DNA of 64,000 nucleotides from Eukaryota sp. GEM-RC1 (taxonomy: Eukaryota), in contig JAUFOQ010000001.1 in the NCBI GenBank assembly GCA_040285855.1, forward strand, positions 62,001-126,000. The letters run 5' to 3'. The translations under genes and the position numbers were made by a program. The notes beneath the pieces were generated by a model, which did no database searches, was not told where the DNA came from, and was given only the letters and a program-made list of their open reading frames with translations. Every line of letters begins with the position of its first letter. Positions within the stretch are counted from its first letter, which is position 1. Below, in pieces: positions 1-64,000 of this stretch.

Positions 1-271
1 AAGATATGGCCAAAATGAATGAAAGATTCAACAAAGTTAAGAAAATGACCCACCGTGGATAACAACATGCCAGAAGATGAAAGAGCACTACTACATGGGC
101 AGCAGCTTTTCAGGTTGTTCCGTCGTTAACTTGTCCAACAGCAGTTGTTCCTGTAAAAAGTGCCAGGAGAACAAAGTCCCATGTATTCACTCCGTTGCAG
201 TTGCTGCTGCTCTGAAAGTACCACTAGAAGTGTTTATTGATGCAGTACATCGAAACACTCTATTGAAGTGA
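1..271 (+). mobile_element. Mutator/MULE transposase C-terminal remnant (SWIM zinc finger)
   Basis: ORF 77-271 contains CSCKKCQENKVPCIH, the CxC-x(n)-CxH SWIM motif of MULE transposases; the element probably extends off the window edge. Confidence 0.65.
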
Positions 272-879
272 TATGTCTGAAATTGTAGCGAGTTCGAGCA
301 ACAAGTAGAACCTATAATGGAAAAGCAGAAGAAGGATCACGAGTTACTGACAGTTAGAGGTCAAGAAGGAAGGATCGATGATGATATGTATGTAGTGTCT
401 GTAAGAATAGTGTCTGTAAGAAGAAGGGACATACTATGAAGTCATGCCAGAACAAGTAATACATGATGATACAACAGTGGTTATAAGAAATACAAATAAG
501 ATATGAGATTGAATAAGCAGAGTTTTATGTGGATATTGACCGAGTACAGATTGAGCATGGTTTGAATTTTTGATTTCAATTTGAGTAGGTGTGAAATATT
601 GATTTGGGAAATGAGTATATCGTAGGTGTCCCAATACAAGCAACTTTATATCTTATACAAGCAAACACATTTTTTTGCTTGTATTGGGACCCTATTATAC
701 GATGAAGCGACGACACCTTTGATTTCGATACATTACTGGATCACACACTCTATTTCGTAATGCTACTTGTACACTGTATTTTAAATAGAACAAAAATTTA
801 TAACAATACATTAATATGACACATGCTTTAATAACAGTGTTTTAATTTGTTCTACAAGTACACAATATTTGTCTGTATA

Positions 880-2971
880 GGAGCAAAGTTTTATTGACAG
901 GGATTCTATTGCCTATTCATAATTTGGATTTTGATAGGCCATTTTGTGCTTCTATAAAAATCCTATCCCATGTCAATTGCAACTCGTAGATAATCAAGTC
1001 CTCTTTCAATATCCTGTTTAATTCCTGATGCATGATTACAATAAAGACTCATGCCATGAAAACCTTCAGAATTTCCCAACTCTGCGGCCCTTTTGAAAAC
1101 AATAACCAAGATTAAGCATACCAAAACGCTCCCCAACTCACTTTATTTTTTAAAATATTCAGCAGCTTGCACTAGATTGGCTTCGACACCTAAACCTAAA
1201 TAATACCAACTTCCTAATTGGAAAATTGAATCAACGTGGTTGTGATCAGCTGCTTGATGAAACACGGTAAATGCTTTTTCATAACTCTGAGTCACTGAAT
1301 TCCCATTAAAAAACTGCAATCCGTCTGAGTACAGTTGATTGCTAGACTTGACCTCTTCTTCACGTGATGACCAGCAATCAAGGGAAGTACAAACAAGTTG
1401 ATATGAGGACTGAGCTTACTATCACTGATTTCCATTAAAAAATGTAACAATTTCAGTGTATCATTCGGACCAGTTTTCTCCATAATTAATGAGACACAAT
1501 TCAAAAAACACTCCACAGTCAATGATTGATGGAATTCTTCGGAATTCTGCCAAGATTTCAACAAATTGTGTCCCAGCCACAAGCAGAAATCATGAGGAAG
1601 TCTTGCACAGAGCAGTTCAACATGCTTCTTTGGTAAACATAAATAAGGATAATTCTTCAAAATCTCAGCTGTAACAATAGAAAGGAAACAGTCACCAAAA
1701 CAGTGTAAATTGGTGAAGCTATGAGACTTCTTTTCAAGGTCTACAGAAACCAATCAGGGGGGATGTTGGAAAAACAATTTACATTTTGAAAGATAAAATG
1801 GACCAATCTAATGGCGTTGAAATAAATTCACAATCACCAATGGAATCCAAAAGTTTGACGGGTTTAAGAAATCCAAATTCCGGATTTTTCAAAAGTTCAT
1901 CAGTTTTCGGATCTAGGGAATGATCATCCTTATAAAGCTCAATTAAACATTTAAACAACCAAAGAGGATCAACAACAGGCATTAAAGTGACAATAAAAGT
2001 AATTCTCAATGGAATAAGTTCATTATCAATCTCAGACAAATTTGAAAATAAGTCCAAATTCTGATCAACAAAATAGAATTGATTCTTGCAATTTGCTATT
2101 TTCAAAAGACCAGAAATCTCTTCTTTTGAAAATGGATCCGTCGAAAGATAATGACGACAAAATAGTTCCAACTGATCCACTTGAAAATACACTGATAACT
2201 GGAACAAATCTAAAATATTGCAAAGATTCAATTCAATAGAATTCTGACAATGAAAAAGTCCAAAAATTGACCGAAAGCATCGGGCGACACCAAAAAAAAT
2301 TCATTGGAGTAATGAAATTTTCTAACAGCTGAATCTTCAAAATCACATGTTATTAAATTCTGAAACATTTTTGAAAATGAAATCAATAGAACAGAATTCA
2401 ATGTGATAGAGGTGTTCATGTAAGAAACACACACGTCTTTAGGACTTGACTCTACAATTTTTAAAATTAACACTTTTGAATCCAATTTAAAATTGTTATC
2501 ATCATAGTTTCAAAACCTTTTTGTCATTCTCTCAGTAACAAACTCACTTAACTCGTGGAACTGAAGAAGAGAAGCAATGATGGTCATCATGGGAAAATTG
2601 TCAGTTGTAACAGTAACAGATTGTCCATAGAGAGTACATAAAATTGAGACGAAGATATCAGGATCTGTAAGAAAAGGAAGCAGAAGGAACTCTATTGTGG
2701 TAGATTCCAGAACCTTCTCCTTAAGAACAGAACTGAAAGCACTGACGACGAAGGAATGACAGTGGAAAGAGTGGCCGTCATAGGTAATGACAGCGTCAGT
2801 AAGAATGTTGTCTCGTTGTAGGGAATAGTGGTTGTTGCAGCAACAATCAAAAGGAAACCAATAAGTATTTGGATCCTTATTTGAAACAGAAAGGTGTTCA
2901 TAAACCGGACTTTTGACAGAAGTGAAGTTGGAAGTGCTGGAAGTAAGTCCAAAGTCACTTGAACTGGACAT
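880..2971 (-). pseudogene. BTB/POZ-domain protein with C-terminal Sel1-like repeats, broken by several frameshifts and stops
   Basis: 2510-2971 has BTB hallmarks (TDAVITYDGHSFHCHSFVVSAFSSVLK); 2228-2485 and 1779-2231 give a second BTB-like unit (LNSVLLISFSKMF...SVYFQVDQLELFC); below 1292 an alternative frame reads TQSYEKAFTVFHQAADHNHVDSIFQLGSWYYLGLGVEANLVQAAEYFKK (Sel1 repeat). 3' end approximate. Confidence 0.7.
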
Positions 2972-4045
2972 CGTGGCTGAAGTGATGAGACAAACCTGAT
3001 AGACAGGTCATTTCTATACTTGCTGTAGACACCACTGTAGATTGTCCCAGTGATTGGTTGTTTGTCTATTCCTATTCACGTCATCATAGTTCTTTGAAGT
3101 TGACATAATGTGACTTGTGGCCGAGTCCTATCTGTTGTTACACCAATTGGCTTTCGTGATCCCGATCAATTCAGTTTAGTTCTGTTGTGTTCCACGTTTG
3201 CATAATCCTTGTGCGTAGTAGCATCATAAAATGTCATTCTAAACAATGGGCTCAAGATAAGGTCTGAACGGATGACGTGATGCTTTATCTTGTAGCAAGT
3301 TATGTAGTTAATTGCAGTTACATATTGTTTTGTGTTCACATTCTATGTATTGAATGTGAAAAGCGTTTCCACAGCTCACAGTTTAAGGAATTTGTTGGAT
3401 CCAACCCCGTCCTCTGAACCCGTGCACTCACATTCACACTGATTTCAACTTAGCTTATTGCAATAAATTCAGCCGTGTTCTGAATTGATTTGCAGGTGCG
3501 CTGCATACTGTTAAATTACAAATTACAGTGTTAATCAACAGAACTCTAGTTTTACAGTAGTAACTATTAGTTCACTGACACCAAATTACTACGAGGTCGG
3601 TGAATACCGCTTAGTGTGTCTAGTATTTGACATATATATTGATTAATGAGTATTGGATTGAGAGATCTCAACACATTTTAAAGCAAAGTTAGCATGTCAT
3701 GCTTTTCAATACTTGATTTATAGCAGAAAAACTTACAATAAAACCAAAAGAATTGGACATTGAATTCAATTTAGTAATGTTTTACGATCAGAACATTGTC
3801 TTCCTCACAGTATTAGTAAAGCGAAACGCCATTTTGGTTTTGTCAATCTAGTTCTGTACTATAAGACATTTGGCCATCATAGGTGTCAACTTTTAGCAGT
3901 TGATGTCTTCAGATCGAAGCAACTTCAGAATATTTTGAATCACACTTTAAACGAGGAACAATAACTAAAGCTGTCTAATACATTACAGTAAACAAAGTAC
4001 ATTGTGTAGCCCTGAAAATTACCCACAATAACAACAAATTGTACT

Positions 4046-6019
4046 TTATTCGACGATTTCAAGTTCATGATCGCTGCCTAACAAAACCCATAGATAATAA
4101 TTACCACCAATTACTCTGGGAAGAGTTCCAGTAAGATTAATTAAAGGATTTCCCACGGATTTGATTGTTACAGTGTAGTTACTTAGATTTACATTGACTT
4201 CGAGTAATTCACCAGAATACCACTTGGCCTTGTTTCCTGAGAGTCAACCAAAAGCGTATTTTCCATTTCCAAAACAGTGAGCATTCGTCCAACAATTACC
4301 ATCAACAGTAAACTTTGACTCGTCAATGACTCCAACAAAAAGACTATGAGCACTCCCCTGGTACCTCAACTTCCAAGTATACACATTACCTGGAAGAAGT
4401 GGATCTTCTCCCAAGATATTTCTGCTTCCACTTCCACCACTTCCAACAACAACTCTTTTTCTATCCCCACTGACTAGTAAGGCAGAATGTTTCCTAGTTT
4501 GAGAGAATCTAATCATTGTTGATTGAGGAACTGATTGAGACACCAGTTGAGATTCTACGGCCGTCTTTTTCAGTGGTTGATTCCCTCTATTTAATTGTTG
4601 TCTGTTACAATTGGAGTTATCTGTTTCTAATCTAGAATTTAAAGCTCTTAAATTAGTAATTTCTGATTTTAAATTCTGAACTTCCAGCCTTAAATCAGAA
4701 TCTTTTTTCTTTAAATAAGAGTATTTTGCATAAATTTCTGAGTTCTTCTGTTTTGTTGAAGCTAATTGATTTTTAACAGAATTAAAGACAGACAGATGTA
4801 CCATTGATTTCAATTCGCACTTCAACTTTGAGACGATATTGTTTAAATTTTGAGAAAACTCATGAGAGTCGGATAATTCATGTTCTTTTTCAGTAATTTT
4901 TGATTGAAGTGACAAAACTATGTTGGATAATTCAGAATTCTGCTTAGTCAATTTCTCAAAATTAGTAGACAATCGATCTTTTACATGACTGTTTAACTCT
5001 TCTTCAATTGATTCGAAATCCTTTGGAAATTCTCCTGAAAGTTTGTTCAGTGATTCATAAATATATTCTAGATTTGGTCTTTCAATCATGTCCACGTGGC
5101 AACATCTTGAAACCAAATCAACAATACGCTGGTCAATATTTGGAGGGAAATTCAATTGCAAAGCACATATTTTGGCTCCAACAATTGCAGCAACATCATA
5201 ACCTTCAAAAACAAGCTCATTACAAAACAATTCATAAAGCATCAGACCAAGGCTGTAGACATCAGATTTGAGAGACTTTCTGTTTGACAGAGCTTCAGGA
5301 GCGACATATTTCATAGTAAAATTAAGATGATTAGTTCTTTGAGCAGTTGTTTCTGAAAGAACTTTCGAAGTACCAAAGTCACTCAATTTAGCTGCACCTC
5401 CTACAATCAACACATTTTCTGGTTTTAGATCGCCATGTAGAATGTTGTGGGAGTGTAAATGTAGAAGTGCTTCTACGATGTGTTTAGCATAAGTTAAGGA
5501 GAGAGGTGAAACTGAGGAAGGTACAGTAAGGGAAGAGAACGCCTTTTCCATCACGATGCCAAGTTGATTCTCGGGTAACCAAACAAGGCCAAAGACACGA
5601 AGAATACACGGATGGTTGAGACTAAACATGGTCAGCAGTTCTTTACGGAGTCTAACTCTGTCTTTTTCGGAGTTACAGAGAACAACCTTCACCGCGATCG
5701 TTGCATTGTTCCATGTCCCAGAGTAAACGCGAGAGAATCCACCTACGCCAAGAGCTTTAGAGAAATCGATCTGGAGGTCGCTTTCAGGTATTTCACAGAG
5801 GAACTCCCCAGATTTAGATGACGTGATAACATCGAGTAACGCGATGTTGGTGACTGGTTTGGAAAGTTTTGGGCTGCGACAAAAAGGGCAGGCGGACACT
5901 GAGGATGCACATATGAGACATGATGTGTGTTGATTACTGCAGATGACAGTTGGTATACGATCCTTGTCATCAAAGGACTCTTCGCAGATTTTGCATTGGA
6001 TGATGTTGGACAGAGACAT
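4046..6019 (-). CDS. RING-finger / protein kinase (TKL-like) / coiled-coil / SPRY-like protein with an in-frame TGA at 4244-4246
   Basis: ATG at 6019 (MSLSNIIQCKICEE...CSNQHTSCLIC...CPFCR); kinase motifs LGVGGFSRVY, VAVK-like IAVKV, HGDLKPEN, DFG, APE; heptad-rich stretch; SPRY-like strands (YTWKLRYQG..LFVGVID) continue for 65 codons past the TGA (LSGNKAKWYSGELLEVNVNL...YYLWVLLGSDHELEIVE) to TAA at 4046-4048. Confidence 0.85.
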
Positions 6020-7755
6020 GAAGAAGTAGAATGAAAAATTTAAAGTTTTAAAATCAACTTGCTTAGAACGTTTAGACGTAATCGTTTGGCTCTGGAAATG
6101 CAAGCTTTTTCTTTAGACTGATTAAAAAATTCATTTGGACAGTGTAGACCTTAGCAGTTAACGAAATCAAACTCTAGAAAATAGTCTGAGTGTAACTCTG
6201 GAAACAAAATTGTATATACGTGTAATACATGCACCATCAGACTCAGACGTTTTAATAGCTTCTTGAAATATAGATTTTTTCAAATTCTCTGTCAACATAG
6301 AAGTTCTTAGTTCATTGGTATTGTTAAAGCCTGTTTCGCATGTAGTAGAGGAAAAGGATTAATGATTGTTTGAATTATTCATTTTGGGCATTTGTCCAAT
6401 TTTCTTGTGTTTTCCATTTCGATATGGTTCTGATGTTAAATCGTTCTTTTTCCGGCTAGTACAATGAATATTCCAGATTCAGTTCGAAAAGGTCAGATCA
6501 CATCCCACAGAAGCATTTTTGTGTGTTAAACCTTAAGTGTGTCATTTTTGGAACGATAATACTCGAATTCAATTTCCACAATTTTGAACATGTGCTTGGA
6601 ATCAATGAGTAATGTCATTATAATTGTCAGTGTCGAAAGACGGTAAGACAGTAAACCCATTTCTAACAAAGATACACGTCATCATTATGTGATTATGCTG
6701 CATTGGATCTCACAGGAATAACGGGGTGGATCAAACTAAAAACAAATACAAATACCAGTACAAATTAGTAATCTGTGGTAATTCTTGTATCATTTATAGC
6801 AAATTATCCACGTAATACAATGGACAATGTACTCAAAAGAGTTCATTTAGTATTCACACTCAATTTGTGTTGCTTTAAGAACATGTCTACTAATCAAAAC
6901 AGAAAAACAAATTGTAAATCTTTTGGACTGTAGCTATTTGAATCGCATTTTTCGACATTTGTCTGAATTTTAAAAAATGTACAAAACTGCAGTGCTTTAA
7001 AACACAACCAAGAAACAATACAGACTATAAGAACACAAAATCCACAAATCCACGAACCCACGATTGGTGGATTATTATTAGCAGAACCAATTGTGATACA
7101 AACAAATTGCGACGTCGGATCATTTGTCTAATTTTTTTGAATAGTGTGACTCTGTTGTGTGAGTGAAAACCTTGATTCTTTTTTTCTCTCTTTTGCTCTG
7201 CTACATCATCTAATCTTGATTTCATTCGGTGCGAATGGAAACAAACTCAATCACCAGCCATTGTATTTTTGGCGAGTAACGGCACACATCGTTACGCTAC
7301 CTGTCAGCTCTCTGCTCTCAGCCAACATAAAATTTGACTCCAGAATGTGAAACGATTGGAATTCGGTGTTACTAGAAGAGAAAGAATCAGTTCCACAACG
7401 TAAAAACAGTGATCAAAACTAAAATCATTAATTCTACATTTCAACTTTGCTTATTGGAATATATTCAGCTGCTATAATCACCCACTCATGTTTGAAAATA
7501 ATGATATATTACTAAAAAACATGCAAAAAATTTTTATCTTCATCGATTCCAGAATATTAGTTTGGTTAAGGGAAAACATTGAATCTACCATCATATTTGA
7601 AAACTAGACTTGTTCAATATGGTGTTGTTATGTACTAAAAAAGAAAAGATTGTTTCGCAAACTACTACAACAATGAGCAGTAGATGAGACGAAAGAGAAA
7701 CTAACATTTGGAAATTGTAAGATTCACAACTACAATAGGTTACTTCAAATTTAAA

Positions 7756-10700
7756 TTAATTAAGAATGTGGTGCAAAATCGTATAATTGTCTTCAATCAA
7801 TACGTCTGTCAACTGATTACTACTCCCCTGATGATTAAAGGTAACGTCATAGGTTCCTTCTGGTAGTAATATACTGAAAAATCCTTGTTCATTAGTCAAG
7901 GTGTGTCTTAAACCAGAGTTAACTTCAACGCTTTCCAATGCGTTTCCTTCGCTATCAATCACAAAACCACTTAATAAGAAGGCGATTTCAGTAAGTGTAA
8001 AATCATGAAGATTAGAGACAGTGTCCTCATTAACAGTCACTGAAACTTGTTTAGGTTCATACTCTGCATAGTAAAAAGACAATTGATGTTGTCCATAGGG
8101 CACTCTAAGTAACTGGAAATCACCATTATCATTTGTTACATCGTAAACAACATTACCCAGACTGACCTCAACACCACTGAAACGATTACCATCAGAGTCC
8201 AATACTCGACCATAGAGATCAACTGTTTTCAGGTACATTTCAGCTTTGTGAAGAGAAGCTCCAGAAACTATAATATCAAAAACAACGATATTATACTCGT
8301 CTGCTTGAACTTCTACTTCATAAGATCCTAGAAACACGTCTTCGAATTCAACAACACCTTTCCTATTAGTAACCAATTCCTGAACAATATCATTAGATTG
8401 TTTCAGTTTCACAGATGCACCAGATAGCAAGGTCATTGAAGAATTATCATGAACATAAACTTTTACCACAAATGGTTTGGAATCAAGACATATATTTTCA
8501 AGAGTAACATCTGACCTCAATTCTACAGTTTGTTCAAAAGTTTCATAATTGGAGTGGGAAAAAGTTAAAGTATAATTGTCCTGACGTAATTGTGGGAAGT
8601 TAAACTGCCCTTCATCATTAGTAAAAGTAGAAAATACTGTTTCATCAATAGCTACTGATACATCATTGACTTTGGATTCTTGGTAATGAACTGTTCCAGA
8701 AAGTGAAAAGAAAAATGGATTTAGAGCAATATACTTGGTCACGTCATCATTAATTAAAATATTGGAAGAAACAGCAAAATAACCATCTTTTTCTATTATA
8801 ATTGAATAATCTCCAATAGTTAGATTATTAAACAATGAAATTCCACGATCATCAGTGATGATGACGTTTACAAGAGAACCCTCAGATGACTCCAAGAACT
8901 ACAGAAGTGTCTCTCAAGAACTTGTCAGATTCACTGTCAAAAACAACAATTTTTAAATTGAATAGTTTTGAATGAAGTTCAAATGGTCCAAGATCGTCTT
9001 CATAAGAAACAGATATAGAAACTTCTTTTGTCTGATACAAATCATGAGTAAATACCAAGGTGTAAGTTCCATAACGAATATCAGAAAATTGGAACACCCC
9101 GTGATGATCGGAAGTGGTAGTGACAGTGGAAAATTTGATAGTGACTGTAACATCAACAATTTTTTCTGATTGAAGGACAGCAGATCCAGATATTTGATAG
9201 AGCTCCGGTTCTAACGTAGCATATACTTTGATAGAACCATCAACTAAAACGGCATTAGAACAAATGTGAAAGCCCAAAACTTCAACTTCTACTTCATAAG
9301 ATCCTAAAAACACGTCTTCGAATTCAACAACACCTTTCCTATTAGTAACCAATTCTTGGACAAGATCATGAGATTGTTTCAGTTTCACAGAAGCACCAGA
9401 TAGCAAGGTCATTGAAGTATTATCATAAACATAAACTTTTACTACAAATGGTTTTGAGTCAAGGTAGATATTTTCAAGGGTAACATCTGACCTCAATTCT
9501 ACAGCTTGTTCAAAAGTTTCATAATCGGAGTGGGAAAAAGTTAAAGTATAATTATCCTGACGTAATTGTGGGAAGTTAAACTGCCCTTCACCATTAGTAA
9601 AAGTAGAAAATACAGTTTCGTCAATAGCTACTGATACATCATTAACTTTGGATTCTTGGTAATAAACTGTTCCAGAAAGTGAAAAAAAGAATGGATCTAG
9701 AGCAATATACTTGGTCACGTCATCATTAATTAAAATATTGGAAGAAACAGCAAAATAACCATCTTTTTCTATTATAATTGAATAATCTCCAATAGTTAGA
9801 TTATTAAACAATGAAATTCCACGATCATCAGTGATGATGACGTTTACAAGAGAACCCTCAGATGACTCAAGAACTACAGAAGTGTCTCTCAAGAACTTGT
9901 CAGATTCACTGTCAAAAACAACAATTTTTAAATTGAATAGTTTTGAATGAAGTTCAAATGGTCCAAGATCGTCTTCATAAGAAACAGATATAGAAACTTC
10001 TTTTGTCTGATACAAATCATGAGTAAATACCAAGGTGTAAGTTCCATAACGAATATCAGAAAATTGGAACACCCCGTGATGATCGGAAGTGGTAGTGACA
10101 GTGGAAAATTTGATAGTGACTGTAACATCAACAATTTTTTCTGATTGAAGGACAGCAGATCCAGATATTTGATAGAGCTCCGGTTCTAACGTAGCATATA
10201 CTTTGATAGAACCATCAACTAAAACGGCATTAGAACAAATGTGAAAGCCCAAAACTTCAACTTCTACTTCATAAGATCCTAAAAACACGTCTTCGAATTC
10301 AACAACACCTTTTCTACCAGTAACCAATTTTTGAACAATATCATGAGATTGTTTCAGTTTCACAGAAGCACCAGATAGCAAGGTCATTGAAGTATTATCA
10401 TAAACATAAACTTTTACTACAAATGGTTTTGAGTCAAGGTAGATATTTTCAAGGGTAACATCTGACCTCAATTCTACAGCTTGTTCAAAAGTTTCATAAT
10501 CGGAGTGGGAAAAAGTTAAAGTATAATTATCCTGACGTAATTGTGGGAAGTTAAACTGCCCTTCACCATTAGTAAAAGTAGAAAATACAGTTTCGTCAAT
10601 AGCTACTGATACATCATTAACTTTGGATTCTTGGTAATAAACTGTTCCAGAAAGTGAAAAAAAGAATGGATCTAGAGCAATATACTTGGTCACGTCATCA

Positions 10701-12842
10701 TTAATTAGAATATTGGAATTAACAGTAAAATAACCATCTTTTTCTATTATAATTGAATAATCTCCAATAGATAGATTATTGAACAATGAAATTCCACGAT
10801 CATCAGTGATGATGACGTTTACAAGAGAACCCTCAGCTGACTCAAGAAGTACAGAAGTTTGTCTCAAGAACATGTCAGATTCGCTATCAAAAACAACAAT
10901 TTTTAAATTGAATAGTTTTGATTCCAATTCAAATGTTCTAAGATCGTCATCATTAGAAACAGATATAGAAACTTCTTTTGTTTGATATAAATCATGAGTA
11001 AATACCAAGGTGTAAGTTCCGAAACGAATATCGGAAAATTGGAAAACTCCGTTTTGATCGGAAGTGGTGGCGACAGTGGAAAATTTGATAGTGACTGTAA
11101 CGTCATCAATTTCTTCTAAATGATGGACAACAGATCCAGAGATTTGATAGAGCTCCGGTTCTAAAACAATATGAATCATACTACCAGCCGAAGGATCTAA
11201 AGAAATCAATTCATCAATGAAACCAACTTTTGATAGACGTAATTCGTACAATACCAGCATTAGCTCAAACTCGACTCTACCTACATCATTTGAAAAGAAG
11301 AGCCAGCCTCGACACCTTCAAGGAAGATTGTAGCATTGACATTAGATAGAAGAACTGCAGAGAGTGAATCAGAAATAACAAAGATAACAGTTTGAAATAT
11401 AGGTTCAAGTAATACTTCAAAAGCTTCTGTTTCTCCGTCAATTACTTCAAGTGTGTAGAAAGTAGTGTTAAAACGTCTATGAGAGATCTCAAGAATAACA
11501 AAAGTCTTCAACCTGAGATTACTTAGAGTAAAAGCACCGTCACTATCAGTAATGATTGATTGATCAACCACCTTGACCCTTGCCCCTTCAATAGGTGAAT
11601 TATCATTGGATAAGACCAGACCAGTCCTTGAGACCAAGACAGGATCCAACGAGGTAACAATAGATAAAGGAGGGAGACCAAGGTTAACAAGGATGGTTTT
11701 GTTAAAATACAAATGATGAGAAAGCTCAATTTCATACAAGTCAAGTCGTAAGTTATCAAACACCAGTAACCCATTTTCAATAGGAGTACTACTAGACAAG
11801 GAAGTGTTGACGTCAGCAGAACCATTCATCAAAGGAACATTAGATAGACTATCATGAATAGAGATAACAACTTGACTAGTCAAATGAGTCAGTTTAAGTG
11901 ATTGTGGAGTTGTGGAGCCATGGTTAACGACTGTGGTAAGATTGTGATACAGAGGATGGTAAAGAGCAAGAAAATAGAGTCCAGGTCTTAAGTAGGAAAA
12001 CGAAACTTCTCCATTTAGTGATGACGTGGAAAATACATCAAAAGATTCCAAAACTACAACCACATTACCGAGTGGAAAACCAAATTCCTTATCAAGTACA
12101 ATGATATTGAGATTGGGTGTGTATCTAGAGAGAACAAATGGTATGATACCATCAAAAGAGGATAGACCAAACGAGTCTGTCACTGAATGGTATCCTAAAA
12201 GATCAAGAGTAATTGAGTAAGAACCAGACCAAAGACCAATGGTGAATACTCCTTGACTGTTTGTGACTACTGTTTCTTTGAACTGTGGAGTTGTTACAGT
12301 GACCTTCACTTCCTTCAAGAGTTGTCCTGTCACGTCATCAGAAACAATGCCTGAGTATTGGTAAAACATTGGATCGAGATTGATTAAGAGATCGTTGTCG
12401 TCCTTGTTGAGATGTCCGATTTGTTTCGTGTGGTTGTAGTAGGTTGAATGAGTAAGCGATAGACGAAGGAGACCGACTTTGACCTTGGGAAAGGAGAAAG
12501 ATCCTTCAGAATCAGTGAGTGTTTGAAGTGAGAGTTCTCCATCGAGTAGAAGAAGAACAGAGACGGAGGGTACAGGAAGATCGCTTCGACTATCAACTAC
12601 CTTGCCAACTAGATCAGCGGAAGGAGTATGAGCAGCAACAAAGATAACAACAAGAAGGGCACAAGAGACTATCCATAGAGCAATTTCTAAAGGTAAAGAA
12701 AGGAACCTGTGGACAAACTCAAGTAGGAAGGCTGAAACTTTGGATCTAAGTCAATCTCAACATCACTTAGATCTACTTTAGAGCCATATTCTCTCTTGAC
12801 GTATTCTAGAAAGGGAATCGGTTGCCGGTTATCTGGTAGCAT
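7756..12842 (-). CDS. Large type II membrane/surface protein of tandem carboxypeptidase-regulatory-like (Cna-B/prealbumin-fold) repeats; two frameshifts
   Basis: ATG 12842, predicted 20-nt intron 12687-12706, then TM helix IALWIVSCALLVVIFVAA, followed by many ~80-aa units with G-x-V-x-D...T-D/N-x-x-G-x-F...G-x-Y-x-L motifs; frame slips near 11295 and 8893 (extra G relative to the sister repeat at ~9867). Confidence 0.8.
8290..11165. repeat. ~3 tandem copies of a 975-bp (325-aa, four-domain) coding repeat
   Basis: Identical or near-identical shadow ORFs recur at 8953/9928/10903 and 8972/9947, an offset of exactly 975; direct comparison shows near-identity of the middle copies. Confidence 0.9.
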
Positions 12843-14171
12843 TGAAGAGAAGAATGTGATAAAGTCTGTTGGTGGGGGTAGATGTATATCGGCAAAACAA
12901 TATTGTTATTATTTGAGAGCATTATCCACAAACAACTTGGATTTTCTACCTATTACGTGTACACTACGACTTAGTCGAAGTCTAAGTACAAGTCAAAGTG
13001 TAATAAAACACATAATTCTTAACTCATGCTACATGAGGGATCGCAACTCCTAAACTGTAGCTGTATAGAACGTGTTGAATACGAACTACGTCCTTTCGAT
13101 GTTTCAATTTACGGACGTTGAGGAAAAGGTGCATTGTAAGTTTTTTACGATTTCGGAAAAAGGTAAAAAAAATGAACAAACATTTTGACTATAAGGTACG
13201 CTTGAATGGAATCGTTTTTTCCATTTTCTGAAACAATTACCCTTTTTGTCTGCAAAGCGGTACTAGTACATGTAGTGAGTGTCTCTTATGAGGCTAAAGC
13301 TGAAAGAGTATGGTTCAACTGTAATTTTATCACGTTCACGTTTTAGAATAATAAATGTACTGATGTGTCTTTAAACTTCGATAGTGGTGTAATTTGATGT
13401 ACATTTTTCTACGTTGAGCTGCGAATTTCTCATTTATCGTCTTGTAGTGGTCTTGATTGTGTCACCACGAACATGGAGTTACACTGATTTCGATTTCGAT
13501 TTCAAGTTCAGCAGTTACAAGTGTACATACATGTTTATTGTGAGGAATCTATTGTATTCATCCAATTACCCCAATTCAAGCAACGTTTCAGAGACTTATG
13601 TATCGTAACAAGACAATCAAAATTAACATCCACTTGTCATAACCACAAGCTGTCCATCGGTAGAATTACATAAAAAACAAAAAGACGAAGTGAACATTTT
13701 TATGAATTAAAGCTTAGAAGCTTAGCACGAAACGTATTTAAAGAGAACGTTCTCGTCCGACGTATTTGATCCAGGCAATTTTTATCCATGTGTGTATTTT
13801 GATGTTGTGAAAATTGTTCTCGTTGAACATACTTGCAAGTACTGTGCAAAGTGGCTGAAAAGATTGTTGAACTTCAGAATTGGTGATTCCACTTGTAAAG
13901 TAATTTAATAATACTGTCGTTGTTATCATCTAAATAGTGACGAGATTGCGAATCCTTGTTACAGAACAACAACTTGTAACTGCAGTTCCATGGTTCATAT
14001 TGATATGTCCAATTTTACCAATTTTCATCCAACGAACAGAGTTGCAGTTCTTGGCAGACGTTCTGCTTGAAATATGGCAAGACGCTGGAGTCACGGTGTT
14101 GAAGTGACACGTCATCGTGTCAAGTGACAACACCACAACACCATTGTCATTATCTCGATTTCTCTTCTTGA

Positions 14172-14968
14172 ATGATTGCTGCACTTGTATGTTTGTTGCT
14201 CTTATCGAACATGGTCTTCGGTGATCCTGTTGTAGAACACAGTCTTGATTCTACAAGACGATTTCAAATTGATTTCTGTTACGGAGAATGCTCAATGGAA
14301 GAGATAGCTGAGCATCTTTCTGGACTCAAAGATCACTCTGGACGCTGTGGACTCTCCACTTATTCTCAAGAATCTAAGCGGCAATGGGGGATATCCTTTC
14401 TAGAGCGTACCTATAAGTACAATAGCCAACAAGAGTGGACTTATTCCTTGGCGAATACCCCAAAAAGAATGAGACAGCTACTTGCTCACACAAGTCGTCA
14501 ACGCGTTGAACTTGGAGTCAGACTTAAACCATGTGACAATTTCTTTGACGAACTCAAAATAACTGGAACAGCAGCGGTGGTTCTTGGCATTGGTGCAATT
14601 GTAGTAACCTCTAAAGGTATCTTTGCACCAAAGATCAAAGGAATATTATGGCCCCTTGTTAAACTCAATCCCATCCCTGTTCATGCTCATGACGCAGCCC
14701 AAAATTCTGTTTGTCACTGGTTCAACTCTATGTTACCAGTTGGAATGGACATGGTACTTGGTTACACATCTGATACCTATAACGACCAGAACGCATGGTA
14801 TGTTAGGTTAGCGATGCCAGATTCTCCTACCGCCAATACTGGTCGAGCATTTCAAATGATTTTCCGTGAAGTGGAGCATGTTAGATCCAAAAAGGCGAGG
14901 TTACGTGTGTGCAGTACACTCCTCACCATGAACCTCAGTGCTTTGAGTCTGAACCTGTTGTATGTTAA
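14172..14968 (+). CDS. Secreted Cys-containing protein, paralog A1 (unknown family); 1-nt slip in the A-run at 14889-14893
   Basis: Signal peptide MIAALVCLLLLSNMVFG; collinear with 18106-18900; adding one A restores GEVTCVQYTPHHEPQCFESEPVVC* as in the paralog. Confidence 0.8.
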
Positions 14969-15275
14969 AGTCTCCTATCAAAACATATGTGAATATATAA
15001 TTGGATTTCTCGTTCTTCATTTGAGAACATGTACGATGCAGTCATAAGTCATCATATATAGTTGTTCAGTACACAAACTGGAATTCCACTGAAAGAGCAA
15101 CACTACCTCCAAAAAGACATCACCATTGGAATGAACGAAATGTGTTGGTGATGTATTCAACAGTCGAGTGAAGGTCTGATGAAAGGAAAGCGAATGACAC
15201 GTATCTGACCAACAATGAAGAGTCATTGAGAGTCTTTAACCACTCATGAACTTCATTTTCCCCATTCCTTTCGAT

Positions 15276-15521
15276 ATGCTCGCTCTTTTTTCCATTTTCT
15301 TCCTTCTTTTCATTCTACAGGAGCAGAATGCTGACGCTCCAGAGTGCTTCATGGTGTTAGACAACAGATCTGACAAACCTATCCGATTGGTGCGGGCAGT
15401 TGATGAGGTTCAATATTGCCAATATACTTCGAGTATAATCATTTCGTTCTCTTGTTTCACAGTTATGTATTGTTTTCCAAGAAAAACCGGTTTTGCTGAT
15501 GTCTTTTGTGCTTACTTGTAG
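15276..15521 (+). pseudogene. Small secreted protein paralog B1, truncated or rearranged
   Basis: Signal peptide MLALFSIFFLLFILQ, then CFMVLDNRSDKPIRLVRA matches 16283 onwards; similarity stops after ~15400. Confidence 0.55.
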
Positions 15522-16282
15522 TGGTAATTGTTTTATCAGAATTGTTTCTAGTTGTTGTCATGGTCTCACAATTCAAAAAGAACTGTTCGTATACTATTAC
15601 AGATAGAGAATTCATTCAGTAACTGTAATAACAAATGAGATACAAATCCTTTACATTTTGACTGTCATTTCTACTCAGATCTTCTCCAATGATATATAAC
15701 AACCTCATTATTTTCATTTAACCCAATAAAATCCAATGCACCTGCCATTAATTTATTTTCATCAAACATGGGTCTACATAATACTTTCTAATGACGAATC
15801 CTAAAGAAAAATTACTTATACCGATCTACTATTCAACAACTACAACAACTATCCAGCATTCATAGAATAAAGAACTCGAACTTCGTTTCACCCCTCGTCT
15901 ATCATATGTTTTGAGACCAATTACCATGCTAAAGAAGTAATGAATTGTCAAAAATTTTGCCCCAAACCTTCCAGTCTAGAAACATAGATGATGATGAAGG
16001 ATAGCAGGCAAATTTTGTATTGAAGCTACCCTACGAAAAGAAAGAAATAAAGAAAAAGAGGTGTAGAAAATGGTGTCGTGTTCGTTTCAGACATTTCTGA
16101 TGTTACATTATTGCAGTATTGAAAGTATTATAAAGTTGTAAATGTGATCCACATGAATCATATGCTTTTACACAAAGTGAAATCGTACGATCATCTCTAT
16201 TGACGACTTCCTTAGTCTTTTTTCCATTCTCCTTCTTTGTTTTCTACTACAAGATCACATTGTTTACGCTCAAGATTGCACG

Positions 16283-16619
16283 ATGGTGTTAGACAACACG
16301 TCTGACAAACCTATCCGATTGGTCCGAGCAATTTTGCCTACTGGTGGTAATCTTATATTCATATCTCATTAAAGGTTATTGGGAAGAGTATCCTGAAAGA
16401 GTAATTGTTCCTCGGGCGAGGGGCTTTGCTCGTTTTGGAGGATGTTCATCAGACACTATTCCCTGCTGGATCGACTATACCATGGATGGTGATGGTGGAA
16501 CGCTGTTAACTATGACATTCGCTCTAGCACCAAAGTTCTTCTTATGTACTCCAATCCCGAGATTCAGCCAATGCAAGGCATTGAATGAATGGACGTACCA
16601 CTTTGTCTTCAGTCATTGA
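16283..16619 (+). CDS. Small beta-sandwich protein B2, aegerolysin/Cry34(ET79)/actinoporin-like by motif
   Basis: Splicing a 28-nt intron (16347-16374) gives MVLDNTSDKPIRLVRAILPTGGYWEEYPERVIVPRARGFARFGG...IDYTMDG...TYHFVFSH; upstream in-frame sequence is signal-peptide-like, but the ATG seen in B1 is TTC here. Confidence 0.55.
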
Positions 16620-18105
16620 TCTGGGACTGTTTTGTGTATCTCAAAAACATGTGTATTTATGTTTGTTTCATATTCTCTTTTAATAAAAGACATTTATGTT
16701 TTTGAAGATCATCACACTCATGCTTTAAACTAAATTTTTGGTTTGTTTGTGGTGCAATAAATTCTATTGTCTACACAGCTTACACTAATTATAGTCGCTA
16801 ACACTAATTGGTGAATTTACACTAATTACTGTAAGTTGTGTAATCAAAATCAATAGAATGCTTAAACCTGACTACGTTTGGCACATCGTTAGACGTAGTG
16901 TGTGTCATAATAAGTGAATCATTGTCTATATTTTTAAAACACTCTGTGGTTGGGACAGCTATAATTATGCGAGATCATGTCACGATTCTATGCTTAAATA
17001 TGTATGTTTATGGACAGCACACATCAATCACGACTCTTAACATCGAATCCGAATTAGTCAAATGACACACGGAGAAATTACTCATATTTTTAACTGGTGT
17101 TTAGACACAGAATTCTCTTCTAGGATTAGGAACAAATGTAGCCTCAAAGCACGAAAGAAAAGATTATATCTACACTGCATTGTTGACTTCTTTGACATTG
17201 TATATGGGAGGTTTTAATCTTGAGGTTATCCATGAAGCCAAAAAGAGAATGAGAATTGAAGTGTAAAAACAAAGTGAGTATCCCATTCGTGTGTACTGTT
17301 GGTATGGTACGCATGGCGAGTATACTATATAATACTGTAATTAAGCAGTGATTAAGCCGAATTGACAAATCCGAATCGGGAATGTAAGTAGACTTAAAAA
17401 TAGCCAATACCTGTATAACTGTAATATATTAAATTCACAATCCACAAAAGATAACTCCAAACTACAGAAGACTCCTTTATTGGAAAACAAATCATCCAAA
17501 GTACTACTGTCAGGACATGTATGTTTTTCAACTGAGTACGATATGGCTGTGTGATTCAAGTGTGTGAAACGGAGAGACGACTAGGGGAACAGAAACTAGA
17601 AAGAGGAGAACGTCTGTAGATTTAGCGATGTTGATGAGAACTGTCATTACGTGTAGTTCTAGCAAAAAAGTGCAACAATGACTGCTAATAGTATATCGAG
17701 TCAAACTTTTCCCAACAATGTGGCTCTGTTGTGGTCAGAATTGATGTCTTTGGCTACCGAAGTTTGGCAGAATAACAGTGGTACTAACTATTAAGACTTC
17801 TATGATATATTCTTGGAAGTGATGAGATACCATCTAGCAAGAGCTTCTGAGATTCACGATAAGCAAGTATAAGGTGTTTAAGGAGATTATGTTCGCGGAA
17901 TTTGTTCGACGTTTTCAAGCTATGATCATATGGTGAAGGAGAACCTGTTGTTCAAGCTATTATTGTCAAGTAAAGTCAACTGTCACTTGAGTGGATCAAC
18001 GAGATTCTCAACGACACACGTGATGCTTACGTGTCATTCATTGTGTTTGAAGGAGTCACTGTTTATTTGTATTTTACCGATTTCAGACCAACCAACCTTC
18101 AGCCT

Positions 18106-18900
18106 ATGCTTGCTAAATTCGTCTGTTTGATACTCTTCTTGAACTTGGTCTTCGGTGATCCTATCGTAGAACACAGTCTTGACACTACTAGAAAGCATGA
18201 AATCGCATTCTGCTTCGGTGAGTGCTCAACTGAAGAGATACGAGATCATCTCACTGGACGTAAGAATCATGCGGGAAGATGTGGTCTTTCTACTTACAAA
18301 CAAGTCTCAAAGCGCCAATGGGGAATTTCCTATCACGAACGAACCTACAGGTACAGAGGTCAGCAGGAATGGACATATTCATTGGCCAAAACACCGACCG
18401 AAATGCTTCAGTTAGTTGGTCATGTTAGTTCACGTCGAGCAGAATTCGGAGTCCGTGTCGCCAAATGTGAAGATTTCTTTGATCGACTTGAAACAGCTGC
18501 ATATGCTGTAGCAGTTGCTCTTGGAATCAGTGCTATCGTGGTGTCCAAAGGTGCTCTAACTCCTGTGGTTAAAGGACTTTTCTGGAAAATGCCAGCTTTT
18601 GCTGATTTCGAAACTGATCTCTCTACACCCTCAAATTCTCGTTGTTACTGGTGGAATTCTAAGTTGCCTGTTGGTATGGAGTTAGTATTAGGGTACACAT
18701 CTGATACGTACAACGACAGAAACGCGTGGTATGTAAGATTTTCCATGCCTGATTCAATGGGAGCAAATACTGGAAGATCGTTTCAACTGATTTTCAGAGA
18801 GATCAGACATGTAGGAATTAAAAGAGGCGAGGTTACGTGTGTACAGTACACTTCTCACCATGAACCTCAGTGTTTTGAATCTAGACCAGCAGTCTGTTAA
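18106..18900 (+). CDS. Secreted Cys-containing protein, paralog A2 (unknown family)
   Basis: ATG 18106, signal peptide MLAKFVCLILFLNLVFG; eight Cys positions shared with A1; central hydrophobic segment AAYAVAVALGISAIVVSKGAL. Confidence 0.85.
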   Translation: MLAKFVCLILFLNLVFGDPIVEHSLDTTRKHEIAFCFGECSTEEIRDHLTGRKNHAGRCGLSTYKQVSKRQWGISYHERTYRYRGQQEWTYSLAKTPTEMLQLVGHVSSRRAEFGVRVAKCEDFFDRLETAAYAVAVALGISAIVVSKGALTPVVKGLFWKMPAFADFETDLSTPSNSRCYWWNSKLPVGMELVLGYTSDTYNDRNAWYVRFSMPDSMGANTGRSFQLIFREIRHVGIKRGEVTCVQYTSHHEPQCFESRPAVC

Positions 18901-19229
18901 ATTGTATAAATGTAAAGATATATAAATGGCAATGTGTATATCCATTCGAAAGTGACGGCATCACATGTAACAGGACAATCGTCTATAACAATTATCGTAT
19001 TTGTATTTGTTGAGACATTAACACTGTATTTGTGTCCATAATATTTCACGGAAACTACAGACCCACATATATGAAAATCAATAACATACAATACGGTGTT
19101 ATGAGTTAATGAGAAGTGGTATTTGTTTTAGTTGTAAACTCTGTTCCTGAGCGTATACAGTCTGTTTTGTGGAGTTTGGTTCGGCAAAGACCACGACTGA
19201 AAAAAGAATTGCTGCTACTTTTGCTTTTG

Positions 19230-19380
19230 GTTTTAAAGGTTGGACAAGTTCACTGAGGTTGGGGATCCAGTCTCTTAGGTAGTTTATAGAGCCACAGAAG
19301 GATCTGAGCTCTCCAATGGTTGAGGGAATCGGAAGTTCATTTATTGCTTTGATCCTGTCAGGATCAATAGATCTTTTCAA
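19230..19380 (-). mobile_element. Ty3/gypsy pol remnant (RT thumb/connection region)
   Basis: IDPDRIKAINELPIPSTIGELRSFCGSINYLRDWIPNLSELVQPL matches the gypsy P-x-T-x-x-E-L-R-S-F-L-G-x-x-N-Y-x-R-x-F-I-P-N pattern. Confidence 0.75.
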
Positions 19381-19652
19381 TGATGACTGTCATTTTAGAC
19401 TTTTCTTGTTCCCTTGCTAAGAAGATTTACCCTTATACAGTCACAATGATTCGTCGTTTCATTTGACAACTCTATTCGTGATTCATTATTGTATGTCAGT
19501 TTCACAGGGAAATAAACAATTTCATTTTCGTTGAATACACCGACCCATCAACAGGAAAAGCGCGTCTTTTAGGATCACAACTTTTTGCGTGCCACACTGC
19601 AGTAGCTAAAAGTTGGTCTAAAACTCACTTTCCTTTCACATTCCTGTACAAA

Positions 19653-21840
19653 ATGGATTCTGCCAGTCTTTTGGAATCAAGTCAAACAGGTAGTACAAAG
19701 AATGCTACTGAAGCGCCCAAGTACCATAATATGACATCACTCAAACCACATCGACGCCGTAACTTCATGACAGCTTTGTTCGTCATTGCGGTACTTGTTG
19801 TCCTTGGTCTGCTACAGAATCTTTCCGACGAAACGTATCCTACTCCTCTCCACGAACAGTTCGATTCAGTTGTTCGTGCTATAAGACAACTAGACAGTTC
19901 TTCCTTCCGGATACACCCCTTAACTGTGTCACATATGGAAACCAAACTGCATGACTTTATCGTTTCTACCTTAAAGAACCAGTCCATATATACTGCTCCT
20001 ACGGGGGAGGAAATCCGTTTAAGAACGCTCTATATAGAACTATCCAACCGCTTCCAAATATCTTTTACATTGTCCCGAAGGTTGTCCACCGATTTCAGGA
20101 TCACGGTCCATTTTGATCATGATAATAAGGCAGTTGTGGTAGAGGCCTTTCAAGTTCTGAACTCTGCTTTCAACAGTTCCATCACAATTACAGTACCTAG
20201 AGACAGTATCGCTTACCGTGAACAAGCTATTTCTGATTTCTGTCGAAATCGTCTCATTGAATTCCCATCGATAATTGAAGAGACCAACATTTATGTACAT
20301 TTTGACAAAATCAATTTATACCTTATTCGACTAATTAGTGGAACTTATACTGAAGTTCACACTTTCAAAATTGATTATATTTTGATTGACCAATCTGCTG
20401 TTGTAGCTCAACTGGATATGTACTATAAGAAGCTGATTCAGTTTCAGTCTGAGAAGGGTTTCTTGTGCATTGAAGGGACCAATGTTTATAATTCATCTTC
20501 ACACCGAGAACTTGCTCTGACAAAGTTTGTTCAACAATACATTGATGAAGATCAGCTCGACGTACATCTGAAGCCACATGGTGAACTCTGGTTTTTGACA
20601 ATGACGATGTATGATGTTGAGAGAAGTTATGTGCTGGAGGATGTTTCATTTCGCGATGAGTTTCTATCGGATGTCACTTCTCGTGTTAAGCTAGGATTGG
20701 GATCTGTAGCCATATTAACAAAACAGCGCCTCTTCATCTTTGATGCAAGTGGTCAAATTAGGACAGCTGATGTAGTCAATCATTTCTATCATAAATTGGT
20801 ACGAGATGTTGCATTGGGAGACTATCACATCATTGTGTTAACGGAAGATCATGAAGTGCACTGCTATGGACCAAATGATTCTGGTTTGTTAACCTTAAAA
20901 CTTTTAACTTCAGGCCAGTTGGGAATTGAAGATCGAAACACGCGTTATGCTAACCCTGACTTTCGTAATGAGAGAGTGATATCTGTCTACGCTGGTGGAC
21001 TTTCATCTGGGGCAATCACTTCAACAGGAGCTCACTGGGTTTGGGGATCGAACGACAAACAGAAACTATCAGACAATCATGGTGAAGTGATTGATCACCC
21101 TACAAGATTTGCCTTTGATTCAAGTAACTCTTACTCAATCTCTTTCGGTACTGATCACACTCTGATATTAACAAGTTTCACAGATGGTATAGGAGGACGA
21201 GTGTACAGCATGGGATGTATGTTTACTGATGAAAGACACTTACGCAAGCGAACAAGTACGGACAACTAGGGACTGGTGGAACTAGTGGTAATCATGGGTG
21301 GGTTCGAACAAGTGAAGATGAACTTGTAGGAATTGACAAAATTCTAGCAGGAAATCAAGTTTCATTTGCTTTGCAAGTTTTGGCCGACAATCGCCTTTAT
21401 TCTTGGGGTATGTTACATCTTTTGGTTAAATGTAGGTCGAGGGAAGAATGGAATGTTGTTTTCCGGAAATGAAGATGATCACCATTGTGCTTCAATAGTA
21501 TTTGTTGGAACCAATCGCTTCTAGTGCAAGTGTTTCCATTATTGGACGTGTTTTTGGTGATACTGACGGTTTAACGCAGTTTATCGGCGTTGGAGAAAAC
21601 TCCAATAATGAGTTGTTAACTGGTGACACTGATGAAACCTACGTTAATAGTGTAGATGTCATTACTGATCGAATCATTTCTATAACAAGTGTTAGGAATA
21701 ACATTGTTGGTCTTCATTTTGATCGAATTTCAAAGAAGACAACTCCAGTTGCTTGGGGTCAGTGTCTTGAAAATATTCTTGTGGGTTGCGATGGTATTTC
21801 TACAATTAATCCTGTTCCCTTGGGATGTGTTAATTACTGA
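19653..21840 (+). CDS. Type II membrane protein with C-terminal RCC1/BLIP-II repeats
   Basis: N-terminal TM (FMTALFVIAVLVVLGLL); RCC1 motifs VALGDYHIIVL, YGPNDSGQLG, WVWGSNDKQKL, ISFGTDHTLIL, MGSNKYGQLG restored by introns 20884-20913, 21217-21248 and 21408-21435; one 1-nt slip near 21500. Confidence 0.8.
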
Positions 21841-22087
21841 GTGGAAAGTTTATGTGCATATAATATAGTAAACTGTGTTATGGTGGCAATGTATACAAAT
21901 GGAGTTTGTTTTAAACATAGCTGTCCATGACACCACTTACCTAACTGTCATGACGTAATGGTGTCATGACACTCATTACATTATTACAACCAAAGAGAAA
22001 ATCCTCTTTCATCCTCTTGTTGAAAGGTCTACATGTAACACCTTAGTAACTCATGTTTTATTGTCCATGCTAATCTTACAAATGACA

Positions 22088-23990
22088 CTACTCGTTGTTG
22101 TTGGGTCTTTTGGAGAGTGGTATAAGCCTCTCAACTCCAGAAGTATCCTCTTCCAGTCTTCGTGTCTGACTCGAGCTTAATCTAGACGACAATACAATAA
22201 TGTCTTCTTCATCTTCTTCATCTTCGAGATTGACCTCTACTACTTCATTTCTATAGATACTCTGGAGATCCTCTTGGTCAAATGTTGCTTCAATTCCAAT
22301 CCTACTATCAGCCCATCTGTCTGTCTCTAAAAAAACTTGCGACATTGATGCTTCCAATATAGAGTTAAGGTCCTTCATTGATGTAAGTGATGGCTCTCTT
22401 GAAAGTAAAGTGGTGTTGAAATACACGTTCATTATCAATTCTAGATTTGATTCAGTTAAACTCATTCTTCGATCAGTCAACTGAAAATCAAGAGCTGACC
22501 AGTACTGCTCAGTTATGGACGCACTTGAGGAAGCTTGGGTTACACGGCGAGCCACCAATGACAAAGTAGGATACTCGTCGACTCCGTTCGAATACCACCA
22601 CTGGTGAGGTGGTTTTACAAATGACTCCTCTTCAAAAACGTCTTCAATGGAAAATAGATCAAATTCATCACTCAATGTTTTTGAGAATGTACCAAACTTC
22701 TTAAAGAATTCTTTCAATGGTCTCATCAATTCTGGGTCATTGACAAAATTGGAATTATACTTTCTTAAAGCGGGATTAAGCAATCTCGCGATTAAAAGTG
22801 AATCGTTAAAGACGTAATCCAGTCTCTTTAAATATAATGTATCCATTACTTCAATCCTAGCATCTAATTCTTCAACTGAAATTTGTTGATTTACTGAACG
22901 GTGAATGCGTTTAATCAATCCTCGAACAACACCCATTCCAAAATGAATGAATGAAACAAAACCTGAAGAACACTTATCAGCCATTCTTATCAGAGCAAGA
23001 ATAGGACTGCAAATGGCAACAAATACTTCACAATTGTGCCAAAACAATTCGTTGTCCATCACAAGTGATTTGGATTCCAAGAACTGGGATCGCTTAGGAA
23101 GATTTCTTGTATTTCGTATCTTGTTCTCAAACAATTGTAGTTGTACCACCTGAATCATGTACTTTCTGTTTTCAAGAATTCTTTTTAAGGTGATTAAAAA
23201 GTAAGCAATGCGTGTAACGGGATATGATTTCAGCTTGTAACCACCCAAGTCTTTAAGCCCCTGTGAAATTTGACTATTATTCTTAAATGTTCTGAGCAAC
23301 AGTTTTGTTGGAGCAATCAGTTCTTCAACCCAATCGACTTTTAAGAAGTCCTTAAGTAGCAAATTTAATGAGTGCAGAGAACATTTTGAACTGAGTGTAA
23401 TACAGTCCAAATCTGTCACAATTTTTTTTACTGCTGCATGATTGACATAAGCGCCATCAAGGGTAATCCAAGTAATTTTGAAGCACAATTCATTAAGATC
23501 AGCTAAAGTCTTTTCTGACGGTTTGCTAGTGAAATCTTCTACAATTTGGTGCTTTGTCTCCATTGAAGCAACTTTGTGGATCGCACTCTTCATTATGGAT
23601 CCCATGTGATTAGCATCGGCTGATTCTCCAGCGGTGGGAACAGATGCCAGAGCAAAAGCTATTCCATTAGACATAACAATGACATTATGTCTTGGGTCAC
23701 CCTTAGTTGAGTAACCATCAATACTCAACTCAAAAGAGTATCTTGCCAAATTGGGCAACACTTTTTTCGAAACCATTTCATCCATCTGTGTTTGTAAATG
23801 TGGTAGACACGTCTCAGTTGCTGTGTGCCGAGAAGGGCCAGTGTACTCTGGAGACAGTTTTTGGCGTGAACTAGTTGCGCAAAACGCGAGAGACAGTTCT
23901 TCCAAAGGGGTTGGTCGAATATCTGCAATGGGAGACCTAGACAAACAATTGCATGAGTAAAGGTATTGTTCATTTCTTGTTCTAGAAGAT
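22088..23990 (-). mobile_element. hAT-family transposase (DUF659-like core plus hAT dimerization domain), 5' part frameshifted or missing
   Basis: LSIDGYS (first catalytic D), ITLDGA, CSLHSLNL (CxxH), VTR, QWWYSNG..YPTLSLVARRV...SSSASITEQYWSAL; the preceding frame supplies AIVCLGLPLQIFDQPLW; GTCATGAC repeats at ~21920-21970 may be subterminal. Confidence 0.85.
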
Positions 23991-25388
23991 CTGTGGAAAT
24001 GGTTTATATATATAATATCAATTTCATATTCTCATGTTTGCTTCTTTACTTTTCTCGAAATTGTCACATCACATATCTAATATCAAAGAAATAATCAAAT
24101 TAATTCGATATGAACAGTATTAATTGGATACGATTTATTTTGAACTTGACTTACTAGTAAATGCTGCTTTGGTTCAATGGTATTGATTCCTAGATTTAAA
24201 CTATTGTTTTTATTTGAAATACTAACTGTGGAACTCACTTTACTCATTTCAGCTACCACAGTTCCTTACCCAGAATATTAGCTCTACATGATGAACCAAT
24301 CTCAACAAACAAAGAATAAATCTGTGACAAATTCAGCACTTTGTGTCTCCATAAGCAGTTGCTTAGAGTAGAATGTACTCAACTTTAACGTGGCACATGC
24401 TGACAAACAGCTGGGTGACGGCAGTAATGATTGAACATTTTCTAACATCTTTGTGATACCGTTTGGCTACAAAGGGTAGGGAAAAGATGTTTATAAATTA
24501 AATAATGTGATCTTGTAACACTTCACTAACACCTGTGGCTAACATTTGAAATCTTTGAACTGCTGTTGTTCCTGATTACATCACACAAGACAGCGAGCGC
24601 GTCGTCGGTCAAAGCATGTTATGAGAGTAAGCTCTTTGAACTCGCGGTGTCGTCAGCTTAAAGCTCAGGAATTAAACTCTTACTGTAAGTGTGTTACGCC
24701 ATGACCAAGAATAAATTTGTCATACGCGTATGGGCGTATGGACGTATGGGGGTCTATTCGTGTATGGCAAACAATGGCGCAACACTACTCTTACATAGAT
24801 TTACCCTACCAAACACAAATCTACGTAACTCTTTGCCAGATTCGTATATTTTTTGTTATTGATCGGTCAAACAGGTTACTTTCAAGTCATCATAACTAAA
24901 AGGAAACTTCAGCACTACCTGACAACATTAGAAATCAGTAGCGTCCAGAGCTTTTCATAAAGAAGTATGTTTAGAGAAACACAATCATCATCACCTCATA
25001 TTTTAGCACTCTAAATCTGGTAAGCCATCGACTAAAAAGGACAAATCAACACAACTTTGGCACTTGAAATGTCCCAATTTGTTTACGTTATTGTTCAAAA
25101 TACTCTTCAGAATTCCACGAGTTTCTGAAGACTTGCGTTGACCAGGAATTGAAATCCATAGACCAAAAATTTGATCACAATCCCACAAATCCACTATGGA
25201 TCCAACTTCTGAACTTCCCTCTGAAGCTGCCTTTACTGATAAAATCGTCCACTGTGTATGTCGAAAATGATCATCTTAAACCACAGGAATCTCTCCCTTT
25301 GCCTTCCTCATCCCACTGCCCTTCAGACCACCCACGATTTCAGCAGTCGTTGCTGGCCCTAGTCCATCTTCATCTGTTGAGAAGTCTT

Positions 25389-28300
25389 ATGAAGTCATCT
25401 GTGTCTACTGAACCTAATCGAGACTTACTCAGTTTGCAGCAGCAACTACCTACATTCTTTCAGAAAGTTGGCTGTGTCAGCAATCGCTTTTTCGAATCTT
25501 CTCTATTAGCAGTCAAAATGTTTGTTGAATCAAATACTTTTCAAGTGGTTCCTGAAGATCTGTCTGAAATATGCTCATTTGCTTCTTTCTTTGGAGCAGA
25601 GGATAAACCTGTTTTCTTGCACGTCGACGGGATTTTCTATGAAGAAGAATTTCTCAAATATTCTCACATAATAACAGGATTAGAGTTGACATTACGACAC
25701 CGCAACTATTTCGAGTTCCTCCACAAGTATACATTGTTGTATCCACTTCTTAAGCAACTTCATGTGTATGTTAAGTCCTCTATTTCTCCGATCATGTTCG
25801 AACCACTCAAATTCAACACTGTATTGACAAGTATCATTCTGGATAGACGCCGTATAAGAGAGAAAGGTGCTAAAGCCTTAGCGGAAGTGTTAAAAGTGAA
25901 CACTGTGTTGACAAATATTGGTTTGGCAACCAACCATATAGATGATGAAGGTGCTCATGCTTTGGCAGTTGCATTGAAGGTCAATACCACATTGAGAAGC
26001 CTCAATCTGGCAAATATCTATATTGGAAATGATGGTGCTAAAGCTTTGGCAGATGCATTAAGATTTAATACTACATTGGCAAGCATTAATCTTTGGGGAA
26101 ATTTTATTTCTGATGAAAGCATTAAAGCTTTGGCAGAGGCGTTAAAAGTTAATACTTCAGTGACAAATTTTAATCTTCGCCATAACAGTTTTTCAGATGA
26201 AGGATTTATAGCTTTGGCAGAGGCGTTAAAAATCAATACTTCAGTGACAAGTATTGATCTGGGTCAAAACCCTGTTGGAATTGTAGGCGCTCAAGCTTTG
26301 GCAGATGCGTTGAAAGTTAATACCACATTGAGAAGCCTTGCTCTTTCCAACCACAAATATTCCAACGACTACTTATTTCCAAGTGTCAGTGTTTTGGCAA
26401 ATGCATTGAAAATCAACACTACTTTGACAAACATTGATCTAAGTCATATCGGTTTGCACGATTCAGATGTAAGATATTTGGCAGAGGCGTTAAAAGTAAA
26501 TACCTCTTTGAGAAGAATTGATCTGGAATGGAACCGTATTGGAGAGAAACGTGCTGAAGAATTAGCGGAGGCTTTGTTAGTTAACACTACAGTTAGGAGT
26601 ATTATTCTGTTGGACAATTCTTTTCAGGGTTTGGGTACAAAAATACCCCTATGACATCAACTTAGTACATTTCTACCCCTCTTCTAAATTTGGGGTTTTT
26701 TCCTACCCCTGTTCGTTTTTCACGTCTTTTCCTTTCGATACTCTTTTATATTTCTATATAAATACAATACTAAGGGAACATTGCTACTTCAACATATACA
26801 CAATCACTTTCTCCAGATAACTCATCATCTTCTGTTGAGGTGTATTCACTGTCATTCCAGTCGTGGTCACCATCACTAGTATCAACACCGTCATAGAAGC
26901 ACACGTTTTGGAAGTCACCTGCTTTTAAAGCATTAGAAGTCAATCTAAGTGCGGGTTTGACCTGTTTCTTCCCTTGTTGTTCACCTGCTACAAACCTTTT
27001 GTTTTTTGGTCTTCCTCTTCCAACCACTACTTTTGGTGGTGTAATGTCAGATTCTTCCAACTCCATTGTTCCACACAGAAAGCATTCCTTCGTTGTACGT
27101 TCTTTTGTAGTTCTCTACTAGGTAGTAACTATCTACTGATGACACGATGTTTTGACCTAAGGCAAACAAAGCAGCAAATCCATGGCTGCATGGATATCCA
27201 TTAGCTTGCCATAGATTACAATCACACGTTCTAGCACGATCGTTGACAATAAATGCCTTACAACCAGCAAGAACTTGCACCAGTACATCTTTTCCCTTTT
27301 GACAACAACAGTAGTCAGGCTTTTAGCCTGGTATAATTCTGGCTTAATTCGATTCCACACATTGTCACAGATGATGTTATTCATATCATTTGCTTCAATC
27401 AATCGTTTCTCATACCACACAGACAATTTGTCAACAATAGCATTAATCATACGCACTACAGGTAACCCTCTGATACCGAGGAACCATGCATTCAAACTTT
27501 CAATCGCATTCGATGTTAAATGTCCGTATCTTAATCCAGGAAAGTGTACCGTGGTCCAATGTTCTAGCCCAGCCAATACAAGTTTATCATATGTTTTTGT
27601 TGAATTCTTACGAATTTCAGCAAGTGCTGCATTTAAATCTTCAACATTTTGAGCTCTAGCAGCTTTCCAAACAAGTGATGTAAAGCGAGCTCCCACGTTC
27701 TTAGTTAAATGTCGAAGACAGTAAGAATGATTTGATTCAGGATACACCTGACGCACAGCCTCCAATAACCCCTTTTCTCTGTCACTAATGAAAGTTGACA
27801 CATTATTTCCAAAAGAATCTTTAAATTGCTGTAAAAACCAGCGCCAATTATCCAAGTTTTCACCAGAAACAACAGCAAATCCCAAAGGGAACAGTTGACC
27901 TTGAGCATCAACCGTGGTAGAAGTCAACATCACTTGCCTGTATTTGTTGTGCAAATGAGTACCATCGATTTGCACCAGAGGTCTGCAATATTCAAAGCCT
28001 CTGATACAACTGTGTAAAGCGACAAACAGTCGATGAAATTGCCCATCATTTAGCTCCAATTTTACATTAGTTCCAGGATTAAGGTCCAAAAGTTTGTTTA
28101 AGTAAGCAGGAAGTTTGCGGAAGTTGTCTTCATGAGTGCCGAATAGTTCGTCTTTGCAGAGTTGCCGTACTCTTTTTACAGTATGACTAGGGAGGTTGGT
28201 GTTGCACACCTGCTTTAAGTCAATCGTTAAAGAACTAGCACTGATGTTCGGGTTGTGAAGTATTTTTGTACGTATCAATGTTAAGGAAGCAAGATATTCT

Positions 28301-40043: not shown

Positions 40044-43000
40044 CTACTGTTTACAACTATCAATTTTGTCATCCCAAAAATGTTCAAATTCTTCAAAACT
40101 CATTCGCTGCCAATCCTTAAAGAAATAACAAGAACTTGGATCATTCATCATTCCACATAACATAACAGTATTTCCATTGTCCAAACAAACGTATTTCCCT
40201 TTGCTATCATGGAAGAAAACACAAGTCCCGTCATCGTAGGTCCGTGTGCTAAGTCTAATATCATTGTGGACATCTACTATGAGGTCTTGTAAATCAAACT
40301 CAGTAGAATGCGGTTGTGAATCCTTCCAGCTGCAATCAGCGAAATCATACCAACGATCTTCATCATTTTGACTTTCATATAGCCAAGTATTTGAACTGTT
40401 CCAATACAATCTATGATTCAAAAGATCAGCAACTATGGTAACAGAGTTGGAGTTCTGATTAGAGTCAAAAGACATTGATACAAACCGAAGTTGAGGATGG
40501 ACTTCTACAGAAGTCTTACAAGACCCAGGAAGATGGAAGTAATGAGTTGATGAAGAATGGGACTGGAATCCTTGCAGAATAAGTTCTCGAAATCCTTGAA
40601 TCTGACTACTATTAGTGATGCACCATTCAAGTTCAGATTCAAAAAGGTACCTCTTACAAAGAGAATCGTCCTTGACTCTCGTTATCATTGTTTTGTTGAA
40701 GTTCCACTGTGAGAGTTGGTTTTCTTGAGAGGTCCATTCTGTCCACCATTGACATGGAGATCCAAACGAATCGTGAGAATCTAGACCAAAACAAACAAGT
40801 TGAGTGCATTTGTTATCGTTTTCGTGAAAAACGTATGTGTTGTTTCCTTTGATATAGACCTGGTTCTGTGAATCATAGCTCCCACTTAACATTTGTTCTT
40901 CTAGATTGAAATACAAATGACTCAAATCGGGCCAATCTATGGAGAAATGATTCGGAATTGTCCAATCAGCAATGACACAAAGGGAAGGAACATCAAACAG
41001 AGAAGTTCCTGAGATACGACGAGGTGAATCGTAGTCTGTACATACAAATTCATCATCAGTGGTAAAACAATGACGATGTATAAAACCTTCACCATAGTAG
41101 ACTTCATGAACAGTAATGTTAGTTTCTACCGTGAACTTTTTACAGTGGTAATCGTTTATCACCACAATTTTATCTTCATCAACATGATCAACACCAATCT
41201 TATGAGCGTACAGAAATTCAGAGAAAACATATCGATCGTCCGATGCAAAAGTGCATTCATCGCCATCATAATAGTACAGGTTGTTAGAAGTTAACAAGAT
41301 TTGGAAATCATCGTCCTCAATTGAAACTGTACCATTTTTTAAATTGAATGTAATAATTTGTGACAGGCTTGAAACATCTACTCTGAAGACGTCCTCTTGA
41401 AATTCACTGCAGAAATAGTCATAATGCCACATTTCAGATTGAGAATCTAATTCAATATGGTCAATAAAATGAAGACAAGTTTCAGGATTCTGTTCATCAC
41501 TACATACCATTACCGTAAAACCATCATCTAAACAAACGAAAGTTCCCTCGTTATTTTGAAACACCTGGCATGTTTTCCCTTCGTCATAAAACTTTTCACC
41601 AAAATAAAGATCGGTAAAAACTGAAGTCGTTAGTTGTTGAGTAGTAATAGAAAGAGAGGAAACACGGTCAATCATCTCACGTTGACAAATAGGACTAATT
41701 GAAAAGAGTTGGTCATTGTTTAAGAAATATCCTTTGGCACGAGGTAAATCTCCAATGGAAAAAATCGAAGAATCAGCACTTTCAGTAATAGTAATGTCAC
41801 TGTTCAAGTTCATTGAAATACGATACTCATGTTCTGATGTCCTCAAATTCATCGAAAAGAACGGTTTCTGTGGGTATATGGTTGGAGCACTTTGGCAAAC
41901 ATCTGGAAGGTTTAGTTGAGGATGAAAATCATTGTATACTTGGTAATTCTGAATAGCATCACCCTCAACACGTCTACGAACACCGTCATCATCAATACAC
42001 CAATCTATCCAGCCATCGCCTCTTTTGCCCATGGTGTAGGTGGTGCAATGGTGTTCAAACTCTGTGTTGATTCGGCGCTCCACATAACTAACCCACTTCT
42101 CATCCAGCTCCCAGTAAGGGAAACCTAAACCCTCAATTACCGTTTTCAACTCACACGGTGTTCCATCCTTTTCATCCCGAGGTAGAGAATCGCAAAACAA
42201 AAGAGCACATTGATTGTTGATTTCATCATATGAATAGGTGGAACTGTTTTGGTAGAATACTTGGTGATGCGAGTCATAGATATGACTGAACAGATTACTA
42301 GTGAGATTAAAGTAGGCATGACCAAAATCAAGAAAGTCTAACGAAAATGAGTTGAATTCCGGTAAATCAGGAATTTTGCAAAGCTTTGGAACATTGAAAA
42401 CAGCTGAATTTGATGGAATTTCTCCAAAACCAGAAAATTTCGTACAATCTCGGGAGCTACCATCAATGACACACATTCTTCGAACAAATCCTTCTCCGTA
42501 GTATAATTCAAATTGCATATCAAGTTGCTTGTAGAATTCTTTGAGGTCATAAGTGTACAATGTAGTCTTTACTCCATCTACATCATACTTGATTCCTTCA
42601 GTGACATGATCAGATCCTATACGGAATATGGGCAGAAACAGGTTCAACGTGGACTCATGACCAATGCTACAGGACGCTGATCCTTCCATTACGAGGTACT
42701 CAATTCCAGATGTGAACAGAGCAACAGATTTCTCCTCAAAGCCGTCTTCATCTTCCCAAGATTGTGATGACCATATCTTTCCCAAGCCAAGGTCAAGTGC
42801 CGTGGATTCATTTTCATCAAATTCCATATGAAAAACACGAACTTGGATTTCAGGACATTGGTGGTCAACAGAAAAAACCTCTGTTTCTTGGATGTCTTCA
42901 TTATGATCACTGAATATCAGACAACTATCAAGATTTTCTTCTTCCTCACACATCAAAACTGTAAGACCTGCATCCAAGCAAACAAACATTCCCATTTGAT

Positions 43001-43526
43001 TTTCATACATTGAGCAGGTGCTTTGTTTTCCGTAAATACGTCTTCCTACAAGACGATCCTTTTCAACTGCTACTTTGAGTTTCAGTGCAGTAACAGGAAG
43101 TAAACCAACTTTAGCAGAATCTTCACGGTGGCAAACAGAACCCAGACTAAGAAGCTGGTCATTTTGAAGTAAATAACCTTGAGCAGGCAGCAATTTATCA
43201 GAGAAGAGCAATGGAGATTCAGTGGTTTGTATAAGAGTGCTGTCAGTGGCAGTATCGACAAATATGGTGTATCGAATATCATCATCTTTTAAGCTGACTG
43301 AGAAGAGACTTATCTGTGAAGGATGTTTGGGATCGGGTTGGGGACTGACATCATCAGGATAGATCAGGAATAGACCAATAATGCCCGCAATCACCAACAA
43401 CAATAGCAACAGTCCAACAATTGTTCTTCGCAATATTGGGTTCTTTTGACAAGTGTACTGTTGTTCATCAACCATAACAACAAGTTCTTCTTTTAAGTCG
43501 CGCATGTTACTCATGGGAAAAGTCAT
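40044..43526 (-). CDS. Type II membrane protein with seven tandem Cys-rich modules, ependymin/EPDR (LolA-fold)-like
   Basis: TM IVGLLLLLLVIAGIIGLFLIY; ~160-aa modules each ending in an F-x-x-P-x-x-C-like motif; clear internal duplication (LPAQGYLLQNDQLLSLGSVCHRE versus LPRAKGYFLNNDQLFSISPICQRE). Confidence 0.75.
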   Translation of the reverse strand: MTFPMSNMRDLKEELVVMVDEQQYTCQKNPILRRTIVGLLLLLLVIAGIIGLFLIYPDDVSPQPDPKHPSQISLFSVSLKDDDIRYTIFVDTATDSTLIQTTESPLLFSDKLLPAQGYLLQNDQLLSLGSVCHREDSAKVGLLPVTALKLKVAVEKDRLVGRRIYGKQSTCSMYENQMGMFVCLDAGLTVLMCEEEENLDSCLIFSDHNEDIQETEVFSVDHQCPEIQVRVFHMEFDENESTALDLGLGKIWSSQSWEDEDGFEEKSVALFTSGIEYLVMEGSASCSIGHESTLNLFLPIFRIGSDHVTEGIKYDVDGVKTTLYTYDLKEFYKQLDMQFELYYGEGFVRRMCVIDGSSRDCTKFSGFGEIPSNSAVFNVPKLCKIPDLPEFNSFSLDFLDFGHAYFNLTSNLFSHIYDSHHQVFYQNSSTYSYDEINNQCALLFCDSLPRDEKDGTPCELKTVIEGLGFPYWELDEKWVSYVERRINTEFEHHCTTYTMGKRGDGWIDWCIDDDGVRRRVEGDAIQNYQVYNDFHPQLNLPDVCQSAPTIYPQKPFFSMNLRTSEHEYRISMNLNSDITITESADSSIFSIGDLPRAKGYFLNNDQLFSISPICQREMIDRVSSLSITTQQLTTSVFTDLYFGEKFYDEGKTCQVFQNNEGTFVCLDDGFTVMVCSDEQNPETCLHFIDHIELDSQSEMWHYDYFCSEFQEDVFRVDVSSLSQIITFNLKNGTVSIEDDDFQILLTSNNLYYYDGDECTFASDDRYVFSEFLYAHKIGVDHVDEDKIVVINDYHCKKFTVETNITVHEVYYGEGFIHRHCFTTDDEFVCTDYDSPRRISGTSLFDVPSLCVIADWTIPNHFSIDWPDLSHLYFNLEEQMLSGSYDSQNQVYIKGNNTYVFHENDNKCTQLVCFGLDSHDSFGSPCQWWTEWTSQENQLSQWNFNKTMITRVKDDSLCKRYLFESELEWCITNSSQIQGFRELILQGFQSHSSSTHYFHLPGSCKTSVEVHPQLRFVSMSFDSNQNSNSVTIVADLLNHRLYWNSSNTWLYESQNDEDRWYDFADCSWKDSQPHSTEFDLQDLIVDVHNDIRLSTRTYDDGTCVFFHDSKGKYVCLDNGNTVMLCGMMNDPSSCYFFKDWQRMSFEEFEHFWDDKIDSCKQ

Positions 43527-44175
43527 CGTCAATGAAATTAATTTGAACCCCAATATGAACTGAATTCACAAATTGCGTTCCACTCGATTCCGTTTTCGAG
43601 TTGAGTCAAATAGCCTAAAGATACAATAAGTCGAGTTGCTACGACTCAAGTCAAAACCAACTCATAGAGTTGTCAGATCAGAATATTGATTCAACCAAAC
43701 ATCAATTCAGTGACTTCCAAAACCTTTATTAGACATGAACTATGTGTAGGGTTGGTGGATTTGATCAATATGTAAACTGATTATTTATCTCCTGAAATGA
43801 ATCCTTCATTACTTGTCTCCACTCCTACGGTCTTTTAACAGTGAAGCTAGGGTATCCGACGGTGAGAATAGTAGTGAAGAATGATGACTCAATTTATGAT
43901 GAAAGAGAAATTCTGGAGCTGCTGATGATGATTGGGAGATCCACTCTATGTTGTTCTCAATTTACTTCAGAACAGAATTGATAAGTCCGTTTTATTATTT
44001 CCATCAGTTAATATAGGAATGCACACATATCATTCACACCGAATTCAAACAAGGGAGAAGCAAACACGATAGTTGCTTGTGTGTCGTCTTCACATCGAGA
44101 AGTGTTAACTTGAATGTATATACGCTATTTTTTGACAATCCGACACTTTTTCGATTACGGTAAACACACATAGCT

Positions 44176-44948
44176 TTTAAACATCGTTATCAAAGAGGCA
44201 CTGTTTATCCGTATTCTGATGTCCAAAAATCCACAGAAATTGAGGATGTTGCAAGAGGAACGATAGCTTTGATTTGGACACTTGAAGATCACAGTAATAT
44301 GGTAAAGCAGTAAGAAACGCAGCATTAAAATGTAACATCAGAACCAATACAATTCGGAAAGAGTGTTTAAGAAAGAAAACGAACATGATGGATAAAGATA
44401 GATAGAGCTTGGACTTCTGATGTCCTAAAGTGTACCTACTGAGCAGACTAAGAATTCGAAGCAATGCTTGGAAGACATTGCTATCAAAGAAGAAATCCAT
44501 ACTAGAGGATTAAGAGGTTGAAAGAGGATATGTAATAGCGTTGGAGGAGCTACCGCCACCAACTTCAGCGTTGGAGGCTTGTCTTCACAGAAGAGCCACT
44601 AGCAGCATATACCTTGGAAACACCTTCAGGGTTGAACTCAGAGTTTTGTAAGGATTGGTTCTTCAAATCAGTTGACTTACCTGTGCTTTTTCCTCCACTT
44701 TGTCTCGTAATGATGATCTAAATCACCATATGATTCCGACTTGTCGATCCTTATACTTTCTACATCAATTTCTATTCAAATCTGGCTTAACCGCCTCTTA
44801 ACTATTGCTCTCTGTTGTGCAATTCTACATCGCTGCTAAGTGCTCTCAAGCCTCTCACCGATGCTATTTGTGGTTCCATCTTTGGCGTAAGAACATTGTT
44901 GATTTCTTTTCTTGAATGTGGGTCGTTTTGTTCTTCTCTAAGAATTAC
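44176..44948. repeat. ~770-bp direct repeat, copy 1
   Basis: Near-identical to 48393-49161; shadow ORFs MDFFFD... occur in both copies. Confidence 0.9.
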
Positions 44949-46326
44949 GATGCTGTTTAGCTTGATGTCCAAACAATGCTAGGGTTGGTATACCATAATG
45001 GGATCTGGAGGACATTTTGACTTCTCTCTGGAAGTAACTACGTACAAGGTGGTGTATCACTTGTTGGATCAATCAATGTAGCAGTCTAGTATTTGTGAGA
45101 TATCAAAATTGGAGAACCTGACAAATTCAGTGAAGTTGTATTAGAATCGATTCTGTGTAACACAAACTGGTAATTAATGTTTTTGAAAGAACGCCATAGT
45201 TGTGAGTTCGCTTCTCTCCCTTTTCAGCCTAATTCCAGTTATCCTAAAACTCAATGTCTTCAACTCACCTTATCCCTGTTTTGGCATATTTTAATGTTGC
45301 TCCTGAACGCAGCATCTCTGGAACGATCTATCTTGTCTTCAACATAAGTGTACACACATTCGAAACCCCCGCAATCAAAACAAATATGATGGATAGTGAT
45401 GATGATCACAATCTTGGTACTGTACAAGTTTATTTCAGACTTTGAAAATCCATCAGATTGATCTACAGTCAACACTGTCTATAACGTCACCATATGTCCT
45501 TACGCTATATCGAATAAACATACTGTGCATTTCTACTGATTGAGTTGAGTCTTGATATACAAAACAAGCAAAGAGAGCTGTGCCATACGTTCATCACCAA
45601 AGTAGACACAAGAGCCATGTCCATGACAGATCAGCAGTCAAGACTAAAATGTGGTGGTGACAAAAAAACAAAGAGTACATCCACGTGTTGTAGCTCCACA
45701 CAAACCATATTTGTGAGGAAAATTGAATAACGACGTCTTTCCGTCATGATCTAAGAACGACCCGTTCTGTCTCTACCATCTTCTTTTGTTAGCAAGTGGG
45801 ATACCTAAGTCACATAGTACGCATTTTTTGTTGTATTTGTTTTTACAATATGATACACATTTCGTCTTTGTATCTTAAGGATATAGTATTGGTTTAGCAT
45901 GAAGATACAAGGGAAGAAATGTTTCAAGTTCGAGATCTGACAAAACATCGTCGATATTGAGGATTACCCCTGTCGTTTTAACTTTCCCTTCTTGATTCTA
46001 TTCACAAGAGATGTCTTTATTTAGGCCAGTGTAGGGTTTGAAGAAAGTATTCTACGTGTATGAACTTAGGTTGTTTTGCGGGGCGATGTATACCTTCAAG
46101 ATAGATGAGAAACTGCAACAGAATACTGATGGGAGAGAAAGGCCATCAAAGCAGTATCAAGTGGTTGGAGTATGTACTGTACTAATTAGGGCTGCCAATG
46201 GGAGAGAGATAAGTACTGTACCATGATTAAGAGTAACTGGACCTGATAGAGACTTGCAAGACATTCCGCATCATTGATCAATGACCTGGATTAACGCGTC
46301 ACAGAATTTGCGTTTTTTCAAGTGAA

Positions 46327-47681
46327 ATGAACAGATCGATTGATGACGTCCTTTCATTGAATCATAACGAGGAACCCTTAATGAAACGGCATTTGTGTGC
46401 TATTTTTGCCGTTCTTGTGGCCAAGAGTACACTTCAACACTCTATCTACGTGTTTTATGGCCCTCTTCTTGTTGTCAGGCTATATGAGGGATCTTCTACT
46501 GTTCTTGGGATTGTTACTGGAGTGGGAACTTTGTGTCAATTGATAGGAATTCCTTGCGCCGTACTGTCTGACAAAGTTGAGTTTCTATCTGGTTTGTTCT
46601 ATACCAGATCTTCACCATAGGACGTCGACGACCTATCATCATCTGGGGGTCGTTTTTGATGATGATTGGAGCAATCTTGTGGTTATTGATCGATTTCTTG
46701 GACGTCTCGATCTTTGTTCAACGGACACTTTTTGTTTCTGGATTTGCTAGTGCAGCTTCTGGTATTAATATTGTACAGATATTTCATGTTGCCTTGATTG
46801 TTGATGCATTCCCTCCATCATCAATTCCAAAAAGCAGATCACAATACTGGATGGTACTGGGTCAATTCATTGGTTTCGTTATTGCAACGATTGCATTTCA
46901 AGGCGATATGGATTTAATACGGTTTAACATCATGTTTCTCTGTGTTACTATATTCTCAACCATGTCCACTCTTTGTGTCTGTAAGGAGAAACCATTCAAA
47001 CGAAAGACAGGTAATTCTTTCAAGTTTTGTTCTGTTTTGGATGACTTAGAGTTTAGCGCCTCTGAAAATTGGAATTTTGTGATCTTTGGCTACATTCAAC
47101 TACTATTTTTTACAACTTTTGCGATTCATTCTTACGTTTTCTTTTTTATGAGAGATATATTCAACTCAACCTTAGAAAATCTACCAATGATTATAATCTG
47201 CCTGGCGTTTGACCCGAGAGCCAGTCTTCGAGATCTCTTGTTGTTAAATTATCATGGAAACATTCCCTACCATGTTTGTATTCTTTTACGTATAATTTCC
47301 CTGGTTGCTCTTATTTTTGGAACTGAAGGATTTGTAATTCTCGGGTTTTATATTTTCTTTTGTTCATCATATTTGTTTTTTGTTCACTTCTATGACACCG
47401 TTCCGCTTTATTTACCTCCCAAAAAACAAGCAGGAACTTATGGAGCTCTCCTTGCATTTCCTGCTGTAATTGGATTAGCTTTAGGATGTATCACTTACGG
47501 AGTCATTCTAAGCTTCTTTCCTGACGGGGAACCTGAGCCTAATATACCTCAGCAGTACACAAGAGACGGCTATAATGCTTGTTGGATAGTCTCAATTTGT
47601 ATTCTTGTTCTATCTTCTTTGATAACATGTAGATTAAAACGTCCGACTTCTGAAATCAAGGAAATGTATGAATCAGTTTAG
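46327..47681 (+). CDS. MFS transporter (sucrose transporter/SLC45/GPH-like)
   Basis: Splicing the 29-nt intron 46592-46620 restores motif A, LSDK....SGRRRPIIIWG; many hydrophobic helices. Confidence 0.8.
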
Positions 47682-48392
47682 CAATAAATGTGCACTATTC
47701 TGAGTGGAACAAAAACTGGAAAGAAGAAATGATGTCCTATTATATGTTGCAAATCCTTCGATTTAAGAGTCAATGGCTTTTAAAACTCTTAGTCAAACTT
47801 GAAGTTTCTAACACGAATAGACGATTAATAACAGGGTTCGAAAACACACACGTGATTCAAAAAATTCGTGTTTGGTCACTGCTAGTGGTCTTTTCAAGAT
47901 TTCCAATTCTCCCCTCTTTTCAAACTGACTATAGTCTCTACATCCAAATAGAGAGATATGATTTTGAATAGAACTGCTGTTTTCTGCATGAGAGTACATT
48001 CATGTATTCTATTCAATGGAAATCCACAATGGAGTGCAGAAGATGAAGAAGAAAATGGAAATAAGTGAGTTTGTCTTTGGACAATAAAATTACGTGTTTT
48101 GCTTAAAAGTGGTACATGCACATAGCATACAGTATAACCCTGTCCAATATTACCAATAGTATTGTATTGATGTGCCAAAACACCATCCAATTTTTCATAT
48201 TGTACCCCTGTCCAAAAACACCTATTTATTGTCCACAATTAGAATTCTGTATTGTTTCAGATCTCATATTGTCAATATATATTGTGGTTGGACAGTCAAT
48301 GTAATTATTTCTTTACAAACCATGCACAATATGTATTGTAACATAAATTGCAATATATTGAAATACTATATATTTTTCAGCATCCATATTCT

Positions 48393-49161
48393 AAACATCT
48401 TGCTCCAAGAGCCGCTGTTTATCCATAGTTCAATGTCCAAAAACCACAGAAATTGAGGATGTTGCAAGAGGAACGATAGCTTTGATTTGGACACTTGAAG
48501 ATCACAGTAATATGGTAAAGCAGTAAGAAACGCAGCATTAAGATGTAACATCAGAACCAATACAATTCGGAAAGAGTGCTTAAGAAAGAAAACGAACATG
48601 ATGGATAAAGATCGGTAGAGCCTGGACTTCTGATGTCCTAAAGTGTACCTACTGAGCAGACTAAGAACTCGAAGCAATCCTTGGAAGACATTTCTATCAA
48701 AGAAGAAATCCATACTAGAGGATTAAGAGGTTGAAAGAGGATATGTAATAGCGTTGGAGGAGCTACCGCCACCAACTTCAGCGTTGGAGGCTTGTCTTCA
48801 CAGAAGAGCCACTAGCAGCATATTCCTTGGAAACACCTTCAGGGTTGAACTCAGAGTTTTGTAAGGATTGGTTCTTCAAATCAGTTGACTTACCTGTGCT
48901 TTTTCCTCCACTTTGTCTCGTAATGATGATCTAAATCACCATATGATTCCGACTTGTCGATCCTTATACTTTCTACATCAATTTCTATTCAAATCTGGCT
49001 TAACCGCCTCTTAACTATTGCTCTCTGTTGTGCAATTCTACATCGCTGCTAAGTGCTCTCAAGCCTCTCACCGATGCTATTTGTGGTTCCATCTTTGGCG
49101 TAAGAACATTGTTGATTTCTTTTCTTGAATGTGGGTCGTTTTGTTCCTCTCTAAGAATTAC
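48393..49161. repeat. ~770-bp direct repeat, copy 2
   Basis: Near-identical to 44176-44948. Confidence 0.9.
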
Positions 49162-49666
49162 CTTGGAAATCACTTTAGGGTTGTAGACCAGGCATGTCAA
49201 TTGATAAAAAGCGTTTTAAACGTTGTTCTGGATAACGCACAATGTTCTACTCCACTTTTGTCGTAATTTGACAGTTTTTATCTCATATATACATCGTCAA
49301 ACAAGCTGAAACAAGGCGAAAGCAATTGTTGGTGACAATGTTGTATACTGGTTGGTTCTGTATCTGAGCGAATGACCTTCACGTACATCCGAACATTGGT
49401 CTTATTGCACAGACCATGTTATCTTCACACATTGTTTACCTGATCACAATTAGATGAACAGTGTATCTCATTTACATTGTGTTCTCCTTAGAATCTCAAA
49501 AGAACATAGCTGCAATGATCGAACTCTGAAAGACCTGGTTGATGAAAATGAAGTGAGAAAAAAGTGAAAAGTTGAAGTGCTCCCTTTAATCGTTTGTTAT
49601 TAAAATCAAAAACAACTATAAATCGAAAATTAAAACCGTTATTATTTTATTTTTGCACTCCGTATC

Positions 49667-52600
49667 TTACAAATCAGCAGATGTAGTCAGATGTCCGTCT
49701 TTTCAATGTTCAACTATCTTCGATATCCGTTCCAATTAGATATCCTAAGAGATTCTAATTCTTTAAAGGAGAATTGTGCAGTATCTCTTCACCAAGTTTT
49801 TGGCTTTACTATAAATGGTACCTATTGTGTACCATATTAGCGAACCATTTCTTCTACTACTGAAGTAGTGTTTCCAATATAATTTTAGCTGCTAACTGTT
49901 AGAGAATTTCCGAATCAAAATAATAACAAAGATACAAATTTATACTTGAAAACGAGAGAACGACTTACTTGCACATTCTCCACACTTTCTGCCATTGTTC
50001 TGGATACTGAAGTTTGGAGAGGAAATCGTGGAGATAAGGGACCTTAAGGTTAGGGTCTTCTGATGTGGGCATCCTTTTCTTTGGAACGTATTCAAACAAA
50101 TTGTGAAATAATGCGAATATTCTGAAAAATGATAGAAGAAGTCGATAAAATGGAAATAGAAAAACAACTATAAGTGGTACTTGTAAATCCTTTCTTCTTC
50201 TTAATTTGACATAATTAAAGATGAAAAGATGATATACTGGATCAATAAAACACGAATATAGATCAATCCAAGTAGATATCCATCTTTCATAATGATGAAA
50301 TAGGAAATAATCAACAAGTGAAAATAGTCTCTTATGATAGTCACAAGTTCATACATGTAAAATGGTTTAAGAATCAACGCGTTAATACTCCAGAATCGAA
50401 GCAAATGTTCCAAATATTTAAAAAAGAACCGATGAGCACACGCATCCCATGACTTAACACGTTGATTAAACAACGACTTATCACCTAAGGATTCATCCCC
50501 AAATAGGTCCTGCGAAACATGAATCAGATCAGCAGGGACTTGTGTGAGAGCAGGAGTAGCAGCAAACGTAATCAGCTTCATCTCAGGCATGAGTTCTCTC
50601 GTGAGAAAGCCCATGAGAGCATCTTCTCCATGAAAAGCGGTACTATGATGAGAAATCAAGCAAAACAAACTTGTGATGATCGAGAATTTCAATTAAAACG
50701 TTCTTTTCCAAATACTAATGGCACCATGTGGATAAGAAGCAGTACCGAGGTTACTTTGACATTGTTTCATCATTCCGGAAAGCATATACTCCTGGAGTTA
50801 TCTTGAAAAAAAGTTAATTACATACCATATCTTGAAACCAAACAAGTAAACTGCGGCGTCTAAAGCTAGAGATTTTCGGACGGTTTATATCAGCTCTAAT
50901 AGTAATAACAGCTCCAGCAACATTGTCTTTCTTCAACTTGTCAGTTTGCCAGCTCATATCACGGGGAATGACCACGTCATCATCCATAATCACAACATAC
51001 TCTATTTCTGATCGTCGATTAAGAATATTTTTAGCAACCTATTGTAAGAAGAAGTAAAGAAACATACATAGTACAGACAAAATGTTTTGTTACCAGCCGG
51101 AACATAAACCTACAGTAAGTTAGAACAACAACCATACATAATTAACATTCCGACCCCACAGTTTGGTTTTTATAAATGATATCAACGGTTGTATCCGTGT
51201 TATGTGGTGCTTCCTCAGCAGTGTTATGACACACATACACATTACCATTAGCTATTGTGAGCAACATATTGTAGTACATACCTACTGAATCCGAAGCTAA
51301 TCGCAAAGTGCGGATGAATTGGGTTTGAACATCTTTTGAAGATCCTCGATTTGTTTATCACTTTTCTTGAAGAAATTGGACTTAATCTTATCTCTGGCCA
51401 GTTCAGGACTAAAACCTCCTGACATGTGACAAGCAATTAGAATGGCGACATTGGGAGCTTTAATATTGTAGTCCTTAACATTCCGGTGGACAGGCCATGA
51501 GACAGTAAAGAAAGCAAGAACAATAAGAAAATGCTCAAGCCCTAAGATGAACAAAGTGATATAAACTGATGAAACTTGGTGGAAGAACTTGGTAGCAAGA
51601 ATATAGTCTCTGTAAAATACGAGAAGCAAAATCAACAAGACAATGGACAAAAACATCCAGAAACATACACCCATGGAATCACGTTTCACGGAACCAAAAC
51701 CACGAATATTTCGAAATTCTTGAAGAAGCTCAAGCCATTTATCATCAACAGGAACATCAGTGTTTTCAGGTCTTTCAGGATCATCTGGAACATAATCAGG
51801 ACGGACATGGGTGTCTTCCAGAACATGAAACATCTCCTCGTCGGCATTGACAGAAACTTGCAAATTAGATTTGTACATTTCAGAGAGAACAGCAGTAATA
51901 ACAAGACAAAGAAAACCAGAAACAAGAGCAACATCAATCAGATCTAGTGCTTCAGAGTGTTCGTCCAAAGCAAAGTATCTGAAGGAAAGATTCACCATGG
52001 AGCTCTTTTGGAAGGAAATACCGACAGAAAATCCAGTAAATGAAACATTTGAAATATCACATATGTAGGAAATGGAAGAATTTGTAGCATCAAATCCATC
52101 AAGATATACATAAACAGTAGGAAATCGAATAAATTCGTCAGTGAAAAGAATGTTTTTGATCACGTAATCAGTTGGTGAGTCATCATTAAGTTCAGAGCCA
52201 TTAACAAAGAAGGTACCAACATCAATAGTATTATAAAAGACATTAGTTACATTTAAAACCAATGAATTATGTCGGAACTCGGAAGCACGGCCTGAAGTTT
52301 CAACTGAAGAAAAGATGTGTAAAAAGTCAGTACCATCATCCAAAACCACTTCTTGATGATATGAAAGCGTATCCAATTCATCAAAGAAAAACCCTTGTGG
52401 AGCAGAGAGTAGAAGCAAAGAGCCATCAGCAGGATAAGGAAAAGGAGTTTGGCTGAGCCATTGAAGTTCGTGTTCAACAAAAGAGTATTGAGAACTTAGA
52501 TAGGCCTTGGAGTCGTCAGAACAAGAAGCTCCGACTGCTATCCAAGTGATTGACAGTCGATTTAAAAAGGATTCTCGTGGATAAGCACCAGGAATCCTTG

Positions 52601-54696
52601 TTCTAATAGTCAACAGAAAAGAATGTGAAGTAATTCTGGAGGCAAAAACATCAACTGTCAGAATCTGTGATGAATCAATATCATGTAAAGCAACAAAGAC
52701 GGCGGGAGGAAATGGAAACTCAAAATTAAACCATACTTGCAATTCCATGTGAAATCCGAGGGCTCCTTGGTGAAGGTTGAACTGTGGAATGGATGGACCG
52801 ATTGACAGGAAATCTGTATCCAAGATAGTAGTTGGTGGACAAAGTAAAGCGTGTTCGAAGACGATTGATGATGTGTAAGGAAGGAAAAAGAAAACAAGTA
52901 CAAGCAAAGCAATGAGAAAAACATAAAAACAACATCCTTTGCATTTGGGGAGATATTTAGGATTTTTTGTAACTACAGCTGGTGATTTGCTAGAATCTTG
53001 CCACTTTGAATCTGAAACATGAACATTCTCCTTCTTCGGTTGAGAACTAGGAGTGCCACGGGGCATTGTTCGATACTCAAGTGGAAAATTCGGCAGGACA
53101 CCTCTTGGAGTAATGGATTGCGGAAATGCCTGATTTTCAACAACCTGGTTTGGCGTGGTTGGAATGACTGAGCGGTCCAGAAGTGGTTGAGATAGATCTT
53201 GTGATGAAGTAACTGATTCCATAGGGGTAGGAGATGGATTTCGATCAGAAACAGTCGAAACCTGGTGAATCACACATTGTCTTTGCATTTCTGTAGCATC
53301 ATTGAAAACGTTTCGTAAGCTATTAACAGAGGGTCTTAAACCCAACTCTTGGTTAATCATGAGTACAATTTTCTCATATGTGGACCGTTGGTTCTTAGTG
53401 AGCTTAAAATGACTGCTGGACAGTCTGTTCTTTAAGTTATCCCGAAGTTGTAGCAAATTATTGATAAGTGTTCTAATTTGACGGCTCTCAATTTCATTCG
53501 AGGTCACAGTTTCAGTTGCAAGAAAGCTGTTCTGGGCGTGAGCAAACGTAGCAAATGATGCTGCTCCTTTAGCAGTAAAGTATTCTAAGGATACATTACT
53601 AACATGACTCACAGATCCTGTGCAAGCCCTTTGAACAAGTTGGTTGACGTTTGGGATATTTGACCCGAGACCAACCATGAGCAAGACTTTGTATGATGAT
53701 TTGTACTTTCTTAATGCAGTTTGAAGGAACTCTTGACATTTGTCATACACACTTTGCACAACATGTTGAAATTGACTGTGTGAAAGTTCTTGCTTAAATT
53801 CATAGTTATGGTTCGAAATCCTGCCTGTGAACGATACGGTCACAGATGATTCTGGAAGAGACAGAGATTCTTTAATTGATTTGGTCCGTGTGAGAAGTTT
53901 GTTTTTGAATTGAACATGTTCAACTATACGAGAGGGAATTCCTTGAGATTTTGCTCGTTCACTGAACCAATTGTGAATCGCTTTGTCAAACACTTCTCCT
54001 GACACTTCATTAGTTTCTTCTGATTCAACGGCATACCTATCTTGCAGAAAAGATACAGCTGAAAGCTCTAATTTGGTTGCCCCTAGGTCGAGTATCAGAA
54101 CCTTATTTGGGTTAGTGTTGTGGGTATTCTGGAATCCATAAGTACTGTATGCAAACGCAGCAGCAACACAATCGTAGATCACCCCCAAAACTTCCAACCC
54201 AGCTAATTCAGCTGCCTGTTTCATACAACCGCGTTGTGTTTCCGTAAAGGAAGTGGGCACTGTGAGAACACATTTGCTCGGTTTTTTAGTAAGAGAGAAT
54301 CTTCTCACATGTCGATCAATCAGTTTGTTCAAGAGGTTAGCGAAGAGTTGTTGAGGTTTGTATTGGGTGTTTAAAAGTTCAACGACACAGTCACCGTCTG
54401 AGGAAGATTTGATGGAAAAGGGCCAACGATCATAATACTGAGGAGAAGACGCATCGTATTGTTTTCCAGTCAAGCTTTTGAATCCATAAACGCAAGATCT
54501 AGGCGATATCTCAAATGCTTGCAGGGCTTGTTCTCCATACACAATGTCATTTCCGCATACAGCAAGCGCTGTTGGGATGTTGCTTATCTGTCTAAAATGA
54601 GATCTTTGGGTGCACAAACTGTTCTCGATTGCTAAGAGAAACAACACGGCATTGATATCCTCCAAAATCTATTCCAAGAGTGATGTCGCTTGCCAT
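49667..54696 (-). CDS. Fusion protein: degenerate Hsp70 NBD - TM - tandem H-type lectin domains - TMs - processive GT2 glycosyltransferase
   Basis: ATG 54696 (MASDITLGIDFGG), intron 54592-54619, then one open exon through NBD, TM, lectins and VAILIACH; GT2 motifs GNKT, IMDDDV, QDMEY, PHGAISIWK, HGED, QRVKSWD assembled using introns 51252-51281, 51110-51137, 51039-51067, 50792-50825 and 50643-50670 plus about three 1-nt slips; 3' end approximate. Confidence 0.8.
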
Positions 54697-55111
54697 GAGT
54701 GGAAGTGATCAGCCGATTGAAAAGTGAAATTTAACAAGAATCTTTGTCTAGGTGTTTTCTCTACGTGTAGCTGTGTAATGAACTAAGCATTACTCGAGAA
54801 CTTTCCAAACATCATTTGACAAGCAAAAGTGCTTTTTTTGAAATAAACGCTAGTAGAAAACACAAGAAGGGCCATATGATGTAACTTCAACATTAGTCCT
54901 ATATTTCTTCCTGATGTCAGGTGATGTGGATGTCACGAACATTTCACAGTTTCCCAATCAAGACAACAGACATTTGCAGTGTTAATAGTGAGGAAGTTCC
55001 CGTATTGTATTGAGTCAGTTTTAGGTCAATCACTTCAAAAAAAGTGTTTCATACCGTGGTTTCAGATTTCTAAACATTTAATGGACTTATTTGATGACAT
55101 CGTGTGTGTAA

Positions 55112-55545
55112 CAGTGATGTATAAAAATAGCGTATCGTACATTATTTGCCGTACACTACCGTAAATTAAGGTACGGTACTACACCGAGCATCCGAAGAAC
55201 ATGGCAACTGTAAAAAGACGGAATTGATTTACGGCAAATGTTTCTGTAGATTACTCTTTTCAGGCCCCTTAAATCGAAACGTATTGATCATTTTCATCAG
55301 TTCTGTAACAACTGAACCAATATCAGTTGCTCTAGAACTTGAAAGAAGAGAATTGAGTAGGTCGGATAGGTACAATACTATTGTTTTTAATAATCAACTG
55401 TTAAAATCCTGCTAGAACAACTTCAAAAACCGTATTATATTGATCATCGTCAACATTTGAAGTGGATATCTTTAAAACGTCAACTTTTTCTTCTCTACAA
55501 TAGAACATGCTGGACACTGTTGAAACTGTACTGCATGCAGGTGAC
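55112..55545. mobile_element. Partial second copy of the 38812 hAT-like element
   Basis: Begins CAGTGATGTATAAAAATAGCGTATCGTAC and is collinear with 38812-39285; right end absent. Confidence 0.7.
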
Positions 55546-55869
55546 GTGTTAAAACACGTGGTGTTAAGAGTTTTGAAAGAGTGTTAACATGCTAATCACA
55601 TACTGTAGTACAGTAACTGTACTAATTTCCATGCTTGTAGAAAACATTGTCCAAAATATTACAACAATAGTATCTCACGTCTTTTCCATTTTAATAAAAA
55701 ACGTTCAAAAGGAGCAGTTCTACGTCTTCAACTTTTCACTATATTCCTACTATTTATATATTCCTACTATTTATATATTCCAACCAGATCTCTCGAAATT
55801 CGATCATTGCCAGCTAGCTTCTTTCGAGATTGGAAGGACAACGCAATGTATAAGAAATAGACTGCTAAT

Positions 55870-57039
55870 CTAACGGAGTTCAATGAGGGAAGCTCCTTGG
55901 GCAACAATTTCGTCCACTTCTAAACTTCCTTTAACCTTCTGACGACCAAACATTTGATGCAACATGTGGCAGATCTTGGGGATTCTTGTAGAACCACCAA
56001 TGAGTAGAACCTGTTCGATATCCGATTCAGAGAAATTGTTTCTAGAGAGCAACTGTTGAACTTGCGTAATGCATTGGTCAAACTTTTCAGCACACATTTC
56101 TTCGAAATCTGCACGACGAACAACTTGAACAAAATGATGTTGATCCACTTTCAAGTCAATAGCAACACTCTCCTGGAAAGACAAATGTTCCTTTCCTAAG
56201 ACACATTGCTTTCTGAGTCCAGTAGTAAAATAAATATTGTTACGAATATTAGGACCAAATTGATCTATAGCCGTCATAAGACAATCTTGATACAGAAGAT
56301 CATCAAAGTTTGAACCACCAAGATTAGAATCGCCATCGGTGTCAATTACAACATGGGACTGTTGCTCACCAGCTTTGATAATCGTAATGTCAAAAGTACC
56401 TCCACCAAGATCAAAAACAAGAAAGAGTTTGCCAACAATATCCAAGTCTGGATTAGCGTGAAAATAGGCCAACGTAACAGCCATTGGTTCTTCTAAAACT
56501 CTGATAACATTGAGCCCAGCAAGATCGCCAGCCTGACGTGTAGCGAGTTTTTGACTTTCATTGAAGTAAGCTGGTACAGTTATAACAGTATCAATTTGTT
56601 CGTTATCGAGATCGAACTGGTTCTGGGCATAAGTTTTGATTTCTTTTAAAACCTCAGCACTCAGAATTTGAGGAGTAAACAGTTGACCATTGAGATTAAC
56701 AGCAGCTACATCACTATAAGGGTCTGGCTCAATCTTGAAAGGAAAGCTCCTGAACTGTGTGAAGTCTATCTCGGAGAAGGGACGTCCCATTAAACGTTTG
56801 AAGTCTCGTGCTACAGCAGGTGCGTATTCGGGAAAATGGTCGATGATAGTTAAAGCTGGAGAACCGCAGGAAATACCATTTACGGTATAAGCCACAACCG
56901 ACGGCATTGTACGGTTATTCTGAAAATATACAGGAAAAGGACTTCAATTAGGTGAAAATGATATCGACTACCTTTGATTACGTTGATATACAAACCCACA
57001 ACTGTTTGTAGTCCCTAAATCTATAGCAAGAGTGGGCAT
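55870..57039 (-). CDS. Hsp70-family NBD-only paralog (inverted partial duplicate of the gene at 36217)
   Basis: [14 protein letters not shown], 30-nt intron 56942-56971, intact frame with [14 protein letters not shown] and IGGSTRIP, ending at QGASLIELR*; upstream ~400 bp also resembles 35830-36217. Confidence 0.8.
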
Positions 57040-57616
57040 TGTCGTTGAAAAATAGAACTCTTAATTCTTACAATCACTCTCATTGGTTTGAACTTGAATA
57101 CTAGAGTCTTGCCCGTCCACTGTCTAGTCTTGTCAAATTCCGCTCCATATATGTGATATTGGGCGTTAAATCGATCTGAATTCAACCGTCTCTGCCATGG
57201 ATCACATGAAACATATCTCAGATCTATTACTTTCCTCGTAAGTACAGCTAATTTCTTTTCTTCCTTTAGACTGAGTACGATGCTGGAAGGCGAAGATCTT
57301 GAACAAGCTTCCATTCCTCTCCGAAGACACCTGTCCGTATATCTCTATTCATCACCATGGGATAACATATGATTTAAAGCTGTTTCATCTCCTTTCCGTG
57401 TTCTTCCACTTTTGTCATTACCAAACAGGGAAAGTGTCTTTAGAAAATCAGACTCGCACTACATCTCTTGTAGATTACTCTCGGATGAAATCCACATAGA
57501 TTTACTCTTTATCATCACGCTCTAAATACTGTACCATAGCAAATGATCCCACTTCCCCGTTCTCATTGATCAATTGTATTGTATATCGCTGGTTGACGTT
57601 GACATATATCTGCTAA

Positions 57617-57759
57617 ATGTTTCAGAGATTTATCTAGGTGACAATTCTATTGGCCCTGAAGGTGCCAGATCATTGGCTGATGCTTTGAAGGAGAATTCTT
57701 CAATTTCAGAGATTCATCTAGGTGACAATTCTATTGGCCCTGAAGGTGCCAGATTCTGA
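57617..57759 (+). pseudogene. LRR gene fragment (two copies, 84 bp apart)
   Basis: SEIxLGDNSIGPEGAR occurs twice with LADALKENSSI between. Confidence 0.7.
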
Positions 57760-59094
57760 AAAATCTGCAGGATTGTAAAGGATTCGTGTACCCTCATATA
57801 CTTGTAGTATCATAGTAATCTGTGTGGAATAATGCAGTGGCTACTGAAATCGCTTAGTTGTCTTGCTCAAGTAAACTGTTAGAGTTCAATTATCATGTGA
57901 AAACATATCTCTATACCACAAACATAAATTTATTCATCCCATGTCATTTAATCAAAGTGACATTACAACTGAGAATTAATTGCTAGACAAGATTGTAGCG
58001 AACACGGTTGTCATTTTTTCTGTTTTAAGCAATGTTAAGGTGTTTTGATTCGGTTCTAAACCAGTTTTTTGAATTACGACATGAATAAGAGATGATGTAG
58101 ATGTAGTGGTATCTATTGAATTAAAAACGATAATCGTTCCACTTTCAGTACAAGGAGGTAAGTGTTTAAATGGCTTTATTTGTGCAAGTACTTTGGATTA
58201 TTGATGTCTAACAAAAACCACACCATCTTCATTATCACGTCCAAGGTCCTGAAACATATTTGTATTCCCCTATTTAGATGTTGTTTATAGATAAATATTA
58301 TTGTATGTACATGTTACAAAACAATTTATAGTTTAAATTTTGGCAATTCTGTATTTATTACAGTAGTAACTTATTGAAGTAAAAATAGAAGTCGAGTAAA
58401 TTCATCTTTTAAATTGACCGCCTCAATAGTTTCACTAATTGTTTTACAGTAATTGGTGAACACAACAGTGTTGTTAATACATTGGTTCTATCATTGAGAA
58501 ATGTGGTGCGGATTTATCAAATCGCTTTGGTTTAACAAAATTTTCAAAACAACTGTTTGTACTAGATGTTGAATGTTCTGGCTGATGAAATTGGTGGACA
58601 TCTTAATGACTAACGTAGTCATTTGCAGCAGATGCTAAACAATGATGTCAAAAAGACTCTAAGATTGGCAAAATTTTGTGCAGTTTTACACCAAGTATTG
58701 AAATCCCTACCTGTTTCGTATAGTTTGGGGATACTGTATATATATGACAGTAAAAAAGTGATTATTGTATTTAAATATTTCTTCCCGGCCCATACCTCAC
58801 CTACTTCATCAGCAGCAGAACCAATGTTTAAAAGACCTTGAAACTATGATAACAACAAAAGGTTGTCATCATAACATATGATATTCCCATAAAATGAATG
58901 AGTGAATACAATTACAGATAGAGTTGGGGCTAATTGCAACTCATATTCTTCAAACGTGAAATGTTTAACATGTGAGCAAAACTGCAGTAGAGATAAATCT
59001 ATACATTCTTAGGAATTTGCTCGTTGATTTTGACCATTATAATATCTGGTCTGGTAATCATCCAATGACACAATTACTCATCATCTGTACAAAG

Positions 59095-59160
59095 TACAGA
59101 AGAACCGGTTACACCCCCTTCGAAATGATTTTTGGAACTGATTCCACTATTCCAAGAAGT
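59095..59160 (+). mobile_element. Possible gypsy integrase remnant
   Basis: RRTGYTPFEMIFG resembles the T-G-x-S/T-P-F-E-x-x-F-G integrase motif; very short. Confidence 0.35.
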
Positions 59161-59185
59161 CCACATACTAATCTGTTACATGTAC

Positions 59186-59840
59186 CAGGGGTGTGAAAAT
59201 ATTTACTTAAATATATTGTTTATTGTTTTCGATAAAAATAAATATATTGTTATTGTTGTCGAAAACAATAAATATATTTATTTATTGTCAATAAATATTG
59301 GTTAATTTTGCTTGGTTTCTATGTGTCAATAATCAGACAAGAACAGCTCTAACATTTTTTATGATATATGAAATGTTACTCAGACTCGTCATCGTCCTAA
59401 AGGAGCTCAATAGATTGGGTAGTGAATAAGACTCTGATTGAAGATACTTCTTTGGAGTAACTCCAATTGCACAACAACAGAACAGTTTGGGTTTCCGTCG
59501 TATTAAGCAGGACAAATCGTGTCAATTACAGACTTGAAATGTAGTGGGTAACAATTTCCTTATGTTCAGACATAAAGAAGACTCAGATAGAATTGTATCG
59601 TGCTCAGCAACCTCCAATCGATCACTTTACACTGTATTTCTTCAAAAATAGCACAATGTTTTACTGTAAAAACAGACAAAATAGGACACCAGTATATTTA
59701 AATATATTGCAATATATTGCAATAATATTGTTTATTGTTTCGACCAACAATAAATATATTGTCGGTAACTCACAGAACAATAAATAAATAAATAGATATT
59801 TATTGCAATAAATACAATATAAATATATTTTTTCTAGCTG
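59186..59840. repeat. MITE-like segment with AATAAATATATT repeat clusters at both ends
   Basis: Clusters at ~59200-59300 and ~59690-59830; TIRs and TSD not convincingly resolved. Confidence 0.35.
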
Positions 59841-59953
59841 TGAATACTTGTGTTAGCAGCAGTTTGGTTGTAGCACATGATTTTCTGGCTAATTAAAATC
59901 ATGTTGGTTACAAAGAAGCCTTAATGGTGTTTTACATGGCCCTGCCTGTAATT

Positions 59954-60101
59954 CCTAGTGTTATCGTTACAGATCAAGACAAATCCCTGCTAAAAACAAG
60001 TAGAGAACTTTATCCATCTTATCATCATTTGCTGTGTCGGTTTCACATTAAACAAAACCTAAATGACATTAAACGCTGTATGGAAGTTTCTATATGGAAG
60101 T
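59954..60101 (+). mobile_element. MULE (FAR1-like) transposase remnant
   Basis: Manual translation PSVIVTDQDKSLLKTSRELYPSYHHLLCRFHIKQNL shows the MULE T-D-x-D...C-x-x-H pattern. Confidence 0.7.
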
Positions 60102-62739
60102 AGTTTTTGAGACAAACTATAATATTCTCCAACTTTAATGAACAATAATTTGGTGAAATGGAACAAAGAAACATTGATGGAAAACAGGACAAAAATTATC
60201 AATTACGGTTGAGAAAGTATTGGTGAAAAATTGTATTTTTCTGGCAATGCATTCGTTCTTTGTTATTGTTAAACCACATATTAAGTTAAGAAGCGAGACG
60301 ACTGCCAAGTTCCAAGTTGAACGAGGTTTATATATCTAAGACGTGAGTCGGACACATATGTGGAAAAAGAGAAAGAGAAAATAGAATAATTGAGAGTAAT
60401 CCCACAGTTTAAAGAGTTTGAAATAAAGCACACACTATGAACTTGGTAGTTGATGCACTGCAATGTTGAGAAATTGCAAAAGGCTCAAAATCAAGTATTT
60501 TAAAAAGTAATAATAAAAATTACTTTCATTAGCGTGTTTTGCTCTAAAAAAGAAAACGTGAGACAAACAAACCATCAAAATTAGAGAAGTTGACAAACTA
60601 AACATACCAGAGATAAACAGAAAGAAGACCAGCAAAGTCGAATGTAGGACATCAGAGAGATGTTGACAAACCAAAGATTAGACGAGAAAAACCGATCACG
60701 TCATCATTGATCACGTGATACGATGACGGGAGAAATGAAGAAAGAGGAGTGAAAATGATTCAAGGCAAAGTAAGATCACAATCATTGAGTCATTAATCAT
60801 AGAGGTAACAGTTGGAACGGTTGTGCGAAACGTGAAGAGAAAGAGACAAAGGAAAGAAGGTTCACAAGCAAAGAGTGAGTGGTACTTCAAGTGAGGACAC
60901 AGAGAGAACAGGAAGAGGATGATGGAGATAAAGGTACGAAAAGGCGTCACTTATCAAAGGGATAAGATCAAGAGTTGAAGTCCGCAAAAATGAACGATAT
61001 CTCCATAAATGTCCTAACATCAACATTTCCTACTCTCTGATCGTCCAATCATGTTTATTCCCTGAGTCTCTGTTGTTCTTGGATCTATATCTCATCTCCT
61101 TCATCGCCCTTGTTCATATCACTCCGTTACCATTGTTTGGTCCGCGTGTTGGTTCGATCATTCCCCCTCCGTACTTCTCGACTACGAATATGCAGTGTCG
61201 TCTTACAATCGTCCGCAATCCTCGAACCCTTGTCTTCTTGTTACTACTTGTTCTCCACCCAGGATCGATTAGGTTTGCTTTCAGTTGTGCTACAACAGCC
61301 ATGTCCTCTGAATATCACTTATGCTACCACTTCTTCGTCTTTCTCATCAACAATGATGTGAGAGTCATCTTTATCACTCTCAACCTAATCCGTCGCCTAT
61401 TCATGTCTATCTCTCTTCTTCTTCTATCTCATTCCCCTTCTTTATCGTCCTTTCTTGTTCGATCCATTCCGTTAATGTTGTTCTTTCCACATTTGGTTTC
61501 GATCCTTCCCCATCCGTACTTCTCGTCTTCAAATACGCGAATGCTTCTTCCAATCCTCTTCGATCCTCGGTCCTTCGTCTTCTTGTTCCTACTCGTACTT
61601 TCATTACCACTTGTTCTCCAGCGCGATTTACTTTCACCTGTGTTACACCAACCATATCTTTCTCAGCATCGCTTCTTCTTCCACTTACTCCGACTTATCT
61701 TCATTTTTCTTGTCAACAACACTTGAAACTCTTCTTGACCTTGATCTCTCTCAGCCTAACTCATCTAACTCGTCTCTGTGATCGTTTCAAATTTGCCCTT
61801 CCTTGTTTGTACATCTATCATCGTTTACACATGTATTCTATCTTACCGCATTCTGTAACTCATGAGCTCTGTACACGTGATGGGAGAAACTTGATCACGT
61901 CATTCCTATTTTATAATAAATGCAGAGAATTGTTTCGTTGACGTCATCATTATGTTATAAGTAACTGCTCTTTGTTGACTATTCAATCAATTATCGTGAT
62001 GTATCTTTTATCAAATTGAATTTACATATTGTTTACTAATGTACTGACTTTCACTGTTTCCAGTTATTTATGCCATTGACTATTATTGAATTGATTAACT
62101 GAAGACTTTTTTCTCCATAAAGTCTTTATGATGAGAGAAACTTTCATCATTTTTGATTGTTGAGAAATTGACAGTAAAAAGTCAAATGACATTACTTTAC
62201 CATTTCCAAACATTATTCTTGGACCAATTGTGTATCTTTAACTTGGCTATCGACGTAACTACGGATTGAAATTACACGATTGTCCATTCATCAAACAAAG
62301 GAGTCTGATAATCCAATACCGCAAGCTCTACTACGTACTTGTAGGAACTGTCTAAGGTAACGGAAACTCGTTCACGGAGATTACCTATTGAAACACCCAA
62401 CTTCAGTTTATCAGTGTCTGCCACGAATTCCTCATATACTCAATTGGAGATGCTCCAAAAACGCTTCATATGAGGCATTGCACCCAGAACTGTTGAGTTA
62501 ATTAGTAAATCTCTCTGGCAGGTTTATCATAGAATCCATAGACACAACCAAATGTATATAGTGTTCATGGAAATACTAGCAGAATGAATCATAAAAGATT
62601 ACAGTTCGACCAGCTCTCTTCCCCAAGCAAGAAAGTCTGAGTCTTGTGTTAGTCCATCCAGTGTCCTCAACAAATATTTGAGAGCTCAAATTCAAATGGT
62701 TTCGCAAAACCACATGTAGCAAGTCAGTTAATCGAAAGT

Positions 62740-62850
62740 CAGTCAAATGTGAAAAATCTCTGATTTTGCACGGAAGTAAACCACAAACAGCATCAATCGG
62801 ATTTGATTCCGGACAATAAGGAGGTAAGAATAAGTAGCGAAGTTTTGCTA
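62740..62850 (-). mobile_element. Tc1/mariner-IS630 transposase remnant
   Basis: LRYLFLPPYCPESNPIDAV is a decayed LPPYSPELNPIE motif. Confidence 0.65.
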
Positions 62851-64000
62851 CTTTCAATGCTCTGATGAAATTACTTCACTCAAAAATTCTAAAAGCAATT
62901 GTTCATTGTTTTTTAGAATTTGTTCCCACTCAGACTTGGAGATTCCTTGCTGATTATTGAACGTACATAAAACTAAGTCAGCAGCTATACTAATAGAAAA
63001 CATAGTTCTACCATTACCTAGTGAAATAGCAGTGGAACAATTTAAAATGTTGATAACAAGCTTGAGGTACCGATTCATTTCTGTGGATGGATCATTAGAT
63101 TGACTAAGTATAAGATTCTTCTGGTCACCCATAGCTTGAGTAGTGGAAGTGTATTGACTCAAGAGAACCAAAGATCTTTTTCAGTTATGTTTGAATCTGG
63201 ACCTGGAATGTTGAGAAACTTCCAGTCACTCAATAATAATGGTCATGTTATGACTTTCAGTTATCAATCAGAAGACTTTTGATATCAGAGTCTGTTGTGG
63301 ATAATCAAAACGAACAACTGACAAGATGTTAGAGTGTTCAGAAGACAAAGTTGCACTCTTTTGAAGCTTCAAGTGTGAGTTACTTGGATGGAAGACCATT
63401 ATTGACGACTCTTTTAAATACTTGGTCTTTTGTCATAGTTAGTTTAATTTCGTCAAGGGAAGAATCTAATAATGGCTCTTAATTGTCGTAAGTTGAGCTA
63501 AATAAGAATCCAATATGTCAAAGATGGAATGTTATTTTTTCAACAAAATGGCACTCCTTGACATGAGAAAGATTGATTCCTTTCAACGGTCGCAGTTACT
63601 GGTCCGATGTGTAAGATTTTGTTGTGAATTTTCTCATTTAGAAGACAATAACATTTAGCTTATATGTACCTGCAGAAGCTATCATCATCCAGAATCTCAG
63701 CAAGAATTTCGTGTTGAACTTTGACGAAAGTCAAACAGCTAGTTGGTTAGCCGTTGCTGATGGACTGGTTTCCATCGGCGGGATGTAGTCTTTAGTTGAG
63801 TCAAAGTTCTCTTTGAATGGAGTAAGACGGGTAATAACAGCCTTAAACCGCTGCATTACCGATTGAAGTCATTTGTAAGTCGCTTTGTGGGAGAAATCGT
63901 ACCGGTACGACAAAGCACTTTGATGGAAAACACCATTGTTCTCTTTCAGCTCAGGATAATCAGTCAGAACAGCAAGTGCCATAAACAAGGCTTCTCCTGG

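Follow-up and report, generated by a model that had tools for sequence, protein, structure and literature searches.

The closest described systems are the myosin-motor chitin synthases (fungal class V/VII, Ustilago Mcs1 and independent animal fusions), the only motor-fused polysaccharide synthases in the literature we searched. Their myosins are reported to have been fused independently more than once (PMC3942024), and the myosin of Mcs1 is described as tethering vesicles, not moving them (PMC3252574). We found that a gene of a salt-lake protist shares their plan of an N-terminal cytosolic ATPase-fold module joined to a membrane GT2 glycosyltransferase. Unlike in these enzymes, however, the module is an Hsp70 nucleotide-binding domain (NBD), or a kinesin head in paralogues, and the GT2 is preceded by an inserted ectodomain of three lectin-fold repeats; no myosin motor domain was matched when the fused proteins were scanned with Pfam. 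The likeness to myosin-bearing chitin synthases, already pointed out in the first-pass annotation, is strengthened by the kinesin head occupying the same slot. No description of the NBD-lectin-GT2 architecture was found in the open-access literature searched, including the genome paper text and five of its six supplements. Judged by sequence, the fungal enzymes would have in this gene family a counterpart not described so far. If so, the same design would have arisen anew in a different GT2 lineage, with a microtubule motor head and with a chaperone ATPase domain, and nature would provide a test of the idea that such heads serve as tethers.

The gene occupies the minus strand at 49965..54696 of the window (the whole 64-kb stretch of DNA analysed) and comprises seven exons and six introns of 28–34 nt, giving a 1518-aa reading. 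Its order is Hsp70 NBD, linker, transmembrane helix (TM), three H-type-lectin-fold repeats, three TMs and membrane GT2. The 1518 codons contain no in-frame stop, and four one-base slips are read as X. The ATG at 54696 is followed by a 28-nt GT-AG intron (54619-54592) whose junction is identical in database protein P0008, which confirms the proposed start of the long exon at 54591; a stop-free frame of 1123 codons spans 51297-54668 (-). A hydropathy scan places four TMs at residues 578, 910, 1000 and 1035. TM1 (hydropathy 2.9) lies at 52881..52937, while TM2, a cytosolic loop, TM3 and TM4 fall within 51495..51941; C-terminal membrane helices and a tail (49965..50446) end with the stop codon at 49965-49967. 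The predicted topology agrees with that deduced earlier from TM parity, with the NBD and GT2 on one membrane side and the repeats on the opposite one.

An intact orthologue of 1532 aa from another skoliomonad (P0003) carries HSP70, H_lectin and weak GT2 matches in one chain and in the same order, and is colinear with the whole gene across all four slips (GT2 identity 79.5%). The fusion into one protein claimed by the first-pass annotation therefore stands, and is not a misassembly. A misassembly within the long exon was ruled out as well, since both P0003 and P0009, a second copy of the NBD-lectin-TM part in the same organism, are colinear with it.

The N-terminal actin-fold domain (residues 1-378; 53535..54696) matches Pfam HSP70 with E=1.4e-41 over residues 32-374 and contains the motifs GIDFGGY, FKSLTG, YDCVAAA, DLGATK and MVGLGS. 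Canonical Hsp70 proteins have the phosphate loops GTT and GGGT and a catalytic Glu; the corresponding positions are GGY, GATK and Asp in the window protein and GAD, GASK and Glu in P0003, so that the NBD is indeed degenerate, as had been suspected. Other residues stand in place of T13 and of the GGT in the phosphate-2 loop. Like Hsp70 chaperones and atypical Hsp70s, the protein has a full-length NBD with equivalents of D10, K71 and D199, residues which we take to have roles in the Hsp70 NBD. Unlike the chaperones, it has altered phosphate loops, is fused to a membrane enzyme and possesses no substrate-binding domain or lid after the NBD, the HSP70 profile match ending at model position 373 of 599. 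The NBD is likely a non-catalytic head and would not act as a chaperone. It is followed by a probable helical segment and linker (residues 379-575; 52944..53534), within which about 110 low-complexity residues separate the NBD from TM1. The possibility that the helical segment is what remains of an Hsp70 lid found no support, as the 97 residues after the NBD match no Hsp70 in the PDB, and the neighbouring Hsp70 genes were rejected as the source of the NBD (identity only 24-31%).

The ectodomain (51960..52844) was matched by Pfam H_lectin in two stretches (E=1.7e-14, 54 bits vs a cut-off of 24). The third repeat, previously considered probable, is supported by an AlphaFold2 model (pLDDT 80, pTM 0.77) with three beta repeats at about 52832-52524, 52502-52251 and 52226-51963. 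The repeats have the six-stranded beta-sandwich fold of H-type lectins in the model and match discoidin I (Z 9.6) and Helix pomatia agglutinin (HPA; Z 8.7); whole-model matches include the PCSK9 C-terminal domain (Z 8.8 over 207 residues) and single-chain C1q (Z 8.2). The resemblance to H-type lectins (HPA, the discoidin I/II C-domain, SLL-2; fold Z 8.4-9.6) may extend to the packing of three units, as seen in the model, yet here a single membrane-anchored chain carries all three, where those lectins form a homotrimer, and a single-chain pseudo-trimer is predicted. The region contains five N-glycosylation sequons. Of 14 sequences, just 3, all of them unfused paralogues, keep a Thr-Trp motif aligning with that of HPA; the other 11, the window protein among them, do not have it at the aligned columns, and it is lost in all fused forms. 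The window protein also lacks the upstream Arg, which, together with Thr-Trp, we take to belong to the HPA sugar site. A canonical Gal/GalNAc site would be retained only in unfused paralogues.

The GT2 catalytic domain (50447..51449) is interrupted by five introns of 28-34 nt and displays the motifs ACH, CHN, GNKT, DDD, QDMEY, PHGA, HGED and QRVKSW. All four downstream motifs listed in the first-pass annotation were located (MDDDV from 50987, the intron-split QDMEY from 50834, HGED from 50632 and QRVKSW from 50464), but the set consists of variants. DxD and ED are present as DDD and HGED; the first catalytic Asp is His (CHN) in 14/14 lectin-clade rows, and QxxRW is replaced by QRVKSW with Trp one place later, a shift shared by 88/88 other rows. 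As to profiles, HSP70 and H_lectin exceeded their cut-offs but the GT2 exons of the window did not (PF00535, E=0.1), so the GT2 identity, and with it the earlier assignment to processive-type membrane enzymes, draws its support from relatives and a paralogue model. The domain belongs to an uncharacterised eukaryotic family with GNKT / PHGA / GED / QRV[RK]SW, represented by 841 sequences at E<=1e-3; members named among the matches listed include Barthelona, Telonema and Chromosphaera, and no fornicate was named among 20 entries, several of them without a name, looked up from the 150 of 841 matches listed.

A sequence-profile search of the GT2 against the PDB returned no match at E<=1. The modelled protein is P0029, a Barthelona paralogue with an overall identity of 32% to P0003, and its GT2 is closest to hyaluronan synthase (Foldseek E 5e-13; Z 19.4, 372 aligned residues, rmsd 3.3). 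Its GT-A domain is framed in the model by membrane helices, also seen in a TM scan of P0003, in a HAS/BcsA-like fold. The top NCBIfam match was PgaC/IcaA in 11 of 22 family members and NodC in two, all far below cut-off (best scores 39 and 32 bits vs 422 and 550). These matches come from lectin-less relatives; the two lectin-clade proteins in the scan matched no GT2 model, and any guess at the sugar therefore rests on distant relatives. In contrast to hyaluronan synthase, PgaC/IcaA and NodC, to which identity is about 15%, the proteins carry QRVKSW for QxxRW, His for the first Asp and additional lectin and ATPase-fold modules. QDMEY and PHGA correspond to QNFEY and VLPGA as described for chitin synthases (PMC12653383). 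Of the signature QXXEY/EDRXL/QRRRW given in the same report, QDMEY fits but EDALM and QRVKSW do not, and cytochrome-b5-like or DEK-C matches are likewise missing. The predicted enzyme likely polymerises sugar processively.

We observed that the N-terminal slot varies across the family. Paralogues in three Skoliomonas isolates have a kinesin head in place of the NBD, those of Barthelona and others lack any N-terminal module, and an ectodomain with TMs is also found; the slot is thus swappable. Among the proteins compared, skoliomonads and Barthelona alone have the lectin repeats, and skoliomonads alone have the Hsp70 and kinesin modules. The lectin-GT2 core, shared with Barthelona, is older than the fusion, and Hsp70 and kinesin forms make up one clade on this core (support 100/99). 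Of 164 GT2-bearing records, a coverage and length filter removed 30, and the remaining 134 rows went into a FastTree analysis. The paralogue heads are nearest to KIF9-type kinesins. Switch II, which is DLAGSE in intact kinesins, reads DLAA in 4/4 full heads (Gly-to-Ala), with P-loop and switch I recognisable. In our reading this Ala is equivalent to that of KIF5B G234A, a mutant reported to show no hydrolysis and to remain microtubule-bound (PMC13016605).

We hold with moderate confidence that the whole protein is a processive GT2 synthase whose polymer crosses the membrane, with the degenerate Hsp70 domain as a non-catalytic tether or regulatory handle. The GT2 would polymerise sugar from cytosolic UDP-sugar and push the polymer outwards across the membrane; the repeats would grip or arrange the polymer as it emerges, or else form a structural cap, and the product may be a HexNAc-containing surface or cyst-wall glycan. 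The cytosolic head, not acting as a chaperone, would position the enzyme or its vesicle, by a grip on microtubules without walking in the kinesin forms and by partner binding in the Hsp70 form. By analogy, such a head may parallel myosin-17 in the tethering of Mcs1 vesicles.

One Skoliomonas isolate is described as forming double-walled plugged cysts, and the report notes cysts only for TZLM3-RCL (PMC11603281); none of the family members found from TZLM3-RCL is of the Hsp70 type. It is a tentative and on balance improbable extension that skoliomonads, independently of fungi and animals, built lectin-capped synthases with dead-ATPase heads (a rigor-like kinesin-9 on microtubules, the slot later being taken by an Hsp70 NBD) to make a GalNAc-type cyst wall or plug. 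The HexNAc cyst-wall synthase of Giardia was reported as not molecularly identified in 2010 (PMC2924369), and a 2026 report describes finding no chitin synthase in Tritrichomonas (PMC13332039). If the cyst-wall reading is true, the family would provide, at the sequence level, the first candidate for the HexNAc cyst-wall synthase of a metamonad; the intact P0003 and the short unfused P0029 are expressible candidates for enzymes that make cyst or surface glycans in the group that is sister to the lineage of Giardia.

The first-pass annotation proposed a candidate receptor-like enzyme, whose outside lectin could sense or hold a glycan while the NBD gates synthesis. In a broader form, the NBD would bind ATP/ADP without chaperone activity and gate the GT2, e.g., when cells starve, whether or not the outside repeats contribute a signal. 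The retained D10, K71 and D199 equivalents speak for this proposal, as do the altered loop DLGA[TS]K, common to orthologues only 34.5% identical in the NBD, and the predicted location of NBD and GT2 on the same membrane side. Yet T13 and the phosphate-2 loop are replaced, the linker is long and variable, the slot holds a kinesin head or stays empty in paralogues, and the HPA-like Thr-Trp is missing from the fused forms; hence, we consider such gating rather unlikely and the receptor-like version weakly supported.

The four slips all fall in A/T runs of the GT2 part: at ~51335 (51334..51335; one base short, A run), ~51172 (51171..51174; one base extra at an A run), ~50707 (50706..50707; one base short, A run) and ~50224 (50223..50224; one base short, T run), the first three within the catalytic domain and the fourth in the C-terminal part. 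As a consequence, the product encoded by the uncorrected assembly is only 1123 aa long, is brought to its end by slip 1 before the catalytic core, and is identical to P0008. All four lie within runs of at least 4 bases, which make up 7% of the GT2 exons (chance 3e-5), and we regard them as probably assembly errors. Short introns were ruled out as their cause, the alignment with P0003 being gap-free across all four. The organism to which the identical database proteins are assigned has a published, polished MinION/Canu assembly, whose BUSCO set is the most fragmented among three skoliomonads (29 vs 7 and 14) (PMC11316075).

Alternatively, the slips are real and the window copy is a pseudogene or yields only the 1123-aa NBD-lectin-4TM protein, the intact fusion existing only in relatives. 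They cluster in 4/21 runs of the GT2 exons vs 0/49 in the long exon (p=0.007), a pattern that requires uneven polishing if they are errors and that would also be expected from a decaying GT2 part; moreover, P0009 terminates in the same shifted frame as at slip 1, fragments are common among family members from the organism, and the assembly was Illumina-corrected at 116x. Against decay, no stops have accumulated, and between two recent copies the GT2 (210/224 identical) is conserved as well as the NBD (p=0.43) and far above the linker (118/184; p=3e-14). The slip-3 run is shifted in the database fragments P0002, which is in frame at slip 4, and P0016, a distant paralogue ~46% identical in the lectin region if our inferred pairing of P0012 with P0016 is right, and a T-run slip also occurs in another gene of the window. 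We therefore judge the loss of an intact gene here unlikely.

In addition, the window holds an Hsp70-VWA hybrid, an NBD-only copy, and hAT and MULE transposase frames. In such a repeat-rich genome the NBD could be a mere passenger of domain shuffling, with the enzyme working like the unfused lectin-GT2 paralogues; this is quite improbable, since two isolates and at least two copies retain the fusion, and a comparison of copies shows 92% identity in the NBD against a linker that has drifted to 64%. Finally, a non-processive transferase for a lipid- or protein-linked sugar, with the repeats holding the acceptor, is favoured by the variant motifs and by PcManGT, which ties the best Z (19.4) for the P0029 model, but is highly improbable given that Foldseek ranks 1-27 are all hyaluronan, cellulose and chitin synthases, that the domain has membrane helices on either side, that QxxEY, ED and QR..SW are present family-wide, and that the repeats are predicted opposite the active site.

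In pattern scans, none of 49 candidate stretches from viral contigs was confirmed, nor was any of 46 from prokaryote genomes. Three confirmed metagenome stretches scanned with Pfam carried neither lectin nor motor; the metagenomes gave 9 confirmed stretches among 92 candidates.

The gene encoding the fused protein contains a 1123-codon frame without a stop (51297-54668, minus strand of the window), in which Pfam recognizes HSP70 (E 1.4e-41) and, in two stretches, H_lectin (E 1.7e-14), bearing out the first-pass annotation, which had placed an Hsp70-type nucleotide-binding domain (NBD) and H-lectin repeats in one exon. Reading of all three frames followed by scripted exon assembly gave a model that begins at ATG 54696, is split by six GT-AG introns (28-34 nt each) and stops at 49965-49967; it reads as 1518 residues with zero internal stops once four one-base slips are passed as X. 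The NBD (residues 1-378) is followed by a linker and TM1, the repeats (609-903), TM2-4, and GT2 (from residue 1074) with C-terminal helices. Since four predicted TMs precede GT2, the NBD and GT2 are predicted to share a membrane side, in agreement with the TM parity noted at first reading; the region of the repeats carries five sequons and two conserved cysteines, consistent with its lying outside or in the lumen.

Searches with the HGED-QRVKSW exon and with residues 570-1100 returned 6/136 and 6/7992 candidates, respectively, all matches being NCBI proteins of Eukaryota sp. GEM-RC1, TZLM1-RC or TZLM3-RCL, which are described as skoliomonads (PMC11316075, PMC11603281). P0008 matches the window's N-terminal product exactly, as P0011 does its GT2 exons. 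P0003 of TZLM1-RC carries matches to HSP70, H_lectin and, weakly, GT2 in a single 1532-aa chain; its identity to the fused protein is highest in GT2 (79.5%), with 39% over the repeats and 34.5% over the NBD, and it is colinear through all four slips. This intact orthologue rules out an artefact of the window's contig as the source of the fusion.

The architecture is conserved, and its N-terminal head is swapped between family members. In four paralogues from three isolates (P0004, P0005, P0006, P0010), a kinesin motor domain precedes the same linker-TM-repeat-TM-GT2 core. The closest solved structures to P0010 are 7n61 and KIF9, and switch II reads DLAA in all four. If this position corresponds to KIF5B G234, a change of which is reported to abolish hydrolysis and leave the head microtubule-bound (PMC13016605), these heads would by analogy be hydrolysis-dead and microtubule-bound. 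Together with P0040, the sister of P0006, these KIF9-like kinesin-lectin-GT2 fusions with the switch-II Gly-to-Ala merit their own study. Of 1.84 billion representatives searched with a GT2 profile, 841 matched, and the best 150 of these were considered; among the 166 proteins then collected, 15 distinct proteins matched the local repeat profile, 3 the NBD profile and 5 the kinesin profile. Fourteen of the 15 repeat-bearing proteins are named, every name being skoliomonad or Barthelona. In Barthelona P0029 and in two skoliomonad proteins nothing precedes TM1, the headless core being present in both genera, and two repeat-bearing proteins have a signal peptide, ectodomain and extra TMs. The eight lectin-bearing GT2 domains of sufficient length form one clade in a 134-row tree (support 100); a 15-row core tree groups Hsp70 and kinesin forms (100/99) and gives lower support to monophyly of the kinesin forms (70/92), from within which the Hsp70 form may have arisen.

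The repeats are modeled as an H-lectin fold (mean pLDDT 80; three units of six strands each). A single unit resembles discoidin I (Z 9.6, rmsd 2.5), Helix pomatia agglutinin (HPA; 8.7) and SLL-2 (8.4), Foldseek also giving H-lectin matches, and all three together resemble three-module pseudo-trimers, among them the C-terminal domain of PCSK9 (Z 8.8 over 207 aligned residues) and single-chain C1q (Z 8.2). The Thr-Trp motif, whose residues we take to bind GalNAc in HPA, aligns with HPA in P0063; it is retained in three unfused proteins and missing at those columns in the other 11/14. Thus, the H-type lectin assignment holds for the fold, but, with the motif absent from the fused protein, canonical sugar binding by it is doubtful.

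The NBD retains equivalents of D10, K71 and D199; of its phosphate loops, the first is GGY or GAD and the second GATK or GASK. It is not followed by a substrate-binding domain. The domain is therefore degenerate, as initially described, and on its sequence cannot act as a chaperone, an identity that we rejected. We somewhat favor a processive GT2 synthase that makes a surface or cyst glycan, in which the predicted cytosolic head would tether or regulate the enzyme in the manner of the myosin of the fungal chitin synthase Mcs1, reported to capture vesicles rather than move them (PMC3252574). The fused protein would be alike in working principle to motor-fused chitin synthases, but lies outside that family. 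A search of literature outside subscription journals retrieved no account of a GT2 synthase fused to Hsp70, kinesin or an H-lectin; in passages from two chitin-synthase surveys, kinesin occurs only within a reference title. Nucleotide gating of the synthase by an NBD with these retained residues and altered loops seems rather unlikely.

It is also unlikely that the window merely holds a broken local copy. The slips cluster in GT2 (4/21 runs versus 0/49 in the long exon, p 0.007), which counts against an error reading; yet between two recent copies the GT2 tail (210/224 identical residues; NBD 347/378) is far more conserved than the linker (118/184, p 3e-14), so that GT2 looks constrained. A or T runs at least four long make up 7% of GT2 exon sequence, and all four slips fall within them (chance probability 3e-5). 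P0009, the second GEM-RC1 copy, terminates in the shifted frame as well, and the Trp-Lys-Lys run at which the fused gene slips is also shifted in two fragments, P0002 and P0016. P0016 and P0012 are probably parts of one protein; given that probable pairing, an inherited lesion is unlikely for the P0016 shift, because P0012 is too distant (46% identity to the fused protein over the lectin alignment). The published assembly (MinION/Canu with Nanopolish and Illumina correction) is described as having the most fragmented BUSCO predictions among three skoliomonads (PMC11316075). The slips are quite probably errors rather than real lesions. That the NBD, conserved as it is between the copies, is a mere passenger is improbable.

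For GT2, we modeled the paralogue P0029, not the fused protein itself, on a 102-row alignment (pLDDT 77; GT2 mostly >90). Its best matches are hyaluronan synthases (Chlorella virus HAS, Z 19.4 over 372 residues; VIA), then cellulose and chitin synthases, and a non-processive transferase is very improbable, even though PcManGT ties with that HAS. The family keeps DDD, QxxEY, PHGA and GED, with His replacing the first Asp in the lectin clade and the QxxRW Trp displaced one position later throughout; the chitin-synthase signature EDRXL/QRRRW (PMC12653383) was not found among the GT2 motifs. Weak top NCBIfam matches in relatives (PgaC/IcaA 11/22, NodC 2/22) hint at a HexNAc polymer as product of the predicted synthase; the same scan matched neither in the two lectin-clade proteins it covered. 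Its possible cyst link is drawn from the double-walled, plugged cysts observed in one isolate (PMC11603281) and from cyst synthases being described as an open question in Giardia and Tritrichomonas (PMC2924369, PMC13315228, PMC13332039).

Lectin-less GT2 members occur in Telonema, Chromosphaera and eukaryotic metagenome contigs. A second skoliomonad/Barthelona clade (P0014, P0022, P0024, P0025, P0026, P0031) likewise lacks the repeats and has N-terminal extensions of up to ~2100 aa, with no Pfam match among those scanned. A distant member (23-24% identity, QRVKSW present) lies at L007:5584-7143, L008:5608-7143 and L009:5584-7143, on AT-rich, gene-dense contigs that give a giant-virus-like impression.

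Elsewhere in the window, 36213-38411 (+) encodes an Hsp70 with a VWA domain between the NBD and a second, C-terminal HSP70 match; a T run near 36792 holds a one-base slip. A copy of this Hsp70 (55870-57050, -; 84% DNA identity over the NBD) has canonical motifs and ends directly after its NBD. Located 1.2 kb upstream of the fused gene, on that gene's strand, it shares only ~24% identity with the NBD of the fusion. A long carboxypeptidase-regulatory-like repeat gene (7756-12750, -) spans three frames with breaks near 8890 and 11300, and a 1173-aa frame (40044-43565, -) has internal repeats, one N-terminal-proximal hydrophobic stretch and no Pfam match. Paralogous ~300-aa frames with signal-peptide-like starts lie at 14172-15047 (+; no Pfam match) and 17974-18900 (+). 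Transposase frames are of hAT type (22088-24031, -) and MULE type (27157-28476, -), and a near-identical, non-coding-looking pair with almost the same short frames (44177-45000 and 48366-49215) suggests a dispersed repeat.
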